NCBI GenBank assembly: GCA_964636225.1
Contig: CAZWQM010000003.1
Span: 66,172-130,171 of the forward strand
Direction: 5' to 3'
Length of the DNA stretch: 64,000 nt
From: an uncultured Thiotrichales bacterium
Lineage (GTDB): Bacteria; Pseudomonadota; Gammaproteobacteria; UBA4575
Part shown: in pieces, positions 1 through 64,000 of the stretch
Layout of the letters: every line of letters starts with the position of its first letter
How positions within the stretch are numbered: the stretch's first letter is position 1
Notes under the pieces: model-generated
Database searches by the model: none
The model's input: the letters and a program-made list of their open reading frames with translations, nothing else
Told to the model about the DNA's origin: nothing
Translations under genes and position numbers: made by a program

Positions 1-2
1 GA

Positions 3-968
3 CGCGGTCATCGTATAAAACATCGCTGGAACCTGGCATGCGAATATGCGATTAACCCATTACTGGTTGAAGAAGGCTTCACACCACCTCCCGGTACGTT
101 AATTGAAGACAGTTTTACTGGCATGTCTGCCGAAGAAATATATCGCTGCTTACAAGACAAAGATGAAGGTGACGCAGACAGCTCAAATAATGAAAAAGAA
201 GGCAATGACGAGTCGACAGATCCGACCAACGAAGAAGACACGCCGGACTCTCCACCAAATCAAAATCCTGAGCAAAACAACTCGGATCCGTCAAAGTACT
301 CCGGCAGCCCTCAACCCGCCAGCATGTCTCAACAGGAGCTGGATAATTTATCGGTGCAGTGGCAACAACGTTTGGCGGGTGCCGCGCAACAAGCTCAGCA
401 GGCTGGCAAACTGAGCGAGTCCATGGCGCGCATGGTTGAGTTCATGCTGCAACCCAAATTACCCTGGCGTTCATTACTTGCTAGACACATGACTGCGACT
501 GCACGAGATGATTACAATTATTCCCGCCCCTCGTCACGTCGGGGAGGTCCTTCCATTTTCCCAAGCTTACGAAGCTCCCAGGTCAATATGGTGGCGGCAA
601 TCGATGTCAGTGGCTCCATCAGCGACGCGGAAATGAACGAATTTTTGTGTGAGGTAGAGGCAATTAAAGGCCATCTGCGTGCACGCATCAGTTTACTGGC
701 TTGCGATGCTGAGCTAGTGCCGGGATGCCCCTGGGTATTTGAATCGTGGGACGCATTAACTCTGCCCAAAACATTGAGTGGCGGGGGGGGAACTGACTTT
801 CGCCCGGTATTTGACTGGGTGGAACAGCAAGATCAAAAACCTGAAATTCTGATTTACTTCAGTGACTGTGCAGGCAGGTTCCCGGACTATCAACCAGATT
901 ATTCTGTGATCTGGCTGGTTAAGGGTAATAAATCAGTACCTTTTGGACAACGCATACAATTGAACTAA
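3..968 (+). CDS. VWA-like (MIDAS) domain protein, probably MoxR-ATPase-associated (DUF2201-type); the 5' end lies outside the window
   Basis: Frame 3 is open from nt 3 straight into the listed ORF 123..968, so the gene starts upstream of the window. An acidic Asn/Pro-rich linker is followed by DVSGSIS ... LSGGGGTDF ... YFSDC. This is a DxSxS/T/D MIDAS arrangement typical of VWA folds. Confidence 0.5.
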   Translation, partial: RGHRIKHRWNLACEYAINPLLVEEGFTPPPGTLIEDSFTGMSAEEIYRCLQDKDEGDADSSNNEKEGNDESTDPTNEEDTPDSPPNQNPEQNNSDPSKYSGSPQPASMSQQELDNLSVQWQQRLAGAAQQAQQAGKLSESMARMVEFMLQPKLPWRSLLARHMTATARDDYNYSRPSSRRGGPSIFPSLRSSQVNMVAAIDVSGSISDAEMNEFLCEVEAIKGHLRARISLLACDAELVPGCPWVFESWDALTLPKTLSGGGGTDFRPVFDWVEQQDQKPEILIYFSDCAGRFPDYQPDYSVIWLVKGNKSVPFGQRIQLN

Positions 969-2068
969 TGGACTTATCTGACCAGGATATGCTGCGCCTT
1001 AATGTATTGCTTGCACAAGACCTGCACGCTATACGTATTGATGAATCACGCATGGAAGTTCATGCGCTTTCCAGCAAAGGCGAAGCCAGAGTTCCCCTGC
1101 ATACAAATTGTAAAGAAGAAAAATATCTTAAGATTGTGCGCCAATGGTTATCGACAAAAGTACTGGGTTCTCCCGGAGGTTATCCGGTATTTTTACGTCG
1201 CTGGACTCGCATGGGACAAGCTAAAAATGACAGTCTTGAAAAACTGTTATTACTGGGTGAACCGGAAGCGGTAGTTGCGGTAGTACATGTCAACAGCATT
1301 ACCAGTGAAATTGCACGACGCGCTTGGTGGTGTGCACCCAACTCGGAAAATGCCCGCTGCCTACTGGAATCCGAACAAGTTGCGAAAACCGAATTGGGCA
1401 AAGAGCTGGCAGAGTTCCTGGTCGAATTTTTACCTTTTGAAGAAACCTCCAAAGCCCTGATGAATTCGGTAAGACTTATATTGCAACCGAATTTAATAGA
1501 TGAAAATACAAGGCAGGAAATATGGAAACGCGGCAAACGTCGCAACACATACTACGTAGGATTTATTCAGCAATGCCCTCAATCCATGCCTGGCGCTGCA
1601 GTGGCTCACCCCTTACATATGAACAGCCCTGTTGCAGAACTCACGGATGCGTACTCTCAAAAATTATCATCTATTTTTAGCGCTCAGGGTCAGTCCGCTT
1701 TAGAAGCCATGACCACCGTGTTGAAAAAACCCAATGATCAGGATGTCGCAATAGAAATATTCAATGCCATTGGGAAATACTTTCGCACTGACAAACAACA
1801 AATATATCGTTGGCGAGAAATGCATGAATTGGAAGCGTTTGTTGAAATAACTTTAAATGCGCCATCCGACGATTTGAACCATATAATGAACACTTGGCCA
1901 GATGCCAGAAACTATCTATATGCAGTACTATATTTATCCATGATAAGTGAGACCCTGCTGGACCCCGTGTTTGGCGTTACCGATGCAATCGGCTCTGTCA
2001 TGCGCAATCGTATATCACATTTAACTGACCCGATATTGAATCAACTTAACCTACTGAAAGCCTCATGA
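968..2068 (+). CDS. hypothetical protein (366 aa), translationally coupled between the VWA protein and cysG
   Basis: TAATG overlap with the upstream ORF and ATGA overlap with cysG. I recognise no motif in it. Confidence 0.5.
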   Translation: MDLSDQDMLRLNVLLAQDLHAIRIDESRMEVHALSSKGEARVPLHTNCKEEKYLKIVRQWLSTKVLGSPGGYPVFLRRWTRMGQAKNDSLEKLLLLGEPEAVVAVVHVNSITSEIARRAWWCAPNSENARCLLESEQVAKTELGKELAEFLVEFLPFEETSKALMNSVRLILQPNLIDENTRQEIWKRGKRRNTYYVGFIQQCPQSMPGAAVAHPLHMNSPVAELTDAYSQKLSSIFSAQGQSALEAMTTVLKKPNDQDVAIEIFNAIGKYFRTDKQQIYRWREMHELEAFVEITLNAPSDDLNHIMNTWPDARNYLYAVLYLSMISETLLDPVFGVTDAIGSVMRNRISHLTDPILNQLNLLKAS

Positions 2069-3468
2069 GTCTACTTCCTCTCTTTATAGACATTAAAAAC
2101 AAACCCTGCCTGGTTGTGGGTGGAGGCAAAATCGCCACACGTAAAATCAAAATGCTGCGCAAAGCGGAAGCGAACATCACGATTATCGCAACTCATCTTT
2201 GCGATGAACTATCAGAGTTATCTAACAAGCATTCACTCATATGGCATGAACGTGAATTTTTCGACAGTGATATAAATAACCAGAGCCTGATTATTGCGGC
2301 CACTAATGACTCTTCTTTAAATAAACGTATCAGTAATCTTGCAAAACAAAATAATATTCTCGTTAATGTTGCCAACGACTTCAAACAGGGTGATGTGATA
2401 CTACCCTCAATCATAGACCGCGACCCTATTCAGATCGCAGTGACTACCGGTGGCGCATCTCCAGTACTTGCAAGACTATTACGCAGGAATCTGGAACGTT
2501 GCACACCTTCAGCCTATGGCTCCCTGGCATCACTAGTGGAGAAGTATCGCGAGAAAGCTACGCAGACAATCATCAATGAAGACTCACGCAGACGCTTCTG
2601 GGAAGAAGTTTTGCAGGGCCCCATTGCAGAAATGGTACTTACAGGGAAGAAGTCAACTGCTGAAGAAATTTTACAACGTAAATTACTCAATAAAGATTTC
2701 AATAATGAAGAACAAGGTGAAGTATATCTGGTAGGCGCTGGACCCGGTGATCCTGATTTGCTGACATTTCGTGCTTTACGCCTGATGCAACAGGCGGATG
2801 CCGTTGTTTATGACCGTCTGGTATCAGAGCAAATCATGAATTTAGTCAGGAAAGATGCAGAAAAAATTTACGCCGGCAAGCAACGTTCAAACCATGCCTT
2901 ACAACAGGAATCAATTAACCAGTTACTGGTACGCCTCGCCAAACAAGGAAAACGTGTATTGCGACTGAAAGGAGGAGACCCTTTCATTTTTGGTCGCGGT
3001 GGTGAAGAAATAGAAACATTAATGGAAGAAGGTGTTCATTTTCAGGTAGTCCCAGGAATTACTGCTGCTGCAGGCTGCGCATCCTATTCCGGGATTCCTC
3101 TCACCCATCGTGATCATGCCCAGGCTTGTACCTTTGTCACAGGCCATTTACGCGACGGTACCGTTAACCTGAACTGGAAAATGCTGGCCCATGCGAATCA
3201 GACCATTGTTTTTTATATGGGATTGCATGGTCTGAATATCATTTGTGAACAGCTGATTAAACATGGCTTATCTGAGAATACGCCGGCTGCTTTAATTACT
3301 AAAGGAACAACACCTGACCAACGTGTGTTGATAGGTGACTTAACCAGACTTCCAAATCTGGTAGATGAACAACATGTACAGGGTCCGACATTAATCATTG
3401 TCGGTTCGGTCGTTTCCCTGCATACCAAATTACACTGGTACCTGACTGACAACGAAATTAAAGCGTAA
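2065..3468 (+). CDS. cysG: siroheme synthase: precorrin-2 dehydrogenase/sirohydrochlorin ferrochelatase fused to uroporphyrinogen-III C-methyltransferase
   Basis: 467 aa. An N-terminal Rossmann motif LVVGGGKIA is followed by a C-terminal SAM methylase block VYLVGAGPGDPDLLTFRALRLMQQADAVVYDRLVS and GGDPFIFGRGGEE. Confidence 0.9.
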   Translation: MSLLPLFIDIKNKPCLVVGGGKIATRKIKMLRKAEANITIIATHLCDELSELSNKHSLIWHEREFFDSDINNQSLIIAATNDSSLNKRISNLAKQNNILVNVANDFKQGDVILPSIIDRDPIQIAVTTGGASPVLARLLRRNLERCTPSAYGSLASLVEKYREKATQTIINEDSRRRFWEEVLQGPIAEMVLTGKKSTAEEILQRKLLNKDFNNEEQGEVYLVGAGPGDPDLLTFRALRLMQQADAVVYDRLVSEQIMNLVRKDAEKIYAGKQRSNHALQQESINQLLVRLAKQGKRVLRLKGGDPFIFGRGGEEIETLMEEGVHFQVVPGITAAAGCASYSGIPLTHRDHAQACTFVTGHLRDGTVNLNWKMLAHANQTIVFYMGLHGLNIICEQLIKHGLSENTPAALITKGTTPDQRVLIGDLTRLPNLVDEQHVQGPTLIIVGSVVSLHTKLHWYLTDNEIKA

Positions 3469-3471
3469 TAA

Positions 3472-3750
3472 CTAGACGGTATTATGCTTTCTTGAAAATG
3501 ACACCAGTCCAATAAGTCCTGCAGATAGCAGATAGAATGCTGCAGGGAGTGGAACAGGCGCCGGTGTTCCATAATCTCCATACAACTCTACTGCGGCTTT
3601 ACACCAGCCATGACTGCCTGAAGAATTCCTTCCGGCATAATCAGGACAAAGCTCGCCAAATGTTTTATATGGTGAAACCAGTGTTTTTAATTGATCTCTA
3701 TTGGCAAATAAATCATCGGCACTGGTGTATTCTTCGGGGTCATAATACAA
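3472..3750 (-). CDS. C-terminal part carrying a VPLPA-CTERM (PEP-CTERM variant) sorting signal
   Basis: The C-terminus is ...GTPAPVPLPAAFYLLSAGLIGLVSFSRKHNTV: a VPLPA motif, a hydrophobic helix, then basic residues. The annotated start is TTG and the frame continues from the upstream ORF. Confidence 0.55.
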   Translation of the reverse strand: MYYDPEEYTSADDLFANRDQLKTLVSPYKTFGELCPDYAGRNSSGSHGWCKAAVELYGDYGTPAPVPLPAAFYLLSAGLIGLVSFSRKHNTV

Positions 3751-3759
3751 CGCCCAACC

Positions 3760-4182
3760 TCATTCTCTTATTTTGTTATCCGTCACTACTGTTTCTGCAT
3801 AGTCAGCGCCACGTGAAAGATCAACAAAGATATTCATACCCGGCAAGAACCCCGGAACATTGTCATTAAATGTTCCTAACACATAGTTCTTAACATTGTT
3901 AAAACCTTTCTTAATGAAACCTTCAGTTATCGTTACATAGGTCAGAGCACCGCTAATATTGCTTAAAGTCCCCTCGCTTTCATTGTAGTCACCCAAAAGA
4001 ATGCCACTGGAATCCAGATCTACACAGTAATGGACATTCATACCCGGACCAAACAGGTTAGCCTGATATTCAACCATTGCGGCATAAGTGTTGTTGCTCA
4101 TCAATAAAAACCATCCAAGCAAAACACGTGAAATATATCTATATGTTACGTTTATATTATTTACCAACATCATATAACTCAC
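3760..4182 (-). CDS. N-terminal part (signal peptide plus secreted domain) of a VPLPA-CTERM protein; it ends at an in-frame TGA
   Basis: A basic/hydrophobic N-terminus is followed by an AXA-like site (TYAA|M). The ORF is in the same frame as ORF 3472..3750 and the two are separated only by TGA at 3760-3762. Confidence 0.5.
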   Translation of the reverse strand: MSYMMLVNNINVTYRYISRVLLGWFLLMSNNTYAAMVEYQANLFGPGMNVHYCVDLDSSGILLGDYNESEGTLSNISGALTYVTITEGFIKKGFNNVKNYVLGTFNDNVPGFLPGMNIFVDLSRGADYAETVVTDNKIRE

Positions 4183-4578
4183 TGTAATAAAAGTAATTTA
4201 CTTGTGATATACAAATAAAATTTCATGCTCCAACGATACTGCGAAGTGAATCACATAGGCTTGCGGTCATGATTTAACGGTAATTTATCTCTGATGAAAG
4301 GCGAGCTAAAATGAGCGCTTAGTCAAGTTATTCTACATCACTTGTTATCGAATCGCGCATTATCCAGAGTTATATAAAAGTCACAGAAATAGTCTATCGC
4401 TATTAAGTCACTAATACCCAGTGAATTATAATCAACCGCTCTCTAAATTAACTATTTTTCAGTGAACAAGTAATTTATGAATCCAGCATTTTTATAAATT
4501 CTTTATGACTGCATTTAGACTGTTCTCATGAGAATATATTTTTTATAATGTTAGAAACCCGTTTTTCTCGTCAAGCCC

Positions 4579-5118
4579 ATGAATTTATTTATTACAAAAT
4601 TATATTCTCTAACACTACTTTTAATTTTTATGATCATGTTTAACACTTTACATGCCGCAGCACTTGAGACTGGTGATACCGCCCCTGACTTTCAGTTAAG
4701 TGATCAACACGGGAAAACCCAGCAGTTGGCTGACTACAGAGGGCAGTGGGTCGTGTTATATTTTTATCCCAGAGACGACACGCCAGGTTGTACAAAAGAA
4801 GCTTGTGCTTTCAGAGACGACTACAAAACAATAAGCGCACAGAATACCCAGGTACTGGCAATCAGCGTCGACTCACGCGAAAGTCACCACGATTTTGCTA
4901 ACAAATACAATCTTCCCTTTCCTTTACTGGTTGACCATGATGGTAAAATAGCCAAAAAATATCAGGCATTGATGTCGTTGGGCTTTATCAAGCTCGCCAA
5001 GCGACACAGTTTTATTATTGATCCAAATGGAAAAATTCAAAAGATTTACCGCAAGGTGGATGCCGCATCTCACAGTAAGCAAATTTTAGATGACCTGAAA
5101 TGCTTGCAAACCCATTAG
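4579..5118 (+). CDS. bcp: secreted peroxiredoxin, Bcp/AhpC-TSA family
   Basis: It has a signal peptide. VVLYFYPRDDTPGCTKEACAFRDD contains the peroxidatic Cys motif PxxxTxxC. Confidence 0.8.
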   Translation: MNLFITKLYSLTLLLIFMIMFNTLHAAALETGDTAPDFQLSDQHGKTQQLADYRGQWVVLYFYPRDDTPGCTKEACAFRDDYKTISAQNTQVLAISVDSRESHHDFANKYNLPFPLLVDHDGKIAKKYQALMSLGFIKLAKRHSFIIDPNGKIQKIYRKVDAASHSKQILDDLKCLQTH

Positions 5119-5217
5119 AGGCATGTGGTAGTATCTCGCCAGCAATACTTTTGTCCAGTTGGGCAAAAGTAATTTTTTAGTTAGCAGTTCAGGTGTCTCC
5201 TTTTAGTTTTTAAAAGA

Positions 5218-5380
5218 GAGATGAAACAGGGAATCTGGTGAAATACCAGAACTGCCCCCGCAACGGTAATCAAGTCTAAATAAACAAACATGTCACTGCA
5301 TATTTATGTGGGAAGGCTGTTTATTTATTAGTCTAGTTAAAGACAAAAAACTTGGAAGCCCGGAGACCGGCCTGAGACTG
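5218..5380 (+). ncRNA. cobalamin (adenosylcobalamin) riboswitch in the btuB leader
   Basis: The core GGGAATCTGGTGAAATACCAGAACTGCCCCCGCAACGGTAA is present. A B12-box GGAAGCCCGGAGACCGGCCTG lies downstream and closely parallels the E. coli btuB leader AAGCCCGAAGACCTGCC. A CACTGC...GGGAAGGC pairing is also present. Confidence 0.8.
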
Positions 5381-5517
5381 CGCGGCAAATTGCGGTGGGC
5401 AATTCGGGCTGCTTGGACCACACTCGCTTGATAACAAATATCAGCACGTAAGATAGTGTGCGTCTTGCGCATTCTATAGTCACCGCGTTTGCTCAATTGT
5501 CCAATTAAAGGGGAACA

Positions 5518-7425
5518 ATGAGCTACCCACGCAACCTCCGTTTATTTATGCTACTTTTATGCTGCAGCAATTCATTTGCCACAGATATGCTTCGCTCGAT
5601 ATCTGTCACGGCAAGTCGCAGCACAACCCCAACAGAAAACGTGGCAGGCGCATTAACCGTAATTACAAAACAGGAAATAAAAAACTCACACGCAGTGTTT
5701 GTCTCAGAACTGTTACAGAATGTTCCAGGGCTGAATGTCAGTACTCAGGGAAGTTATGGCGGCTTAACCCAAATACGCATTCGTGGCGCTGAAGCCAATC
5801 ACGTCCAGGTAATAATAGATGGAGTTGAAGTCAACGACCCGGCTAACCCATCCGGTTTTGATTTTGCGCATTTATTGGCAGACAACATCGAGCACATAGA
5901 AATATTGCGCGGACCTCAAAGCGCATTGTGGGGAAGCGATGCTCTAGCGGGCGTGATAAGCATCACCACAGCATCTGCATCGCAAGCTAATGAACTTATA
6001 CTAACAAATACTTATGGAGCAAATAATAGTATCTCAAGTAACCTTCTGTTACTTGCTATCAAAGATAATTTTGACATGGCCATCAGCGGAAGCTTTTTTG
6101 ACACGGATGGATATAATACAGCAACCACAGGGCATGAGCGAGATGGTTACGATAATTCTACGGTCAACATCAAAGTAAATTATTCAATCAAGGATAATAT
6201 AGAGACAGGTATCAGCACTCGCTACACTAATGCCAGTAGTGAATTCGACCCGGCGTCCACAGGAGTACCCACTGACGGGTTTGGTAAAAATGAAATTGAG
6301 CAGATCTATGGCCGTGGTTTTTTTAAGCTGAACACTTTAAATCAACAATGGGTGCATTTCGCAGAAGCTTCATTTCTTGACACGAAAAACACTAGCATTG
6401 ATGAAATTTTTGGCCTCTCAAAATCTGAAGCCGGCAAGGAAAAATTTTCGTACCAGTCAACTTTTCATCTACCATCAGTCGAAACTACATTTATCAACCA
6501 CTCTTTAGCAATCACAGCAGAAAGAGAACAGGAGAGATTCAAACAACAAGGAGCCGCATTTCCAGGATTTAACCCAAATCAACGCCAGAAGATTACTAAT
6601 TACAGCCAGATTGCAGAATACAAAGCAGACTTATTTAGTAATTGGTCACTATCGACTTCACTGCGCCATGATAATAACGATGAATTTGACAATCAGACAA
6701 CTTATCGTGTTGGTGTAAATTATCGACATCCCGCAACTGGCACGAAATTGTACCTAACCCATGGAAGCAGCGCGAAGAACCCGACGTTTACAGAACTATT
6801 TGGCTTTGCTCCGAATAATTTTATCGGCAACGCTGATTTACAGGCAGAAACATCTGAATCTTGGGAGTTGGGTATCTCACAAAATTTATTCCAGCAGCAA
6901 TTACAGTTGGATGCCTCACTTTTTTGGGAAGATTTAATTGACGAAATCCAGACAATATTTCTACCATCTTTTCAGTCTACCGTCATCAATAGCGAGTCAC
7001 GCAGTAAACGTAAAGGTCTAGAATTATCTTTAAATGGAAAACTGTCCAGCAATTTATCTGTCACTAGCTCATATACATATCTAGACGCGCGTGAGCCTGA
7101 TACTTCAGGTAATGATCACACCGAAATACGCCGCCCTAAAAACCAGTGGTCGGGTAACCTGCATTATTTATTTTCAGATCACAAAGCAGGTATTGATGTT
7201 AACGTTAATTATATTGGAGACCGCAGGGATATCGACTTCAGCCAGGGTGATAGATTAACATTGAATGACTACACGCTGGTCAATGCCTGCATAAACTATC
7301 AATTTAACGACAACTTTGAAATATTTGCACGGGCTACCAATTTACTAAACAAAAGCTATCAGGATGTGTTTGGTTTTGAAACCAGTAAATTTTCTGGACA
7401 CGTAGGACTAGAAATAAAACTATAA
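5518..7425 (+). CDS. btuB: TonB-dependent outer-membrane receptor, BtuB-like vitamin B12 transporter
   Basis: It has a signal peptide, a TonB-box-like ISVTASR, a plug domain, and a C-terminal beta-barrel ending in an aromatic residue. It sits directly downstream of the cobalamin riboswitch. Confidence 0.8.
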   Translation: MSYPRNLRLFMLLLCCSNSFATDMLRSISVTASRSTTPTENVAGALTVITKQEIKNSHAVFVSELLQNVPGLNVSTQGSYGGLTQIRIRGAEANHVQVIIDGVEVNDPANPSGFDFAHLLADNIEHIEILRGPQSALWGSDALAGVISITTASASQANELILTNTYGANNSISSNLLLLAIKDNFDMAISGSFFDTDGYNTATTGHERDGYDNSTVNIKVNYSIKDNIETGISTRYTNASSEFDPASTGVPTDGFGKNEIEQIYGRGFFKLNTLNQQWVHFAEASFLDTKNTSIDEIFGLSKSEAGKEKFSYQSTFHLPSVETTFINHSLAITAEREQERFKQQGAAFPGFNPNQRQKITNYSQIAEYKADLFSNWSLSTSLRHDNNDEFDNQTTYRVGVNYRHPATGTKLYLTHGSSAKNPTFTELFGFAPNNFIGNADLQAETSESWELGISQNLFQQQLQLDASLFWEDLIDEIQTIFLPSFQSTVINSESRSKRKGLELSLNGKLSSNLSVTSSYTYLDAREPDTSGNDHTEIRRPKNQWSGNLHYLFSDHKAGIDVNVNYIGDRRDIDFSQGDRLTLNDYTLVNACINYQFNDNFEIFARATNLLNKSYQDVFGFETSKFSGHVGLEIKL

Positions 7426-7429
7426 GCCA

Positions 7430-7999
7430 ATGAACTATCGTTTAACAAAAATCTATACTCGCAAAGGAGATGATGGCAGTACATCGCTCGCTTCAGGCGA
7501 ACGCGTGAGTAAGGACTGTTTGCAAATAAAAGCTCAGGGCGATATAGACGAACTTAATTCCAGCTTGGCCTGTGTACGAGCCAATCAAACCAATCAACTT
7601 CTTGAAGATTTATTAATTTGCATTCATCACCATTTGTTTAATATTGGTGGCGAACTTAGCGCACCCAACAGTTTACTCGTCCATCAACACGATGTAGATT
7701 GGCTGGAACGCTGGATTGATCACTTTAATAAAGATTTGCCGCCACTCAAAGATTTTATTCTACCAGGACGGGATCCTGCGGTTGCCCAGTGCCATGTCGC
7801 GCGCGCGGTATGCCGTCGCGCTGAAAGAAGTCTGGTGGAATGGTCTCGCAGCAATAGTGTTCGCAGCGAATTAAGCCGTTATCTAAATCGCTTGTCAGAT
7901 TTATTATTTGTACTCGCACGTGTGCTGGAAAACAATAGCCATGGTCCATCTACCTGTTGGAATAAGCATCTCGTGTTACCAGAACCACCCAATCAATAG
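7430..7999 (+). CDS. pduO: ATP:cob(I)alamin adenosyltransferase, PduO type
   Basis: The N-terminus MNYRLTKIYTRKGDDGSTSL is the hallmark of PduO-type (YvqK) adenosyltransferases. Confidence 0.8.
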   Translation: MNYRLTKIYTRKGDDGSTSLASGERVSKDCLQIKAQGDIDELNSSLACVRANQTNQLLEDLLICIHHHLFNIGGELSAPNSLLVHQHDVDWLERWIDHFNKDLPPLKDFILPGRDPAVAQCHVARAVCRRAERSLVEWSRSNSVRSELSRYLNRLSDLLFVLARVLENNSHGPSTCWNKHLVLPEPPNQ

Positions 8000-8008
8000 T
8001 TTTTAATT

Positions 8009-8902
8009 ATGCGCATCGGAATTGATTTGGGCGGGACAAAAATCGAAATTCTGTCACTTAATGAACAGGGTGAAGTAGTATATCGTGAGCGCTGCAGTAC
8101 ACCACAGGGTGATTACCAACAAACCCTTCTATGCATCAAACAGCTGATTGAAACTGTCGAAAATAAATTAGCTTTGACAGGGACTATCGGTATTTGTACA
8201 CCAGGGTCTATCTCGCCTAACACAGGCTTATTACGTAATAGCAATTCAACTTGCCTTAATAATCAGCCATTCAAACAGGATCTTGAAAGTATCCTGCACC
8301 GAAAAATTCGTATCGCCAATGATGCAAACTGCTTTGCACTTTCTGAAGCTACTGACGGCTCTGCTCAATATGCGAATATCGTATTTGGCGTGATTATTGG
8401 AACAGGCTGTGGCGCAGGAATTGTCATTAACAAACACCTGATTGATGGACCCAATGCAATTAGCGGCGAGTGGGGACATAACCCTTTGCCCTATCCGGAA
8501 ACCGGCGAACTTGATTTAACTCGATGCTGGTGTGGTCAACGCGGCTGCATTGAAACATTTCTGTCTGGCCCGGGGTTGGCACTGGACTATCAACGCCTTA
8601 CTGGAACAAGTAAAACGGGCGAACAAATCATCGAATTATCTAACGAGAACGATATTGCGGCATCGCTATGCTTTACGCGCTATCAACATCGAGTGGCAAG
8701 GAGTCTGGCGCATGTCATCAATATACTTGATCCACATGTCATTGTGCTGGGCGGTGGTCTGTCCAATATTGATTCACTTTATACAAACATTCCTAAACTC
8801 TGGCAACAATATGTATTTTCAGATACTGTAAACACGCAACTGCTTGCACCCACCTATGGAGATTCCAGCGGTGTCAGGGGTGCTGCATGGTTATGGAATT
8901 AA
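8009..8902 (+). CDS. mak: ROK-family fructokinase/mannokinase (Mak-like)
   Basis: It is collinear with E. coli Mak along its whole length. Examples are MRIGIDLGGTK, ANDANC, IIGTGCGAG, the zinc motif CWCGQRGCIE, and DSSGVRGAAWLW. Confidence 0.8.
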   Translation: MRIGIDLGGTKIEILSLNEQGEVVYRERCSTPQGDYQQTLLCIKQLIETVENKLALTGTIGICTPGSISPNTGLLRNSNSTCLNNQPFKQDLESILHRKIRIANDANCFALSEATDGSAQYANIVFGVIIGTGCGAGIVINKHLIDGPNAISGEWGHNPLPYPETGELDLTRCWCGQRGCIETFLSGPGLALDYQRLTGTSKTGEQIIELSNENDIAASLCFTRYQHRVARSLAHVINILDPHVIVLGGGLSNIDSLYTNIPKLWQQYVFSDTVNTQLLAPTYGDSSGVRGAAWLWN

Positions 8903-9423
8903 ATATGTTTAAAAACTTTCAACGCCCTCATCTACTATGGCTTGCCGCCATTATTGTTTTTCTGGCATTGAGCCGCCTGATTCCTCACGCACCTAACTTT
9001 ACTCCCATAGGTGCTATGGCGTTACTGGCAGGCGCCTGCATCCAGGATATCAAGCTAGCCTGGCTTATCCCTTTGACCGCTATGCTTTTAAGTGATGCCA
9101 TCATAGGATTTCACAGTTCGATGTTATATGTATATGGCAGTGTCGCACTGATTGTATTTTGCAGTCATTACTGGCTGAATCGAATCACCTTCATATCCTT
9201 ATTGGTTGCTGCGATTAGTTCTGCGATAATTTTCTTTGCAATCACCAATTTTGGTGCATGGTTATCTCATGACATGTACGCTCATAATTTAATGGGGCTT
9301 ACACAGGCGTATATGGCGGGAATTCCATTTTTTAGAAACACATTGATTAGTAATCTGATTTTTACACTCGTGGCTTTTTTCGCATCCCAGCAATGGATAA
9401 ACAAGCCGCTGGCTAGCAACTAG
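8887..9423 (+). CDS. small polytopic membrane protein of unknown function; the true start is probably at the MFKNF Met near 8905
   Basis: I count 5-6 hydrophobic helices and see no soluble domain. It overlaps the mak stop. Its position last in a B12-riboswitch unit suggests a corrinoid- or vitamin-related membrane component, but that is speculative. Confidence 0.45.
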   Translation: MVMELNMFKNFQRPHLLWLAAIIVFLALSRLIPHAPNFTPIGAMALLAGACIQDIKLAWLIPLTAMLLSDAIIGFHSSMLYVYGSVALIVFCSHYWLNRITFISLLVAAISSAIIFFAITNFGAWLSHDMYAHNLMGLTQAYMAGIPFFRNTLISNLIFTLVAFFASQQWINKPLASN

Positions 9424-9443
9424 TGATGAATTGAAGCAGATCG

Positions 9444-9821
9444 CTATTTAACGATTTTTAAATGAGAACGTTTTGTAGATGGGTTGCCCGGATCAGGTGG
9501 TGGCGTGACCTCGTTATCTTCACCAAACATCATGCCCTGGCCATTCTCACGAGTATAAATAGCAAGTACAAAACCTATAGGAATATATACAGAAATTGGT
9601 TCGCCATCAAAACGCGCATTGAAGGTGACCGCATCGTTACTGATTTCCAGCGCTTGTGTCGCAGTAGGACTAATATTTAATACGATCTTGCCTTCTTGTT
9701 CATACTGCCGTGGAACGTGCACACTTTCATCACTGGTATCTACTAGTAGATGCGGTGTCATGCCGTTATCTAGAATCCACTCCAGTATGGCACGTACCAG
9801 GTAAGGACGGGTTGATGTCAT
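9444..9821 (-). CDS. sspB: ClpXP specificity-enhancing factor SspB
   Basis: RPYLVRAILEWILDNGMTPHLLVD...IVLNISP...FNARF matches E. coli SspB residue for residue in its conserved N-terminal domain. Confidence 0.85.
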   Translation of the reverse strand: MTSTRPYLVRAILEWILDNGMTPHLLVDTSDESVHVPRQYEQEGKIVLNISPTATQALEISNDAVTFNARFDGEPISVYIPIGFVLAIYTRENGQGMMFGEDNEVTPPPDPGNPSTKRSHLKIVK

Positions 9822-9890
9822 CAGTTACCTTATGTACCAAAAAGTAGTAAACGTCTGTATCTATCGATTAAGACAATCCGGTCAAACAAC

Positions 9891-10520
9891 CTAGATAGGC
9901 CGCATCTCCAGCTCTTCTTCAGACAAACTGCTGCGGAATGAAGGACGATCAAATACTCGATTACCATATTCCACAATAGCTTTCGCCTCACGAGGCAGCT
10001 GTATATTCAGAGTAGGCAGTCTCCACAACAGAGGGGCAATTGAGCAATCTACCAGACTAAACTCATCACTCAAGAAATAAGTCTTAGCTTTAAAGATTTC
10101 AATCGAACTAATTAAGCTATCTTGCAGAATTTTTCGAGCTTTTTCGCTGGATGCTTCATCACCATGCAAAATGGTATCAATAGGCGCGTACCAGTCTTTT
10201 TCTATATGAAATAGTGCCAGACGTGATTTGGAACGCGATACCGGATCCACTGGCATTAGCGGAGGGTGAGGAAATCGCTCATCAAAGTATTCCATGATCA
10301 CACGGGAGTCGTACAACACAAGATCACGATCTACTAATGTTGGAACTGAATTGTATGGATTAAATTCTGACAGATCTTCCGGCTTGTTATTCTGGTCAAT
10401 CTGCAGTACATCTGCAGTAATGTCTTTTTCTGATAGAACGATTCTTGTGCGATGACTTTGTATGCAGACGGGGTCTGAAAACAAAGTCATCACGGATCTT
10501 CGATTAGCGATTAACGCCAT
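9891..10520 (-). CDS. sspA: stringent starvation protein A (GST-like)
   Basis: MTLFSDP...SHRTRIVLSEKD...VPTLVDRDLVLYDSRVIMEYFDERFPHPPLMP, adjacent to sspB. Confidence 0.9.
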   Translation of the reverse strand: MALIANRRSVMTLFSDPVCIQSHRTRIVLSEKDITADVLQIDQNNKPEDLSEFNPYNSVPTLVDRDLVLYDSRVIMEYFDERFPHPPLMPVDPVSRSKSRLALFHIEKDWYAPIDTILHGDEASSEKARKILQDSLISSIEIFKAKTYFLSDEFSLVDCSIAPLLWRLPTLNIQLPREAKAIVEYGNRVFDRPSFRSSLSEEELEMRPI

Positions 10521-10544
10521 AATTATTCCAAGGTTTGTTGAGAA

Positions 10545-11351
10545 TTAATGTATATCTTTCCAGTAATCACGCTTCATGAAATAGGCAAGTATTCCAAACG
10601 CCGCTAGAAAGAATAACACAGCTACACCAATACCCTGACGTTTAAGTTGAACGGGCTCTCCCATGTACACAAGGAAGTTAACCAGATCAACTACCATGGA
10701 GTCATATTCTTCCTCGGTTAATTTTCCTGGCGTAGCCATCACGAAAGGAGACGCATGTTTCATACCATGCCCCGCCTTGTGACTCTCTTCCATTGCTTTA
10801 TCTCCAGACTTGGCTTCTTCCTGCCCACTATTAGCATGAGTCTGTTCAGCGAGGGGCGCCAGTTCTTGTAGCCCCTGTAGTTCCCACAATACGTGCGGCA
10901 TGGAAGTGCCGGGGAACTGCAGGTTATTAACACCACGAGTCGCTGACTCATCAACATAGAACGACTTTAAGAAGCTATAAATCCAGTCCGCACCCCGAGC
11001 ACGCGCTTTGACACTCAGATCTGGAGGCGGAGCACCAAACCATTCCTTACCCTGTTCGGGTGTCAGCGCTACCGTCATAGTGTCACCAAATTTTCGGCCC
11101 GTGAAGATCAGGTTTTCACGCATGTTCAACTCACTGATTCCGAGATCAGCAGCTACCCGATTATATCGACTATAAGAAGCGGCATGACAGGACAGGCAAT
11201 AGTTCATAAACACTTTGGCACCACGCTGCAATGACTTTTGATGGTGCACATCAGCATTCATTGTGAACAACGGGCCCTGGCCTGCGGCCGCCCAGCTTAC
11301 TGATGAAGTCAGAAGAGCTGCTACACAAATTAATTTACAAAGATTCTTCAT
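10545..11351 (-). CDS. petC: cytochrome c1 of the bc1 complex
   Basis: Signal peptide, heme-binding CLSCHA, and a C-terminal transmembrane anchor. Confidence 0.85.
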
Positions 11352-12739
11352 GAAGTAACCCTCTCTGGAACTGGTTTATCTTGATCAAGGTTAGTAAAGG
11401 CTGCAACAACCAGAGTTACAAAAAGATAAGCAATCGGAATAATCCAGGTCTTCCACGTCAATTCTGCGATTTCCGGATTATTTCTGAACCAGTCATAGAA
11501 GGTAATGATTGCGCCAAATATGACAAACCACATTAGGTAACTACCTGCAGATCTTGGCTTGCTATAAATGGCCAATACCGCAAAAAACAGGAAGTACAGC
11601 TCTGATAATCGCAATGCCATCTGAGAAGCCATAGGTGTAACTGCTTGCATTCCGAGATAACCGAGCCATACAAACGCCACCATAAACACTACCAGATTCA
11701 CTTTGAACAGGAAGCTTCGGTAGCGAATGGATTTTACTTTATTAGTATCAATCCACGGCAACAGGAAAAGTACAAATACGGCACCGCCCATAGCAACCAC
11801 ACCCCAGAACGGATTCGGGATAGCTCTTAATACAGTATAGAATGGTGTGAAATACCAGACCGGTGCAATATGCTCAGGTGTGGCCAGCGGATTGGCCGGT
11901 TCAAAGTTAGCATGCTCCAGGAAGTAACCACCCATTTCCGGTGCAAAAAACACGACCAGGGCAAAGATAAACAGGAACACTGCCACACCCACGATATCTT
12001 TTACAGAGTAATAAGGGTGGAATGGAATACCGTCCAATGGAATTCCGTCAGGACCTTTATTCTTTTTAATTTCAACACCATCCGGATTGTTTGAACCCAC
12101 AGTATGCAGCGCAGCAATATGCGCGACCACTAAACCCAATAGAACAATCGGTACCGCAATAACATGCAGGGCAAAGAAACGGTTCAGGGTGGCATCAGAA
12201 ACAACGAAATCACCTCGAATCCAAAGAGCCAGATCATCTCCAATCACAGGAATGGTACCAAAGAGGTTTACAATTACCTGCGCACCCCAGTAAGACATTT
12301 GTCCCCAAGGCAATAGGTAACCCATAAAGGCTTCTGCCATCAGACACATATAGATCATCATGCCAAATAGCCAGATTAATTCACGCGGTTGTTTAAATGA
12401 CCCGTACATCAACCCTCGCAACATGTGCAAATACACCACAATGAAGAATGCCGAAGCGCCAGTGGAGTGCATGTAGCGCACTAACCATCCCCAGTTGACA
12501 TCACGCATGATGTATTCGACGGATGCGAACGCGAGCTGGGCATCGGGTTTGTAGTGCATGGTCAGGAAAATACCGGTAACAATTTGTATTACCAGTACTA
12601 GCAGCGCCAGAGAACCAAAGAAATACCAGAAGTTAAAGTTTTTTGGCGCGTAGTATTTGGATAGATGTGCTTCCCAGAACTCGATTACCGGAAGACGGGA
12701 ATCGACCCATTCAATAATTCCGTTTACTTTTTTAGTCAT
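11348..12739 (-). CDS. petB: cytochrome b of the bc1 complex
   Basis: A 463 aa polytopic protein with the conserved cytochrome b histidine-ligand helices. It sits between the Rieske and c1 genes. Confidence 0.9.
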
Positions 12740-13338
12740 TATGCTGCCCCTTCGTCAAGTTCACCGACTACGATCAGGTTGTCGCTTATATATTTATAAG
12801 GTGGGACTTCCAGGTTTTTATTAGCGGGTACATTCTTGTATACACGACCAGCTATATCAAATTTAGAACCATGACACGGGCAGTAGAAACCTCCGACCCA
12901 ATCAGGCCCCAAATCTTCGGGAGCCACTTCCGGGCGGAAGGTAGGAGAGCATCCTAGATGAGTACAAATACCCACCAGCACGAGTATATTGGGTTTAAGG
13001 GAGCGCATTTCATTACGTGCAAACTCTGGCTGTTGTGTCAGATCGTCAGAATTTGGGTCACGAACTCTGTCGCTTGTTGAATCCAGCAAAGATACCATTT
13101 CCTTGGAACGTTTAACGATCCAGACCGGCTTACGTCGCCACTCTACCTGAATCTTTTGACCCGCCTCCATCTTACTGATATCCACCTCAACAGGTGCTCC
13201 TGAAGCCAGCGCCCTGGCACTCGGACTCATGGTGGATAAAAATGGCATCACTGCAACACCAGTACCCACCGCTCCCACCACACTTGCACTCACCGTCAGC
13301 ATTTTTCGACGACCCGTGTCTACAACGTGCTCTGACAT
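12739..13338 (-). CDS. petA: ubiquinol-cytochrome c reductase Rieske iron-sulfur subunit
   Basis: A Tat-like N-terminus (RRKML) and the Rieske boxes CTHLGC and CPCHGS. Confidence 0.9.
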
Positions 13339-13502
13339 GTAACTCTCCTTAACGATTGCCTAATATGACCTGCATTTAGCCAGCTTTACTGCGCTATAAA
13401 ATTGTCCCTAGATTACAGCGAATCTTACTCTGCCACCTAAAAGCGCGGTAGGATGGCGTAACTCGTAAAAAACGTCAAGGCAAATTCAATATTTCTGGAT
13501 TC

Positions 13503-14261
13503 TCAGGCGGGATTAATTTCATCAAAAAAACGCGCCTGTAAGCCAAATTTTTGCACCAAATGTTCCGCCAACGCCTGTACCCCGTATCGCTCCGTGGCAT
13601 GATGTCCCGCCGCAATGAAGTGAATCCCGCATTCTCTAGCAATATGTACAGTTTGTTCGGAAATTTCGCCAGTCAAATAGACATCTGCATCACTTTCTAC
13701 GGCATCACTAATCATGTGTTGCGCGCCGCCCGTACACCAGGCAATTCGCTGCACTTTTTCCGGACCTGTATTGATATGTATCACTTCGCGCTTCAGAAGC
13801 TGTGAGCACTGAGCGACGAATTGGTTTATCTCCATCCTTGTATCCAGTAAACCCACATTGCCCACTGAGTTCTTGCTGAATTTCTGAAGTGGCTCAACAT
13901 TCAAAATGTTTAGTTTTTGAGCAATTTGGGCATTATTGCCGACTTCGGGATGCGCATCCAAAGGCAAATGGTAGGCTAACAGACTCATATCGCTTGCCAA
14001 CAAGGCTTTCAGGCGCTGCTGCTTCATTCCTACTATGGCCGCCGGCTCATTCTTCCAGAAGTACCCGTGATGTACGAGAAGACAGTCTGCACCCCACTGC
14101 GCAGCCTGCTGGATGACTGCCAGACTGGCGGTGACGGCACTGGCAATTTTACTTATTTGCATTTTACCTTGAACCTGAAGGCCGTTCGGACAGTAATCGT
14201 TAAAATTACTGACGTGTAGATAGTCATTCGTGTAATCCGTTATTTCAGTTAAAGTTAGCAT
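13503..14261 (-). CDS. Nif3-family dinuclear metal center protein (YbgI/YqfO-like)
   Basis: PNGLQVQG ... LLVHHGYFWK ... and a C-terminal FIAAGHHATERYG are Nif3 signatures. Confidence 0.8.
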   Translation of the reverse strand: MLTLTEITDYTNDYLHVSNFNDYCPNGLQVQGKMQISKIASAVTASLAVIQQAAQWGADCLLVHHGYFWKNEPAAIVGMKQQRLKALLASDMSLLAYHLPLDAHPEVGNNAQIAQKLNILNVEPLQKFSKNSVGNVGLLDTRMEINQFVAQCSQLLKREVIHINTGPEKVQRIAWCTGGAQHMISDAVESDADVYLTGEISEQTVHIARECGIHFIAAGHHATERYGVQALAEHLVQKFGLQARFFDEINPA

Positions 14262-14346
14262 AGGTTTTTATGGCACAAATTTCTGTCAACATAATAGCAA
14301 GAGTGTCTACTGACGTCAGGCACAACGCATGGTAGTGTAGCGCTTA

Positions 14347-15498
14347 ATGATACCCCGCAGATTTTTGTTTTTTTTAGTTCAATCGGTTGCCATAGGAATA
14401 ATCGCGGCAGCCATATTGATATTCCTGCTACCAAATAACTGGCTTAAATCAGCTTCGTCTGATGCCAACTCGCCGACCACTGCAGGGACCACATCAGGTC
14501 CCTTCTCATATGCAGATGCTGTTGCCAAAGCCGCCCCTGCAGTCGTCAATATCTACACCAAAAAACTGGTACTAGGGACACGTCAATTTTCCTCCACCAA
14601 CCCTCAGCTGGAACGCATGCTGAGAAATATGTATGGCAGAAAGCTGGATCGTACAGTCACCAGTTTGGGTTCCGGAGTTATAGTCACCGCTGAAGGCCAC
14701 ATACTGACAAATAATCATGTCATCGAAAATGCGGAAGAAATTGAAGTTTTTCTACGCGATGGCCGGCAATTGAATGCAACCGTAGTGGGCGCGGATCCTG
14801 AAACCGATCTGGCCGTACTGCAAATTCCCTCTACAGACGTTCCGCTGATTGAATTTGGTACCTCTCGACCTCTCGCTGTGGGAGATGTGGTGCTTGCCAT
14901 AGGCAACCCTTTTGGCTTGGGACAAACCGTCTCACAAGGAATTATCAGTGCAACAGGAAGAAACCAGTTGGGAGTCAACGTGTTTGAAAATTATATTCAA
15001 ACAGATGCTGCCATTAATCCTGGCAATTCAGGTGGCGCTCTGGTGAATGCCAAGGGTGAACTAATCGGTGTTAACACTATCACTTCGTCAAAAAATGGCT
15101 CATCAGTAGGCATTGGTTTTGCCATTCCGATTGTGTTGGCCAAAGAAGTGATGACCCATATGATTAAGTATGGCCGCGTCCTGCGGGGATGGATTGGCGT
15201 GCGTATACAGAACATATCCCCTCAATTATCAGAATCTTTTGGTTTGACTGACAGTGAAGGCGTCCTGGTTTCAGGTATTGTACGTGGAAGTCCAGCTCAT
15301 ACTGCGGGCCTGTACCCGGGTGATATTATTATCTCCATGAATGACCAAATCATCACGGATGAACGCCAAGTCTTGAATGAAGTGATTCGCTACAGTCTGC
15401 AGCAAAAAATTAATGTCACAGGTATACGCAATGGAGAATTGATGAAATGGGTCGTCGAGGTAGGACAACGTCCTATTTATGGGGCGCAGACTTATTAA
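14347..15498 (+). CDS. degS: membrane-anchored periplasmic serine endoprotease with one PDZ domain (DegS/AlgW type)
   Basis: An N-terminal transmembrane helix and a trypsin-like catalytic triad context (TNNHVI, DLAVLQ, GNSGGAL), followed by a single PDZ domain. Confidence 0.8.
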   Translation: MIPRRFLFFLVQSVAIGIIAAAILIFLLPNNWLKSASSDANSPTTAGTTSGPFSYADAVAKAAPAVVNIYTKKLVLGTRQFSSTNPQLERMLRNMYGRKLDRTVTSLGSGVIVTAEGHILTNNHVIENAEEIEVFLRDGRQLNATVVGADPETDLAVLQIPSTDVPLIEFGTSRPLAVGDVVLAIGNPFGLGQTVSQGIISATGRNQLGVNVFENYIQTDAAINPGNSGGALVNAKGELIGVNTITSSKNGSSVGIGFAIPIVLAKEVMTHMIKYGRVLRGWIGVRIQNISPQLSESFGLTDSEGVLVSGIVRGSPAHTAGLYPGDIIISMNDQIITDERQVLNEVIRYSLQQKINVTGIRNGELMKWVVEVGQRPIYGAQTY

Positions 15499-15598
15499 AT
15501 ATCCCAATACATTTCATATAATATATCAACCCGTATGTCGCAAGAGTAGACTTGAATGAAAACTTATCGCCTGCGTTGCAGTCATACTCATCACCCAA

Positions 15599-16147
15599 AT
15601 GAATACATTACATAATATAAACCTTGCCATGACCGCCAGATTATTCAATTCCGCACTCGCTGTGCTCATTTTATTAAGTTGTTATGCCACTGTAAGCTTT
15701 GCAAAATCCCCCGCCCGGGTTATTGCCGGCTGGGCGGAAAAAGTACGAGTTGAAAACCATCCTTATGACATCAAGGCAAAATTGGATACGGGAGCCAAAA
15801 CCTCGTCCATTCATGCGATTGATATCCAGCCATTCAAGCGAGATGGTGAACGCTGGGCTAAATTCACACTGATACTTAATGATAGTCAAGGCGAGCAACA
15901 CAAAATTACTTTGGAAAAACCACGCTCACGTAAAGCCAGCATAAAAAACCACGATGGTAATAATGATACGCGATATGTTATTGACCTTGAAGTATGCTTT
16001 AACGGTCGCAGGTTTACTACGGAATTCACATTGGCAGATCGCAGCGAATACATATACGATATTTTGCTGGGTCGGCAATTCCTTAAAGAGGCTGCGATTA
16101 TTGATCCTGATAAAACATTTTTAACCCTCGCCTCGTGCGAGGCATAA
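15599..16147 (+). CDS. secreted retropepsin-like aspartyl protease (the so-called ATP-dependent zinc protease, DUF785 family)
   Basis: It has a signal peptide. The sequence contains the aspartyl protease motif DTGA (AKLDTGAKTSSIH). Its size and its position next to a RimK-like ATP-grasp gene fit this family. Confidence 0.7.
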   Translation: MNTLHNINLAMTARLFNSALAVLILLSCYATVSFAKSPARVIAGWAEKVRVENHPYDIKAKLDTGAKTSSIHAIDIQPFKRDGERWAKFTLILNDSQGEQHKITLEKPRSRKASIKNHDGNNDTRYVIDLEVCFNGRRFTTEFTLADRSEYIYDILLGRQFLKEAAIIDPDKTFLTLASCEA

Positions 16148-16194
16148 TAGGCATCTCTTTTTCGGCAGTGGTACAATTTTAATAAAATCATTCT

Positions 16195-17721
16195 ATGCAC
16201 CGAACCCCTGTAATTTTCTGGTCCGCATTTTTTATCTTTGTCGGACTGGCTGTGTTTTTACACAAAACGATTCAGCTGGATTTTCCTTTGTCTGCCGATC
16301 AGAAAACTGAAGCATGGACGGTACAGGCTCGCCTTAGTTTTGAAGCCAACAAGCGCAATGTAAAAGCCATGCTTTATATTCCAGACCACACCCCTGGCTT
16401 ATCAAAACTGGAAGAATATTTTATCTCAGGGAAATTTGGTTTAAACACAAGTGAGAGCGGTGACAACAAAACCGCAAACTGGGCAATTAGAAAAGCCCAA
16501 GGCACCCAAACCCTCTACTACCGTACGACAGTTTCCAAATCGGCTAATACTGCTAAATGGAACGCTGTACCCGACTATCCGGCCGCACCACACTTTGCAG
16601 AACCCTATGCGACTGCCATCGCTAAAGTCATTGAGGATGTTCGTAGCCAGTCTGCGGATACATATACGTTCACCTACGAACTTATCTCCCAACTCAAGTC
16701 TTCTGATGCCAATGAAAATATTTCATTGATCCGCGGCCTGGCTGACTCGGATCAGGAAATTGCAGATCTGCTGATTGAGCTTCTATCCATTGCCCACATT
16801 CCTACTCGTAAACTTTGGGTGATCGCTCTGGCAGATGCCGTGACTAATGCACATCCGAAAGTACTGATACAGGCTTACAATGGAGACGAATGGATAACCT
16901 TTGACCCTAAAGATGGCAGCTCAGGTATACCTGCAAATCATTTGGTTTGGAAAGTCGGTGATGACGATTTTTACAAAGTTGAGAATGGGAAAAATGTCAA
17001 TCTTGAATTCTCGGTAACTAAAACCTACATCGAAGTACTGAACGTAGCCAAGCAAAATACGAAACGCTCAAATTCAATGCTTGGCCACTTAACTTTGTTC
17101 GCGTTACCGGTACAAAGCCAAAACACCTACAGTCTTTTGCTAATGGTTCCACTGGGAGCCATGCTGGTGGTATTCATGCGCGCATTTGTTGGTGTACAAA
17201 CATTTGGCACGTTCATGCCTATCTTAATCGCTGTCGCATTCCGTGAAACTCAATTACTCTGGGGCATTATACTTTTCACTGGAATTGTCTTTGTAGGGTT
17301 GCTAATCCGCTTCTACCTGGAGCATCTGCGCTTGCTACTGATTCCCAGACTGGCGGTTATTTTAGTCGTTGTTGTTACACTAATGTTAATCATCAGTTTT
17401 ATAACCAGACAACTGGGCGTGGAGAGACTGCTTTCTGTTTCTTTATTCCCAATGGTTATTATGGCCATGACTATTGAACGCATGTCTATATCCTGGGAAG
17501 AAAATGGAGCACAGGCCGCGCTTTTTCAGGGCCTGGGCAGTTTGATTGTCGCCTGCTTTGGTTATCTATTAATGACCAACGAGCATCTTTCTTACCTGAT
17601 GTTTGTATTCCCTGAATTGTTATTCGTGATATTGGGTATTTGTCTAATGATGGGACGTTATACAGGTTATCGACTCAACGAGCTGTACCGTTTCCGTGAA
17701 ATGAAATCGCCGCTTAAGTAG
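16195..17721 (+). CDS. 7TM membrane protein with a large N-terminal extracytoplasmic domain (inactive-transglutaminase-fused 7TM family)
   Basis: An N-terminal transmembrane helix, then about 280 aa of soluble domain, then seven hydrophobic helices at the C-terminus (about nt 17080-17700). Its position between the DTGA protease and the ATP-grasp gene matches the described three-gene cassette. Confidence 0.6.
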   Translation: MHRTPVIFWSAFFIFVGLAVFLHKTIQLDFPLSADQKTEAWTVQARLSFEANKRNVKAMLYIPDHTPGLSKLEEYFISGKFGLNTSESGDNKTANWAIRKAQGTQTLYYRTTVSKSANTAKWNAVPDYPAAPHFAEPYATAIAKVIEDVRSQSADTYTFTYELISQLKSSDANENISLIRGLADSDQEIADLLIELLSIAHIPTRKLWVIALADAVTNAHPKVLIQAYNGDEWITFDPKDGSSGIPANHLVWKVGDDDFYKVENGKNVNLEFSVTKTYIEVLNVAKQNTKRSNSMLGHLTLFALPVQSQNTYSLLLMVPLGAMLVVFMRAFVGVQTFGTFMPILIAVAFRETQLLWGIILFTGIVFVGLLIRFYLEHLRLLLIPRLAVILVVVVTLMLIISFITRQLGVERLLSVSLFPMVIMAMTIERMSISWEENGAQAALFQGLGSLIVACFGYLLMTNEHLSYLMFVFPELLFVILGICLMMGRYTGYRLNELYRFREMKSPLK

Positions 17722-17727
17722 TTATAC

Positions 17728-18669
17728 ATGTTAGCTTTCATCAGCCCCAAGCAACTTCGCAGACAAGGTGTACTTGGCATTAACCAACGCAATACTGATT
17801 ACATAATGCGTTATAATCCACGTCATTTATATCCTCTGGTTGATGACAAACTCACAACTAAAAGTCTGGCTATCAAAGCAGGCATAGAAGTGCCCAGGCT
17901 TTACGCCACGATAGAAATCAACCATGAAATAAACACGCTGAATTCATTACTGGAACAGCACACTGAGTTTGTTATCAAACCAGCACATGGCAGTGGGGGT
18001 AATGGAATCTTAGTGCTAGGCGGAAGAACAGGTAAATTTTATAAAACCGCGAGCGGCAATTTAATTACTCTGGATTACATCAAACACTATGTCTCCAATA
18101 TTTTATCCGGCATGTACAGCCTTGGTGGGCTTCCGGATAAAGCCTTTTTGGAATATCGCGTTCAATTTGACCCAATATTTAAAAAAGTCAGCTTTAAGGG
18201 TGTACCCGATATTCGCATAATTGTTTTTCAGGGGGTCCCTGTATGCGCCATGATTCGTTTACCCACCAGCAAGTCGGGTGGCAAGGCAAATTTACATCAG
18301 GGCGCGATTGGCGTCGGGATTAATCTGTCCACTGGCCATACCACACATGCCGTAGTGTCTAATAACTCAATCGGTACACATCCTGATACTGGACATACGA
18401 TTACCGATCTTCAAATCCCTAAATGGGAAAAAATTCTGGAAATCGCAATAAAATGTGCGGATACAGTCGGGCTGGGTTATCTTGGCGTAGATCTAGTTCT
18501 GGATAAAACACTCGGCCCGTTAATGCTGGAGCTGAATGCCAGACCCGGATTAAACATTCAACTGGCGAATCAGCAGGGCTTACTTGGAAAACTAAGACAA
18601 ATTGAACAACTAAATCGAATACCACGCGATCCAAGTGAAAGAATTGCCTTGTCCAAATCGTTAACTTAA
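17728..18669 (+). CDS. RimK-related ATP-grasp amidoligase (alpha-L-glutamate-ligase-like)
   Basis: ATP-grasp motifs: VIKPAHGSGGNGILV, IIVFQG, and LGVDLVLDKTLGPLMLELNARPGL (the E..N catalytic pair). Confidence 0.75.
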   Translation: MLAFISPKQLRRQGVLGINQRNTDYIMRYNPRHLYPLVDDKLTTKSLAIKAGIEVPRLYATIEINHEINTLNSLLEQHTEFVIKPAHGSGGNGILVLGGRTGKFYKTASGNLITLDYIKHYVSNILSGMYSLGGLPDKAFLEYRVQFDPIFKKVSFKGVPDIRIIVFQGVPVCAMIRLPTSKSGGKANLHQGAIGVGINLSTGHTTHAVVSNNSIGTHPDTGHTITDLQIPKWEKILEIAIKCADTVGLGYLGVDLVLDKTLGPLMLELNARPGLNIQLANQQGLLGKLRQIEQLNRIPRDPSERIALSKSLT

Positions 18670-18678
18670 CTCAAAAGT

Positions 18679-19092
18679 ATGCGGGACAGATTACTACATA
18701 AAACACTTGTCACTATACTCGTCAGTATTGTGAGCTTGTCAGCATATTCGTTAAGCCATGCTGATGAAGCATCCGATAGCACAACAGTTGAAAGCACACC
18801 TTCATCTAAAGTCGATCAGCCCGTTATTGCACCCAATATAGATCTGCATGAAGTCGCCCCTCTTCCTGCACCAGTTCCAGAATTAATACCGGACCCCAAT
18901 ACTGACATTGAAATACCTGCTTCCACGCAAGATCATTTAGATAGCGACGAAGCCACTTCGCCTTCACAGGCTGCCAATTTGAATACAGAAGATAATCCCA
19001 AGCAGCCAGCCACGCCTAAAACCAAAACGCCCAAGAAGCTTGTTATTCTGGGTTCAGAAGTTCCGGTGAATTCATCCGCACGCCTGGTCTAG
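18679..19092 (+). CDS. signal peptide plus Pro/Thr-rich linker, and the start of a COG3608 deacylase domain; it ends at an in-frame TAG
   Basis: The N-terminal signal peptide is MRDRLLHKTLVTILVSIVSLSAYSLSHA, followed by a low-complexity linker. The last residues (KKLVILGSEVPVNSSARLV) resemble the N-terminus of AstE/AspA-family deacylases. The frame is the same as ORF 19234..20055. Confidence 0.5.
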   Translation: MRDRLLHKTLVTILVSIVSLSAYSLSHADEASDSTTVESTPSSKVDQPVIAPNIDLHEVAPLPAPVPELIPDPNTDIEIPASTQDHLDSDEATSPSQAANLNTEDNPKQPATPKTKTPKKLVILGSEVPVNSSARLV

Positions 19093-19125
19093 TCGCCACA
19101 AATCACTATTTCTGGCTTGGCCTAA

Positions 19126-20055
19126 CCTACTCCTATTCTGGTCATTCATGGCGCAGAGCCAGGCCCGACTGTTTGCCTGACCAGCGCAATACATGGTGAT
19201 GAACTAAATGGTATAGAAGTTGTTCGACGTGTCATGTACGATATTAACCCGAGCAAGCTTTCTGGCACGCTGATTGGTGTTCCGATTGTCAATCTTCAGG
19301 GCTTTCAGCGCTCTTCCCGCTATTTATTTGATCGCCGTGATTTAAATCGCTTTTTCCCGGGAGATCCAAACGGCAGTCTGGCTTCCAGAATCGCTTATTC
19401 ATTTTTTCACAAAGTCATCGCTCACTGTGATTATCTTATTGATATTCATGCCGGTTCTTTTCGAAGAAATAATCTTCCACAAATTCGCGCTAATATGAGT
19501 GACCCTGAAGTTGCAAAATTTGTCGGCTCCTTTGACAAAATTGCTGTTGTTCATCATCCGGGAAATTCAGGCATGCTGCGTACCGAAGCGAACAATGCAA
19601 ATATTGTTGCCATCACCATGGAGCTGGGCGAGTCTTTACGCATACAGAAGAAGCAGATTGAGGCTGGTACTCACAGTATTAACAGCCTGCTGGATAAACC
19701 GGAGATGTATCCACGCAGTTTTATTTGGGGAGAACCCAAACCGGCCTACTATGAATCGCTTTGGTTACGCGCGGAAAGTGGCGGCATTCTATTTAGCGAA
19801 ATAAGTCTGGGTGACCGTGTTTCAAAAGGAGATATTATCGGGATGGTGACCGACCCGATTACCAATCAAAGCACCAATCTGATATCACCGGTTAATGGAA
19901 ACATCATCGGCATGGCAGTGAACCAAGTGGTGATTCCCGGTTTTGCTGCTTACCATATTGGCATTGCCTCGACACAGGAAGCTATGACTAAAGTTGAGAC
20001 AGATCAGATTCCTGTGGATATTGGTGATGACGGTGAAATAATCGACCCGGAGTAA
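19126..20055 (+). CDS. succinylglutamate desuccinylase/aspartoacylase-family (COG3608) zinc deacylase domain; the frame opens just after an in-frame TAA
   Basis: The in-frame translation upstream of the annotated Met reads PTPILVIHGAEPGPTVCLTSAIHGDELNG. This is the HGxE zinc motif of the family. It is followed by IDIHAG ... ELGE in the listed ORF. Confidence 0.7.
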   Translation, partial: PTPILVIHGAEPGPTVCLTSAIHGDELNGIEVVRRVMYDINPSKLSGTLIGVPIVNLQGFQRSSRYLFDRRDLNRFFPGDPNGSLASRIAYSFFHKVIAHCDYLIDIHAGSFRRNNLPQIRANMSDPEVAKFVGSFDKIAVVHHPGNSGMLRTEANNANIVAITMELGESLRIQKKQIEAGTHSINSLLDKPEMYPRSFIWGEPKPAYYESLWLRAESGGILFSEISLGDRVSKGDIIGMVTDPITNQSTNLISPVNGNIIGMAVNQVVIPGFAAYHIGIASTQEAMTKVETDQIPVDIGDDGEIIDPE

Positions 20056-20073
20056 ACCTGCTGTATTTAATAA

Positions 20074-21150
20074 TTATGCCTGAAGCGAATGAATCAGCGC
20101 ATCACAAAATATTTTATTTTCACCTTTGGAACCCACAGTCACGCGCAAACACTGTTCTAGCCCCAGTTGTTTGCTGACATTCTTAATCAGAACTTTCTGT
20201 GCCATTAATTTATTAAATACTTCATCTGTATCCCTTTGCAGCACTTTGAATAAAATAAAATTAGCATCAGACACATAAGGTTTCACACCTTGAATAGCGG
20301 ACAAATCTGCAAACAGCGAACCGCGTAATAATCGAATGCTTTCTGCTTGCTCAGCAAATAAAACGTAATTATCCAAAGCAAATTCTATGGTGAGCTGTGT
20401 AAGCTGGTTAATATTATATGGCAGGCGAATTTTATTCAGTTGCGAAATAATGTCAGCACTTCCAGTTAACCAGCCAAAACGAATAGCTGCCAAACCGATT
20501 TTAGAGGCAGTTCTGAGTAACAGCATATTACTGTGTTGTGGAAGATCTTCTACAAAACTGTCTTTGGCAAAAGGACCATAAGCTTCATCTATAACTACAA
20601 AACCCTGGCTTTTATCGAGCAGGATTTCTATATCGTTTCTGTTCCATAAATTACCGGTTGGGTTATTTGGATACGCGAGAAAAATCAAAGCTGGATCATA
20701 TTGTTCGATCGCTGCCAACATCTTACTAAGATCCAGTTCGAAGTTTTCATCCAGTGGTACAACATGACAGTCAATACCAACCATGTCGGCAATCATTTGA
20801 TACATCGAAAAGCTGGGAGAGACTGTTAATATACATGCCCCCGGTTTGGCAATCGCCATCACCATTAGCTGTATAAGCTCATCCGAACCATTACCCAACA
20901 GCAAATCGCTATTATCCTTTGGGCCAAATTGATTCTTGAGTTTTTGCTTGATCAGCTGCGGATTGGGTTCCGGATAGCGGTTAAGCTGAGCATGATTGAT
21001 TTTATCCAACCATTTGGTTTGCATTTCAACCGGCCAGGTAAAAGGATTTTCCATGGCATCCAGTTTTACAAATCCGGTGGCATCCGGAACAGCATAGGCT
21101 TGTAGTTGTGTGACTTCCGGACGTATCCGGGAAAGGACATCACCTTTCAT
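20074..21150 (-). CDS. hisC: histidinol-phosphate aminotransferase
   Basis: A class-II aminotransferase of 358 aa, located in the hisG-hisD-hisC run. Confidence 0.8.
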   Translation of the reverse strand: MKGDVLSRIRPEVTQLQAYAVPDATGFVKLDAMENPFTWPVEMQTKWLDKINHAQLNRYPEPNPQLIKQKLKNQFGPKDNSDLLLGNGSDELIQLMVMAIAKPGACILTVSPSFSMYQMIADMVGIDCHVVPLDENFELDLSKMLAAIEQYDPALIFLAYPNNPTGNLWNRNDIEILLDKSQGFVVIDEAYGPFAKDSFVEDLPQHSNMLLLRTASKIGLAAIRFGWLTGSADIISQLNKIRLPYNINQLTQLTIEFALDNYVLFAEQAESIRLLRGSLFADLSAIQGVKPYVSDANFILFKVLQRDTDEVFNKLMAQKVLIKNVSKQLGLEQCLRVTVGSKGENKIFCDALIHSLQA

Positions 21151-21155
21151 AGCGG

Positions 21156-22460
21156 CTATTTTCCCAGGCCTCTGTACTCAGCCGACCTTGCATGCGCAGT
21201 TAAACCTTCACTGTGCGCCAGAGTGCTGGCAACACCGCTGAGTTCAAATGCCCCTTTATCTGAGCAGTTGAGAACAGTCATGCGCTTTTGAAAATCATAC
21301 ACTCCCAATGGTGATGAGAATCTTGCGGTCCCGCTGGTGGGTAACACATGATTGGGTCCGGCACAGTAATCACCAAAGACTTCCGGAGTATGGTGCCCCA
21401 TAAAGACGGCTCCTGCATGCTGAATACTTTCTAATAATGCCTGTGGATCCGAAACTGAAAGTTCCAAATGCTCAGGAGCAACCAGATTGCTAATACGAGC
21501 TGCCTGTTCAAGATTATCTACTTTGACAAAACTGCCAAAAGTATTAACGGCCTGTTCGATTATTTCCGATCGTTCAAGTGTAGACACTAAAGTGTTCATG
21601 GCGGCTTCAACTTTGTTCAGCATGTCCTCTGAAGTAGAAATCAGAGTTATACGTGCCAGAACATCGTGTTCGGCTTGGGAAAAAAGATCCATCGCTATCC
21701 ATTCGGGATTGGCGGAGTCATCACAGATCACCAACACTTCGGATGGACCGGCAATCATATCAATACCGACTTTGCCGAATACCATTCTTTTCGCGGTAGC
21801 AACATAGATGTTTCCGGGGCCGACAATTTTATCTACCGCCGGCACCGTTTCTGTACCATAAGCCAATGCCGCAACAGCTTGTGCACCGCCAATACGAAAT
21901 ACCCTGTCAACACCCGCCACAGCGGCAGCGGCCAGCACGGTAGAATTTATTTTCCCATCTGGAGTCGGCGCTACCATAATTATCTCGGGCACTCCGGCCA
22001 CTTTTGCCGGAACTGCATTCATTAACACCGAAGAAGGATAAGCCGCGGTACCGCCTGGGACATAAATGCCGACCCGGTCTAAAGGTGTCACACGCTGACC
22101 CAATACCGAGCCATGTTCATCTTTATACTCCCATGACTGCAGCTTCTGATGTTGCGCGTAGTCGCTCACACGCGAGTGAGCACGTTGTAGGGCTTCACGT
22201 TGATCGGTATCAATAGTGGCTAACGCGGCATGCAGTTCGTCCTGTGAAATTTCCAGCTGACTGGCGCTCGTGATGTCCAGACGATCGTACTTATTCGTGT
22301 ACTCTAATAACGCACTGTCACCATTTGCGCGAATCTGAGCAATGATATCCTGAACCAGATGGGTGACATCCGATTCATGCTGTGTGTTTGCTTCAAGAAA
22401 CTCACTAAACTGTTTTTGAAATGATTCCTGCTGTGAGTTAAAACGTCGAATTGTAAGCAT
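21156..22460 (-). CDS. hisD: histidinol dehydrogenase
   Basis: 434 aa with conserved HisD blocks ([25 protein letters not shown]). Confidence 0.9.
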
Positions 22461-22478
22461 ATAAAACCAATGACTGAC

Positions 22479-23552
22479 TTAAGCAGCCGCAGTATCTTTT
22501 GCCTGACGTCTCGCCTGAACTGCTTTGGCAAATTGTTCAAGCAATTTTTCTGTGTCTTCCCAGTTGATACACGCATCCGTCACACTTTGACCATATGTTT
22601 CCGCTTTTCCGTTAAGAACATTTTGGCGACCTTCTACCAGATTACTTTCCACCATAACACCGAATATTCTTTTCTCACCGGATGACAATTGCTTGCAGAT
22701 ATCTTCTGCCACATCTTTTTGCTTGTCATGTTGCTTGAGACTATTGGCGTGACTACAGTCAACCATGACGCGAGGTGACAGATTGGCTTTTTGCAGACTT
22801 TCACACGCTTCATTAATGCTGTCCTTATCGTAATTGGTCGCTTTACCTCCACGTAGAATCACATGGCAATCCGGATTACCCGAGGTTGAAAAAATAGCAG
22901 ATTTACCTTCCTTGGTGACTGAAAGGAAATGATGTGGACGGGTTGCAGACCCAATCGCATCGACGGCGACTTGCAAGCCTCCATCTGTAGCATTTTTGAA
23001 TCCGACAGGGCAGGACAAACCTGAAGCGAGTTCTCTGTGTACCTGACTCTCGGTAGTGCGCGCCCCTATCGCACCCCAACTGACCAGATCCGCAACATAT
23101 TGCGGACTGATCAGATCAAGATATTCCGTACCGGCAGGAATGCCCAGGTTATTCAAATCCAGTAATAATTCTCGAGCCAGTCTAAGACCGGTATTGATTT
23201 CAAAACTGTCGTCCAGCTTCGGATCGTTAATCAAGCCTTTCCAGCCAACTGTAGTACGCGGCTTTTCAAAATATACACGCATGATAATCAGCAGGTCTTT
23301 TGACCATTTGTTAATTTGCTTTAGTAAACGCTGTGCATAATCACGTGCTGCTTTGGGGTCGTGGATCGAACAGGGCCCCACTACCACAACTAAACGATCA
23401 TCATCACCTTGAAGAATTTTTTGAATTTCAGTACGCGCCTGATGGACACAGCTGGAAGCGTCATCTGACATAGGAAATTCTTCCAGCACCTGCAATGGGG
23501 TGCTGACTTCTTTCATTTCAATAATTCGCAGATCGTCAGTTTGGTATCTCAT
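22479..23552 (-). CDS. aroG: 3-deoxy-7-phosphoheptulonate (DAHP) synthase, class I (AroG-like)
   Basis: Nearly collinear with E. coli AroG: DDLRI..IKE, DDRLVVVVGPCSIHD, MRVYFEKPRTTVGWKGLINDP, SWGAIGARTTESQVHRELASGLSCPVGFKN. Confidence 0.9.
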   Translation of the reverse strand: MRYQTDDLRIIEMKEVSTPLQVLEEFPMSDDASSCVHQARTEIQKILQGDDDRLVVVVGPCSIHDPKAARDYAQRLLKQINKWSKDLLIIMRVYFEKPRTTVGWKGLINDPKLDDSFEINTGLRLARELLLDLNNLGIPAGTEYLDLISPQYVADLVSWGAIGARTTESQVHRELASGLSCPVGFKNATDGGLQVAVDAIGSATRPHHFLSVTKEGKSAIFSTSGNPDCHVILRGGKATNYDKDSINEACESLQKANLSPRVMVDCSHANSLKQHDKQKDVAEDICKQLSSGEKRIFGVMVESNLVEGRQNVLNGKAETYGQSVTDACINWEDTEKLLEQFAKAVQARRQAKDTAAA

Positions 23553-23566
23553 TCTGTTATTCCTGT

Positions 23567-24202
23567 TTAACTTTTCTCAATGGCTTTGCGAAATTGTTCG
23601 ACAATACTTTGTAGTGTATCAAATCTAACTTTCAATGACGCCTTATTCGCGACTAAACGAGAGCTAATATCTTCTATAAGTTCCAGTGGTTGTAAACCAT
23701 TGGCACGCAGAGTGTTGCCAGTATCAACCAGATCCACAATTAAATCTGCCAACCCGGTCAAAGGAGCCAGTTCCATCGAGCCGTATAATTTGATTATTTC
23801 AACCTGTTTTCCCTGCTGGGCAAAATATTGCTGTGCAGAGTGCACATATTTAGTTGCGACTTTAAGTCTTTTCCCTGTGTCAGGCATATCCGATTTACCC
23901 GCCACCATGAGTCGACATTTACAAATATTCAGATCCAGCAGTTCATAAAGTCCGTCACCCTGCGTCTCCATCAGAGTATCTTTACCTGCGATGCCAAGAT
24001 CAGCCGCACCATACTGCACATAAGTCGGTACATCAGTGGCACGAATCACTACCACGCGCACATTCGGATTTTGCGTATCGACCAGTAACTTACGTGTTTT
24101 ATCCAGATCTTCTACAGGTGACATCCCCATTGCTTCAAGCAGTGGCAGGGTGTCTTTTAGAATACGCCCTTTAGAAATGGCTAAAGTAATCTTTTTATTC
24201 AT
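23567..24202 (-). CDS. hisG: ATP phosphoribosyltransferase, short form
   Basis: 211 aa, starting [15 protein letters not shown], with conserved short-form HisG motifs. Confidence 0.85.
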
Positions 24203-24226
24203 GGATTCCGGATTTATTCAACGCGC

Positions 24227-25498
<1,272 letters not shown>

Positions 25499-25561
25499 CT
25501 AATCGAAGAGTTGGCGCGGCAAGCTTACAACGCCACAAGAGAAATAGCGTAATTTTTTTCG

Positions 25562-25861
25562 TTAGGTGGAATAAAAAAGCTTTTCCAACTGATTGTTTTC
25601 TATCAATACGGCAATCTTATCGGATTCGCCCTGCAGTGAAAATTTCTTATCCTTGAAGTTGGCCCAGCGCGCCCACGCCACCAGCAATGCCAAACCGCCG
25701 CTATCGACTTTGGCGACATGGCTAACATCAATACTGATAGACGACGCCTGTATTGGAGGGAATAATTTAAGCGACTGCGCCCATAACCCGGGCACGGTTT
25801 GAATCGTCAAATCACTCTCGACCCTAAATGTGCCCTCGCCCAGGCTTTGCAATTCATTCAT
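25562..25861 (-). CDS. mlaB: STAS-domain protein MlaB; the start is probably at the MNELQ Met, not at the longest ORF start
   Basis: Anti-sigma-antagonist-like fold (VSHVAKVDSGGLALLVAWARWA). It is the last gene of the mla operon. Confidence 0.65.
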   Translation of the reverse strand: MNELQSLGEGTFRVESDLTIQTVPGLWAQSLKLFPPIQASSISIDVSHVAKVDSGGLALLVAWARWANFKDKKFSLQGESDKIAVLIENNQLEKLFYST

Positions 25862-25874
25862 CGTCTCAGGTGAA

Positions 25875-26501
25875 CTAGCCGGCCGCAGCTTCAGTGCTTG
25901 TGTTTGATGCGTCGGCATTAGTGGCCGCCAGACGCTGGATTAAAGCATCCAGAGACGTTTCACTGATCTCCTGAGAAAAGCTGGTGCGGAAGTTTTTAAT
26001 CAAACTCAACCCATCGACAACCAAGTCAAAGACTTTCCATTGACCATCTTTTTGCCAGAATACATAGTCGACTTGCAATGGGGTGCCGTTGCCAATATTC
26101 AGACTGGACTTAACCCGGTGGCGCTTTCCCTCTTGTTCCCCTTGCGGTGGAAATACGGTGACTTTGGCATGCCCATAATCCGCAACAGATTTGGCATAAG
26201 TGCGAATCAGCATCGACTTAAACTCTTCAATAAATTGTTGGCGTTGCTCTTCGTTGGCCGTTTTCCAATGCTTGCCCAAAATCAATTTCCCCATGGATTG
26301 TAAATCGATCACTGGCAGTATCAGATCGTTAATCACCTGATTGGCATAGCCTTCCTCATTTTTAATTCGATCGGACTGCTCATTAATAATCTGCAACAAC
26401 TCCGAAGAAGTTTGTTCAACAATCTGCTCAGGAGTGCGCTCATCGGCACTCACCCAGGCCGTCCACCCACATAAAGCTAAAATTAATAGTAGTTTTTTCA
26501 T
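25875..26501 (-). CDS. mlaC: periplasmic phospholipid-binding protein MlaC (Ttg2D)
   Basis: Signal peptide, a size typical of the Tol-tolerance-like family, and operon position. Confidence 0.8.
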   Translation of the reverse strand: MKKLLLILALCGWTAWVSADERTPEQIVEQTSSELLQIINEQSDRIKNEEGYANQVINDLILPVIDLQSMGKLILGKHWKTANEEQRQQFIEEFKSMLIRTYAKSVADYGHAKVTVFPPQGEQEGKRHRVKSSLNIGNGTPLQVDYVFWQKDGQWKVFDLVVDGLSLIKNFRTSFSQEISETSLDALIQRLAATNADASNTSTEAAAG

Positions 26502-26531
26502 TATTCTATTCCTCTAAACTTAGCCTCCAGA

Positions 26532-26990
26532 TTAGCTGGAAGCGGTGTTGGATATAAATTTACTGATTATCTCTTCAAGTACCACTGCAGACTGTGTGAA
26601 TTCGATTTCATCACCATCTTTTAGAGTCTCATCCTCGGCACCAGGTTCCAATGCAATATACTGTTCGCCAAGCAACCCGGCCGTATAAATACTTGCTGAG
26701 GTATCAACCGTGAAATAATTATGGTCTTGATCCACCCGCAAAGTCACTTTTGCCTGCAACCGATTCGGATCAAATACAATGCCACTGACTTGACCGATAC
26801 GTACGCCTGAGACGGTAATCGCGGATCTGACTTTCAATCCACCTATATTCTCAAAATATGCGGTTAAATAATAGCCTTCCTTGGATGAGTGCGTACCAAA
26901 GTTACTCACGTTCATGGCCAGTACGAATAGCGCCACGCCGCCGGCTAAAACAAATAACCCCACTGCAATTTCCATAAATCTCGTTGTCAT
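26532..26990 (-). CDS. mlaD: MCE-domain protein MlaD
   Basis: An N-terminal transmembrane helix and an MCE domain, in the mla operon. Confidence 0.85.
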   Translation of the reverse strand: MTTRFMEIAVGLFVLAGGVALFVLAMNVSNFGTHSSKEGYYLTAYFENIGGLKVRSAITVSGVRIGQVSGIVFDPNRLQAKVTLRVDQDHNYFTVDTSASIYTAGLLGEQYIALEPGAEDETLKDGDEIEFTQSAVVLEEIISKFISNTASS

Positions 26991-27007
26991 AAGTGATCTC
27001 TCATAAT

Positions 27008-27790
27008 TTAAATGTCACTAAACATCAATGCCGTAAGTATGAAGTCAAGCGCCAGCACTGCTACAGCGGAACGTACTACGGTTCTGGTGGTTGCGCGACT
27101 CACGCCTTCTGCGGTAGGAATGGCGTCATAACCTTGATATAGCGCTATCCAGTTACATGCAATTCCAAATACAAAACTCTTAATGACTCCGTTGATAATA
27201 TCGCCGGAGAAATCAACATTCGATTGCATTTGCGACCAGTATGCACCGGAATCGACACCCAGCAGACCTACTCCCACAAAATAGCCGCCCATCACACCTA
27301 CCACGCTAAAGATAGCCGCCAGTAATGGCATGGAAATAATCCCTGCCAAAAATCTGGGTGCAATAATCCTGCGAATCGGATCCACTGCCATCATTTCCAT
27401 TGAAGCCAGCTGCTCGGTGGTTTTCATTAAACCGATTTCTGCAGTTAAGGCAGAACCCGCTCGTCCAGCATACAGTAAGCCGGTAACGACCGGCCCCAGT
27501 TCACGTACCAGTGATAAAGCTACAAAGATACCCAACGATTCTTCGGCATTGAATTTGGCAAAATTCACATATCCCTGCAGTCCCAGCACCATCCCTACAA
27601 ACAGGCCAGAAACGGCAATAATGATAAGCGACAAAACACCCACAGAATATATTTCACGCAGGGTTAGCCGAAAGCGCAGAATTGCAACACTCAGTCCCTT
27701 CAGCACGCTCAGGAAAAACAGCGTTGATCGCCCTGAAGATTCAAATACAAGCAGACCTTGCTTACCCAAATTTTGCAGCCAGTCCAGCAT
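27008..27790 (-). CDS. mlaE: ABC permease MlaE; the start is probably the MLDWLQ Met, overlapping the mlaF stop
   Basis: A polytopic permease. The longest ORF would run into mlaF. Confidence 0.8.
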   Translation of the reverse strand: MLDWLQNLGKQGLLVFESSGRSTLFFLSVLKGLSVAILRFRLTLREIYSVGVLSLIIIAVSGLFVGMVLGLQGYVNFAKFNAEESLGIFVALSLVRELGPVVTGLLYAGRAGSALTAEIGLMKTTEQLASMEMMAVDPIRRIIAPRFLAGIISMPLLAAIFSVVGVMGGYFVGVGLLGVDSGAYWSQMQSNVDFSGDIINGVIKSFVFGIACNWIALYQGYDAIPTAEGVSRATTRTVVRSAVAVLALDFILTALMFSDI

Positions 27791-27791
27791 A

Positions 27792-28616
27792 TTAGCGTCC
27801 TGCCAGCAGGTCCTGAATATACTCAGGCGCTGGATAGTGGAATGGTGCCGGACCATCCGGATATCCATTCAAAAATTGCTGCACCCACTCCGAACTACTG
27901 TTTCGCAAACTGGCCGGGGTCCCGGACTCAACAATCTCACCATCGGAAATGACATAGATATAGTCAGCAATCGATAAGGTCTCTTCCACATCATGCGAAA
28001 CAACAATGCTGGTTAGTCCCAGCACCTGATTAAGCTGTTTAATCAGAGTCACGATCGTACCTTTGGTGATCGGGTCCAAACCAGTAAAGGGTTCGTCATA
28101 CATAATCATCATGGGATCCAAAACAATGGCTCTGGCCAGAGCTACACGCCGTGCCATACCACCTGATAACTGACTTGGCATTAACTTGCGTGCTCCCCGC
28201 AAACCCACCGCTTCAAGTTTCATCAACACTAAATCACGAATAATTTGTTCGGGTAATTTCGTATGTTCCCTTAACGGAAACGCCACATTTTCGTAAACAT
28301 CCAGGTCAGTAAGCAGTGCGCCACTCTGGAATAGCATTCCCATACGTTTGCGCAGCTCAAACAAAGAAGAGCGACTGATCGCATTGACATCCTGACCCTG
28401 TATGTAAACTTTTCCGTCTGAGGGCTTCAGTTGACCGGCAATGAGTTTCAATAAAGTCGTCTTGCCTGTTCCACTGGGGCCCATAAAGGCAGTCATTTGG
28501 CCACGGCGAATGTCCAGACTCAGGCCTTTGAAAATTGCATTCTGGCCACGTGAGAAATACATATCGCGTATTTCTATCAAAGGCTCTGAGCTAGTATGTT
28601 CTGTAGTTTCAGTCAT
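27792..28616 (-). CDS. mlaF: ABC ATPase MlaF
   Basis: Walker A GPSGTGKTT, signature LSGGMARRVALARA, Walker B IMYDEP. Confidence 0.9.
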   Translation of the reverse strand: MTETTEHTSSEPLIEIRDMYFSRGQNAIFKGLSLDIRRGQMTAFMGPSGTGKTTLLKLIAGQLKPSDGKVYIQGQDVNAISRSSLFELRKRMGMLFQSGALLTDLDVYENVAFPLREHTKLPEQIIRDLVLMKLEAVGLRGARKLMPSQLSGGMARRVALARAIVLDPMMIMYDEPFTGLDPITKGTIVTLIKQLNQVLGLTSIVVSHDVEETLSIADYIYVISDGEIVESGTPASLRNSSSEWVQQFLNGYPDGPAPFHYPAPEYIQDLLAGR

Positions 28617-28790
28617 AGGTGTGTTTTTTTAAAGCGCAATCATACGTGGTCTATTGATATTAGTGAATATGAAAAATTATCAATCAGCTCTAGCATCAAG
28701 CCAGTAATAGCCCAGCAATATATAAAGTGAGATTTAAAATTAGGCCAAAACAAAACATGTATAATCGCCTCTTTCCAAATACTTATTCTT

Positions 28791-29741
28791 ATGATCAGCA
28801 TCATTTTAGGACTTCTTATCGGTTTCGCTTTGCTCATTTGGAGTGCGGACCGTTTCGTTATTGGTGCGGTAGGTTTGGCTAAAAACTTTAATCTTTCTCC
28901 TCTAGTGATTGGTGTCATTATTATCGGCTTTGGCACCTCGGCGCCCGAATTATTGATTTCAGGCGTCTCTGCATGGCAGGGCAACAGCGGGCTGGCGATT
29001 GGTAATGCAGTGGGATCCAATATCACTAACATCGCGCTTATTCTCGGAGTCACTGCATTTCTCACGCCCATATTGGTTGCCCGTCAAACACTGCGCCGAG
29101 AATTTCCAATACTGTTTTTCTCGATGGGACTAGCGTGGTGGTTATTGCGTGATTTTATACTTTCCTTGTGGGATGCGATAATACTTCTGACCACGCTTAT
29201 TCTTGTGATTGGCTACTTGGTAAGCACCTCTAAACCTGAGACGGCCGAACAGGATGACGAGATATCTAATAGTAATCTGGGAATTTCTATGTTCTGGACA
29301 GTCTCAGGCCTGGCATTATTACTTGTCAGCTCCAACATTCTTGTTTCCGCTTGCGTGAAGCTTGCCCAGCTATTTGGCATCTCTGATTTAGTAATTGGTC
29401 TAACCATCGTCGCCATTGGAACCAGTTTGCCGGAACTGGCCGCCTCTGTGACAGGCGCACTTAAACATCATACCGATTTAGCCATCGGCAATGTGCTGGG
29501 GTCCAATGTGTTCAATACTCTGGGTGTAATCAGTATCCCTCGCTTCTTTCACGCCTATGAGATTCCCTCGGAAGTACTGACGCGCGACTTTCCTATCATG
29601 TTCGGGATTACACTATTTTTACTCGGGCTGGCATTTTTCACCCACAAAGGCAGAGGTATGTACCGTGTTAGTGGAAGCCTCTTATTGTTATCCTTTATTG
29701 GCTTTCAGGTTCTCCTTTATATACAAAACATACCGAGCTGA
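28791..29741 (+). CDS. yrbG: CaCA-family Na+/Ca2+ antiporter (YrbG-like)
   Basis: Two internal repeats, each with an alpha-repeat motif (GTSAPEL and GTSLPEL), in a 316 aa polytopic protein. Confidence 0.85.
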   Translation: MISIILGLLIGFALLIWSADRFVIGAVGLAKNFNLSPLVIGVIIIGFGTSAPELLISGVSAWQGNSGLAIGNAVGSNITNIALILGVTAFLTPILVARQTLRREFPILFFSMGLAWWLLRDFILSLWDAIILLTTLILVIGYLVSTSKPETAEQDDEISNSNLGISMFWTVSGLALLLVSSNILVSACVKLAQLFGISDLVIGLTIVAIGTSLPELAASVTGALKHHTDLAIGNVLGSNVFNTLGVISIPRFFHAYEIPSEVLTRDFPIMFGITLFLLGLAFFTHKGRGMYRVSGSLLLLSFIGFQVLLYIQNIPS

Positions 29742-29747
29742 TCAAAA

Positions 29748-30728
29748 GTGATGGAACTCAACTCCAAACAGGCGATTACACTGGCAAAAGCAGTTATTCA
29801 GGAAGAAGCTAATGCGGTACTCGATTTATCGGATCGAATTGACCAGCAGTTTATTTCTGCATGTAACTTATTGCTTAACTGCGAAGGAAGGATTGTTGTT
29901 TTAGGTATTGGCAAATCAGGCCATATTGGACGCAAAATTGCGGCCACTCTTGCCAGCACCGGCAGTCCGGCCTTTTTCATCAGCGCCGCTGAAGCGGCAC
30001 ATGGTGATTTAGGCATGATTGATTCACGGGATGTTGCCCTACTTCTGTCCAACTCTGGAGAATCGAATGAGCTACTTTCGCTGCTTGTCCCACTCAAAAG
30101 GCTGGGTATTCCATTGGTCTCTTTAACCGGGAACCATCAATCCAGTCTGGCAAGCAATGCACATGTCAATCTTGATGTATCCGTCAAACACGAGGCCTGC
30201 CCATTGGGACTGGCGCCCACCACTAGCACAGTCGCCATGCTAGCCATGGGTGATGCACTGGCGATTGCGCTACTGGATGCACGTGGTTTTAATGAAGATG
30301 ATTTCGCGCGCTCGCACCCGGGAGGAAGACTTGGCCGACGCTTATTAACACGCGTGGCAGACATCATGCATAAAGATACTGAAATTCCTGCGGTGCAGTG
30401 TGATGTCAGCTTGAAGCAAGGGTTACTTGAAATGACCAGCAAAAATCTGGGCATGACAGCGGTCACCGATGCAACAAATCATTTACTTGGCATTTTCACA
30501 GATGGTGATTTGAGACGCACGCTAGATGCCGATCTGGACGTAAACAATACGCTAATAAAAGATGTGATGACTGCCAACTGCCACACCGCGCACGCAGATC
30601 AACTGGCCGCAGAAATTTTGGAAATCATGCAAAAACTTCGCATCAACTCTATACCAGTTGTAAATCATGAAAATGAACTTATCGGCGCACTGAACATGCA
30701 CGACTTGCTCAGCGCAGGTGTTTTTTAA
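29748..30728 (+). CDS. kdsD: arabinose-5-phosphate isomerase (SIS domain plus tandem CBS)
   Basis: GIGKSGHIGRKIAATLASTGSPAFF is the SIS signature. Tandem CBS domains follow at the C-terminus. Confidence 0.85.
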   Translation: MMELNSKQAITLAKAVIQEEANAVLDLSDRIDQQFISACNLLLNCEGRIVVLGIGKSGHIGRKIAATLASTGSPAFFISAAEAAHGDLGMIDSRDVALLLSNSGESNELLSLLVPLKRLGIPLVSLTGNHQSSLASNAHVNLDVSVKHEACPLGLAPTTSTVAMLAMGDALAIALLDARGFNEDDFARSHPGGRLGRRLLTRVADIMHKDTEIPAVQCDVSLKQGLLEMTSKNLGMTAVTDATNHLLGIFTDGDLRRTLDADLDVNNTLIKDVMTANCHTAHADQLAAEILEIMQKLRINSIPVVNHENELIGALNMHDLLSAGVF

Positions 30729-30760
30729 TAACTGACAAAAAATATACACAACAATTTAAC

Positions 30761-31294
30761 ATGCAAAAACACGCTCTATATGAAGCCGCCAGCCAAATAC
30801 AAATGGTTGTATTTGATGTGGATGGTGTTTTTACAGATGGCAGCATCTGGATTAATCATTTAGGCGAGGAAACCAAATCATTTAATGTTCGCGATGGACA
30901 CGGTGTTCGCATGTTGATTCATTACGGAGTTAATGTGGCCGTGCTATCAGGGCGTGAATCTAAAGCCGTTAATGTTCGCATGAATGAATTAGGTGTGACG
31001 GACGTGTTACAGGGACACATAGACAAGCGTCGTACCCTGACTGAATTTATTCAGAGCAAAGATCTAGATGCAACAGAAGTAGCTTTCGTAGGAGATGATA
31101 TTGTAGATGTCCCAGCAATGCAGCTGACAGGCCTATCTATAGCCGTTGCCGATGCACATGACTGGGTAAAAAAACATGCCAACTATGTCACTCAGGCTCG
31201 TGGCGGAAAGGGCGCCGTGCGTGAAGTATGTGAACTGATCCTGGATGCAAAAGGTCTACTGAGTACAGCCTTAAATTACAATCTGCGCCAGTAG
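30761..31294 (+). CDS. kdsC: KDO 8-phosphate phosphatase
   Basis: HAD motif I VFDVDGVFTDG, 177 aa, downstream of kdsD. Confidence 0.85.
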   Translation: MQKHALYEAASQIQMVVFDVDGVFTDGSIWINHLGEETKSFNVRDGHGVRMLIHYGVNVAVLSGRESKAVNVRMNELGVTDVLQGHIDKRRTLTEFIQSKDLDATEVAFVGDDIVDVPAMQLTGLSIAVADAHDWVKKHANYVTQARGGKGAVREVCELILDAKGLLSTALNYNLRQ

Positions 31295-31319
31295 GCTCTG
31301 GACAACAGGGATATAAAAA

Positions 31320-31880
31320 ATGGTTAAGCTACTGATTATAATATTATTTATTGCTTCCATTTTGGTTGCAGTCAGCCGCTATCTGCTAGGCGTGGAAGCC
31401 GATTACAACCGCCAGTTACTGCATTCTGCCGAGCCAGGTGATTACACACATCACTTCAAGGAATTTACCCTCACCTCGACCAATGCTACTGGATCGCCAG
31501 ACTCCGTTATTTATTCCCCTAATACACGCGCCTCGGTTGCTGAACAGAAGACAGTGATGGACTCCCCTGAAATCACCATGTACCGTGAGCAGGAGAAGCC
31601 TATTAGGATTACAGCGGACTCAGCCGAAGTGTTTCACAGGAACAATATCACTGTGCTGAATAATAATGTCCATGTATCTATTCCAGACAGAAAAGATCAT
31701 CCAATTGTTATGACCACCGAACAACTCACCTTTGATAATGTCTCCCAAACGGCCAAAACCGAGCTTGCTGCGACTATTGTTAATGATAAAGGGGTCATGC
31801 ATGGTACCGGAATGGAATTCAACCCCGTCACTCAACAAATCAAATTTTTAAATAATGTACACGGCGTCTATGAACATTAA
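31320..31880 (+). CDS. lptC: LPS export protein LptC
   Basis: An N-terminal transmembrane anchor, a size of 186 aa, and its position in the kdsC-lptC-lptA-lptB order. Confidence 0.75.
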   Translation: MVKLLIIILFIASILVAVSRYLLGVEADYNRQLLHSAEPGDYTHHFKEFTLTSTNATGSPDSVIYSPNTRASVAEQKTVMDSPEITMYREQEKPIRITADSAEVFHRNNITVLNNNVHVSIPDRKDHPIVMTTEQLTFDNVSQTAKTELAATIVNDKGVMHGTGMEFNPVTQQIKFLNNVHGVYEH

Positions 31881-32370
31881 ACTATTTTCTATTTTGCTAC
31901 TGATCTTGCCCGCTGGCGTTAATAATGCTCTCGCACGTTCGGATGATTCAGAAAAACCCATACACATATCCGCGGACACAGCCGAGTTAAATGAAAAAAC
32001 CGGCGTGAGTATTTATCGCGGTGATGTCAAGATGGTTCAGGGAACCACAATTTTGACAGGTGATGTAATAACCGTGTACACGGATAACAGTGAAGTTGAA
32101 AAAATGATTTCAGTGGGCGACCTGGCGACCTATCAGGAAACCACAGATGATGGTGACATTGTTTATGCAGAATCCGAAGAGATGATACACAATAGTGCCG
32201 AGAAAAAAATCGAGTTGTTTCGTCGTGGCAAGATTACCCAGGTGGGCAATGTGATTCGCAGTGACTATATTCTTTACCTCACCGAGCAGGGACTGATTGA
32301 TACCGGCACCAAGAAAGACCGCATAGAAATAACCATCCAACCCCGGTCCAAAAACAATGCAGGCAAATAA
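31855..32370 (+). CDS. lptA: LPS export periplasmic protein LptA
   Basis: Signal peptide and an OstA-like beta-jellyroll. [16 protein letters not shown] is LptA-like. Confidence 0.8.
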
Positions 32371-33088
32371 TCGTTTGTGGGCAGAACAGCTCGCGAAAAC
32401 ATATAAAAAACGTCAGGTTGTGAAAAATGTTGACGTGCATGTCAACAGCGGTGAAATCGTTGGCTTGCTGGGGCCAAATGGCGCAGGGAAAACAACTACC
32501 TTTTACATGATTGTAGGTCTGATACAAACTGATTCCGGCAGTATTCACTTAAATGATAATGATATTACCCGACTGCCCATGCATGCGCGCGCCCAACAAG
32601 GTGTCGGCTACCTACCTCAGGAAGCCTCCGTTTTTCGCGGATTGAGTGTGGAAGATAATATTCTTGCAGTATTACAGTTAAGAAAATTACGTAAACCTGT
32701 ACAACGTGAAATATGTGATCGTTTATTACAGGACCTGCAAATAGAACACATCCGCCGCAGCAAAGGTTTCAGCCTGTCAGGTGGAGAACGGCGCCGCGTT
32801 GAAATCGCTCGCGCGCTAGCCATACAACCTCAATTTATTCTTTTGGACGAACCCTTTGCAGGTGTTGATCCAATTTCCGTAATCGATATACAGCGTTTAC
32901 TCAAACAACTCACTGAAAGGGGTATTGGTTTGTTAATCACAGATCACAATGTTCGTGAAACACTGGGTATTTGTTCACGCGCCTATATTCTTAATCAGGG
33001 TCAGATTATCGCCGAAGGCACTCCAGATCATTTATTAAACGACCAACAAGTTCGTGAAGTTTATCTTGGTTCAGAATTTAAGCTGTAA
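32357..33088 (+). CDS. lptB: LPS export ABC ATPase LptB
   Basis: Walker [11 protein letters not shown], signature [14 protein letters not shown], Walker [12 protein letters not shown]. Confidence 0.9.
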
Positions 33089-33216
33089 ATTATTCGTCGC
33101 GTACACTATTCATACACATTCGAATTAAATCTCCAACCCTATCTTTGCGCACTTCTCAAAGTGTTTTTTTTATGTAACTATCCTTGGAAGTAAGCAATAT
33201 TTACGCCAATTTTTAG

Positions 33217-34677
33217 ATGCTTAAACCTTCCTTACAATTGCGTGTAGGACAATCGCTGTCTATGACGCCTCAATTGCAGCATGCGATCAAGCTTCTGCAA
33301 CTTTCTTCATTGGAGCTTCAACAGGAAATTCAGCAAATTTTTGAAACCAATCCAATGCTTGAAAGGGACGAAGAGCCGGCATCAAATAATCAGGAAAGCA
33401 CAGAAAAAAACGAAGATGTCCCAGCCTCATCCATGCCGGCAGAACAGGACATCACCACCACCAAAGATCAAATCTCTGACGAACTACCTATCGATAGCAA
33501 CTGGGAAGACATATATCAGGCTTCAAATGTTTATAGTGAAACACCTCAAGAGCCTTCACGCGATGTCTACGAAAATGAGAGCGTTTCAGATAATTCCTTA
33601 CAGGAACATCTTTTACAACAAATAAATCTAATCAATCTCAGCGATATCGACCGCGTGATTGCTATCACCATCATTGATGAAATCGACAATGACGGTTACT
33701 TGACTGACAGCATCGAAAATCTTCATACCGGCCTGGTCGAGACTTTCGAGGAACTAGAACAGGATGAAGTCGAAGCGGTACTGCATTTAATTCAGCATCT
33801 CGATCCAATTGGTACCGGAGCAAAAGATTTATCCGAGTGTCTGGGAATACAACTGCGTATATTGTCTCCGGAGACGCCGCATCTGAAGAATGCCATTGAG
33901 ATTGTTGATAATTACATCGAAGCATTAGGCAGTCGTAATACCAAGCTAATTCGACGCCGCATGGATCTGACGGAAGAAGAGCTCAATGCGACAATTGCAC
34001 TTATTCAGTCCCTTAACCCAAGACCTGGTGCACAAGTTTCCAATAACAGCACAGAATATATTGTACCGGATGTTTCTGTAGTCAAACGGGGAAACACCTG
34101 GCGCGTTGAATTAAATGCCGAGACAGCGCCAAAACTTCGTATTAATAATACTTATGCGGACCTGATAAAACGCGCTGATAGCAGTGCGGATAAAAATTAT
34201 ATGCGCACCCAGCTTCAGGAGGCGCGCTGGTTTATCAAGAGTCTGCACAGCCGCAACGAGACACTACTGCGAGTGGCCACTTCCATCATCGAACATCAAC
34301 GTAAATTCCTGGAGTATGGTCCTGAAGCCATGAAGCCACTGGTATTGCGGGATATCGCGGAAGTACTGGCATTGCACGAATCCACTGTTTCGCGCCTAAC
34401 CACCAATAAATATATGCATACTCCAAGAGGGATTTTTGAGTTTAAATACTTTTTTTCCAGTCACGTCGGTACCTCAGATGGCGGTGTCTGCTCTGCCACG
34501 GCAATACGAGCCATGATCAAAAAGCTGATTGACGAGGAAGATAGCGCGAAGCCATTGAGTGACAGTAAAATCGCCCAATTATTAGACGAAAAAGGGATAA
34601 ATGTCGCTCGTCGCACGGTAGCAAAATACCGCGAGGCTCTATCAATCCCGCCCTCAAATGAACGCAAACAGCTGTAA
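33217..34677 (+). CDS. rpoN: RNA polymerase sigma-54 factor
   Basis: A Gln-rich N-terminal region I. The RpoN box ARRTVAKYRE is near the C-terminus, with an HTH before it. Confidence 0.9.
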   Translation: MLKPSLQLRVGQSLSMTPQLQHAIKLLQLSSLELQQEIQQIFETNPMLERDEEPASNNQESTEKNEDVPASSMPAEQDITTTKDQISDELPIDSNWEDIYQASNVYSETPQEPSRDVYENESVSDNSLQEHLLQQINLINLSDIDRVIAITIIDEIDNDGYLTDSIENLHTGLVETFEELEQDEVEAVLHLIQHLDPIGTGAKDLSECLGIQLRILSPETPHLKNAIEIVDNYIEALGSRNTKLIRRRMDLTEEELNATIALIQSLNPRPGAQVSNNSTEYIVPDVSVVKRGNTWRVELNAETAPKLRINNTYADLIKRADSSADKNYMRTQLQEARWFIKSLHSRNETLLRVATSIIEHQRKFLEYGPEAMKPLVLRDIAEVLALHESTVSRLTTNKYMHTPRGIFEFKYFFSSHVGTSDGGVCSATAIRAMIKKLIDEEDSAKPLSDSKIAQLLDEKGINVARRTVAKYREALSIPPSNERKQL

Positions 34678-34900
34678 CATCCTATAATTTGAATAGATCA
34701 GGCAAAATTCCCACCCGCAAGACAGTCTAAATAATCGACTTTGTCCACATATTACAGCCACTGGTTGCGCTATGATTGAGTCAGAACTACACTTAAGTTG
34801 GTGTTCGTAACCGCTGGAAAAAAGCAACTGGAATTGCTCGCAGAAGGGGGTTATAAAGTAGTTGAGAAACACCTTAAAGCCACAATTCACGGAGGGATAA

Positions 34901-35221
34901 ATGCAAATAGAATTAACAGGGCATCACCTTGATATAACTCCCGCAATAAGAAATTTCGTTAATGAAAAGTTCAAACGTCTGGAAAGGCACTTCGATCACG
35001 TCATCAACACACACGTAGTACTCACAGTAGAAAAGCTTCGACATCAGGCAGAAGCATCAATGCTGGTCAGCCGAAACAAGATTTTTGCCAATGCCACAGC
35101 AGACGATATGTATGTGGCCATTGATGAGCTTATCGACAAGCTTGACCGCCAGATTGTCAAGCATAAAGAAAAAATCAAAGATCATCACAATCAAGAAGGC
35201 ACCCACAGAAATCTTGTCTAG
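34901..35221 (+). CDS. hpf: ribosome hibernation promoting factor
   Basis: MQIELTGHHLDITPAIRNFVNEKF...HVVLTVEK is the sigma-54 modulation/YfiA family. It follows rpoN. Confidence 0.85.
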   Translation: MQIELTGHHLDITPAIRNFVNEKFKRLERHFDHVINTHVVLTVEKLRHQAEASMLVSRNKIFANATADDMYVAIDELIDKLDRQIVKHKEKIKDHHNQEGTHRNLV

Positions 35222-35245
35222 CGGTACCGAATATTAATTAACACC

Positions 35246-35722
35246 ATGGAAAACGTTTCACTCGCTCGCTATCTTGACGCCAGTCGCGTGCTGCTGCTAC
35301 AGGAAATTAGCAGTAAGAAGCGAGTATTTGAGTTGCTTGGAGAATTGCTTGCCAAAAAGCTTGAGAGTATCCATGCAAGTCAAGTGAGCGCGGGCCTTCA
35401 AGCGCGCGAGCGTCTGGGCACCACCGCTTTAGGTGAAGGCGTTGCTATTCCTCACTGCCGTATGGATAACATCAGTGAAATACGTAGCGCGGTGATTAAA
35501 CTTGTGCAACCAGTAGATTTTGATGCGCCGGATGATCAGAAAGTCTCTATTTTCTACGCACTTCTGGTCCCTAGTGAAGCCACTGACGAACACTTAAAAA
35601 CTCTCGCCTCTCTTGCCGAATTCTTATCCGATCAGGAAAACCGCAGCAAACTTCGAAACTGCACCACCTCAGAACAATTACTGAATATATTTGCTGAAAC
35701 TTCAGACAAGCATGCTGCATAA
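35246..35722 (+). CDS. ptsN: nitrogen-related PTS enzyme IIA (EIIA-Ntr)
   Basis: A PTS EIIA type-2 fold. AIPHCR contains the phosphorylatable His. Confidence 0.85.
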   Translation: MENVSLARYLDASRVLLLQEISSKKRVFELLGELLAKKLESIHASQVSAGLQARERLGTTALGEGVAIPHCRMDNISEIRSAVIKLVQPVDFDAPDDQKVSIFYALLVPSEATDEHLKTLASLAEFLSDQENRSKLRNCTTSEQLLNIFAETSDKHAA

Positions 35723-35776
35723 TACTGGCTTTGAATTGTCAGTACGCTCGCATATTCACAGCGCAATTATTTAAAC

Positions 35777-36721
35777 ATGCCAGAAAATACCACGCCTCAG
35801 TCGATTCTTGATGCACTTAGCAAGGAGCTGGAGCTATCCATCTGGTATGGAGAACAATATTTAAACCACCCTTTTTCCCACCACAGCTTCAGTGATGATT
35901 CAGCCACTCTGGTAGGTTATTTCAATTTGATTCATTCCAGCCAGGCACAGGTGCTGGGAAAAGTTGAATCCAAATATCTGGAATCCCTTAACCAGGACGA
36001 CAGGCATAAAGCCTATAAAAGACTATTTGGCTCAGATACCGTCGCCATCTTTTTCACTGATGGCCTGATGCCGCCATTAGAATTAAAAACCTATGCGGAT
36101 GAACACAAATCACCGATCTTCTGCTCCGATCTTTCTTCCACTGAAATTATTACTCATTTGCGTTATTTTCTATCACGTGCCTTAGCTGACAAAGTTATTT
36201 TGCATGGCGTTTTTATGGAGGTGAGCAGTCTGGGTGTCCTGCTGACAGGTGAAAGCGGTCTGGGTAAAAGCGAACTGGCGCTTGAACTGGTAACGCGTGG
36301 CCACCGACTGATTGCAGATGATGCGCCTGAGTTTATGCGTATAGCGCCCGACATTATCATGGGCTCTTGCCCTTCCATACTTAGGGACTTCCTCGAAGTA
36401 CGTGGACTGGGCGTACTGGATATTCGTGAAATGTACGGTGACAGCGCGATTAAATTCAGTAAATATTTACGTCTGATCATCCACCTTACGGCTATGCAAT
36501 CGATTCCAAAATCGGAAGACAGACTGGCCAATCCACAGTTGACCAAAAATGTATTGGGGTTGGAAATTCCAGTGATACGCTTGCCGGTCGCTGCGGGCCG
36601 TAACCTGGCAGTCATGGCCGAAGCAGCGGTGCGAAATCACTTGTTGATGCAGAAAGGCTACAATGCTGCAGATAACTTTGTTGGACGTCAGCAGCAATTC
36701 ATTCAGCAGGACTCTGCATGA
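35777..36721 (+). CDS. hprK: HPr kinase/phosphorylase, full length
   Basis: The P-loop GESGLGKSELALELVTRGHRLIADD and the HprK signature LEVRGLGVLDI. Confidence 0.85.
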   Translation: MPENTTPQSILDALSKELELSIWYGEQYLNHPFSHHSFSDDSATLVGYFNLIHSSQAQVLGKVESKYLESLNQDDRHKAYKRLFGSDTVAIFFTDGLMPPLELKTYADEHKSPIFCSDLSSTEIITHLRYFLSRALADKVILHGVFMEVSSLGVLLTGESGLGKSELALELVTRGHRLIADDAPEFMRIAPDIIMGSCPSILRDFLEVRGLGVLDIREMYGDSAIKFSKYLRLIIHLTAMQSIPKSEDRLANPQLTKNVLGLEIPVIRLPVAAGRNLAVMAEAAVRNHLLMQKGYNAADNFVGRQQQFIQQDSA

Positions 36722-37578
36722 GAATTCTGATTATCACTGGTCTTTCTGGCTCAGGTAAATCCGTCGCACTAAACACTCTGGAAGACGATGATTTCTACTG
36801 CGTCGACAACTTACCTGTATCACTGTTACCTACTTTTATTAAACAGTGCTTGCAGGAGGAAAAACCTTATCACGAAAAAATCGCAGTCGGAATTGACTCG
36901 CGTGCCGGCAGTGAAAGTATCGATAATCTAATCCGTCTGGTACAACAATTTAAACAAGACAACATACCCATTGAAGTGCTGTTTTTCAGCGCTGAAATTA
37001 ACACTCTGATTAAACGCTTTAGCGAAACCCGACGCAAACATCCGCTAACTACCAAGGCTATTCCATTAATCACTGCCATTCATTTGGAAAAGGAATTACT
37101 CAGTAAAATAGCCGATTATGCCGACCTCAATATTGACACCACCAAAACCAATGTCCGACAGCTGCGTAAATTAGTCAACCAGGTAGTCATTAAAAAATCC
37201 ACTACCGGCCTGACCATCGTTCTGCAATCCTTTGGTTTTAAACACGGAATCCCAAGCGACTCAGACTTTATGTTTGATGTACGTTGTCTGCCTAACCCTT
37301 ACTGGCAACCCAATCTTCGCAACCTTTCCGGAAAAGACACGGCCGTGATGAACTATCTGGGCTCATGCAGCGAAGTGGATAACATGATTCAATCCATTAT
37401 TGAGTTTATGCAAAAATGGATCCCTTTATTTGAAGAAGAAAACCGAAGCTACCTGACATTATCCATCGGTTGCACAGGAGGGCATCACCGCTCCGTTTAT
37501 TGCGTGAATCAAATTGCCCATCAGCTGGGCAAACTCATGCAACAACCGATAACAGTAAGACACAGAGAATTTGAGTAA
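36718..37578 (+). CDS. rapZ: RNase adapter protein RapZ (YhbJ)
   Basis: MRILIITGLSGSGKSVALNTLEDDDFYCVDNLP is the RapZ N-terminal P-loop. A C-terminal GCTGGHHRSV is present. Confidence 0.85.
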   Translation: MRILIITGLSGSGKSVALNTLEDDDFYCVDNLPVSLLPTFIKQCLQEEKPYHEKIAVGIDSRAGSESIDNLIRLVQQFKQDNIPIEVLFFSAEINTLIKRFSETRRKHPLTTKAIPLITAIHLEKELLSKIADYADLNIDTTKTNVRQLRKLVNQVVIKKSTTGLTIVLQSFGFKHGIPSDSDFMFDVRCLPNPYWQPNLRNLSGKDTAVMNYLGSCSEVDNMIQSIIEFMQKWIPLFEEENRSYLTLSIGCTGGHHRSVYCVNQIAHQLGKLMQQPITVRHREFE

Positions 37579-37584
37579 ATCATC

Positions 37585-37983
37585 ATGCCAGTAGGAATAC
37601 TTATCGTTACACATGGGGACATTGGTGAAGAGTTGCTTGCAACCGCACGCTCCACGCTGGGTGGTACACTTCCATTAAAGTGTAGAGCCCTATCAGTATC
37701 ACCCAATTGTTGTCCTGATGCACAACATAAAAAAGCCAGAACCATGCTTGATTCGGTTAATGATGGCAGCGGCGTACTGATTCTTACAGATATGTATGGA
37801 TCCACCCCAAGCAATATTGCTAACAGCTTTGAAGCAGATAAAGATGTTGAAATTGTAGCGGGTGTTAATTTACCCATGTTTATACGCGCACTCAATTATC
37901 CCGATTTGAGCTTGTCAGAATTGACGGAGAAAGCATTATCGGGGGGGCGCGAAGGTGTCATTTTATGCGAACAGAAAAAGTGA
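37585..37983 (+). CDS. PTS EIIA, mannose/fructose family
   Basis: MPVGILIVTHGDIGEELL contains the active-site His of EIIA-Man. Length is 132 aa. Confidence 0.75.
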   Translation: MPVGILIVTHGDIGEELLATARSTLGGTLPLKCRALSVSPNCCPDAQHKKARTMLDSVNDGSGVLILTDMYGSTPSNIANSFEADKDVEIVAGVNLPMFIRALNYPDLSLSELTEKALSGGREGVILCEQKK

Positions 37984-37989
37984 AATTGA

Positions 37990-38259
37990 ATGATTGAAGA
38001 TCAGGCGATAATCTGTAACAAGCTCGGATTACATGCTCGAGCCGCGGCAAAATTTGTGGCCACAGCCAGTGCGTTTGAATCTGAAATTGAAATAGAAAAA
38101 GACAGCAAACGCGTTAACGGCAAAAGCATTATGGGCGTCATGATGCTGGCGGCTAGCAAGGGAACCCAAATCAAATTATACATCGATGGCGCAGATGCCG
38201 AAGATGCAATGGTCAAATTACAGCAGCTTATTGCAAACCGTTTTGGTGAAGACGAATAA
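37990..38259 (+). CDS. ptsH: phosphocarrier protein HPr/NPr
   Basis: 89 aa. GLHARAAAKFV contains the His15 motif. Confidence 0.85.
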   Translation: MIEDQAIICNKLGLHARAAAKFVATASAFESEIEIEKDSKRVNGKSIMGVMMLAASKGTQIKLYIDGADAEDAMVKLQQLIANRFGEDE

Positions 38260-38275
38260 CAACATATAGGAAGTC

Positions 38276-40009
38276 ATGGCATTAATTATAAGTGGATTAG
38301 GCGTATCAAGAGGCATTGCCATTGGCAATGTGCATTTACTGCTGAGAAGTTCTCTTGAAGTATATGAACGCACTCTACATTCAGATGAAATAAGTGCCGA
38401 AGTAAAACGCTTCAAATATGCCGTCGACAGGGCCAGTAAAGAATTACATAAGATACAAAATTCCATTCCCGAAGAAGCCCCGAAAGAAATAGCTTCATTT
38501 ATAGAGTCACATTTATTGATGCTTAAGGATTCCATGCTATCCAAAGCACCAATAGATATCATCAAAGAAGTTTACTGTAACGCTGAATGGGCGCTAAAGC
38601 TTCAACGTGACAAACTGGTTGCCGTATTTGAGCAAATGGAAGATGAATATTTGCAAACACGCCAGAATGATATTGATCATGTCATTAATCTGATTCAGAA
38701 AATGTTATTTGACCAGCAATACGAGGTCGAAAAAGAAATCCAGACGTTACGTGGCTCTATTATTGTTGCGGATGATTTAACGCCAGCCGACACAGTGGTA
38801 TTGCAACATCAAAACATTGCTGGGTTTGTCACTGAACTGGGAGGACCTCTCTCTCATACCGCTATTATTGCGCGCAGTCTGGGTATTCCTGCGATTGTTG
38901 GTATGCAGGATGCACGCTTGTTGCTCAAGGAAAATGAACAAATCATCATTGATGGCACAGAAGGTATGGTACTAGCTGGCGTCGATGATAAAACAATTAA
39001 AGAATATAAAGATAAGCAAAAAGAAGAAAAAGTAGAACGCCGCAAGCTGGAATCACTGCGTGATGTCAAAGCTAAAACCAAAGACGGGATCGAAATAAAT
39101 TTACAAGCCAATATTGAGCTCATTGATGACGTCAAAGCACTCAAGCAAAGTGGTGCTCAGGGAGTCGGCCTGTACAGAACTGAATTTCTTTACATTGACC
39201 GTGAAAAACCCGCCTCAGAAGCTGAGCAGCTCAACGCTTATAAAAAAGTAATCCGCGCGCTTAAAGGAAAGTCTGTCACCATTCGCACACTGGATTTAGG
39301 AGCAGAAAAAGAATTTGATCCAAAATACAAAGGTCCGCTTGTACAGAATCCGGCACTTGGATTACGTGGCCTTAGACGCTCACTTAAAGATACTGAGCTG
39401 TTTAAACTTCAGCTACGCGCAATCTTGCGCGCTTCCGTAATTGGACCAGTACGAGTAATGTTCCCCATGATTACCAGCCATGAAGAATTAATGATGGCGT
39501 TATCCGTGCTGGATCAGGCCAAACGTGAATTAAAAGAAGAAGATAAGGAATTTGATAACGAGATTCCTATTGGCATTATGATAGAAGTCCCCGCAGCCGC
39601 ACTGGTTGCCACACGCTTTGCCAAACAGCTGGACTTTCTGTCCATTGGAACCAACGACTTAATACAATATACACTGGCAATTGACCGTATTGACGAATCG
39701 GTCAACTACTTGTACGACCCGTTACACCCGGCTGTGCTTAAACTTATTCAATTGACCTTACAAGCCGGTCGACAGGCAAAAATTCCTGTCTCCATGTGCG
39801 GGGAAATGGCTGGAGACCCTCGCTACACACGCTTGTTACTGGGTATAGGGTTAAGGGATTTCAGCGCCCATCCGGCCACGGTGCTGGAAGTGAAGTCGAT
39901 TATTAATTCCAGTTCGGTCAAAAAGCTGGAGCCTATGTGTAAAAAAATACTTAGCGCCTCCACACGACCGGATAAAATTCACGAACTAATAGATCAGCTA
40001 AATGCATAG
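38276..40009 (+). CDS. ptsI: phosphoenolpyruvate-protein phosphotransferase (Enzyme I)
   Basis: 577 aa. The phospho-His region is GGPLSHTAIIARSLGIPAIVG and a PEP-utilising C-terminal TIM barrel follows. Confidence 0.85.
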   Translation: MALIISGLGVSRGIAIGNVHLLLRSSLEVYERTLHSDEISAEVKRFKYAVDRASKELHKIQNSIPEEAPKEIASFIESHLLMLKDSMLSKAPIDIIKEVYCNAEWALKLQRDKLVAVFEQMEDEYLQTRQNDIDHVINLIQKMLFDQQYEVEKEIQTLRGSIIVADDLTPADTVVLQHQNIAGFVTELGGPLSHTAIIARSLGIPAIVGMQDARLLLKENEQIIIDGTEGMVLAGVDDKTIKEYKDKQKEEKVERRKLESLRDVKAKTKDGIEINLQANIELIDDVKALKQSGAQGVGLYRTEFLYIDREKPASEAEQLNAYKKVIRALKGKSVTIRTLDLGAEKEFDPKYKGPLVQNPALGLRGLRRSLKDTELFKLQLRAILRASVIGPVRVMFPMITSHEELMMALSVLDQAKRELKEEDKEFDNEIPIGIMIEVPAAALVATRFAKQLDFLSIGTNDLIQYTLAIDRIDESVNYLYDPLHPAVLKLIQLTLQAGRQAKIPVSMCGEMAGDPRYTRLLLGIGLRDFSAHPATVLEVKSIINSSSVKKLEPMCKKILSASTRPDKIHELIDQLNA

Positions 40010-40157
40010 ACTTATCGGCATTGTGCATCATGAAATTATATTCATACCGGTTTGTTTAATCTTTACACTGAAATTTTAAAAACCTTTTTTGCATTCGCCT
40101 AACGAACGGGTACACTTGATTGACGCTATGCATTCATAGCCAAGTAAAGGACCCGTA

Positions 40158-41504
40158 ATGTCGGAAATACAAGCACGTGACAATTTGCATATCATCACCG
40201 AAGCACTCAATTCAGGTGAGATGCAGCGTGCCGGGCGCATATTGAATGCTTTTCATCCCGCTGAGATTGCTCATCTGCTCGAATCCCTGCCGCAATCCCA
40301 ACGCATGTTCGTCTGGAATATGCTGGACCATGATGACGATGGTGAAATCTTGCTGCATGTTGGTGACGAGGTTCGTAGTGGTCTGATTGAGGTGATGGAC
40401 CGGGATCAACTGATCTCGGCAACGGAAGGACTGGATCTGGATGACCTGGCTGACTTATTAGCTGATCTTCCTTCTGCAGTAACTGACACCGCATTAAGCA
40501 ATCTGGACATCAGTGACCGTCATCGACTCGAGGCGGTTTTACTATTTGACGAGAATAGCGCTGGCGGGCTGATGAACACCGACACCGTGACGGTGCGCAA
40601 ATCCATCAGTCTGGATGTAGTATTAAGATATCTACGTTTACGCAAAAACCTCCCGGCACATACCGACTGTCTGTTTGTGGTTGATCGTTATGAAAACTAC
40701 ATAGGCACACTGACTTTGTCAGACATACTCACCAATGACCCCTCAACCCTGGTCCAGGATCTGCTCAAAGAAAAAGTTGAACCCATTCATGTGACGGACA
40801 GTGCAACCGATGTCGCTCATAAATTTGAACATCTTGATTTGATTTCCGCCCCGGTCGTTGATGAACACCAAAAACTGCTCGGACGTATTACAATTGATGA
40901 TGTGGTTGACGTGATTCGTGAAGAAGGCGAACACTCCATTATGAGTATGGCCGGTTTAACCGAAGAAGAAGATTTATTTGCGCCCATTACCAAATCAACG
41001 CGCCGACGCGCATTATGGCTGGGAGTCAATATGCTGACCGCATTTCTTGCCGCATGGGTGATCAGTTTATTTCAAAGCACGCTGGAACAAATTATCGTGC
41101 TGGCTGTATTAATCCCAGTGGTTGCCAGTATGGGCGGCATCGCTGGTAGTCAAACTTTAACACTGGTGATTCGAGGCATCGCGCTCAAACAAATTGGTCC
41201 GGCCAATTCAAGATTGTTGCTTTTAAGGGAACTGGGAGTCGGTGTGCTGAACGGGCTTTTGTGGTCTGTGATTGTCGCGATTATTGCTATCCTGTGGTTT
41301 CACGACCTTCAACTGGGATGGATAATTGCAATGGCTATGATGGCCAATTTAATCTGCGCAGGTCTTGCCGGTGTTCTTATTCCAATTGTGCTAAGAAAAT
41401 ATGGCATTGATCCAGCACTGGCCGGCGGTGTTGTATTAACGACTATCACCGATGTAGTGGGAATTTTTGCATTTCTTGGACTCGCCACCTGGTTACTGTT
41501 GTAG
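40158..41504 (+). CDS. mgtE: magnesium transporter MgtE
   Basis: An N-terminal MgtE_N domain, tandem CBS domains, and a C-terminal 5-helix transmembrane domain. Confidence 0.85.
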   Translation: MSEIQARDNLHIITEALNSGEMQRAGRILNAFHPAEIAHLLESLPQSQRMFVWNMLDHDDDGEILLHVGDEVRSGLIEVMDRDQLISATEGLDLDDLADLLADLPSAVTDTALSNLDISDRHRLEAVLLFDENSAGGLMNTDTVTVRKSISLDVVLRYLRLRKNLPAHTDCLFVVDRYENYIGTLTLSDILTNDPSTLVQDLLKEKVEPIHVTDSATDVAHKFEHLDLISAPVVDEHQKLLGRITIDDVVDVIREEGEHSIMSMAGLTEEEDLFAPITKSTRRRALWLGVNMLTAFLAAWVISLFQSTLEQIIVLAVLIPVVASMGGIAGSQTLTLVIRGIALKQIGPANSRLLLLRELGVGVLNGLLWSVIVAIIAILWFHDLQLGWIIAMAMMANLICAGLAGVLIPIVLRKYGIDPALAGGVVLTTITDVVGIFAFLGLATWLLL

Positions 41505-41559
41505 CTATTGGCGATACAAATAAAATAGATACGGATTGAGCCAAGGTATGTCAAAGACT

Positions 41560-42126
41560 CTACGCCTTGGGTAAAGTGACTCCGGTCTGACCCTGATATT
41601 TACCACCGCGATCTTTGTACGAAGTTTCGCATTCTTCATCAGACTCAAAAAACAACATTTGCGCTACACCTTCATTGGCATAGATTTTTGCTGGTAGTGG
41701 TGTGGTGTTTGAAAATTCCAATGTCACGTGGCCTTCCCATTCAGGCTCAAGCGGTGTCACGTTAACAATAATTCCACAACGCGCATAAGTGGATTTACCC
41801 AGACACACTGTTAACACGGATCTTGGAATTCGAAAATATTCTACCGTGCTGGCAAGCGCAAACGAATTGGGCGGGATAATGCAGACATCACCTTCAAAAT
41901 CGACAAAACTTTCCTGGCTAAATGCCTTAGGATCCACCACCGCAGAATTAATATTGGTAAATATTTTGAAATGATTGGAACAGCGCACATCATAGCCATA
42001 ACTGGAAGTGCCGTAGGAAATTATTTTCTGCTCATTGACTTGCTTAACTTGACCCGCAACAAACGGTTCTATCATTTGCTGCTCTTCTGCCATTCGCCGA
42101 ATCCAGCGATCTGATTTAATCGACAT
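41560..42126 (-). CDS. dcd: dCTP deaminase
   Basis: [22 protein letters not shown] ... and a dUTPase-like fold ([13 protein letters not shown]). Confidence 0.9.
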
Positions 42127-42134
42127 AAAGAGAT

Positions 42135-42602
42135 TTATTTAAATGGTGAAACAAATGGCAATTTAAAATCACCCTGTTTGGAAAACGGAATTGCGTCATT
42201 AAAAATTGATGTTTTTATATTACCTTTTACCGTGTAATCCGCATTACCTGTTTTCAGAACTTCAGGAATTGTTTCGATTAAGCCAAAGTAAGACAAGCTT
42301 ATCGGCAATTGAATGGCTTCACTGCCATACGCTGGAATGGAAATTGACTGATCATCCTGACCAGTAACCAGTTTATTTCCAGCCACAAACACTTCGTAAC
42401 TTAGACCTCTTGCACCGATTTTAACCTCATTGGGGTTATCGATATCCAGAGTCACGATAGCATCAATGCCACTTAATGTTGCTTCGGTGACTTGCAGTTC
42501 ACGCACCTGAACTTTCGGTTCAAGCATGGGCTTTGAGAGCGGATTGGCACAGCCCGCAACGAATAAAACCAAAGCTAACAGGCTAACGGCTATACGTAAC
42601 AT
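42135..42602 (-). CDS. lipoprotein of the LEA-2/WHy-like (NDR1/HIN1-like) family
   Basis: The lipobox is LFVAGCA. About 130 aa of beta-rich domain follow. Confidence 0.5.
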
Positions 42603-42637
42603 TGAGCATCCCCCTAAAAATTTTGAACTGAAAGTTA

Positions 42638-43729
42638 TCAGGTATTCTGAATCACGATTTTGGGGAATTTAGCACTATAGTCCTTACTTTTCACCGCCAA
42701 TTTGGCTGCGGTTTTACGCGCGATTTGTCTATAGATTTGACTTACACGACTGTCAGGCGATGCAATCACAGTCGGCTCACCACCATCCACCTGTTCACGG
42801 ATACTCATGTCCAGAGGTAGTTTACCCAGCAGTTCAACGCCACTTTCTTCAGCCATTTTTTCACCGCCGCCGGCACCAAAAATCGCTTCTTCGTGACCAC
42901 ATTCACTACAAATGTGCAGACTCATATTCTCCACAATACCCAATACCGGCACTTCGACTTTCTCAAACATCTTCAGCCCTTTACGCGCATCCAGTAATGC
43001 GATGTCCTGTGGAGTGGTCACGATCACGGCACCACTAACAGGAATTTTCTGCGCCAGAGTTAACTGCACATCACCAGTGCCTGGAGGCAAATCCACTACA
43101 AGATAGTCCAGGTCTCTCCATCGAGTGTCATTTAGTAACTGCTCGAGTGCCTGTGTCACCATCGGTCCACGCCAGATCATTGGTGTTTCTTCATCAATCA
43201 GGAAACCGATCGACATCGCCTGAATGCCATGCCCCATAATCGGCTCCAGACTTTTTCCATCAGTGGATTCCGGCTGACCGGAAACACCCAGCATCCTAGG
43301 CTGACTGGGTCCGTAAATATCCGCATCAAGAATCCCTACTGTGGCACCTTCGGCAGCCAGAGCCAGGGCCAGATTCACGGCAGTGGTGGATTTACCCACA
43401 CCTCCCTTACCTGAAGCCACTGCGATGACATTTTTAATATTTTGCATTGGCTTGAGGCTTTTTTGCACTGCATGTGCCTGAATGTCCCAACCGATGGTGA
43501 TGTCCACATCGCCGACACCCTCTAATTTACTGACTTCAGTACCGATTTTTTCGGATAGTTCCTCAATCATGCTCTTGGCAGGATAGCCTAATTGAATATC
43601 AATGCTGACTTTATCTCCGTCTACTTTGATATCTTTTACCCATTTTGCAGCCACAATATTCTTGCCTACATTAGGGTCCTCAATATTCTTCAGGGTATCT
43701 TCAACTTGTTGTGGGCTCACGCTCGCCAT
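42638..43729 (-). CDS. apbC: Fe-S cluster carrier ATPase ApbC/Mrp
   Basis: The deviant Walker A is ASGKGGVGKSTTAVNLALAL. CxxC is at CSECGH and an N-terminal DUF59-like domain is present. Confidence 0.9.
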   Translation of the reverse strand: MASVSPQQVEDTLKNIEDPNVGKNIVAAKWVKDIKVDGDKVSIDIQLGYPAKSMIEELSEKIGTEVSKLEGVGDVDITIGWDIQAHAVQKSLKPMQNIKNVIAVASGKGGVGKSTTAVNLALALAAEGATVGILDADIYGPSQPRMLGVSGQPESTDGKSLEPIMGHGIQAMSIGFLIDEETPMIWRGPMVTQALEQLLNDTRWRDLDYLVVDLPPGTGDVQLTLAQKIPVSGAVIVTTPQDIALLDARKGLKMFEKVEVPVLGIVENMSLHICSECGHEEAIFGAGGGEKMAEESGVELLGKLPLDMSIREQVDGGEPTVIASPDSRVSQIYRQIARKTAAKLAVKSKDYSAKFPKIVIQNT

Positions 43730-43900
43730 TGGATAAATCCTCTTGCTGACTAATTATTCTAAAGTGGGGCAGTTAAACACTCCGCAAGATGTATTCCAAG
43801 CTCCTGATTGAGATAGTAATGCTCGTTACAATCTATCTAGCCGCATTTTTACTAAGCTGGTAAGGTACACCCTCATTCAAGCAATCCGTTCTGTAAACAC

Positions 43901-45922
43901 GTGAATAATAGAAGAATTTTAGTTACCAGCGCACTTCCCTATGCCAACGGATCTATCCATTTAGGCCATCTTGTTGAGTATATCCAGACAGATGTGTGGG
44001 CACGCTTTCAGAGAATGTGTGGCCATCAATGCATTTACGTGTGCGCTGATGACGCTCATGGCACGCCGATCATGATTCGCGCACAGCAGGAAGGGATTAC
44101 ACCTGAGCAGCTGATAGCCAAAACCAAGCAGGAACATGAGCAGGATTTTGCTGACTTTCATATCCAGTTCGACAACTTTCACAGCACCCATTCGGATGAA
44201 AACCGGCAGCTGTCCGGTAGTATTTTCAAAGCGTTGCAGGACAACGGATACATCAGTACCAAAACGGTCACGGATTTGTTCGACCCGCAGGAAAAAGTGT
44301 TCCTGCCAGACCGTTTTGTTCGTGGCACTTGCCCTAAATGCAAAGCAGAAGATCAGTATGGTGACAACTGTGAATCCTGCGGGGCCACCTATTCACCCTC
44401 GGATTTAATTAATCCGCGCTCCTCACTAAGCGGTGCGAAACCTGTACAAAAAGAAAACCTGCATTATTTTTTCATGCTGAGCACTCTGGAACCTGCTTTA
44501 AAACAATGGACACAATCCGGCAGTCTGCAGACAGAAATCGCCAATAAAATTTCCGAGTGGTTTAAGGATGGATTGCAGGATTGGGATATCTCACGAGATG
44601 CTCCCTATTTCGGTTTTGAAATTCCCGGCGCGCCTGGAAAATATTTTTATGTCTGGCTGGATGCGCCAATTGGCTATATGGCCAGTTTCAAAAACTACTG
44701 TGATCGTAGCGGATTGAATTTCGATACTTTCTGGAAACCGAACAGTGATACGGAGCTTTATCACTTTATCGGAAAAGATATTGCCTATTTCCATACGCTA
44801 TTCTGGCCAGCCACACTAATGGGTTCAGGCTGGCGCACGCCCACCAGCGTGTACTGTCATGGTTTCCTGACTGTGAACGGACAAAAAATGTCAAAGTCAC
44901 GCGGCACATTTATTAAAGCCCGTACTTATTTAAATTATTTGCAACCGGAATACTTGCGCTACTATTTTGCCGCCAAATTAAATGACGGTGTTTCCGATAT
45001 CGATTTAAATCTGGATGATTTTCAGAAACGCGTGAACAGTGATGTGGTCGGCAAGCTAGTGAATATCGCCAGTCGCTGTGCCGGCTTCATCTATAAAAAG
45101 TTTGGTGCAAAACTGACAGCTGAATTTATTCCGGAAGGCTCACATGCATTTAAGCTTGCCAGCGATAAAAACATCGAAATAAAAGACCTTTACGAGAAGC
45201 GAAAATATTCCGAAGCTATGCGCAACATAATGAGTCTTGCGGATACTGCCAATCAGATTATTGATCAATACAAGCCATGGGAACGTATTAAAGATGAAGC
45301 CAACCAAACCGAGGTACATCAGGTATGCAGCTTTGGCGTCAATATGTTTCATCTCTTAATTGGTTACTTGAAACCAGTCATGCCAGAACTTGCGCAAAAA
45401 TCAGAAGCATTCTTGAATACAGAAATCTGCTGGGATGCCCTGGCGAATGGCAAACCTTTTAATGAAGGTCACGAAATTAACCAATTCAAACCACTAATTA
45501 CGCGTGTTGAAAAAGAAGCTATCGAAAAAATTATTGAAGAGAGCAAACAGGAAACGGCGCCTCAAGCCAGTGACCCTATTAATAATGAAATTTCATTTGA
45601 GGACTTTGCCAAACTGGATTTACGTGTGGCACGCATTGCCAAAGCGCAGCATGTAGAGGGTGCAGAAAAATTACTTCAACTGACTTTAGATCTTGGCGAA
45701 CCTACTGGCGGTGTGCAAAAAAATGTTTTCGCCGGAATCAAAAGTGCTTACAAGCCAGAAGACCTGGAAGGCAAGTTAGTCGTGATGGTCGCCAATCTGG
45801 CACCAAGAAAAATGCGTTTTGGTTTATCTGAAGGCATGGTACTTGCGGCAAGTGGCATCGACAGTGGTTTGTTTGTGATACATCCGGACGAGGGTGCCTC
45901 TGCAGGCATGCGCGTCAAATAA
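43901..45922 (+). CDS. metG: methionine-tRNA ligase
   Basis: HIGH motif [19 protein letters not shown] motif KMSKSRG, zinc knuckles CPKC...CESC, and a C-terminal tRNA-binding domain. Confidence 0.95.
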
Positions 45923-45927
45923 ATCTT

Positions 45928-46563
45928 ATGCCGAGTTCCACGGTTTCTTATAGTAAAACACTGGCGGTCATCGATGAAGAACACTGCATAGGCTGCACAC
46001 TTTGCATAAAAGCCTGTCCATTTGACGCCATCATTGGCGCCTCCAAACAGTTACACACTGTGATAAATGCATTTTGCACGGGCTGCAAACTATGCATAGA
46101 ACCCTGCCCTGTTGATTGCATTTCCATGCAGGAGAATACTGCCCTTAAACATATTCAGCCAGAGCCACCCAACTTCTCAGCACATAATAACTGTTCTCAC
46201 TGCGAGCAATGCATTCCTGCCTGCCCAAAAAATTTGAAACCGGTTTATTTATACGAACACATTCGCCATCATCGATTTTCCCAAGCAGAGGAGGAATCGT
46301 TATCTGAGTGCGCGCAATGTGCTGAATGTAGCCGGGCCTGTCCACAGCATATTCCGCTGGCAGAAACATTTTTCTATGCAAACAAAGTTTTACAATACAA
46401 ACAACAAAAGAAAATATTTACTCAACGAACCAAACAACGTCTTAAAGTTCGCGAACAACGCTTGTCCAATTTAAAATCCGAACAATTGGCGTCATTATCC
46501 ATCAATAAAACTAATCTTGCAGATAAACTGCAAGCACTGAAAAAATCGGCTTTAAATAAATAG
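45928..46563 (+). CDS. 4Fe-4S dicluster ferredoxin-like protein (RnfB C-terminal-domain-like) with a basic tail
   Basis: Two canonical CxxCxxCxxxCP motifs, two further Cys clusters, and a Lys/Arg-rich C-terminus. It lies between metG and nth, as orphan rnfB-like genes do in other proteobacteria. Confidence 0.6.
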
Positions 46564-46576
46564 CGGTTAAATCAAT

Positions 46577-47215
46577 TTGAACAAGGCTAAACGTATAGAA
46601 ATCTTTAGTCGTTTGCGCGCACAAAATCCGCATCCTACGACTGAACTGAATTTCAGCAATGAATTTGAATTGCTGATTGCCGTTATTCTCTCAGCCCAGG
46701 CAACGGACGTAAGCGTTAACAAAGCTACTGACAAGTTGTACAAAGTGGCTAATACCCCCGAAAGCATTCTTAGGCTGGGTGAAACAAAACTAAAAAATTA
46801 CGTAAAAACCATCGGCCTGTATAATACAAAAGCCGGCAACATCATCAAAACCTGCAAAATATTGATCGACAAATACCAGGGGCAGGTCCCGCAAGACCGT
46901 GCCGCTCTGGAGGCACTCCCTGGTGTTGGACGAAAAACTGCCAATGTAGTGCTCAACACAGCGTTTGGACATCCGACTATTGCCGTGGATACGCATATTT
47001 TTAGGGTATCCAATCGCACTGGCATCGCACCGGGCAAGAATGTTCTGGAAGTTGAAAAGCGCCTACTACGCCTGGTACCTGAGGAATTTAAACGCGATGC
47101 CCATCACTGGTTGATTCTGCTTGGTCGTTATACTTGTGTTGCGCGATTACCTAAATGCCCAGAATGTATTATAAACGAACAATGTGAGTACAAGAAAAAG
47201 ACACAAGCACCTTAA
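46577..47215 (+). CDS. nth: endonuclease III
   Basis: An HhH-GPD motif and the C-terminal 4Fe-4S cluster loop CVARLPKCPEC. Confidence 0.9.
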   Translation: MNKAKRIEIFSRLRAQNPHPTTELNFSNEFELLIAVILSAQATDVSVNKATDKLYKVANTPESILRLGETKLKNYVKTIGLYNTKAGNIIKTCKILIDKYQGQVPQDRAALEALPGVGRKTANVVLNTAFGHPTIAVDTHIFRVSNRTGIAPGKNVLEVEKRLLRLVPEEFKRDAHHWLILLGRYTCVARLPKCPECIINEQCEYKKKTQAP

Positions 47216-47411
47216 TTACCCATCCTATCCATTTACTTCCAAGGAACTTGAGCCAGATAATGAGCTCTAACTGTTCGAGAAGACTTGACCATAAGATAAT
47301 TATGGATTTAATTCGCCAAATGACCTGTAATATAACCCTTTGGGAATCGGTCATTATAGTCAGGAATGAAATTCCCGCTTGGATATCCTCAAACAAAGAC
47401 GGAGAAAGTAA

Positions 47412-47705
47412 ATGTCTAAGAAACTTGAACTTAAGCCTATCGCTGCAGCCGTTGGTGCTGCTTTAACTGCAAGTGTTATTACTATGCCTACAGCGAATGC
47501 TGATGCGAACCCATTTGGTATGACTGATCTTTCTTCAGGCTATATGGTTGCTGAAATGGAAGAAGGTAAGTGCGGCGAAGGTAAGTGCGGCGAGAAAAAA
47601 GCTGAAGAAGGTAAGTGCGGCGAAGGTAAGTGCGGCGAAGGTAAGTGCGGCGAGAAAAAAGCTGAAGAAGGTAAATGTGGCGAAGGTAAGTGCGGCGAGA
47701 AATAA
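47412..47705 (+). CDS. secreted Cys-Gly repeat precursor peptide (EGKCG-repeat, HvfA/bufferin-like candidate RiPP metallophore precursor)
   Basis: A Sec signal peptide with a predicted ...TANA|DA cleavage site. The C-terminal 49 residues are EEGKCGEGKCGEKKAE-type repeats, and all 7 Cys sit in G-K-C-G. A DUF692/DUF2063 pair lies downstream. Confidence 0.75.
   Translation: MSKKLELKPIAAAVGAALTASVITMPTANADANPFGMTDLSSGYMVAEMEEGKCGEGKCGEKKAEEGKCGEGKCGEGKCGEKKAEEGKCGEGKCGEK
47561..47700 (+). repeat. coding tandem repeat of a 15-nt unit GGTAAGTGCGGCGAA (about 8 copies with variants, organised as 45/60-nt super-units)
   Basis: A direct read of the DNA shows gaagaaggtaagtgcggcgaaggtaagtgcggcgagaaaaaagct repeated with one extra 15-nt unit in the second copy. 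Confidence 0.9.
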
Positions 47706-47772
47706 TCACCGCCTCATTACTACGGGTATCCTCGTTGATACCCGCATATTAGATTCAGAAGCATAATATTCT

Positions 47773-47810
47773 GGTCTACTGACGGCAGGCACTTGAATTA
47801 GGGCCTGCCG
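47773..47810 (+). terminator. rho-independent terminator after the precursor gene
   Basis: A perfect 8-bp stem CGGCAGGC / GCCTGCCG with a 12-nt loop, followed by TTTTTTATTT. Confidence 0.7.
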
Positions 47811-47867
47811 TTTTTTATTTGAGATCTACTATTTATAATAACTGTTCGGCTGCGGCCGAGATCCAAA

Positions 47868-49378
47868 ATGCAAATGCATGAACTATCAGGGTTTGCTATG
47901 ACAACGCTTGAGATTCTGGCGTTTTCATTTATTTTCACTCTTGGTGCAGGTGTTATCTTTGTGGCGGTTTTATATATTATCGACCGCTCCCAAACCAAAC
48001 ATGCTATCCGCCATAATTATCCTGTTATTGGCCGATTTCGTTATTACTTTGAACATTTAGGTGAATTCTTTCGCCAGTATTTCTTTACCCTGGACCGTGA
48101 GGAATTGCCTTTTAACCGAGCGGAAAGAAGCTGGGTATACCGCGCGGCAAAAGATATCGATTCGACTGTTGCATTTGGTTCAACAAGAGATTTATACAAG
48201 CCTGGCACAGTGATCTTTGGCAATTGTCTATTTCCGAAATTAAGCATTGACTCTGCCGAGCCGGAAGAAGTCACCATCGGGCCTTACTGTAGAAATCCTT
48301 ACAGCACACGTTCTATCTATAATATTTCCGGAATGAGTTATGGTGCTATTTCTAAACCTGCCGTGCTGGCTTTATCCAATGGCACACGTGAAGCCGGTTG
48401 CTGGTAAATACCGGTGAAGGTGGCCTATCTCCTTATCATCTGAAAGGTGGCGCTGACATTGTATTTCAGATTGGCACGGCCAAATATGGTTTACGAGATG
48501 ACAACGGTCATTTAAATACTGAAAAATTAAAGTCGATTGCGGCTCATCCACAGGTAAAAATGTTTGAGCTTAAATTAGCACAAGGTGCCAAACCCGGGAA
48601 AGGCGGCATACTGCCAGCGGCCAAGGTCAATCAGGAAATTGCTGCTATACGTGGCATCCCCGTAGGTACAGACTCGATTAGCCCAAACCGACATATTGAT
48701 GTTAATTCGATTGATGAATTACTCGATATGCTGGTTTCGATTCGCGAAACGACTCAAAAGCCAGTGGGTTTTAAAACCGTTATCGGTACCCGCCAATGGG
48801 TCGATGATTTATTCAGCCAAATTAATGAACGTGGCATCGAAAATGCCCCGGACTTTATCACCATTGACAGCGGCGATGGCGGCACCGGTGCCGCGCCAAT
48901 GAGCCTGATGGATAATGTAGGCTTGCCGATTAAACAAAGCCTGCCTTTTATTATTAATAAATTAAACCAGTATAAATTACGCGAGCGTATAAAAGTGATC
49001 ACATCGGGTAAACTTATCACTCCTGTGGAAGTCGCCTGGGCATTAGCCACAGGGGCCGACTTTATTGCTTCTGCACCCGGCTTTATGTTCTCGATTGGTT
49101 GTATTCAGGCCATGCAATGTAATAAAAATACCTGTCCAACCGGCATAACGACACATGATAAAGACTTACAAAGCGGGCTTGATCCACACAATAAAGCAAT
49201 TCGTGTAAGGAATTATGTCAAAAACATGGTCTATGAAGTAGGTATGATCGCTCATTCCTGCGGCGTGGTAGAGCCGCGCCAGTTGCGCCGACATCACGCA
49301 TACATTGTAAGTCCTCAAGGAAGATCTATACCACTGGACGAGCTATATTCCGCAGAAGCCACTTACATGCATACATAA
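47868..49378 (+). pseudogene. FMN-dependent glutamate-synthase-domain oxidoreductase (GltB-domain-2 / YerD-like, N-terminal membrane anchor) split by a -1 frameshift at about nt 48403
   Basis: ORF 47868..48407 ends ...GMSYGAISKPAVLALSNGTREAGCW*. ORF 48398..49378, in the -1 frame, continues (L)VNTGEGGLSPYHL, giving the conserved junction AGCW-VNTGEGG. The break is at a GG run that would restore the frame if it were GGG. Downstream the motifs GxxSGDGGTGAAP and TCPTG are intact. Confidence 0.7.
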
Positions 49379-49405
49379 AACTAACATAGCCTGGGGAGAG
49401 CCATC

Positions 49406-50020
49406 GTGATAAGCATTATTCATTTCGTAAATACTATTTTTGACAAACTACGTGCTTTGGATTTTCTGGGCCCGTTAGCACTACGATTATATTTGGTTCC
49501 TATCTTCTGGATGGCAGGCACTCATAAAATCGACTTCTCAACTTTTATGCCTTTTGAATCTACCGTCAGCTGGTTTGGAAATCCAGACTGGGGACTGAGG
49601 CTGACTTTCCCTGCCCTGATGGCATTCCTGGCGGGCTGGACTGAAGTGCTTGGTGCAATTTTTTTACTGGTCGGTTTTGGCGTACGCTGGATCTCCATTC
49701 CCTTAATCGTGACTATGTTGGTCGCTATTTTTTCCGTTCATCTCAGTAACGGTTGGTTAGCCATTGCATCTGGCTCCGGTATGTTTGCCACCGAACGCAC
49801 TATGGGAGCCATTGAACGCCTGGATGTTGCCAAGGACATTCTAAAAGAACATGTAAATTATTCATGGTTGACAGAAAATGGAAGCTTCGTGGTACTCAAT
49901 AACGGTATTGAATTCGCCACCACATACCTGATTATGTTACTGGTACTATTTTTTATAGGTGCGGGAAAATACTTCAGCGTGGATTATTATTTAAGTCTGG
50001 TGAATCCAAGACAGAACTAG
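49406..50020 (+). CDS. DoxX-family membrane protein
   Basis: Four hydrophobic helices in DoxX-like spacing. It sits directly upstream of the DUF692 gene, as in other DUF692/DUF2063 clusters. Confidence 0.6.
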   Translation: MISIIHFVNTIFDKLRALDFLGPLALRLYLVPIFWMAGTHKIDFSTFMPFESTVSWFGNPDWGLRLTFPALMAFLAGWTEVLGAIFLLVGFGVRWISIPLIVTMLVAIFSVHLSNGWLAIASGSGMFATERTMGAIERLDVAKDILKEHVNYSWLTENGSFVVLNNGIEFATTYLIMLLVLFFIGAGKYFSVDYYLSLVNPRQN

Positions 50021-50067
50021 TACAGATTAAATTACTCAAAACTGAAGATACATAATAAAAAGAGAAT

Positions 50068-50928
50068 ATGATGACTAATCAATATTGTGTCAGTGGCGCG
50101 GGACTGGGACTCAGACGCGGTCATATGTTTGAGGAGTTGCTGGAAAGCAATCCGGCACAAATCCAGTTTATGGAAGTGGCACCTGAAAACTGGATAGGAA
50201 TGGGTGGCCGGCTGGGCAAACGTTTTCGCCAATATACAGAGCGCTTTGACTTTGTCACACATGGTTTGTCCTTATCCATTGGCGGGCCAACACCACTCGA
50301 TATCAATCTTGTAAATGACATCAAAGCCTTTATGCAACAGCATAATATTCTCAAATACACTGAACATTTAACTTATTGTTCAGATCAAGGCCATCTTTAC
50401 GACTTAATGCCTATTCCGTTTACTTCTGAAGCCGTTAAATATGTTGCCGATCGAATTAAGCAGGTTCAGGACATTCTTGAGCAGCGCATCGCAATGGAAA
50501 ATGCATCCTATTACGCCGCGCCCGGCAAAGAGATGGAAGAAATTGATTTTCTCAAAGCGGTATTAGAGGAAGCCGATTGCGAGCTGTTACTGGACGTAAA
50601 TAACATTTATGTAAATTCTATTAACCATGGTTACGACCCGGTCGAGTTCCTGGTTTCATTGCCAAAAGAACGCATTTGCTATTGTCATATCGCCGGTCAT
50701 TTCAATGAAGCCGAAGATCTTATCGTAGATACGCATGGCGCGAATGTGATTGATCCGGTCTGGTCTCTGCTGGATAAGGCTTATGAAGTATTTGGTGTAT
50801 TCCCAACCTTGCTGGAGAGAGATTTCAATATTCCCAAATTACCTGTGCTGATGCAGGAAGTGGATCAAATCTGTCAGTTGCAGGAAAAATGGTCGTCCTA
50901 TACCCGCAAGGCAACATCTCATGCCTGA
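50068..50928 (+). CDS. DUF692-family enzyme (MNIO: multinuclear non-heme iron oxidative enzyme; MbnB/HvfB/TglH-like peptide maturase)
   Basis: 286 aa with a TIM-barrel family pattern: GLGLRRGH ... FMEVAPENW ... THGLSLSIGG ... EHLTYC ... MENASYY ... LLLDVNNIYVNSINHGYDP ... CHIAGH. These are the conserved His/Asp/Glu metal ligands of the family. Confidence 0.8.
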   Translation: MMTNQYCVSGAGLGLRRGHMFEELLESNPAQIQFMEVAPENWIGMGGRLGKRFRQYTERFDFVTHGLSLSIGGPTPLDINLVNDIKAFMQQHNILKYTEHLTYCSDQGHLYDLMPIPFTSEAVKYVADRIKQVQDILEQRIAMENASYYAAPGKEMEEIDFLKAVLEEADCELLLDVNNIYVNSINHGYDPVEFLVSLPKERICYCHIAGHFNEAEDLIVDTHGANVIDPVWSLLDKAYEVFGVFPTLLERDFNIPKLPVLMQEVDQICQLQEKWSSYTRKATSHA

Positions 50929-51688
50929 GTCTGCACAAAAATTTAGAGATGTGCAGTATCAATTCACTGCACACATAAGGGATCCTGAAAAGAATCCGGC
51001 GCCTTCAAATATTGAAGATCGGCGCATGGAAATTTACCGTGGCCTGCTCTATCGCAATGTAGAGAATTTTTTATCTACCGGCTTTCCTGTTACACGCAAA
51101 TTATACAGCGAGGAAAACTGGCATAAAATGGTCAGGGACTTTTTCGCAACACACAAGAGTCATTCGCCTTACTTCAAAGACATATCAAAAGAATTTTTAA
51201 TTTACTTGAATAAAGAACGTACAGCACAAAAAGAAGACCCGGCTTTTCTGTGTGAATTAGCGCATTATGAATGGCTGGAGATCATGTTGTCCTTTCTGGA
51301 TGCTGATATCGACTGGCCTAGTATCAATAAAGACTGCAACCTGATGGAGAGCATCCCCGTATTAACACCTTTTATGCAGCTCAATCAATACGATTATCCT
51401 GTGCATAAAATTAAACCAAACTTTCAACCACAACAGCCTTCAGAGCAGCCAACTTTTATTTTAGTCTACCGCGACCAACAGGACAGTGTAGGCTTTATGG
51501 AAATGAACCCGATGACAGCGCGACTGGTTGAATTGCTTTCAAACAATGAAAGTGAGACGGGCGAGCAAATACTATTAACCATAGCGAAAGAGATACCTCA
51601 ACTTGCTAAGGATGTGATTATGCACGGCGGTCATTCCGCCATGATCCAGCTACGTGAAAAAGATATTCTGCTTGGCTGTAAAAAATAA
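50921..51688 (+). CDS. DUF2063-family partner protein (MbnC/HvfC-like RiPP maturation protein)
   Basis: The N-terminus FRDVQYQFTAHIRDPEKNPAPSNIEDRRMEIYRGLLYRNVENFLSTGFPV is the characteristic DUF2063 opening. It overlaps the DUF692 gene by 8 nt, suggesting translational coupling. Confidence 0.8.
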   Translation: MPESAQKFRDVQYQFTAHIRDPEKNPAPSNIEDRRMEIYRGLLYRNVENFLSTGFPVTRKLYSEENWHKMVRDFFATHKSHSPYFKDISKEFLIYLNKERTAQKEDPAFLCELAHYEWLEIMLSFLDADIDWPSINKDCNLMESIPVLTPFMQLNQYDYPVHKIKPNFQPQQPSEQPTFILVYRDQQDSVGFMEMNPMTARLVELLSNNESETGEQILLTIAKEIPQLAKDVIMHGGHSAMIQLREKDILLGCKK

Positions 51689-51709
51689 ATAAGCCTGCGT
51701 AAAATTTAT

Positions 51710-52726
51710 TTACAGCCTGGCGATGATATTATCCGCAAATTCCATCGTTTTTGCGGTACCACCCAGATCAACCGTTAAGCCTTCACCACTGGTTAATTGT
51801 TCATCCAGCGCTTCACGCAAACAAGTTGCTTTGTCCGGCTCGCCGACATGATCCAGCATCAGCGCAGCCGCCAGCATGAGTGCGGTAGGGTTCGCAATTT
51901 GCTTGCCTGCAATGTCGGGTGCAGAACCATGCACCGCTTCAAAGATAGAAGCATCTTTACCAATATTCGCCGAAGGCGCCAGACCCAGACCACCGACCAA
52001 CCCGGCAATTTCGTCCGATAAAATATCACCAAACATATTGGTAGTAATCAGCACATCAAACTGGTTTGGATTCAGCACCAATTGCATTGCACAATTGTCA
52101 ACTATACGTTGTTCGACTTCTAACTGGCCTTCATATTTTTTGCCCAGTTCAGTCGCAGTTTCCAAAAACAGGCCGGTCAGTTTTTTAAGGATATTGGCTT
52201 TGTGAACGATAGTGACTTTTTTACGATTATTTTTAATCGCCCAATTAAATGCAAACTCGGCAAAACGGGTACAACCATAACGTGTGATTATGCCCGAGGC
52301 TTCCGCTACAGCTTTGGGGTCACCGGCAATCGGAATGTAGTGCTCAACACCGACATACAGTCCTTCCAGATTTTCCCTGATCAACACAAGATCGACATTT
52401 TCAAAACGACCACCTAACAAGAAACTTCTGGCCGGGCGCACGTTGGCAAATAATTCAAACTCTTCACGCAACCGCACATTGATCGAACGGAATCCACTGC
52501 CTACCGGAGTCGTCAACGGGCCTTTTAGCGCCAGCTTGGTATTACGAATACTTTCCAGGGTTGTTTGTGGTAGAGGATCTCCATATCTGGTTTCAGCCGC
52601 AACACCACCCAGTTGCTCATCCCAATCAAAAGATGCGCCCAGTGCTTCGAGTACTTTAAGCGTGGCTTTTACAATCTCCGGGCCAATACCATCCCCCGGT
52701 ATTAACGTGGCAGGTATTTTTTCCAT
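51710..52726 (-). CDS. NAD-dependent isocitrate/isopropylmalate dehydrogenase family enzyme (short IDH-like)
   Basis: IPGDGIGPEI at the N-terminus, then ...NLRP..., GSAPDIAGK and NPTALMLAAALML. Confidence 0.75.
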   Translation of the reverse strand: MEKIPATLIPGDGIGPEIVKATLKVLEALGASFDWDEQLGGVAAETRYGDPLPQTTLESIRNTKLALKGPLTTPVGSGFRSINVRLREEFELFANVRPARSFLLGGRFENVDLVLIRENLEGLYVGVEHYIPIAGDPKAVAEASGIITRYGCTRFAEFAFNWAIKNNRKKVTIVHKANILKKLTGLFLETATELGKKYEGQLEVEQRIVDNCAMQLVLNPNQFDVLITTNMFGDILSDEIAGLVGGLGLAPSANIGKDASIFEAVHGSAPDIAGKQIANPTALMLAAALMLDHVGEPDKATCLREALDEQLTSGEGLTVDLGGTAKTMEFADNIIARL

Positions 52727-52961
52727 GTCATCCTTCCTTATCGTTGTCAGCAGCTGATGGATAATTACTCAGCCAATACTAAAATTTCTTAATGACATTA
52801 TCTCTTTATTCAATCCATATGAAAACTGGCCCAGTCAAACAATATTGATAAACGTGTAAATAATTCACTCATTAAGGTGCATATAGTGGGTTATGTTATT
52901 ACATTGTGCTTATTTACTAAGCACAGGAGATAGAATCGAAATCAGTAAAGATTAAGACTCA

Positions 52962-53116
52962 TGCTGTTTGATAAAATCACGGATAAAACGTCGGATCTCT
53001 CTCGCGGCACTGGTATCCAGATCATCACATAATGAGACAAATTCATCCCGCTCTTTTTTGTGAATGCGAATCACTAGCTGGCTGTTTTTATTTTTATTTT
53101 TTGCTTTATCGCTCAT
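52962..53116 (-). CDS. unlisted 51-aa ribbon-helix-helix-like small protein (it falls below the ORF-track length cutoff)
   Basis: The reverse-strand translation is MSDKAKNKNKNSQLVIRIHKKERDEFVSLCDDLDTSAAREIRRFIRDFIKQH*. The stop is the TGA at 52962-52964. It has a basic N-terminal beta-strand and then two helices. A perfect palindrome, ATATACA-A-TGTATAT, lies about 25 nt upstream of its start (about nt 53140-53154). Confidence 0.45.
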
Positions 53117-53568
53117 TACCCTGATCGTCCTGATCCAAAGATATACAATGTATATACATTATAATGCGCAAACTTTTGGTGCGTCAATGTAACTAGTCGT
53201 GGCTATTCGTCCACTTGCCTTCAGAACGAGCGGTCTATTCAGGATAAAATCCCAACGCGTGTTGTTAGATCAAAACAATGGCCGATGTATATGTGCCGTA
53301 TAGAGGGAAAGTGCGCCTAAGCATACTGGCGACTTTCAGTGACAAAGAACTGAAGACAGCAATACTATATCGTCCACCCACACCATGTTGATGAACCCGA
53401 GTTAAATACCCCACGCCAAAACAGGGAATGCGTACATGCCGCTTCACATGACTTGAAGTACAAATATCGACGATCGATACTAGCTGCAGTTAAGCGTGAT
53501 TAAGTTACCCGCCAGGCATTGTTGCAAGATTGATATTTTTTAAAATTTGCGTGAATTTTTATAAAAAA

Positions 53569-54894
53569 TTATACAGCCGAACCTATCAGGTCATATTCTG
53601 TCGCTTCTTCTATTTCAACCCGAACAATTTCACCCACCTGCAACGGTTGATTACTGTAAACGTGTACCGCGCCGTCAATTTCAGGCGCATCCGCGTAACT
53701 TCGGCCTATGACTTGCTTTGGAGTGACTTCATCGATCAATACATCCAGCGTCTGTCCAACTTTTTCTTCCAGCTTATTTTCACTAATTTCTTGTTGCAAC
53801 TGCATGAGTCGATGCCATCTTTCTTCCTTAAGTTCATCCGCGACCTGGCCTTCAAGCTCATTAGATTTAGCACCTTCGACCGGGGAATATTGAAAGCAGC
53901 CCACACGGTCCAGCTCAGCATGTTTCAGGAATGTTAATAATTGTTCAAAGTCTTCATCTGTTTCACCGGGGAACCCAACAATAAAAGTGCTACGAATGGC
54001 AATTTGCGGACAAAGTTCGCGCCAGCGTTGTATCTGCTCCAAAGTGCGATCACTTGAGGCCGGACGTTTCATGCGCTTTAACACATCGTAACTGGCATGC
54101 TGAAATGGCGCATCAATATAAGGAAGTATTTTTCCTTCTGCCATTAAAGGAATTACTTCTTCAACATGCGGATACGGATACACATAATGCAAACGTACCC
54201 AGATACCCAACTCACCCAACGCCTTGCATAAATCCAGCATCGTGTTGTTATACACTTTGCCTCTCCATAACTGCGATTCATATTTGATATCCAGTCCGTA
54301 AGCGCTGGTGTCCTGCGATATCACCAGCAATTCCTTCACCCCTGCGGCAGCCAGTTTTTCGGCTTCCTCTATCACATCATGCAACTGCCGACTTTGCAGT
54401 TTGCCACGCATGGAAGGAATAATGCAGAAAGTACATTTATGATTACAGCCTTCGGAAATTTTTATATACGCATAATGTCTGGGCGTTAACTTGATTCCCT
54501 GTGGTGGCAGCAACTCAATAAACGGATCATGCTTCATTGGCAGTGATTTACGTACAGCCTGCATCACCGAGTCCACATCCTGCGGGCCGGAAATACTTAA
54601 TACATTATTTGGAATAGCTTGTATGTCGTCGGCATTCACACCCATGCATCCGGTGACAATGACTTTGCCATTCTGCGCTAGTGCCTCACTGATCGCTTCC
54701 AGAGATTCCTGTTTAGCCGAATCAATAAATCCACAAGTATTTACAATAACGGCATCCGCCCCCTCATATTCATTGGCGATTTGATATCCTTCGCTACGCA
54801 GCTGGGTAATAATACGTTCCGAGTCCACTAAGGCTTTAGGGCAACCCAGACTAATCATCCCCACCGAAGGACTGTTGTTATTTTCGCTCGTCAT
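53569..54894 (-). CDS. rimO: ribosomal protein S12 methylthiotransferase
   Basis: An MTTase N-domain ([13 protein letters not shown]), the radical-SAM motif CNHKCTFC, and a C-terminal TRAM domain. Confidence 0.9.
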
Positions 54895-54983
54895 AAATAA
54901 ATAGCTATCAAATACGGGTAGTGATTAATATTTTATATATATAGTAGGCTTCTCGTCTGTCGCGCATTAAAACACACATCACC

Positions 54984-56345
54984 ATGGGTCAGATACTTTT
55001 CTCCGCAGCACATAAATCATCTGGTAAAACCATCACCACCACGGGAATTTGTGCCGCCCTGCGCGCAAACAATAAAGTGGTACAGCCGTTTAAAAAAGGT
55101 CCGGATTATATAGACCCTATGTGGCTTGCAACCGCCGCTCAGCGCCCTTGTTATAACCTGGATTTCTGGACACAGTCGAATCAGGAAATATTGGATCTAT
55201 TCTACCGCAAGAGTGTCGACGCCGATATTTCAATTATTGAGGCTAACAAAGGCCTTTATGATGGCCTGGCCCTTGATGGCAGCAACAGTAACGCCGCGTT
55301 AGCCAAATTACTCAAATCGCCCGTGGTACTGGTTCTGGATTGCCGTGGCACCATAAGAGGCATTGCGCCACTATTACTAGGTTACCAGCAGTTTGACCCG
55401 GAGGTTAATATTCAGGGCGTGATTTTAAATTTTGTCGGTGGAAGTAGACACGAAATAAAATTGCGTCAGGTAGTCGAGCATTACACGAATTTAAAAGTAC
55501 TGGGTGCGATACGACGTAATGAAGTACTCACTTTAGAAGAACGACATCTGGGCCTGATACCCAGCAATGAAGACACTATGGCTTTAGAAAAAACCCGGTC
55601 GTTGGCCAATCTTATTAGTAGCCAGGTAGATCTTGAGGCCCTAATCCAACTAGCTGCTCCCGTTTCAGAAAGACACGTTCCTTCCAGAGCGGTCAATGCG
55701 TCGTTTAATCTGCGTATCGGTTATGCCAGGGATAAAGCATTTGGTTTTTATTACCCGGATGATCTGGAAACTTTTCATCAACTTGGTGCGACGCTGGTCC
55801 CTTTTGACACAATACAAGACAAACAATTACCGAATGTGGATGCGCTGTTTATTGGTGGCGGATTCCCGGAAAAATTTATGTCCGATCTGCAAAATAATCA
55901 CACTATGCGCAGTCAGATAAACAATGCGTTGTCACAGGGAATGCCAGCTTATGCGGAATGCGGCGGACTGATGTATTTATGCAACACGATACACTATCAG
56001 AATTCATCTGCTTCCATGGCAGGGGTCATTAATGCCGATTGTATTATGACACCCACACCCCAGGGTCGCGGCTATATCCAGTTTCGAGAGAATACACAGG
56101 CCTTTTGGCCTAACAGCCCATCTTCATTAATCAATGCGCATGAATTTCATTACTCTCAATTATCCGGATTAAGCGAAAACTGCACAATGGTATTTGACGT
56201 TACTCGCGGCAGCGGCATTAAAAACCGGCAAGATGGTATTCACATTCATAACACACTCGCATGCTATGCACATCAACGTCACACAGCACAAAACCCCTGG
56301 ATTTCGAAGTTTTTGAGCTTTGTGAAATCCTGTCAGGGCAATTAG
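54984..56345 (+). CDS. cbiA: cobyrinate/hydrogenobyrinate a,c-diamide synthase
   Basis: The N-terminal P-loop-like SGKTITTTGICAALR is followed by GPDYIDP. A C-terminal glutamine amidotransferase domain has the Cys context YAECGGLMYL. Confidence 0.85.
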   Translation: MGQILFSAAHKSSGKTITTTGICAALRANNKVVQPFKKGPDYIDPMWLATAAQRPCYNLDFWTQSNQEILDLFYRKSVDADISIIEANKGLYDGLALDGSNSNAALAKLLKSPVVLVLDCRGTIRGIAPLLLGYQQFDPEVNIQGVILNFVGGSRHEIKLRQVVEHYTNLKVLGAIRRNEVLTLEERHLGLIPSNEDTMALEKTRSLANLISSQVDLEALIQLAAPVSERHVPSRAVNASFNLRIGYARDKAFGFYYPDDLETFHQLGATLVPFDTIQDKQLPNVDALFIGGGFPEKFMSDLQNNHTMRSQINNALSQGMPAYAECGGLMYLCNTIHYQNSSASMAGVINADCIMTPTPQGRGYIQFRENTQAFWPNSPSSLINAHEFHYSQLSGLSENCTMVFDVTRGSGIKNRQDGIHIHNTLACYAHQRHTAQNPWISKFLSFVKSCQGN

Positions 56346-56407
56346 CTTATAACAGCCCAACCCGCGTATAATCCCTTGAACAAATTTTTTATTGGAAAAT
56401 CTGCATT

Positions 56408-56743
56408 ATGGATGACATAACAATCACCGAAACAGCCGCTCAGCAAGTAAAAAAATCCGCTCTGGAGTCACAAACGGAAAATCTTCCACTGCGTGTTGCT
56501 GTCTCAGTACATGCGGATGGTTCGTTTCACTATGGCATGGGCTTTGATGATGTAGGTAACGCAAATGGTGAGGATGTTAACTATCATTCCAACGGTGTTG
56601 ATATTGTCATCGCCAAAGCCAGCATCGAATTATTAAAAGGGACAGTGATCGATTATGCCGAACTGGAACCCAGGCAATTTCATTTTATATTCATGAATCC
56701 CAATGATCCCAATTATACCGCGGCGGAATCAAGCTCAAAATAA
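56408..56743 (+). CDS. HesB/IscA-like fold protein lacking the C-terminal cluster-ligating cysteines
   Basis: It has A-type carrier topology (ITITETAAQQV...LRVAV...) but no CGCG or other Cys ligands, like the degenerate A-type domain of NfuA. Confidence 0.4.
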   Translation: MDDITITETAAQQVKKSALESQTENLPLRVAVSVHADGSFHYGMGFDDVGNANGEDVNYHSNGVDIVIAKASIELLKGTVIDYAELEPRQFHFIFMNPNDPNYTAAESSSK

Positions 56744-56783
56744 TCATAGCTAATATTCACTGCGAAAATTCTTTTCATAATCG

Positions 56784-58301
56784 ATGCAAACATTAACAGA
56801 GAAACTCAAAAGCCATGTCAATCTGTCAATGGCCAGTATGTTTTTCGGTTTGAGCTTATCCATTTTCAGCCTCTTTGTTAGCAATCGTTCTGCATGGCTG
56901 TTATGTGCCGGGCTCGCCCTGATTTCAATTGCATTCTGGAACCTATGGTCCAGTTATATTATTCCCGCACAACGGGTAAAAAACTGGACACAAATGATCC
57001 GCGCCGGCGAAATGGGCGCCAAATTTAATCACAAGCCGATTGGTGACTACGTCAGTATTTATCAGGATCTGCAGTTTATTGGTGAAATGCTGCATTCCCT
57101 ATCCAGTAATGCTGAAACTCAGGTACAAAAACATACCGACTACATTGCACAGAAAACTCGTTCACTTTCCATCCTGTATGACGTCGCCAATAGTATTAAC
57201 TTATCCCGGGATGTTGACTCATTATTAAGACAGTTTCTTTTTAACATTACCGAACTGGTTGATGCACAAGCCGCTGTGGCCTATCTGGTTAATAATGATA
57301 ATGACGTAGAGCTACTGACACACATTAACTGCAATGAAGAACTGATTTCCGGGCATGCGAGAAACTGCCTGATAAACCGCAGCAGTAACACTCGAGAAAA
57401 TAGACTTGGAATATTGAATGTCGAGCTGCAGGATTGCGAAGCAGGCTTCTGCCAAAAATATTTCAACTCAAAAAATATATGTAAGCTGGTGATACCTCTG
57501 CAATACCAGGAAAAATTATTAGGCGCTTATATCTTTTATGTTTATAAAGACTCGCTCAATGATTTTGAAGACTTCAATGAGCTATTCACCAGTATTGGCC
57601 GACATCTGGGCGCCGCCATAGAAAAGTCACATCTGGATGAGGAAGCCACCGCCTTATCCATTCTGCGAGAACGCAATCATATTTCCAATGAACTGCACGA
57701 TTCACTGGCGCAAACCCTCACCTGTATTCGCTTTCAAGTCCGCGTTCTGGATGAAACCCTGCATCAGGGTGATGAGGCACAAACTTGGGCTGAAATGGAA
57801 CGCATTGAAGCTTCCATCAATGAAGCACACACGGAAATTCGTGAGCTAATTTCTCACTTCAGATCACCCACCATTTCTGTCAGCCTCATATCCTCGGTTG
57901 AACAGACTATTGACCGTTTTCGCGAAGTCAATGATGAAATTCAGGTGTTTTTTCAAAATGAATGGCCGGAAACCAACTTGCCAGCCGAAACAGAGTTCCA
58001 TATTCTGCGTATAATCCAGGAATCACTGACCAATATCAGAAAACACAGTGACGCAGAAAATGTTCGCATAATGATGTGCTCAACCGGATTGGGCCGATAC
58101 AAAGTTTTAATTGAAGACGATGGCGTCGGCTTTTCTAAACCACCTACCAGCTACCATTCCGGAGAGCATGTAGGTCTTTCCATCATGCGTGACCGGGCCA
58201 AGCGTTTTGGCGGGGAATTTTCGGTAGAAAGTGAAGAAGGCGAAGGCACACGAATTGTTTTAGAATTCGAGGATAAGGCACACACCCATACAACCAACTA
58301 A
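56784..58301 (+). CDS. membrane sensor histidine kinase: HisKA_3 (NarX/UhpB-like) with a cytoplasmic GAF-like region
   Basis: Two N-terminal transmembrane helices, the H-box ELHDSLAQTLT, and HATPase motifs (the N-box region and DDGVGF ... GLSIMRDRA ... GEGTR). Confidence 0.8.
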   Translation: MQTLTEKLKSHVNLSMASMFFGLSLSIFSLFVSNRSAWLLCAGLALISIAFWNLWSSYIIPAQRVKNWTQMIRAGEMGAKFNHKPIGDYVSIYQDLQFIGEMLHSLSSNAETQVQKHTDYIAQKTRSLSILYDVANSINLSRDVDSLLRQFLFNITELVDAQAAVAYLVNNDNDVELLTHINCNEELISGHARNCLINRSSNTRENRLGILNVELQDCEAGFCQKYFNSKNICKLVIPLQYQEKLLGAYIFYVYKDSLNDFEDFNELFTSIGRHLGAAIEKSHLDEEATALSILRERNHISNELHDSLAQTLTCIRFQVRVLDETLHQGDEAQTWAEMERIEASINEAHTEIRELISHFRSPTISVSLISSVEQTIDRFREVNDEIQVFFQNEWPETNLPAETEFHILRIIQESLTNIRKHSDAENVRIMMCSTGLGRYKVLIEDDGVGFSKPPTSYHSGEHVGLSIMRDRAKRFGGEFSVESEEGEGTRIVLEFEDKAHTHTTN

Positions 58302-58310
58302 TAACAGAGC

Positions 58311-58976
58311 ATGAATTCGAATTTACGCGTATTAATCATTGATGACCACACACTGTTTAGAGATGGCTTACAGAGTCTGCTAGAACGACATCATATTGAT
58401 GTTGTAGGCTCACTGGGCGATGGTCATGAGGGAATTCGACTGGCTCAGGAATTAAAACCCGACATCGTCCTGCTGGATATGCGCATGCCCGGGCTATCAG
58501 GTCTGGAAGTACTAAAACAGCTACAACAAAATAACTTTGAAGCCCCTATTGCTATGTTGACGACCAGTAACGATGAACGCGATTTAGTCGAAGCACTGCG
58601 TAATGGCGCCAAAGGTTATCTGTTAAAAGATATGGAACCAGATGATCTGGTCGCAGCATTACGTGAAATTGTCAAAGGCGAAACGGTAGTCGCTCCGAAC
58701 CTCACACAAATTCTGGCACGCGTTGTCAAAGGTGAGCACATTCTCGAATCCGAACCCAGCCCGATTGATGATCTGACACCACGCGAAGCAGAAATTCTGA
58801 GTCTGTTGGCAGAGGGTCAGAGCAATAAAGTCATTGCCCGAAATCTTGGTATTTCAGACGGCACTGTAAAGCTGCATGTGAAAGCCATCTTGCGCAAATT
58901 GAATATTCATTCGCGTGTGGAAGCCGCGGTGATTGCCGTCGAACAGGGACTGCGCGGCAATAAAAAACCTCTTTAA
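58311..58976 (+). CDS. NarL/FixJ-family response regulator (REC plus LuxR-type HTH)
   Basis: The phospho-acceptor is in VLLDMRMPG. A C-terminal LuxR-type helix-turn-helix is LTPREAEILSLLAEGQSNKVIARNL. Confidence 0.85.
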   Translation: MNSNLRVLIIDDHTLFRDGLQSLLERHHIDVVGSLGDGHEGIRLAQELKPDIVLLDMRMPGLSGLEVLKQLQQNNFEAPIAMLTTSNDERDLVEALRNGAKGYLLKDMEPDDLVAALREIVKGETVVAPNLTQILARVVKGEHILESEPSPIDDLTPREAEILSLLAEGQSNKVIARNLGISDGTVKLHVKAILRKLNIHSRVEAAVIAVEQGLRGNKKPL

Positions 58977-58983
58977 ACACCCT

Positions 58984-59427
58984 ATGAAAACTTTTGATCA
59001 ACTTGTTGCAGACGCAGCAATGCACATTACAGAACTCATGCCTTGGGATCTTGCAGAACTGATCGAAAACAATCAGGCAGCGTTGTTAATTGACGTTCGT
59101 GAACCTGAAGAATTCAATGCCATGCACATTGCAAGTTCGATTAATATTCCTCGCGGAATTTTAGAAGCCGCTTCGGAAGCAGGCTACGATGAAACCAACT
59201 CTGAACTGGCCGGTGCACGTGATAAAAATGTTATTGTGATTTGTCGATCAGGCAAACGCAGCTGCCTCGCAGCTCACACACTGCAGCAACTCGGTTTTAA
59301 AAATGCATCCTCGCTCAAAACAGGTTTGCGTGGCTGGAATGACTATGACCAACCCATGATGGACCAACAAGGGCTTGAGGTTGATACGGATGAGGCTGAA
59401 GAATTTCTGCGCCCCAAAGTGGGTTAA
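58984..59427 (+). CDS. single-domain rhodanese-like sulfurtransferase; the start is probably the MKTFDQL Met
   Basis: The active-site loop is CRSGKRS. The longer listed ORF would overlap the regulator gene. Confidence 0.7.
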   Translation: MKTFDQLVADAAMHITELMPWDLAELIENNQAALLIDVREPEEFNAMHIASSINIPRGILEAASEAGYDETNSELAGARDKNVIVICRSGKRSCLAAHTLQQLGFKNASSLKTGLRGWNDYDQPMMDQQGLEVDTDEAEEFLRPKVG

Positions 59428-59594
59428 GCACGGCACTTGTATTCAGCACTCACAAGCACAGACATTCACGCATTTCTCATTCATAATGAACCCGTTACGA
59501 TATCTGTTGATTGGTGCAGTACTGGTCGTCATTCTGGTATGGACTGCATTTTTTGCCGCTGGAATTTTGTAGCTTTTTAACAGACACTGATTAT

Positions 59595-59762
59595 ATGAAA
59601 TTAAGACCCTGGCAAAGAAACCGGTTGGCACTGGTAGCCGTACTTCTGGGAGTTGTGCTAACCGTGAATTACTCAGGCTTTAGCAACGCACAGATACTGT
59701 CTCTGATTGCGTTGTATTTTTTGTTGTTTTTTCTCTACGTAAGATATTTCAATCGCTACTGA
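59595..59762 (+). CDS. small 2-TM membrane peptide (55 aa), with an upstream 28-aa single-TM mini-ORF at 59475-59561
   Basis: MKLRPWQRNRLALVAVLLGVVLTV...LIALYFLLFFLYVRYF. The mini-ORF MNPLRYLLIGAVLVVILVWTAFFAAGIL precedes it. Confidence 0.3.
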   Translation: MKLRPWQRNRLALVAVLLGVVLTVNYSGFSNAQILSLIALYFLLFFLYVRYFNRY

Positions 59763-59823
59763 TAGCGATTCATCAAAGACCGTATCTTCTAAATGCCGAA
59801 AAACAGCCTAAATACTCTGGCCT

Positions 59824-60189
59824 TTAATCGTAGTGTTTATGATATTTTCTACGCGTACCAGCACGCTGGGTAATAATGCCCCTCACGGCACTCACATCAG
59901 AAATTTCAATGGATTGATAACCCTGATTCACCGCTTTTAGCAGCAGTTTTTCATTTTCCTTAAAAAACTGGCGGAATATAAATTCTCCATTAACTTCTGC
60001 AATTACATACTTGCCGTTTTCCACATTTGCGGCAGGGTCGATAATAATAATGCATCCATCCTTAAACTCAGGCTCCATGCTATCGCCCAGCACACGTAAC
60101 GCAAATGGTTCGTCACTGGCACAGCCGCTACTGTTATCAAGGTCTAGCAGTTCAGATGTCTCAGTCATATTCCTAACCTGTCGATTCAA
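59824..60189 (-). CDS. S24-family (LexA/UmuD-like) peptidase domain protein without a DNA-binding domain
   Basis: The catalytic Ser is in LRVLGDSMEP. A downstream Lys (FRQFFKENEKLLLKAV) is in LexA/UmuD-like spacing. The gene overlaps the upstream ABC transporter gene by 17 nt. Confidence 0.65.
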   Translation of the reverse strand: MNRQVRNMTETSELLDLDNSSGCASDEPFALRVLGDSMEPEFKDGCIIIIDPAANVENGKYVIAEVNGEFIFRQFFKENEKLLLKAVNQGYQSIEISDVSAVRGIITQRAGTRRKYHKHYD

Positions 60190-61975
60190 GCTGTTCGTTG
60201 TCTTTTTGCTGTAGTGTCCATAATCGCGAGTATAGCTTATTGTCTAACAGTAATTGAGCATGGGTGCCTTGTTCAACCACTTTGCCCGCATTTATCACAT
60301 ATATTTGATCTGCATCAACAATGGTTGATAAGCGATGCGCAATCATCAGCGAAGTAACATTTTTGGTAACTTTCTGTATCGCCTTCATTACTGCCATTTC
60401 GGTATTGGTATCCAGACTTGAGGTGGCTTCATCAAACACAATTATTTTAGGCTTCTTCAGAATCGCTCGTGCAATGGCCACCCGCTGCACTTCCCCGCCA
60501 GATAATTTAAGGCCGCGCTCGCCTACCACAGTATTCAAGCCATCAGGCAACTTGGCCACAAGTGCATCCAGGTTAGCCAGCGATATGGCCTGCAACAGTT
60601 CCTGCTCACTGGCTTCAGGATTACCATACTGCACGTTAAAACGAATGGTTTCATTAAATAGCATCGTATCCTGCGGCACCATGCTGATATATTTGCGAAG
60701 ACTGTCCTGACGGCAGTGGGCAATGTTTTCCCTGTCGATATAAATAGCCCCTTCACTGGCATCATAAAAGCGGAGTAGTAACCGCGCGATGGTGGACTTG
60801 CCCGAACCTGAAGGGCCAACCACCGCCACTTTTTCCCCCGGGTTTATTTGCAGTGATATGTGATCAAGGATGTTGCGCTCCGGTGTGTAGAAAAAGCTCA
60901 CGTCTTTAAACTGAATCGCACCTTCAGAAATTTTCAATTCCTGCGCATTAGGCGCATCCTGAACTTCCGGCGACTCCTCCAGCAGTTTTGCCAGCAAATC
61001 CATATCTGCCAGCGAATAGGTAATTTGTCGATACACAATACCCAACATATTCATGGGTACAAACAGTTGCAGCATTAATGCGTTCACCAGCACCAGATCG
61101 CCAATCGTCATATTGCCGTCCACCACACCCTGTGCCGCAAAGATCATAATGCCAGTCACGCCTAGTGCGATAATCGCTGCCTGTCCAAAATTGAGAAGGG
61201 ACATCGTGAATGTGCTTTTCACTGATGCCTGTTCCCATTCACTCAGAGTCTTTGTGTAGCGATTCACCTCGTAGTTTTCGTTATTAAAATATTTGACTGT
61301 TTCATAGTTCAACAGGCTGTCGACAGCCTGTGAGTGCGCTTGGGAATCCAGTTTGTTGGCCAGATGACGGTAATGCATACGCCAATTGGTAAACAGCACT
61401 GTGAACACCACATACACCACCACTGTCGCCAGGGTAATAAGTGTGAACTGGGGTTTATAGGCGCTGAATAAAATCGCTGTTACCAGAACAATTTCAAATA
61501 TGGTGGGTATAACGATGAATACAAAATAGTTGGATAAAGAGCTTAAGCTCTGGGTGCCCCGTTCCAGATCACGCGTCACCGAACCCGTGCGTCGATCCAG
61601 ATGAAAGCGAAGAGACAACTGGTGCAGGTGCGACAGCACCTCGGAAGACAAACGTCGAATGGCATGAAAGCGCGCCCGTGCAAACAAAATATCACGCAAT
61701 TCGTTGAATAGTCCAGTGGAAAGGCGCAGCGCACCATAACCTAATAACAGCACAATCGGCAGCTGCAGGACGATTTTTTCAACATCCAGCGAATCGACAA
61801 TATGTTTCAGCAGCAATGGTACACCAACGGTGGCCATTTTTGCGGCGATTAAACAGGCCAGGGCCAGCAATATGCGGCCGCGAAATTCCCACAGATACGG
61901 AAATAGCCGACGTAAATTTTTCCAGTCGGTGCGGGTAGTGTGCGGGTCTTCCGTGCGCGCATGCATTCCCTTCAT
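60173..61975 (-). CDS. ABC exporter, fused permease-ATPase, Atm1/HMT1-like
   Basis: Six transmembrane helices followed by a nucleotide-binding domain. Walker A is GPSGSGKST, signature LSGGEVQRVAIARA, Walker B IIVFDEATSSLD. The N-terminus LRRLFPYLW and the ETVKYFNNE block resemble Atm1-type transporters. Confidence 0.75.
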   Translation of the reverse strand: MKGMHARTEDPHTTRTDWKNLRRLFPYLWEFRGRILLALACLIAAKMATVGVPLLLKHIVDSLDVEKIVLQLPIVLLLGYGALRLSTGLFNELRDILFARARFHAIRRLSSEVLSHLHQLSLRFHLDRRTGSVTRDLERGTQSLSSLSNYFVFIVIPTIFEIVLVTAILFSAYKPQFTLITLATVVVYVVFTVLFTNWRMHYRHLANKLDSQAHSQAVDSLLNYETVKYFNNENYEVNRYTKTLSEWEQASVKSTFTMSLLNFGQAAIIALGVTGIMIFAAQGVVDGNMTIGDLVLVNALMLQLFVPMNMLGIVYRQITYSLADMDLLAKLLEESPEVQDAPNAQELKISEGAIQFKDVSFFYTPERNILDHISLQINPGEKVAVVGPSGSGKSTIARLLLRFYDASEGAIYIDRENIAHCRQDSLRKYISMVPQDTMLFNETIRFNVQYGNPEASEQELLQAISLANLDALVAKLPDGLNTVVGERGLKLSGGEVQRVAIARAILKKPKIIVFDEATSSLDTNTEMAVMKAIQKVTKNVTSLMIAHRLSTIVDADQIYVINAGKVVEQGTHAQLLLDNKLYSRLWTLQQKDNEQLESTG

Positions 61976-62165
61976 GACAGTATTTTGTCCTTATTGTTTA
62001 ATATTTTCTTATCAATTTATTTAATAAAAAAATTCTATGTAAATTGATCAACTAATTTTCAACGCGGTCAGAATCGAGCTAAAAATTGTAACTACGCGAT
62101 AGTACACATTATTTTTATTTCAGGCGGTTTATTTCACAAGTTATCCACAGCTTACTGACACCTCT

Positions 62166-62216
62166 ATCCACAATATATTGGGGTTGACGGCGGATCCCAC
62201 CTCAACTTATAGTGTT
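62166..62216 (+). promoter_or_regulatory. putative NrdR operator(s) overlapping the nrdA promoter
   Basis: CCACAATATATTGGGG matches the NrdR box (acaCwAtATaTwGtgt) and is palindromic at 14 of 16 positions. A second half-site-like TTATAGTGTT lies about 35 nt downstream. TTGACG-N17-TTATAG promoter hexamers sit between them. Confidence 0.4.
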
Positions 62217-62297
62217 GGCTGCTTGGGAGGCCCTTATGCCACTCCTTTGATAACAAAAAAATCTATAAATAATCATAAAGTTCCAAGAGAGTCTTAA

Positions 62298-64000
62298 TGC
62301 AATCTAATAATACAACTACTTCCCAGGAAAACGGCCATGCCGCGCCCTTTATAGATGCCCCCAGCAATGTGGAATTACAGTCCACAGCGCCCGGTCAGTA
62401 CCGAGTGATTCGCCGTAATGGAAAAGTCACCAGTTTTGACCAAAGCAAAATCAAAATTGCTGTGACCAAGGCTTTCCTCGCTGTAGAGGGGGGCGAAGCC
62501 GCTGCATCCAAACGTGTGCATGATACCGTGGAAGTACTCAGCACTCACATCAAGAGTGCTCTCACCCGCAACAAACCAGACGGCGGCACCTTCCACATCG
62601 AAGACATTCAGGACCAGGTAGAACTTGCCCTGATGAGAGAAGGTCACCATAAGATTGCTCGTGCGTACGTGCTTTACCGCGAACGTCGCGCACAGGAACG
62701 TGCTGAGAAACGCGCGCAGGCCAATGCTTCAGAAACAAACCTGCCCGACAGCTCTGGAATCAACGTTACGGATGCTGACGGCCAGATCAAACCTCTTGAT
62801 ATTCAAAGACTTAAAGAGGTCGTTGAAGACGCTTGCCTCAACCTGGAAAGCGTATCTGCACAACCGATTATCGACGAGACACTGCGCAATCTGTATGACG
62901 GCGTTCCTGAAAAAGAAGTATCTATCGCTGTCACCATGAGTGCACGCACTCTGATTGAGCGCGAGCCCAATTACACTTTTGTGGCCGCTCGCCTGTTACT
63001 GGACAATCTGCGTCGCGAAGCCCTCAGCCACCTGCATGGCCAGCCTCGCCAGGCGACACATCAGGAAATGGACACAGAATACCCCGGTTACTTTGAGCGC
63101 TATATTGAAGAGGCGGCAAAGCTGCAACTGATCGACCCCAAACTGGCTGAAGACTACGACCTGAAAGCTCTGGGTGCCGCACTGGAACCTTCGCGTGATT
63201 ACCAGTTTACTTATTTGGGCCTGCAGACCCTTTACGACCGTTACTTTATTCATACTGAAGAAGGCACCCGCATTGAACTGCCTCAGGTATTCTTCATGCG
63301 TGTCGCCATGGGATTGGCCATTAGTGAAGTCGAACGTGAAAAACGCACTATTGAGTTTTATCGTTTACTGTCTTCATTTGATTTTATGAGTTCAACACCA
63401 ACGCTGTTTAACTCCGGAACATTACGTCCGCAACTATCTTCCTGCTACCTGACTACGGTGCCGGATGATCTTCACGGTATTTTTGATGCCGTCAAAGATG
63501 ACGCCATGCTATCAAAATTTGCTGGCGGTCTGGGCAATGACTGGTCTCGTGTGCGTGCCATGGGTTCGCACATCAAGGGCACCAATGGCAGATCTCAGGG
63601 TGTTGTGCCCTTCCTTAAAGTCGCTAACGACACTGCCGTAGCGGTCAATCAGGGCGGCAAGCGTAAAGGCGCCATGTGTGCTTATCTGGAAACATGGCAT
63701 TTAGACATTGAAGAGTTCCTCGACCTGCGCAAAAACACCGGCGATGATCGTCGACGTACTCATGATATGAATACCGCGAACTGGATTCCTGACCTGTTCA
63801 TGAAACGTGTCAACCAGCAAGGCAACTGGACATTATTCTCGCCGGACGACACTCCCGATCTGCATGATCTTTACGGCGCAGAATTCGAAGCACGCTACTG
63901 CAAGTATGAACAAATGGCTGAAGCCGGCGAGCTGAAAAATTACAAACGAATCCCCGCGAACGACTTGTGGCGCAAGATGCTAGGCATGTTGTACGAAACA
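62298..64000 (+). CDS. nrdA: ribonucleoside-diphosphate reductase alpha subunit, class Ia; the 3' end lies outside the window
   Basis: The frame is open from ATG 62298 to the window end. An ATP-cone (YRVIRRNGKVTSFDQSKI) is followed by conserved R1 blocks (NSGT...SCYL, LDIEEFLDLRKN). Confidence 0.9.

Follow-up and report, generated by a model that had tools for sequence, protein, structure and literature searches.

What does the run of four same-strand frames at positions 15599–20055 of an uncultured Thiotrichales genome encode, and does it amount to a working system for writing and erasing amino acid tags at the cell envelope, as an earlier note on this DNA had proposed? The window analysed is the whole surrounding stretch of 64,000 nucleotides. 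With a probability put at roughly 85%, genes 1–3 (15599–18669) are an intact rloA-rloB-rloC operon, and downstream of them lies what remains of a decayed fourth gene, one specific to the clade. The protein identities of rloA, rloB and rloC, and of the ancestral fourth frame as a zinc hydrolase inactivated by two nonsense mutations, are held with high confidence. As a copy of rloABC, an envelope-stress operon described recently, the cassette is unremarkable; this organism runs a three-gene version of it, and the fourth step is dispensable.

Layout of the locus

The four ORFs are all on the + strand, at 15599–16147, 16195–17721, 17728–18669 and, for the fourth as a frame, 18679–20055. The earlier note had frames, coordinates and spacing right, but took the fourth gene to be open, overlooking two in-frame stops, TAG at 19090 and TAA at 19123. 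The intergenic gaps are 47 bp (rloA-rloB), 6 bp (rloB-rloC) and 9 bp (rloC to the fourth frame), and the + strand showed no terminator-like site anywhere between the four frames. Profile matches in Pfam and NCBIfam, well above chance, bear out the family assignments made for all four. The DTGA motif, the signal-like N-termini of genes 1 and 4, the multi-pass topology of gene 2 and the Pro-rich linker of gene 4 are likewise all present. The first three had been recognised, correctly, as a retropepsin / 7TM-inactive-transglutaminase / RimK-related ATP-grasp cassette. Its neighbourhood is conserved in relatives, as had been supposed: among GTDB species loci, rloC is directly downstream of rloB in 80 of 80 and rloA is upstream in 64 of 77.

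The same note knew of no experimental characterisation of such a cassette, a statement now outdated since rloABC has been studied in Pseudomonas aeruginosa (Lormand et al., mBio 2025, PMC12239564). The window and P. aeruginosa share the three families, their order, their predicted locations and a tightly spaced, operon-like arrangement. The window's sequences are distant, however, and its cassette is known from sequence alone. Orthology with P. aeruginosa rests on domain architecture and synteny, because RloA and RloB score below the narrow NCBIfam equivalog and exception cutoffs.

The three Rlo proteins

The product of rloA (15599–16147, +) is a secreted retropepsin-like aspartic peptidase of 182 aa (PF05618, E 4e-35; 121 bits against a cutoff of 27 in a Pfam profile search). 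Met11, at 15629, is an alternative start that may be the true one, and a 172-aa start is picked by gene callers on identical metagenome copies. The catalytic motif DTGA is at residues 63–66 (15785–15796), and a hydrophobic signal-like segment spans residues 7–37, ending SFA/KSP. That RloA is Sec-exported, with a signal peptide setting it apart from cytoplasmic RimB, is predicted with high confidence. It aligns to the RloA crystal structures 9G59 and 9G58 (E 1e-19) and also to 2PMA, its DTG, TRYVIDL and LADRSEY motifs being matched in these alignments. Three basic residues are conserved: K61, two residues before the catalytic Asp, and R125 (in TRYVIDL) and R148 (in LADRSEY), the last two aligning to the arginines in '(E/A)RPVI(D/E)L' and 'LTDRSAF' of 9G59/9G58. 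Judged from these motifs, K61, R125 and R148 would be the counterparts of K46, R114 and R137, the basic residues of the substrate channel in P. aeruginosa RloA (PMC12239564). The window protein is not assignable to any one Pseudomonas paralogue, because the NCBIfam models for these are narrow and their cutoffs are missed (RloA3, 130.7 against 210; RloA, 95.6 against 280; RloA2, 88.2 against 250); its match to the NCBIfam RimB model is likewise under the equivalog cutoff.

RloB (16195–17721, +; 508 aa) is an inner-membrane protein with matches to PF14400 (E 7e-47, 159.8 bits) and PF14402 (E 1e-97, 326.6 bits), the cutoffs being 25. A single N-terminal transmembrane helix (residues 3–27) is followed by a periplasmic transglutaminase-like domain (about 28–300) and a C-terminal multi-pass 7TM domain. 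The transglutaminase-like domain has no cysteine, the catalytic one included, and is predicted with high confidence to be catalytically dead. Invariant charged motifs mark the 7TM domain (TFGTFMPIL..AFRETQ from 17200, AMTIERMSI.WEE.G from 17461). Since solved transporters include no convincing structural match to that domain, its fold lends no support to a role in export. The NCBIfam model NF052267, which is of the 'exception' type and calibrated for close relatives in Pseudomonas, gives 434 bits, below its cutoff of 900, with the alignment spanning model positions 14–505 of 508.

RloC (17728–18669, +; 313 aa) is a cytoplasmic ATP-grasp ligase, and no hydrophobic segment was found in it. It matches PF14397 (E 5e-94; 315 bits against 31.4) and TIGR02291, rimK_rel_E_lig or 'alpha-L-glutamate ligase-like', at 452.8 bits where the curated cutoff is 314.2, so that the kinship with the RimK-related clade asserted beforehand is confirmed. 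The loop KPAHGSGGNGI (residues 84–94; 17977–18009) and the Mg/ATP motif LELNARPG (residues 267–274; 18526–18549) are intact, and RimK and ATP-grasp_3 profiles match across residues 226–276. Models of RimK proper are far from reached (TIGR00768, 57.4 against 143.4; PRK10446, 25.4 against 331). By its profile scores, then, RloC is a relative of RimK rather than RimK itself. The Pfam name of PF14397, 'sugar-transfer associated', goes back to an earlier prediction in which the acceptor is not a protein.

The fourth frame

The frame at 18679–20055 (+) is what remains of a gene for a secreted zinc hydrolase of the AstE/AspA family (COG3608 type), now a pseudogene; its read-through translation matches PF24827, AstE_AspA_cat (E 1.5e-40; 139 bits against 25). 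A signal-like hydrophobic N-terminus (18679–18765) precedes the conserved motif APN.DL.EVAPLP (18829–18882) and a Pro/acidic linker. The catalytic domain retains HGDE (19192–19203), DLNRFFPG (19339–19362), DIHAG (19441–19455) and MELGES (19618–19635), and a barrel-like region lies at the C-terminus of the frame. HGDE 172–175, H257 and E315, invariant across orthologues, are all present in the frame. By profile it also matches 3CDX and DoeB 6TWL (E about 1e-17), with scores far below the equivalog cutoffs for DoeB (80 against 402.7), AstE (26.7 against 305.7) and aspartoacylase (27.7 against 180).

Intact orthologues are of 440–475 aa. Here, an in-frame TAG (19090–19092; alignment position 138) replaces a near-invariant Trp (TGG), present in 14 of 14 aligned orthologues, and an in-frame TAA (19123–19125; alignment position 149) replaces a Leu/Ile that in the DNA alignment is TTA in relatives. 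Both stops are upstream of the zinc-binding HxxE motif, and they leave two shorter ORFs, one of 137 aa at the N-terminus and one of 273 aa (19234–20055, +), the latter annotated as a separate gene in the deposited assembly and in metagenome contigs. The residual ORF is not expected to be active, because it starts past the HxxE zinc ligands and lacks a signal peptide.

Could the stops be sequencing or assembly errors, or be read through by recoding or by a suppressor, leaving gene 4 functional? Elsewhere the frame is uninterrupted and its catalytic motifs are recognisable, but the idea is scarcely credible. The identical TAG and TAA codons recur in contigs from four independent metagenome assemblies (L003–L006; samples SRR15927518, ERZ27257198, SRR15927517 and SRR24791495), which are 99.6% identical and carry other polymorphisms alongside the shared stops; gene 4 is therefore a fixed pseudogene. 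Readthrough would be required at two different stop codons. Codon reassignment is excluded because TAA and TAG end the neighbouring rloA, rloB and rloC at lengths matching those of their orthologues, and the 64-kb window has no tRNA gene. The frame also shows a surplus of unique changes at columns invariant in 14 orthologues, 8 as against 0–1 in its nearest relatives (T258A, N157H and P297S are examples).

The fourth gene among relatives

Among loci whose RloB is at least 50% identical (the window's clade), a hydrolase ORF directly follows rloC in 18 of 22; outside the clade this is so in 1 of 46. Rlo-linked copies elsewhere are all intact except that in L008. The four-gene block is retained with different flanking genes in L002/L011, and the hydrolase adjoins rlo genes in other arrangements in five loci (L033, L040, L046, L135 and L141). 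The rloABC genes are nevertheless kept in its absence in L010, L025, L027 and L029, and it is missing beside them in all 45 more distant loci with room to show it. Among six syntenic species, all with rloABC intact, it has been lost in three separate ways, a frameshift and a deletion also having removed it in the nearest of them.

The deacylase had been put forward as part of the module; its linkage to the cassette in only one clade, with repeated loss there while rloABC is kept, speaks against that. It is an optional, clade-specific accessory of rloABC. The fuller proposal, that a working four-gene writer/eraser module operates here, in which an envelope target is given glutamates by the ATP-grasp enzyme and stripped of them by the secreted COG3608 deacylase, is very improbable. 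It has on its side the presence of all four families in the described order, the 18 clade loci with their varied flanks, and the chemistry of the AstE/AspA family, which releases a C-terminal acidic amino acid (Glu/Asp) from an N-acyl linkage and whose carboxylate-binding DLNR and HxxE...H...E motifs are in the frame. Such a module cannot operate here, however, because the deacylase gene is a pseudogene in the genome and in the natural population, with two fixed stops upstream of the zinc motif. The persistence of rloABC where no deacylase adjoins it points the same way, and the remover with experimental support, the cassette's demonstrated polyglutamate-cleaving enzyme, is the RloA protease (PMC12239564).

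A quite different possibility is that the intact hydrolase is unconnected with Rlo chemistry, being a periplasmic amidase or carboxypeptidase for another substrate (peptidoglycan-derived peptides, say, or an N-acyl amino acid) that happens to neighbour rloC in one gammaproteobacterial clade. Though somewhat doubtful, this deserves to be taken seriously. Most hydrolase homologues at 43–55% identity do not adjoin rlo genes, and in a hydrolase-anchored survey about 64 of 80 loci, many on short contigs, had no rlo gene. Their contexts followed lineage-specific housekeeping or envelope synteny, e.g. an ABC-F ATPase, or an MltD-like SLT+LysM transglycosylase with a YkuD L,D-transpeptidase, LpxL and KdkA. 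The three separate losses that left rloABC unaffected fit as well. Mere coincidence is less easily squared with the tight same-strand placement, 9 bp past rloC here and immediately after it in most of the clade, with the survival of the block when its flanks change, or with the other rlo-adjoining arrangements. Standing alone is, moreover, compatible with a shared pathway, as P. aeruginosa RloA paralogues also work from unlinked positions (PMC12239564). A link between the hydrolase and Rlo function is thus plausible but unproven, the one line of evidence for it being gene order within a single clade.

What the operon may do

That the system adds and removes glutamate at the envelope, as had been envisaged, fits the published genetics. 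In P. aeruginosa, RloA cleaves stretches of 8 or more glutamates in vitro, and its polyE-binding residues are needed for complementation in vivo. Triple deletion of rloA1-3 is lethal under hypo-osmotic conditions and is suppressed by deleting rloB or rloC, and rimB does not interact genetically with the rloA genes. The phenotypes are like those of cell-wall defects, and no periplasmic protein bearing polyE came to light; a deacylase is never mentioned (all PMC12239564). In Shewanella vesiculosa, membrane-vesicle production changes when a RloB homologue is disrupted (PMC12096838). No biochemical activity is reported for any RloC or RloB in the literature found.

From homology to RimK and from the genetic suppression in a distant species, we infer that RloC and RloB may synthesise and export polyglutamate. 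RloC would use ATP to build an alpha-linked, glutamate-rich chain, free or on an acceptor, and RloB, always encoded beside it, would carry or present the product at the periplasmic face. RloA would then cut runs of at least 8 glutamates, an activity demonstrated for the P. aeruginosa enzyme only, and when RloA proteases are missing the RloB/RloC-dependent product would be harmful in hypo-osmotic conditions, as the P. aeruginosa genetics indicate. In relatives with an intact fourth gene, the secreted hydrolase would probably act after RloA and could trim glutamate from the resulting fragments or stubs. This scheme as a whole, part of it demonstrated elsewhere, is tentative, and we would not quite give it even odds.

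An unlikely alternative has a cell-surface glycan or lipid-linked precursor as the acceptor of an amino acid attached by RloC and RloB, the envelope substrate of RloA and the hydrolase being a different one. The name of PF14397 ('sugar-transfer associated ATP-grasp') would accord with it, as would the failure to find a polyE-bearing periplasmic protein in P. aeruginosa and the cell-wall-like phenotypes there (PMC12239564). It is harder to reconcile with the cleavage of polyE by RloA in vitro, with the in vivo need for polyE-binding residues that are conserved in the window protein, and with the score of RloC above the cutoff of a curated 'alpha-L-glutamate ligase-like' model.

Comparison with known systems

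The RimK-RimB (RimA) system for S6 glutamylation likewise pairs an ATP-grasp glutamate ligase with a PF05618 retropepsin-like protease that trims polyglutamate. RimK and RimB, however, are both cytoplasmic and act on RpsF, whereas the protease in the window carries a signal peptide, a gene for a 7TM protein comes between protease and ligase, and RloC falls short of the models of RimK proper.

Eukaryotic tubulin is polyglutamylated by TTLL ligases (ATP-grasp) and deglutamylated by CCP enzymes (M14 zinc carboxypeptidases). This pairing of an ATP-grasp 'writer' with an 'eraser' of zinc carboxypeptidase fold may be likened to the logic first proposed here, but the homology is only at the level of fold or superfamily, the compartments differ, and the Rlo eraser is an aspartic endopeptidase. 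In the PgsBCA poly-gamma-glutamate machinery a cytoplasm-facing, ATP-dependent amide ligase works with membrane proteins that deliver the polymer outside the cytoplasm, where there are dedicated depolymerases (PgdS/CapD/PghP). The coupling of a ligase to a membrane protein and an extracytoplasmic depolymerase could be analogous to Rlo, but PgsB is Mur-ligase-like, the polymer is gamma-linked and its membrane proteins are not related to that of Rlo. Unlike the substrate of the PgsBCA hydrolases, that which RloA has been shown to cut is genetically encoded, alpha-linked polyE.

The fourth gene has no described counterpart in the Pseudomonas system. With the AstE/aspartoacylase/DoeB family (PF24827; 3CDX, 6TWL, 3NA6, 2QJ8), whose members hydrolyse N-acyl bonds to release a typically acidic amino acid, it shares the catalytic domain, the HxxE...H zinc ligands, the carboxylate-binding DLNR motif and the catalytic Glu. 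Known members are catabolic enzymes of the cytoplasm, about 300–350 aa long, whereas the subfamily of gene 4 runs to 440–730 codons through the addition of a signal peptide, a variable Pro/acidic linker and a conserved APNLDLKEVAPLPEP motif.

The rloABC cassette and its fourth gene

Three intact forward-strand genes, rloA (15599–16147, 182 aa), rloB (16195–17721, 508 aa) and rloC (17728–18669, 313 aa), are followed on the same strand by the frame of a hydrolase gene (18679–20055) that is broken into ORF pieces of 137 aa (18679–19092) and 273 aa (19234–20055). The intergenic gaps in this four-gene block are 47, 6 and 9 bp, and a simple scan of the + strand found no terminator-like site between the genes. 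The locus is best identified as rloABC plus a pseudogene (probability about 0.85–0.9). An earlier note had seen four genes here: three are intact ORFs where it placed them, and the fourth is interrupted by two stop codons. Paralogues of the four proteins were not found elsewhere in the window, which has a coding density of ~91% and in which no other broken gene was seen. A DegS-like protease gene is 5′ of rloA on the same strand, and on the 3′ side of the block are the convergent genes hisC, hisD, a DAHP synthase gene and hisG. The DegS-like protease was considered as a cassette member and rejected, its synteny being limited to the nearest relatives.

The family assignments of the earlier note were borne out, including the DTGA motif of gene 1 (residues 63–66, 15785–15796), the signal-like N-termini on genes 1 and 4, and the lack of any hydrophobic segment in the product of gene 3. 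RloA matches Pfam PF05618 (E 4e-35) and, all under their narrow cutoffs, the NCBIfam RloA3, RloA, RloA2 and RimB retropepsin models. It aligns to the structures 9G59/9G58 (E 1e-19), and also to 2PMA, and the residues matched are the DTG, the Lys two residues before it, the Arg of TRYVIDL and the Arg of LADRSEY. [The start of rloA is ambiguous between 15599 and 15629. The latter, Met11 (172 aa), was picked by gene callers in two of five near-identical contigs, and with it the signal peptide (MTARLF...SFA|KSP) is more canonical.]

RloB matches PF14400 (E 7e-47) and PF14402 (E 1e-97), and its match to the NCBIfam RloB model is end-to-end, scoring 434 bits where the ‘exception’ cutoff is 900. An AlphaFold2 model made from 60 homologues has a mean pLDDT of 80, and structural matches to the 7TM region were weak, high-rmsd ones only. 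The periplasmic domain is without a single cysteine, which fits an inactive transglutaminase, and the most conserved stretches of the protein are charged motifs within the 7TM domain. [At one surveyed locus, L082 7001–8516, the RloB match is in two frames (query residues 1–373 and 401–505), a possible frameshift or assembly error in a chromosome-level MAG.] RloC matches PF14397 (E 5e-94) and passes the cutoff of the curated TIGR02291 ‘alpha-L-glutamate ligase-like protein’ model (452.8 against 314.2); it is below the cutoffs of the RimK-proper models.

It was the NCBIfam model names that pointed to Lormand et al. (mBio 2025, PMC12239564), who named the Pseudomonas aeruginosa operon rloABC, and so to the identification of the cassette. 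There, RloA is a secreted retropepsin-like peptidase, RloB an inactive transglutaminase fused to a 7TM domain in the inner membrane, and RloC a cytoplasmic ATP-grasp protein with 24% identity to RimK. RloA, for which structures were solved (9G58, 9G59), cleaves polyE runs of at least 8 residues in vitro, and both its catalytic Asp and basic channel residues are required in vitro and in vivo. Without any of its three RloA paralogues P. aeruginosa does not survive in hypo-osmotic medium, and deletion of rloB or rloC suppresses this lethality (PMC12239564). An AstE/AspA-family hydrolase goes unmentioned in that paper. An RloB homologue was also among the hits when Shewanella was screened for changes in membrane-vesicle production (PMC12096838, which cites the Iyer/Aravind 2009 amidoligase paper for such cassettes). 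No later literature on RloB or RloC was found. The three-gene core is thus another orthologue of a cassette already named, genetically dissected and provided with solved RloA structures, and the earlier statement that it had no experimental characterization has been overtaken.

Inactivation of the hydrolase gene

Translated through its stops, gene 4 matches the AstE/AspA catalytic domain PF24827 (E 1.5e-40) and scores far under the DoeB, AstE and aspartoacylase equivalog cutoffs. Intact homologues are full-length at 440–475 aa: the signal-like N-terminus is followed by a conserved APNLDLKEVAPLPEP motif and a variable linker of Pro and acidic residues, and these precede the catalytic domain and a C-terminal region. 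Single-frame translation of 18679–20055 meets TAG at 19090–19092 and TAA at 19123–19125. In a protein alignment with 14 intact orthologues the TAG site is Trp in 14 of 14 (TGG in relatives), and the TAA site is Leu or Ile (TTA in relatives). The next in-frame start past both stops, 19234, is 3′ of the HGDE zinc-ligand motif (19192–19203), and the residual 273-aa ORF has no signal peptide, so that, to judge from the sequence, an active secreted enzyme should not be possible. Of the columns invariant across the 14 orthologues, eight are uniquely changed in the remnant, against 0–1 in the nearest relatives, and RloB has no comparable excess. [An acidic C-terminal tail, ...DGE(V/I)IDPE, is common to the closest hydrolase homologues, i.e. 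the 14 aligned, of which those checked are rlo-linked. Its final Pro-Glu is invariant in the alignment, and the tail also occurs in some unlinked homologues. The linker between signal peptide and catalytic domain is highly variable: at L017, L020, L022 and L040 the stop-free frames are 560–730 codons compared with ~450 in most relatives.]

An artefactual origin of the stops, or their read-through, is very improbable. Both stops are present in each of four metagenome contigs that come from separate samples (SRR15927518, ERZ27257198, SRR15927517 and SRR24791495) and match the window at 99.6% identity over the region. Their recurrence in four independent assemblies indicates that the lesions are real and fixed in the population, and sequencing error was rejected. 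Codon reassignment or read-through was likewise rejected: rloA, rloB and rloC terminate in TAA or TAG at lengths matching their orthologues, and the window has no tRNA gene, which together make recoding not credible.

A comparison of window positions 12281–23721 with one of these contigs, L003 (and also with the other three, L004–L006), yields 40 differing sites, all inside genes, 29 non-synonymous and 11 synonymous. The non-synonymous to synonymous counts are 7:2 for rloABC and 15:8 for flanking housekeeping genes, and the excess among the 40 sites extends to housekeeping genes too (4:0 for the degS-like gene, 3:1 for a NIF3-like gene and 4:2 for hisC). Relaxed selection across the whole operon was rejected since the flanks are likewise mostly non-synonymous, a genome-wide effect of short divergence rather than an operon-specific one. 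The genome of the window is the outlier, since at most of the differing sites the metagenome contigs share one state; the excess may be the usual one at very short divergence, from changes not yet purged, or may come from errors or relaxed selection in that genome.

Linkage of the hydrolase to the cassette

A survey anchored on RloB, with an RloB alignment as query and one genome per GTDB species, returned 80 loci. rloC is directly 3′ of rloB in all 80, and an RloA-like gene is upstream in 64 of the 77 with room for one. The hydrolase gene directly follows rloC in 18 of 22 loci whose RloB is at least 50% identical to that of the window and in 1 of 46 below that identity; in three further loci it is upstream of the cassette. 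When metagenomes were surveyed the other way round, from the hydrolase (80 loci), rloC was directly 5′ only of closer homologues, at ~52% identity or more, and two more loci have other rlo-adjacent arrangements. The lead to come from the locus is this link, specific to one clade and not remarked on before, between rloC and a secreted AstE/AspA hydrolase.

All rlo-linked hydrolase copies are single intact frames, except in the species of the window and at L008, where RloB is 83% identical to that of the window (the top value among GTDB species representatives, tied with L001). The L008 hydrolase gene (9076–10423) has a 2-nt deletion ~10 nt from the position of the window's TAA, and substitutions at invariant residues (E318K, G330S, S336I and R364H); it is an independent inactivation at nearly the same spot. 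At L010 (8533–10711) the DegS-rloABC-hisC synteny is kept with no trace of the hydrolase in the ~140 bp from rloC to hisC, a clean deletion. Among six syntenic species the hydrolase has therefore been lost in three ways, by nonsense mutations, frameshift and deletion, with rloABC intact throughout. As its death in the genome of the window shows, rloABC can be kept when the fourth gene is gone.

Hydrolase homologues at 43–55% identity are mostly stand-alone, in lineage-specific contexts (an ABC-F ATPase gene in one). Clustering of neighbouring ORFs gave lineage-specific synteny only, so that a conserved partner was rejected, and it revealed no RimK-like or other ATP-grasp gene beside them; no literature linking RimK to succinylglutamate desuccinylase was found. 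[In one lineage (L139, L150, L159–L162 and L164) the stand-alone hydrolase gene is adjacent to, and divergently oriented from, genes for a lytic transglycosylase of MltD type (SLT+LysM) and a YkuD L,D-transpeptidase, with LpxL and KdkA on its other side, an envelope neighbourhood that might hint at a peptidoglycan-related substrate.]

Possible function

The typical product of AstE/AspA-family enzymes is a C-terminal acidic amino acid, freed by cleavage of its N-acyl (amide) bond, and for this reason a hydrolase step is proposed here. Cytoplasmic RloC, a RimK relative, would build a glutamate-rich chain, and RloB would bring the product to the periplasmic face. The presenting role is suggested by RloB being an invariable neighbour of RloC, by its polar, highly conserved 7TM domain and by its periplasmic binding-type domain. 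RloA would trim the product and, in genomes with gene 4 intact, the secreted hydrolase would finish by freeing glutamate from the fragments. The basis elsewhere is that RloA cuts alpha-linked polyE and that an RloB/RloC-dependent product is toxic without RloA proteases (PMC12239564). The scheme as a whole is tentative, at somewhat under even odds, and its hydrolase step, taken separately, is on the unlikely side.

The same doubt attaches to the broader proposal that in one gammaproteobacterial clade Rlo has an undescribed fourth component that follows RloA and strips glutamate from its products: a zinc hydrolase of AstE/AspA type, exported by Sec, whose N-terminal motif is conserved and whose linker is long and flexible. 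It would parallel, in the periplasm, the CCP deglutamylases of eukaryotes. The three independent losses would then mean that in some niches this final step is superfluous or carries a cost, and the substrate of the hydrolase would point straight to the chemical product of RloB and RloC. Quite possibly the hydrolase is instead an unrelated envelope amidase that is merely located there, a reading with which the stand-alone state of most of its more distant homologues is compatible; to be set beside it is the occurrence of the four-gene block at L002 and L011 amid entirely different flanking genes. That RloB and RloC do not synthesize polyglutamate, and act instead on an acceptor that is a glycan or lipid-linked, is rather improbable: both the glutamate-ligase-like model passed by RloC and the cleavage of polyE by RloA favour polyglutamate synthesis.

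The writer/eraser reading of the earlier note survives in its cassette and in its general logic of addition and removal. The demonstrated remover is the RloA protease, and the eraser it proposed is dead here and optional elsewhere. Activity of that four-gene module in the genome of the window is very improbable given the two stops. As cleavage of an amide bond to give an acidic amino acid is the usual reaction of the family, an intact hydrolase orthologue would offer a cheap biochemical probe of the RloB/RloC product, the main question for Rlo.

Other features of the window

An 842-bp stretch, 52727–53568, is without a long ORF; its sole ORF is of 54 aa, Lys/Arg/Glu-rich and on the − strand (52952–53116). 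A cobalamin riboswitch (Rfam RF00174, 108 bits) is present at 5175–5389 on the + strand, upstream of a 635-aa ORF (5518–7425).

Follow-up and report, generated by a model that had tools for sequence, protein, structure and literature searches.

A probable hvf-type RiPP metallophore cluster with an apparently decaying GltS-like/HvfX module in an uncultured Thiotrichales bacterium

The window analysed here, a stretch of 64,000 nucleotides from an uncultured Thiotrichales bacterium, most probably carries an hvf-type RiPP metallophore cluster of the oxazolin/captophorin kind ('Buf_EGKCG'), in which a GltS-like gene and hvfX form an optional module that is decaying in this lineage (probability of roughly 0.85). 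The gene order is precursor, GltS-like gene, hvfX, hvfB and hvfC, all on the forward strand. The first-pass annotation had described the locus as an MNIO/DUF2063 metallophore cluster of the Haemophilus Cys-Gly-repeat type and as the most likely biologically new system in the window. The assignment was supported by the scores of HvfX, HvfB and HvfC, all of which exceeded the NCBIfam cutoffs. The novelty was not sustained. The hvf/oxazolin 'captophorin' class has been described in Haemophilus, Neisseria and Fontimonas (PMC11252979; PMC12668002/PMC13097082), and about 2,000 Buf_EGKCG precursors have been surveyed and catalogued (PMC12452194). The regular EGKCG repeat, which had been called unusual, is the defining motif of this family. 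Judged by its gene content, the locus is an ordinary member of the known oxazolin/captophorin class of secreted copper-binding peptides.

Precursor peptide and hvf genes

The precursor gene is preceded by an intergenic region (47216-47411, forward strand) that separates it from nth. A Shine-Dalgarno sequence, GGAG, is located in this region about 9 nt 5' of the precursor ATG, and an alignment with the close relatives L001, L002 and L005 revealed common blocks such as TGTAATATAA. A consensus scan for sigma-70 promoters 5' of the precursor gave sites that were not above those of shuffled sequence, and none was assigned. When the whole window was scanned against Rfam, no RNA element came up in the vicinity of the cluster.

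The precursor gene (47412-47705) encodes a peptide of 97 amino acids. By inspection, residues 1-30 (47412-47501) form a Sec-type signal with the n-region MSKKLELK, the h-region PIAAAVGAALTASVITMP and an AXA site, TANA/D, and this pattern is retained in the orthologues. A conserved segment, NPF-x6-SGYMVA, lies between the signal peptide and the EGKCG repeats. The peptide has exactly seven GKCG motifs and seven Cys residues, all within residues 50-97, and the EGKCG motifs are grouped 2+3+2 with EKKAE between the groups; the orthologues carry 7-12 motifs of this type. At the DNA level, the repeat region (47562-47698) is a tandem array with a period of 15 and 9.1 copies, or alternatively with a period of 60 and 2.3 copies (97% match). 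A chance low-complexity reading frame was excluded because the precursor matched the NCBIfam model NF050137, 'KCGExKCG_twice', with 54.6 bits (cutoff 19.5, E=6e-15). The earlier description of a secreted 97-residue peptide with seven GKCG repeats was thus confirmed by the ORF, the motif count and this match. There was no Pfam match for the precursor. Its score against the HvfA equivalog model NF050188 was 59.4 bits, below the cutoff of 95, and the counterpart of the C38/C43 pair in the N-region of H. influenzae HvfA is absent. By these comparisons the precursor is a member of the HvfA family and not an HvfA equivalog.

An intrinsic-terminator-like hairpin with a U-run (47781-47822, forward strand) is located between the precursor and the downstream genes, in agreement with the terminator noted at first reading. 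The hairpin itself covers 47781-47812 with the stem ACGGCAGGC/GCCTGCCGT. A consensus terminator scan gave sites not above shuffles and passed over this hairpin owing to its loop-length limit; the region was folded directly. The fold of 47700-47830 has an energy of –44.3 kcal/mol (z = –5.42), none of 200 shuffles was as stable, and the stem is preserved through compensatory changes in L001 and L002. The hairpin is probably an attenuating terminator that sets a high ratio of precursor to enzymes.

The product of hvfX (49406-50020), a DoxX-family membrane protein, matched NF050144 with 215.5 bits (cutoff 80) and also PF07681. Such a protein is a frequent but not obligatory part of EGKCG clusters. 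Its reading frame is intact. Three derived substitutions, G65R, P67T and G150V, are found at nearly invariant positions; in the other homologues, these columns hold Gly in 34 of 35, Pro in 35 of 35 and Gly in 33 of 35 sequences, respectively, and HvfX of the sister haplotype (L170-173) retains Gly, Pro and Gly. The activity of HvfX in the window is doubtful because of the substitution of these three residues.

The hvfB gene (50068-50928) and the hvfC gene (50921-51688) overlap by 8 nt. HvfB, the MNIO/DUF692 enzyme, matched NF003818 with 440.8 bits (cutoff 360), PF05114 (E=3e-102) and PDB 3BWW (E=4.8e-77). The columns of H64, H99, E143, D175, N178, H206, D220, H222 and E249 are invariant in alignment A4, and the R15/R16 pair is conserved there. 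We take the His, Glu, Asp and Asn columns to be metal ligands from the known MbnB/HvfB structures. The database copy of this protein (P0121) begins at the second ATG, 50071. HvfC matched NF050145 with 304.6 bits (cutoff 142), together with PF09836 and PF22106 (a DUF2063 N-domain and an RRE-like C-domain) and PDB 3DEE (E=3e-9). Matches to DUF692 and DUF2063, on which the first-pass reading depended, were therefore obtained for both proteins above the NCBIfam cutoffs, and the DoxX, DUF692 and DUF2063 gene positions, with the last two genes overlapping, were borne out by Pfam and NCBIfam. Between strains, hvfB shows one nonsynonymous and three synonymous differences, and hvfC shows none and four.

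The GltS-like gene and its linkage with HvfX

The gene between the terminator and hvfX (47868-49378, forward strand) corresponds to a GltS-like, membrane-anchored oxidoreductase of the FMN/[3Fe-4S] type and is a pseudogene by its split Pfam match and its alignment to intact homologues. The encoded protein has an N-terminal TM helix, a PF01645 (Glu_synthase) domain and a C-x5-C-x4-C motif, which aligns to the cluster motif of B. subtilis GltS (7MFM). The FMN barrel and this motif are common to the glutamate synthase large subunit (PF01645; PDB 7MFM, 1EA0). However, the GltS-like protein, with about 500 residues and a TM helix, stands alone: the amidotransferase, central and C-terminal domains of GltS are missing. 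Its score against the full GltB large subunit model NF008730 was 112.4 bits (cutoff 1047), and PF01645 is the only domain present. From these features we infer a membrane-anchored flavin/[3Fe-4S] electron-transfer protein. The early impression that this gene stands outside the canonical cassette was upheld.

The order GltS-like gene, hvfX, hvfB and hvfC is intact in relatives at 70-87% identity, and the GltS-like gene was found in the hvf clusters of all closest relatives among the matches listed. In L005-7, it stays with hvfX, hvfB and hvfC even though the precursor is 5 kb away. The co-occurrence of this gene with DUF692 neighbourhoods, proposed earlier as a survey, was assessed in 80-locus samples drawn among the matches listed, in which percentages are rough. 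The gene does recur, in 5 of 80 HvfB-centred loci (about 6%, roughly), where it abuts the DoxX gene in 5 of 5; it is absent from the rest of these listed matches. Seen from the GltS-like gene, HvfX recurs as a neighbour more often than any other gene, at 10 of 83 loci among the matches listed. The adjacency with HvfX-family genes occurs in at least four different gene orders or orientations with gaps of 3-50 nt, and at four loci an HvfX-family gene adjoins the GltS-like gene without hvfB or hvfC within 8 kb. The literature and supplements searched held no mention of Glu_synthase, PF01645 or FMN together with DUF692, DoxX or MNIO, though such a link may still be published.

The linkage could be fortuitous: a widespread gene of housekeeping type may have come to lie next to hvfX in a single gammaproteobacterial lineage, and its loss would then say nothing about hvf function. 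Among the matches listed, in 72 of the 80 species sampled, no hvf gene lies within 8 kb of the orthologue (53-73% identity), and a dedicated subfamily of hvf-linked genes was not supported by a crude NJ tree in which linked and unlinked copies are interleaved. The MAG SGMAG-20 carries one linked (L001) and one unlinked copy (L050). PF01645 is also not listed in published surveys of these clusters. Most orthologues are unlinked, the linked copies form no clade in the crude tree, and the gene evidently has a life outside hvf clusters. Nevertheless, the repeated adjacency to HvfX-family genes in several orders with tiny gaps, the rank of HvfX as commonest neighbour, the arrangement in L005-7 where the gene accompanies hvfX, hvfB and hvfC and not the precursor, and the confinement of the radical hvfX substitutions to the lineage with the broken GltS-like gene all argue against a bystander, which is a possible but rather unlikely explanation. 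The pattern of adjacency is more consistent with an optional redox module, made up of the GltS-like protein and HvfX, in some of the hvf clusters.

Inactivation of the GltS-like gene and decay of hvfX

The GltS-like gene, described at first reading as one glutamate-synthase-like FMN enzyme, is split between two reading frames, with ORFs at 47868-48407 (179 aa) and 48398-49378 (326 aa). The PF01645 match is divided accordingly, with positions 42-96 in the 179-aa ORF and 98-367 in the 326-aa ORF. Intact 503-aa homologues read TGG-ATA/ATG-AAT at the junction. In the window the sequence is TGG-TAA-AT: a single base has been lost after TGG (48402-48404), which creates a TAA stop codon at 48405-48407. 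The repaired protein is 87% identical to the intact homologues over 100% of its length. The four-gene operon reported earlier therefore stands for its DoxX, DUF692 and DUF2063 ORFs, which are intact, but not for its first gene, and the FMN gene on which the claim of novelty had rested is a frameshifted pseudogene in the window.

A gene that still functions, be it through a sequencing or assembly artefact, programmed frameshifting or two working polypeptides, would be compatible with reading frames that are open over the full length save for the single indel. A TTG at 48398, which lies 7 nt before the stop and overlaps the stop-codon region, could also allow re-initiation. This explanation is improbable, however. 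L008 (99.96% identical) carries the same frameshift, and so does L170 (99.65% identical, 32 SNPs), which comes from other sequencing runs; assemblies from different runs differ by 0.35% elsewhere without further indels, and 15 other syntenic genes are unbroken. An assembly error was rejected on these grounds. Programmed frameshifting or a functional split gene is unlikely, as the site has neither a homopolymer nor an X-XXY-YYZ slippery heptamer, the split falls within the PF01645 barrel, and invariant residues have subsequently been substituted in every haplotype (R405P and A74T in the window, A398D in L170, S465F in L008). On this comparison of haplotypes, the GltS-like gene is a pseudogene inactivated by a 1-nt deletion fixed in the lineage.

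The decay seems to be shared with hvfX. The ratio of nonsynonymous to synonymous differences is 7:1 in the GltS-like gene and hvfX together and 4:17 across the remaining genes (29 coding differences in all, from two metagenome haplotypes; Fisher p = 0.0014), and the changes in these two genes land on invariant residues. The damaging substitutions in the GltS-like gene and hvfX, together with the constraint on hvfB and hvfC, suggest that the GltS-like protein and HvfX are a dispensable redox pair and that hvfA, hvfB and hvfC are maintained. The premature stop could also be polar on hvfX, hvfB and hvfC, in which case the whole operon would perhaps be poorly expressed.

Expected product and relation to known systems

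The cluster most resembles the oxazolin/hvf system of nontypeable Haemophilus influenzae (PMC11252979). Both have a Sec-signal precursor with C-terminal EGKCGEGKCG repeats and an MNIO, a DUF2063/RRE partner and a DoxX protein, and the window proteins pass the HvfB, HvfC and HvfX equivalog models. In contrast to oxazolin, the window has seven sites instead of six, a precursor below the HvfA cutoff that lacks the N-region Cys pair, a terminator dedicated to that precursor, the gene order given above and an additional, broken FMN/Fe-S gene. The oxazolin host is a pathogen, whereas the window host is a free-living uncultured gammaproteobacterium. The captophorins fontiphorin (Fontimonas thermophila) and gonophorin (Neisseria gonorrhoeae) also derive from EGKCG-repeat precursors, in which 5-thiooxazole is introduced by an MNIO with a PME1/DUF2063 partner (PMC12668002/PMC13097082). 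Fontiphorin likewise has seven sites, and the Arg pair discussed for FonB is the one conserved in the window HvfB. Unlike the window, captophorin clusters have no reported GltS-like gene (PMC12668002/PMC13097082), and the N-terminal core motif of the window precursor, NPF-x6-SGYMVA, sets it apart.

Bufferins Buf1/Buf2 of Caulobacter are also Sec-exported, thiooxazole-bearing RiPPs that buffer periplasmic copper and are made by an MNIO and a DUF2063 protein, often with DoxX (PMC11626156). DoxX can be dispensed with in that system, much as hvfX seems to be decaying in the window. However, bufferin precursors (DUF2282, BUF_6/12Cys) are small folded proteins with 4-6 Cys and without EGKCG repeats (PMC11626156). 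A bufferin identity was rejected: the window enzyme scored 257.6 bits against the BufB model NF050167 (cutoff 310), and the precursor gave no Pfam match. In methanobactin (MbnA/MbnB/MbnC), a copper ligand, there an oxazolone/thioamide, likewise arises through four-electron oxidation of Cys in a ribosomal peptide by an MNIO-family enzyme. MbnA consists of a short leader and core and lacks a Sec signal, in contrast to the window precursor with its signal and repeats, and methanobactin clusters carry dedicated export and uptake genes. This identity was rejected too, with 41.5 bits against the MbnB model TIGR04159 (cutoff 325) and a precursor unlike MbnA.

In H. influenzae, HvfBC modifies all six EGKCG Cys, removing 4 Da at each, and the modified peptide binds copper (PMC11252979). 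The oxazolone/thioamide chemistry assigned to oxazolin in that work, which the first-pass annotation had followed, has been replaced by 5-thiooxazole for oxazolin, fontiphorin and gonophorin by the same and an independent laboratory using NMR, alkylation and UV (bioRxiv 10.64898/2026.06.05.730506; PMC12668002). Sec export followed by periplasmic copper binding has been demonstrated for bufferins (PMC11626156). What follows on modification, export and copper binding at the present locus is extrapolation from homologues that share about 50-60% identity. HvfB is predicted to turn each EGKCG Cys into 5-thiooxazole. The 97-aa precursor would be made in excess, with its leaky terminator splitting off the enzyme genes. 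HvfB, dependent on iron and O2, would act with its RRE partner HvfC in the cytoplasm and oxidise the seven EGKCG Cys by four electrons each, so that every site would become 4 Da lighter and the peptide as a whole about 28 Da lighter. The peptide would leave via Sec and be cut by signal peptidase after ANA30. The resulting 67-aa product may bind copper through thiooxazole N/S ligands and thus act as a buffer against copper or oxidative stress, either in the periplasm or extracellularly. That it carries instead oxazolone/thioamide pairs as in methanobactin, or unmodified thiols like a small periplasmic metallothionein, is very improbable: the former was the original oxazolin assignment and, at –4 Da per Cys for both structures, cannot be told from 5-thiooxazole by sequence, but it is opposed by the reassignment and by an enzyme that scores as HvfB (441 bits) and not as MbnB, and the latter by intact and constrained hvfB and hvfC.

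The core result adds one more environmental member to a well-populated, annotated RiPP family and changes little. The new part is modest and consists of an FMN/[3Fe-4S]-type gene that abuts HvfX-family genes in several orders. It offers a lead on two points, the role of DoxX/HvfX and the in vivo source of reducing equivalents for MNIO enzymes. HvfBC requires DTT or ascorbate in vitro. Tentatively, and at rather long odds, the GltS-like protein and HvfX might be a dedicated redox pair serving thiooxazole-peptide (captophorin) systems, and this lineage a natural double knock-out showing that the HvfABC core and the pair can be separated. If so, the pair might act as the physiological reductant that is still missing, either bringing the MNIO diiron centre to its active Fe(II)/Fe(III) state or holding the substrate Cys in reduced form; alternatively, its role might be that of a quinone-linked Cu(II)/thiolate reductase. 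Nothing would be lost if the link were merely syntenic. Because a flavin/Fe-S protein recurs beside HvfX, sometimes without hvfB or hvfC nearby, and decays with hvfX in one lineage, it provides a concrete candidate partner and a testable prediction.

Family identity of the cluster

The three downstream genes of the cluster were identified on the forward strand from their open reading frames and Pfam matches, namely DoxX (hvfX, 49406-50020), DUF692 (hvfB, 50068-50928) and DUF2063 (hvfC, 50921-51688), the last two sharing an 8-nt overlap. The first-pass annotation had named an MNIO/DUF2063 RiPP metallophore family and proposed a profile-HMM search of the DUF692 and DUF2063 proteins. This search was run, and the family assignment was borne out. 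Besides their Pfam matches, the two proteins scored above the NCBIfam cutoffs for HvfB, the MNIO-type RiPP maturase (NF003818, 440.8 bits against 360), and HvfC (NF050145, 304.6 against 142), as did the DoxX protein for HvfX (NF050144, 215.5 against 80). The precursor passed the HvfA-family domain model (NF050137, 54.6 against 19.5) and fell below the strict HvfA equivalog cutoff (NF050188, 59.4 against 95). The MNIO enzyme failed both the MbnB model (41.5 bits against 325) and the BufB model (257.6 against 310). Relatives with solved structures are the Histophilus MNIO 3BWW (E = 4.8e-77) and NGO1945 3DEE (E = 3e-9). Across 12 aligned HvfB relatives, H64, H99, E143, D175, N178, H206, D220, H222 and E249 are invariant or nearly so, and we take these nine columns to match the MbnB/HvfB metal-ligand pattern. 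The site-3 residues of the MNIO pattern are named in a preprint (10.64898/2026.07.17.739211). The R15/R16 pair is also conserved in the same alignment and has been discussed for substrate gating in FonB (PMC12668002).

Several systems of this type are already described. Oxazolin is the product of the H. influenzae hvf operon, in which a precursor with a Sec signal carries AEGKCGEGKCG repeats; HvfBC oxidises six Cys within these repeats to give a copper-binding product (PMC11252979). Fontiphorin, with seven modified sites, and gonophorin are other EGKCG peptides, captophorins being the name given to the class (PMC12668002). A survey with the 'Buf_EGKCG/oxazolin' profile catalogued about 2,000 precursors, mostly in Pseudomonadota; their clusters hold RiPP, MNIO, DUF2063 and DoxX genes in varied orders, and occasionally oxidored_molybd or ferric-reductase genes (PMC12452194). 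Therefore, the first proposals of a biologically new system and of an unusually regular repeat substrate are not upheld. The oxazolone/thioamide chemistry assumed for the Cys residues is likewise outdated, because the modification in EGKCG peptides has been reassigned to 5-thiooxazole (PMC12668002). The locus thus adds one more member to the oxazolin/captophorin class, with a minority architecture in which a GltS-like gene stands beside hvfX.

The precursor and its chromosomal setting

The precursor ORF (47412-47705, forward strand, 97 aa) is preceded by GGAG about 9 nt 5' of its ATG on the same strand. Residues 1-30 resemble a Sec signal peptide, with MSKKLELK, a hydrophobic core and then TANA/D. 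From residue 50 to residue 97 the peptide is made up solely of EGKCG units, grouped 2+3+2 with EKKAE between groups, and this part contains seven GKCG motifs. All seven Cys of the precursor lie within EGKCG, the same number as the modified sites of fontiphorin. A segment of the form NPF-x6-(S/A)GYMVA (47502-47560, residues 31-49) directly follows the predicted cleavage site and is conserved in orthologues, distant ones among them (L001, L002, L005, L014 and L018, related loci from other genomes or assemblies). It is a candidate recognition element for HvfC, the RRE protein. H. influenzae HvfA carries a Cys pair in its N-region, whereas the precursor studied here and these five orthologues do not.

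The precursor DNA is a tandem array, with period 15 in 9.1 copies or period 60 in 2.3 copies (97% match). The number of EGKCG motifs differs among close relatives: 7 here (47562-47698), 10 in L001 (7366-7734), 9 in L002 (7503-7841), 12 in L014 (2442-2873) and 8 in L023 (7512-7853). Together with the 97% identity of the 60-nt units, these counts suggest that the precursor is still expanding and contracting through repeat slippage or recombination. Beyond the precursor on the forward strand, a strong hairpin (47781-47812) is followed by a U-run; the region folds at z = -5.4, with none of 200 shuffles equally stable, and the stem is preserved through compensatory changes in two relatives.

The cluster lies directly 3' of metG, a 4Fe-4S ferredoxin gene (RnfB-like, 45928-46563) and nth (together 43901-47215). 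This setting is common to all close relatives (L001-L007 examined), and nth still adjoins the cluster in the more distant L027; the chromosomal position is thus an old one, with no obvious mobile element carrying the cluster. At L027, a gene for a DUF1841 protein (PF08897, E = 6e-53; 5375-5800) takes the expected place of the precursor gene between nth and hvfB, and no EGKCG precursor was found in the 17 kb covered at that locus. On the reverse strand of the window, a syntenic 54-aa ORF (52952-53116; 82% identical in L002) has a weak ribbon-helix-helix match below cutoff (PF19839, E = 0.005). Its product could be a small regulator, and no connection to the hvf genes was found. The sole Rfam match in the 64-kb window was a cobalamin riboswitch (RF00174, 5175-5389, forward strand, 108 bits, E = 3.6e-26), which is unrelated to the cluster.

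Apparent decay of the GltS-like gene and hvfX

The gene layout first read from this DNA was essentially correct, except that a frameshift was missed and the glutamate-synthase-like gene is not intact. Its Glu_synthase domain is split, by ORF and Pfam, between a 5' part of 179 aa (47868-48407, forward strand, Pfam positions 42-96) and a 3' part of 326 aa in another frame (48398-49378, forward strand, Pfam positions 98-367). A one-base repair restores 503 aa with 87% identity over 100% of the length to intact 503-aa homologues. Where homologues read TGC-TGG-ATA/ATG-AAT at the break point, the window has TGC-TGG-TAA-AT, which means that one A was lost, at a site that is not a homopolymer. Within 48390-48420, TGGTAAAT would mark the pseudogene form, and TGGATAAAT would count against it. 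Two other assemblies show the same 179+326 split, L008 (Logan assembly, SRR15213107; 99.956% identical) and L170 from a different run series (SRR15927518; 99.65% identical, 32 SNPs, no indels), and each of 15 other genes syntenic with L002 maps as a single full-length alignment. From the shared split and the unbroken genes we conclude that this lineage carries a genuine, fixed lesion, and that the GltS-like gene is a pseudogene in this organism. A second genomic copy could explain the tolerated loss of the hvf-linked one; none was found within the 64-kb window.

Substitutions between the window haplotype and L170, in small numbers, were counted as nonsynonymous:synonymous. The counts were 4:1 for the GltS-like gene, 3:0 for hvfX, 1:3 for hvfB, 0:4 for hvfC and 3:10 for four flanking genes. 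The first two pooled gave 7:1 against 4:17 for the remaining genes (Fisher p = 0.0014). Outgroup polarisation assigned A74T and R405P (an invariant Arg) in the GltS-like gene to the window strain, A398D to L170 and S465F to L008. In hvfX, G65R, P67T and G150V are common to the window, L008 and the related L009. Among 35 other homologues these columns hold G in 34, P in 35 and G in 33, and L170-173 retain the ancestral residues. Small as the numbers are, this pattern fits a GltS-like/hvfX accessory pair that is now dispensable, with hvfB and hvfC still constrained. The apparent decay of hvfX is echoed in Caulobacter, where bufD1 (doxX) is not required for modification or copper protection (PMC11626156).

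Association and possible role of the GltS-like protein

It could be argued that the GltS-like gene has no link to the hvf system. In a scan centred on this gene (80 GTDB species among the matches listed, 53-73% identity, 8-kb neighbourhood), hvf genes were within 8 kb in 8 loci and the other 72 orthologues were without hvf linkage. A crude NJ tree does not group the linked copies as a clade, and one MAG (SGMAG-20, GCA_045106935.1) holds a paralogue inside an hvf cluster (L001, JBGCFN010000017.1) and another with no hvf neighbours (L050, JBGCFN010000050.1). However, the order GltS-like, HvfX, HvfB, HvfC is unbroken in relatives at 70-87% identity, even in CP046178.1, where the precursor lies 5 kb off beyond three opposite-strand genes. 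HvfX is also the commonest recurring neighbour (10 of 83 loci among the matches listed), and stand-alone DoxX neighbours score above the HvfX model cutoff. The adjacency recurs across differing gene orders: precursor, GltS-like, X, B, C; precursor, B, C, one other gene, GltS-like, X; B, C, X, GltS-like; and GltS-like with X alone, in either order. Precursor, B, C, GltS-like was seen as well. In a scan centred on HvfB (80 metagenome loci among the matches listed, 62-71% identity), the GltS-like gene was present in five loci and abutted the DoxX gene in all five. No mention of it in such clusters was found in the literature and supplements searched. In five Rhodobacterales loci, an Oxidored_molyb (MsrP-like) gene follows the GltS-like orthologue (L046, 5990-6904, PF00174, E = 1.7e-33; also L060, L063, L064 and L070). 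It belongs to the domain family that the Buf_EGKCG survey listed among occasional extra genes, a parallel that may be due to chance or to a periplasmic redox theme common to both.

At its N-terminus the GltS-like protein carries a hydrophobic helix, and the positive charges lie C-terminal to this helix, so that the catalytic domain is predicted to face the cytoplasm. Its C-x5-C-x4-C motif aligns to that of B. subtilis GltS; in glutamate synthases this motif binds a [3Fe-4S] cluster. HvfBC needs added reductant in vitro, for the iron cofactor and the substrate thiols. Therefore, a flavin/Fe-S partner is a plausible candidate for the physiological electron source of HvfBC. The interest of the locus is low to moderate and is confined to this GltS-like/HvfX lead.

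Follow-up and report, generated by a model that had tools for sequence, protein, structure and literature searches.

The stretch of DNA considered here, termed the window (64,000 nucleotides in all; 44.6% GC), contains a gene cluster of the HvfA/oxazolin-type MNIO operon, in which an EGKCG-containing precursor is encoded together with HvfB, HvfC and HvfX. The original prediction had placed the gene addressed below within a RiPP operon and, indeed, the precursor was recognized by the HvfA-family model NF050137, while HvfX, HvfB and HvfC likewise scored above the cut-offs of the corresponding NCBIfam models (Table 1). When considered with the strict HvfA equivalog model NF050188, the precursor scored 59.4 bits, under the cut-off of 95. 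All four core genes are shared with the hvfX-hvfA-hvfB-hvfC operon of Haemophilus influenzae (PMC11252979) and with Buf_EGKCG/oxazolin clusters (PMC12452194). Unlike the H. influenzae operon, however, the window contains a fifth gene, encoding a GltS-like flavoprotein, between hvfA and hvfX. According to the available portions of the published descriptions, HvfA/oxazolin and Buf_EGKCG clusters comprise four-gene cores, with rare extras being limited to oxidored_molybd and ferric-reductase genes (PMC11252979; PMC12452194). In the same manner, PF01645, the Pfam family to which the flavoprotein belongs, goes unmentioned in those portions of the text and supplements of the MNIO landscape, HvfA and thiooxazole papers that were available (PMC11252979; PMC12452194).

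Table 1. Positions in the window of the fragmented gene, the operon around it and other features
Feature	Position	Strand	Description
Cobalamin riboswitch	5175..5389	+	RF00174, 108.3 bits
hvfA	47412..47705	+	Signal-peptide precursor with EGKCG repeats (oxazolin/HvfA RiPP metallophore); NF050137 (KCGExKCG_twice), 54.6 bits, cut-off 19.5
Hairpin and U-run, intrinsic-terminator-like	47781..47818	+	-22.5 kcal/mol, z -4.17; 1/200 shuffles folds as well
5' fragment of GltS-like FMN/3Fe-4S gene	47868..48407	+	179 codons; premature TAA at 48405-48407; N-terminal TM helix, linker, first barrel elements
Frameshift site TGG/TAA	48402..48407	+	1 nt present in all orthologues is missing between 48404 and 48405
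3' fragment of GltS-like gene	48404..49378	+	-1 frame; 324 homologous codons; mechanical ORF from TTG 48398
hvfX	49406..50020	+	DoxX-family membrane protein, ORF intact; NF050144, 215.5 bits, cut-off 80
hvfB	50068..50928	+	MNIO (DUF692) maturase, intact; NF003818, 440.8 bits, cut-off 360; PF05114, E 3e-102
hvfC	50921..51688	+	DUF2063 / NGO1945_C partner protein, intact; NF050145, 304.6 bits, cut-off 142
54-aa ORF	52952..53116	-	Between idh and rimO

Between hvfA and the flavoprotein gene lies a hairpin, with a TTTTTT run directly 3' of its stem. Having a loop of more than 8 nt, this element was missed in a scan for consensus terminators and was recovered by folding. Probably, the hairpin attenuates or terminates transcription within the operon and so would set the precursor-to-enzyme ratio, with precursor transcripts being in excess. 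The EGKCG repeat region of hvfA itself varies among same-species assemblies (contigs L008, L010 and L011), with products of 97, 97 (one EKKAE spacer having become EGKCG), 82 and 72 aa being on record; this reflects either real repeat-number polymorphism or the collapse of repeats in short-read assemblies. As to hvfC, in one locus on a TARA scaffold (L003, 8161..8778), the gene was called as encoding 205 aa lacking a Pfam hit, while HvfC comprises 257 aa in three loci (L001, L002 and L004) where the flavoprotein is identical to that of L003. The short L003 version may correspond to an assembly gap or a frameshift.

The fifth gene was encountered not as the single uninterrupted ORF of some 500 codons that typifies its family but rather as two ORFs, the first of 179 codons and the second, spanning 48398..49378 on the + strand, encoding 326 aa. 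The first ORF ends with GCC GGT TGC TGG TAA (...REAGCW-stop), while the -1 frame, read from 48398, presents TTG CTG GTA AAT ACC GGT GAA GGT GGC, corresponding to LLVNTGEGG. A frame scan revealed 48392..48407 as the only stretch that is open in both frames, such that the shift is confined to these 16 nt. Addition of one base after 48404 yields a protein of 503 aa in which residues 125-466, a span that includes the junction, match Pfam PF01645 (Glu_synthase; 287.6 bits, gathering threshold 20.4; E 2e-85). This repaired protein recovered 48404-49375 at 100% identity in a tblastn search and, among the best 120 of 8000 homologues scored, aligned with 503-aa proteins over their entire length (100% coverage; top identity 87%). 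Hence, given the effect of the one-base repair, the PF01645 match and the colinear single-chain homologues, the original assignment of the two ORFs as halves of one enzyme gene, here a PF01645 gene, is confirmed, with the agreement going far beyond what chance would give.

The nature of the intact protein was considered using the AF2 prediction (pLDDT 75.6) for an orthologue sharing 86% identity, in which a TM helix spans residues 3-41 and the position of the break falls inside the barrel strand comprising residues 179-181, just ahead of the invariant NTGEGG loop. PF01645 (E 2e-85) is common to the repaired protein and the synthase domain of GltB (PDB 1ea0, 2vdc, 1ofd, 7mfm), as are the SGEGG, QGAKPGxGG and GGTGA(A/S)P motifs and the C-x5-C-x4-C-P cysteines. 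Among solved structures, the closest relatives are the FMN/3Fe-4S synthase domains of glutamate synthase. In phmmer, residues 150-453 of the repaired protein matched glutamate synthase 2vdc_A (1.6e-29), while Foldseek comparison of the orthologue model returned glutamate synthases 7mfm and 1ofe (E ~5e-18; TMq 0.62). Unlike GltB, however, the protein stands alone, comprises only ~500 aa, begins with a TM helix and has no glutaminase, central or beta-helix domain, nor was a GltD partner found nearby. Moreover, the protein scored 123.5 bits against the GltB equivalog model NF008730, aligning with profile positions 861-1161 of 1490, with the four-domain architecture being absent. As this score is far under the cut-off of 1047, the protein is not a glutamate synthase. 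The intact form is instead predicted from its motifs and the orthologue model to be a membrane-anchored GltS-type FMN TIM barrel with a putative iron-sulfur motif. A search of the literature found no functional study of a stand-alone "FMN-binding glutamate synthase family protein."

Comparison of orthologous loci, as suggested together with the original prediction, revealed one intact gene in each rather than two separate genes. Specifically, five syntenic loci, in which the order dcd-LEA_2-mrp-metG-fer4-nth-hvfA-glu-doxX-hvfB-hvfC-idh-rimO is shared (common to all five from dcd through cobB), contain an intact gene, encoding 502/503 aa, between hvfA and doxX. An identical protein (P0012) is encoded in four of the five, with a second orthologue (P0003) being encoded in the remaining one. 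When the window was aligned with these five orthologues at the DNA level, exactly one gap column was obtained, straight after TGG; the corresponding sequence in the orthologues is TGG ATG AAT. Among the best 120 of 8000 homologues scored, 119 are 497-540 aa long (nearly all being 497-518 aa) and one comprises 429 aa. In neither these 120 homologues nor 85 loci of other species was a gene split at the break point seen in the window.

The identity of the lost base could be addressed in the same manner. The original prediction held that one G should be added at 48403-48404 and, whereas a one-base repair indeed restores the frame, G is not the base that best accounts for the site. Insertion of G would introduce valine at position 180, and valine never follows W179 in the best 120 of 8000 homologues (M in 100, Q in 10, I in 5, H in 3, L in 2 and V in none); as such, G was rejected as the best reconstruction. 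The codon that follows TGG in relatives is ATG, ATA or TTA, and never GTA. Most likely, judging from these alignments, the lost base was an A, from a codon of the ATG or ATA type. Since the proposed "G-run" is merely the GG of the tryptophan codon, with the site not being homopolymeric, the deletion does not appear to be a G-run slip. At the junction, the deletion allele reads TGGTAAAT, while an allele retaining the base would read TGG-N-TAAAT. An intact allele from the same species was sought by scanning JGI metagenome contigs with GCCGGTTGCTGG-N{0,1}-TAAATACCGGTGAAGG. All five hits contained the extra base, yet all proved to be distant homologues without blastn similarity to the window and so were discarded as same-species alleles; in the distant homologues sharing TGGNTAAAT, N is A in four and T in one.

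The deletion is not limited to the window. The identical junction, TGCTGGTAAAT, was found in nine further contigs from nine samples that are 99.7-100% identical to the window, namely, Logan contigs from SRR15213105, SRR15213107, SRR15927517, SRR15927518, SRR15927527 and SRR24791495, and ENA contigs from ERZ27257198, ERZ27257200 and ERZ27275788. As the ENA ERZ assemblies may share runs with some of the Logan contigs, the firm minimum is three independent run series, together with the NCBI record. The pipelines also differ, with the k141_ names of the ENA contigs suggesting the use of MEGAHIT. The junction-bearing contigs represent two haplotypes that are five SNPs apart within the gene, and records from other sources include identical products of 179 and 326 aa. 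Alignment of the independent assemblies with the window revealed no gaps over 16 kb, pointing to high indel accuracy. No full-length protein more than 87% identical to the repaired protein was found in the protein collection, as judged from the best 120 of 8000 homologues scored, while exact look-up of the HvfB and Dcd products of the window returned no record. The deletion is thus real and is shared by all recorded assemblies of the species in which the site is covered.

To assess selection, the window was compared with 15 contigs of the same species and SNPs were counted. Nonsynonymous and synonymous changes stood at 5:1 in the split gene (pN/pS 1.48), as compared to 13:34 in 18 neighboring genes (pN/pS 0.11) and 1:7 in hvfB and hvfC, which are counted within the 18 (pN/pS 0.04). 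Considered separately, hvfB showed one nonsynonymous and three synonymous changes and hvfC none and four, respectively, reflective of purifying selection in both. The difference between the split gene and its 18 neighbors (Fisher p=0.014) involves only six SNPs and so is suggestive rather than overwhelming. The changes in the split gene were polarized against the best 120 of 8000 homologues. R404P is derived in the haplotype of the window, with arginine being found in 120/120 of these homologues and retained by haplotype 2, while S464F is derived in a same-species contig (L006), with serine being found in 120/120. A397D is derived in haplotype 2, alanine being present in 110/120. In addition, the window carries A173T at a position where alanine is found in 120/120 of these best-scoring homologues, as well as V209L and L416M at sites that are at least 97% conserved in the same set. 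In total, four conserved-site violations were counted in the window, relative to a median of one among the best 120 of 8000 homologues, such that the invariant residues of the family are not all maintained. The earlier claim that all other motifs are intact accordingly holds in part. The 3' fragment keeps NTGEGG, QGAKPGKGG, DGGTGAAP and the CX5CX4CP cluster motif, with C412, C418, C423 and P424 all in place, but R404P and A173T alter invariant residues.

Over longer times, the gene has diverged as did its neighbors. Identity of the repaired protein stands at 86% with one orthologue type and at 84% with the other, similar to the values for metG (87.5% and 86%) and hvfB (84.5% and 87%). A three-taxon count detected no excess of unique substitutions on the branch leading to the window, so that long-term acceleration, and with it degeneration begun long before the deletion, was rejected. 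This normal long-term divergence argues for the lesion being recent and for the gene having been under normal constraint until lately, in line with recent inactivation, one of the options initially raised. The deletion is older than the split of the two haplotypes, which are ~0.3% apart. The neutral ratio of substitutions now seen is suggestive of a gene in decay.

Taken together, these observations are very probably best explained by the genuine, recent and species-wide loss of 1 nt, which inactivated an accessory gene of the RiPP operon and left an ordinary pseudogene. The ancestral operon would have had the order hvfA-[GltS-like gene]-hvfX-hvfB-hvfC and would have encoded a membrane-anchored flavoprotein of ~500 aa. 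Loss of one base right after the Trp179 codon, within a core beta-strand, would have led to an immediate TAA, with both halves then gathering substitutions at a neutral ratio following this recent event, as hvfA, hvfB and hvfC presumably stayed under purifying selection. Since the core RiPP machinery is still constrained, the flavoprotein would be an accessory component that is dispensable in the operon. The view that an accessory gene was genuinely inactivated and could be spared, already put forward in the original prediction, is well supported by the reproducible deletion, the intact orthologues, the elevated pN/pS ratio and the constraint on hvfB and hvfC. Loss of function and dispensability of the protein for peptide maturation are presumed on these same grounds. 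In most respects, the gene resembles ordinary lineage-specific frameshift pseudogenes, namely, in the single-base deletion, the immediate stop, the intact orthologues, the later neutral polymorphism and the recent origin. It is unlike them only in its place, as being flanked on both sides by the conserved genes of a RiPP operon renders it a natural knock-out.

Alternatively, the two fragments could both be produced and associate to give an active flavoprotein of two chains, with ribosomes that terminate on ORF1 reinitiating on ORF2 at TTG 48398. Fragmentation can be tolerated by TIM barrels, the TTG lies 7 nt 5' of the ORF1 stop, as is typical of translationally coupled genes, and neither fragment carries further stops or indels in any of the 10 sequences. 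Still, such an arrangement is unlikely, with the population signature weighing most heavily against it. The high pN/pS ratio extends over the fragments, with invariant or conserved sites being altered (R404P, S464F, A397D), and the break falls within a predicted core strand (E179-181) adjoining the invariant NTGEGG. Moreover, the TTG is not preceded by a Shine-Dalgarno-like sequence, and no such split is seen in the best 120 of 8000 homologues or in the 85 loci of other species. Some expression of the C-terminal fragment from the frame that opens at TTG 48398 and overlaps the ORF1 stop is nonetheless conceivable.

Programmed -1 ribosomal frameshifting, or other recoding at TGG-TAA, that yields some full-length protein is far less probable still. 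The shift needed is indeed -1 and occurs at a stop codon, and a stop codon at a shift site can enhance frameshifting. The site is also identical in all sequences of the species, although the frameshift-bearing sequences are nearly identical throughout, such that its persistence is uninformative as to selection for a frameshift. Against such recoding, GGT TGC TGG TAA contains no X XXY YYZ slippery heptamer, Trp-tRNA moving from UGG to CUG would pair at just 1/3 positions, and the 66-nt and 93-nt stretches downstream are folded no more stably than shuffled sequences (z -0.40 and +0.37, respectively). Furthermore, orthologues encode the protein in a single frame, polymorphism is neutral-like, and GG is too short for transcriptional slippage. 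The original prediction had ranked programmed -1 slippage as the less likely option, and the lack of a heptamer, of downstream structure and of conservation, together with the neutral-like polymorphism, agrees with that ranking. Finally, no assembly artefact is commoner than the loss of a single base, and a metagenome-assembled genome may be the source of the window. Even so, the homopolymer sequencing error first raised, with the true genome containing an intact gene, is barely credible, as the same deletion recurs in the nine other contigs, across at least three run series and different pipelines and in a second haplotype with five SNPs in the gene, as the site offers only GG, rather than a homopolymer, with the lost base probably being A, and as not a single indel discrepancy was found elsewhere over 16 kb.

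With the gene thus being considered an inactivated accessory component of the operon, the distribution of its intact counterparts was addressed in a census of 80 species-representative loci (L015-L094) encoding members of the GltS-like clade at 61-71% identity. Adjacent doxX, hvfB and hvfC genes were found in 12/80 loci, doxX only in 6/80, hvfB and/or hvfC without doxX in 4/80 and none of the three in the remaining 58/80. As such, the GltS-like gene lies beside HvfX or hvf genes in 22 of the 80 species loci. For the six doxX-only loci, for which flanking regions were fetched, one corresponds to a short contig and in another the DoxX match is a small fragment. EGKCG-type precursors are encoded in at least 8/80 loci, and the gene orders encountered include hvfA-glu-doxX-hvfB-hvfC, as in the window, and hvfA-hvfB-hvfC-glu-doxX. 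The original description of the FMN oxidoreductase as an unusual extra therefore does not stand, given how, in many Gammaproteobacteria, the gene recurs beside DoxX/HvfX and hvf genes. A search of the literature on MNIO, DoxX and HvfA in combination with glutamate synthase, FMN or PF01645 found no report of this association. Other recurrent neighbors, outside hvf contexts, encode an acetolactate-synthase-like TPP enzyme (11 loci), a Na+/H+ antiporter-like membrane protein (8 loci), a GGDEF protein (8 loci) and a 144-aa protein that is always upstream of the GltS-like gene (8 loci), these labels having been read from example sequences, without a Pfam scan.

What is documented here is thus a five-gene HvfA/oxazolin operon in which a GltS-like FMN/Fe-S membrane protein is encoded beside HvfX, an arrangement that recurs across Gammaproteobacteria and that was not found in the available portions of the MNIO and bufferin surveys. 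While the frameshift itself is ordinary, the operon variant and the natural knock-out are of modest interest. The natural knock-out suggests that the core HvfB/HvfC chemistry can proceed without the flavoprotein, and possibly without HvfX, and provides a concrete handle on the role of DoxX/HvfX in such clusters.

Polymorphism in hvfX bears on this point. Here, four nonsynonymous and no synonymous SNPs were counted (p=0.0095 relative to the flanking genes). G65R, P67T and G150V are derived changes in the haplotype of the window and W56C is derived in a same-species contig (L010), with all four affecting positions conserved in 17 homologues. Because all four changes are nonsynonymous and derived at conserved positions, selection on HvfX may have been relaxed, and one may speculate that this followed the loss of the adjacent flavoprotein. 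Considered more broadly, the GltS-like FMN/Fe-S protein and HvfX could have formed a coupled redox module, perhaps quinone-linked, that served as an accessory of the HvfA/oxazolin operon, with loss of the flavoprotein having relaxed constraint on HvfX and left hvfB and hvfC constrained. This proposal, for now a tentative one with the odds against it, links the two proteins because DoxX is the commonest conserved neighbor of the GltS-like gene (19/80 loci), with six of those loci showing neither hvfB nor hvfC in the flanking regions retrieved.

In a syntenic relative (L005, 7543..8142), DoxX is only 52% identical to that of the window, as compared to 83-93% for the products of its flanking genes and 87% for the DoxX of L001, and contains 70 lineage-unique substitutions. 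This suggests that hvfX was either replaced in this lineage or has evolved there very rapidly.

Two further features of the window were recorded. Beyond hvfC, the 54-aa ORF (beginning MSDKAKNKNKNSQLVIRIHKKERDEFVSL) occupies the same position in all related loci; its product, for which a Pfam scan gave no hit, may be a small regulator of the ribbon-helix-helix-like type. In terms of structured RNA, an Rfam search identified no rRNA in the window, with the cobalamin riboswitch being the sole match.
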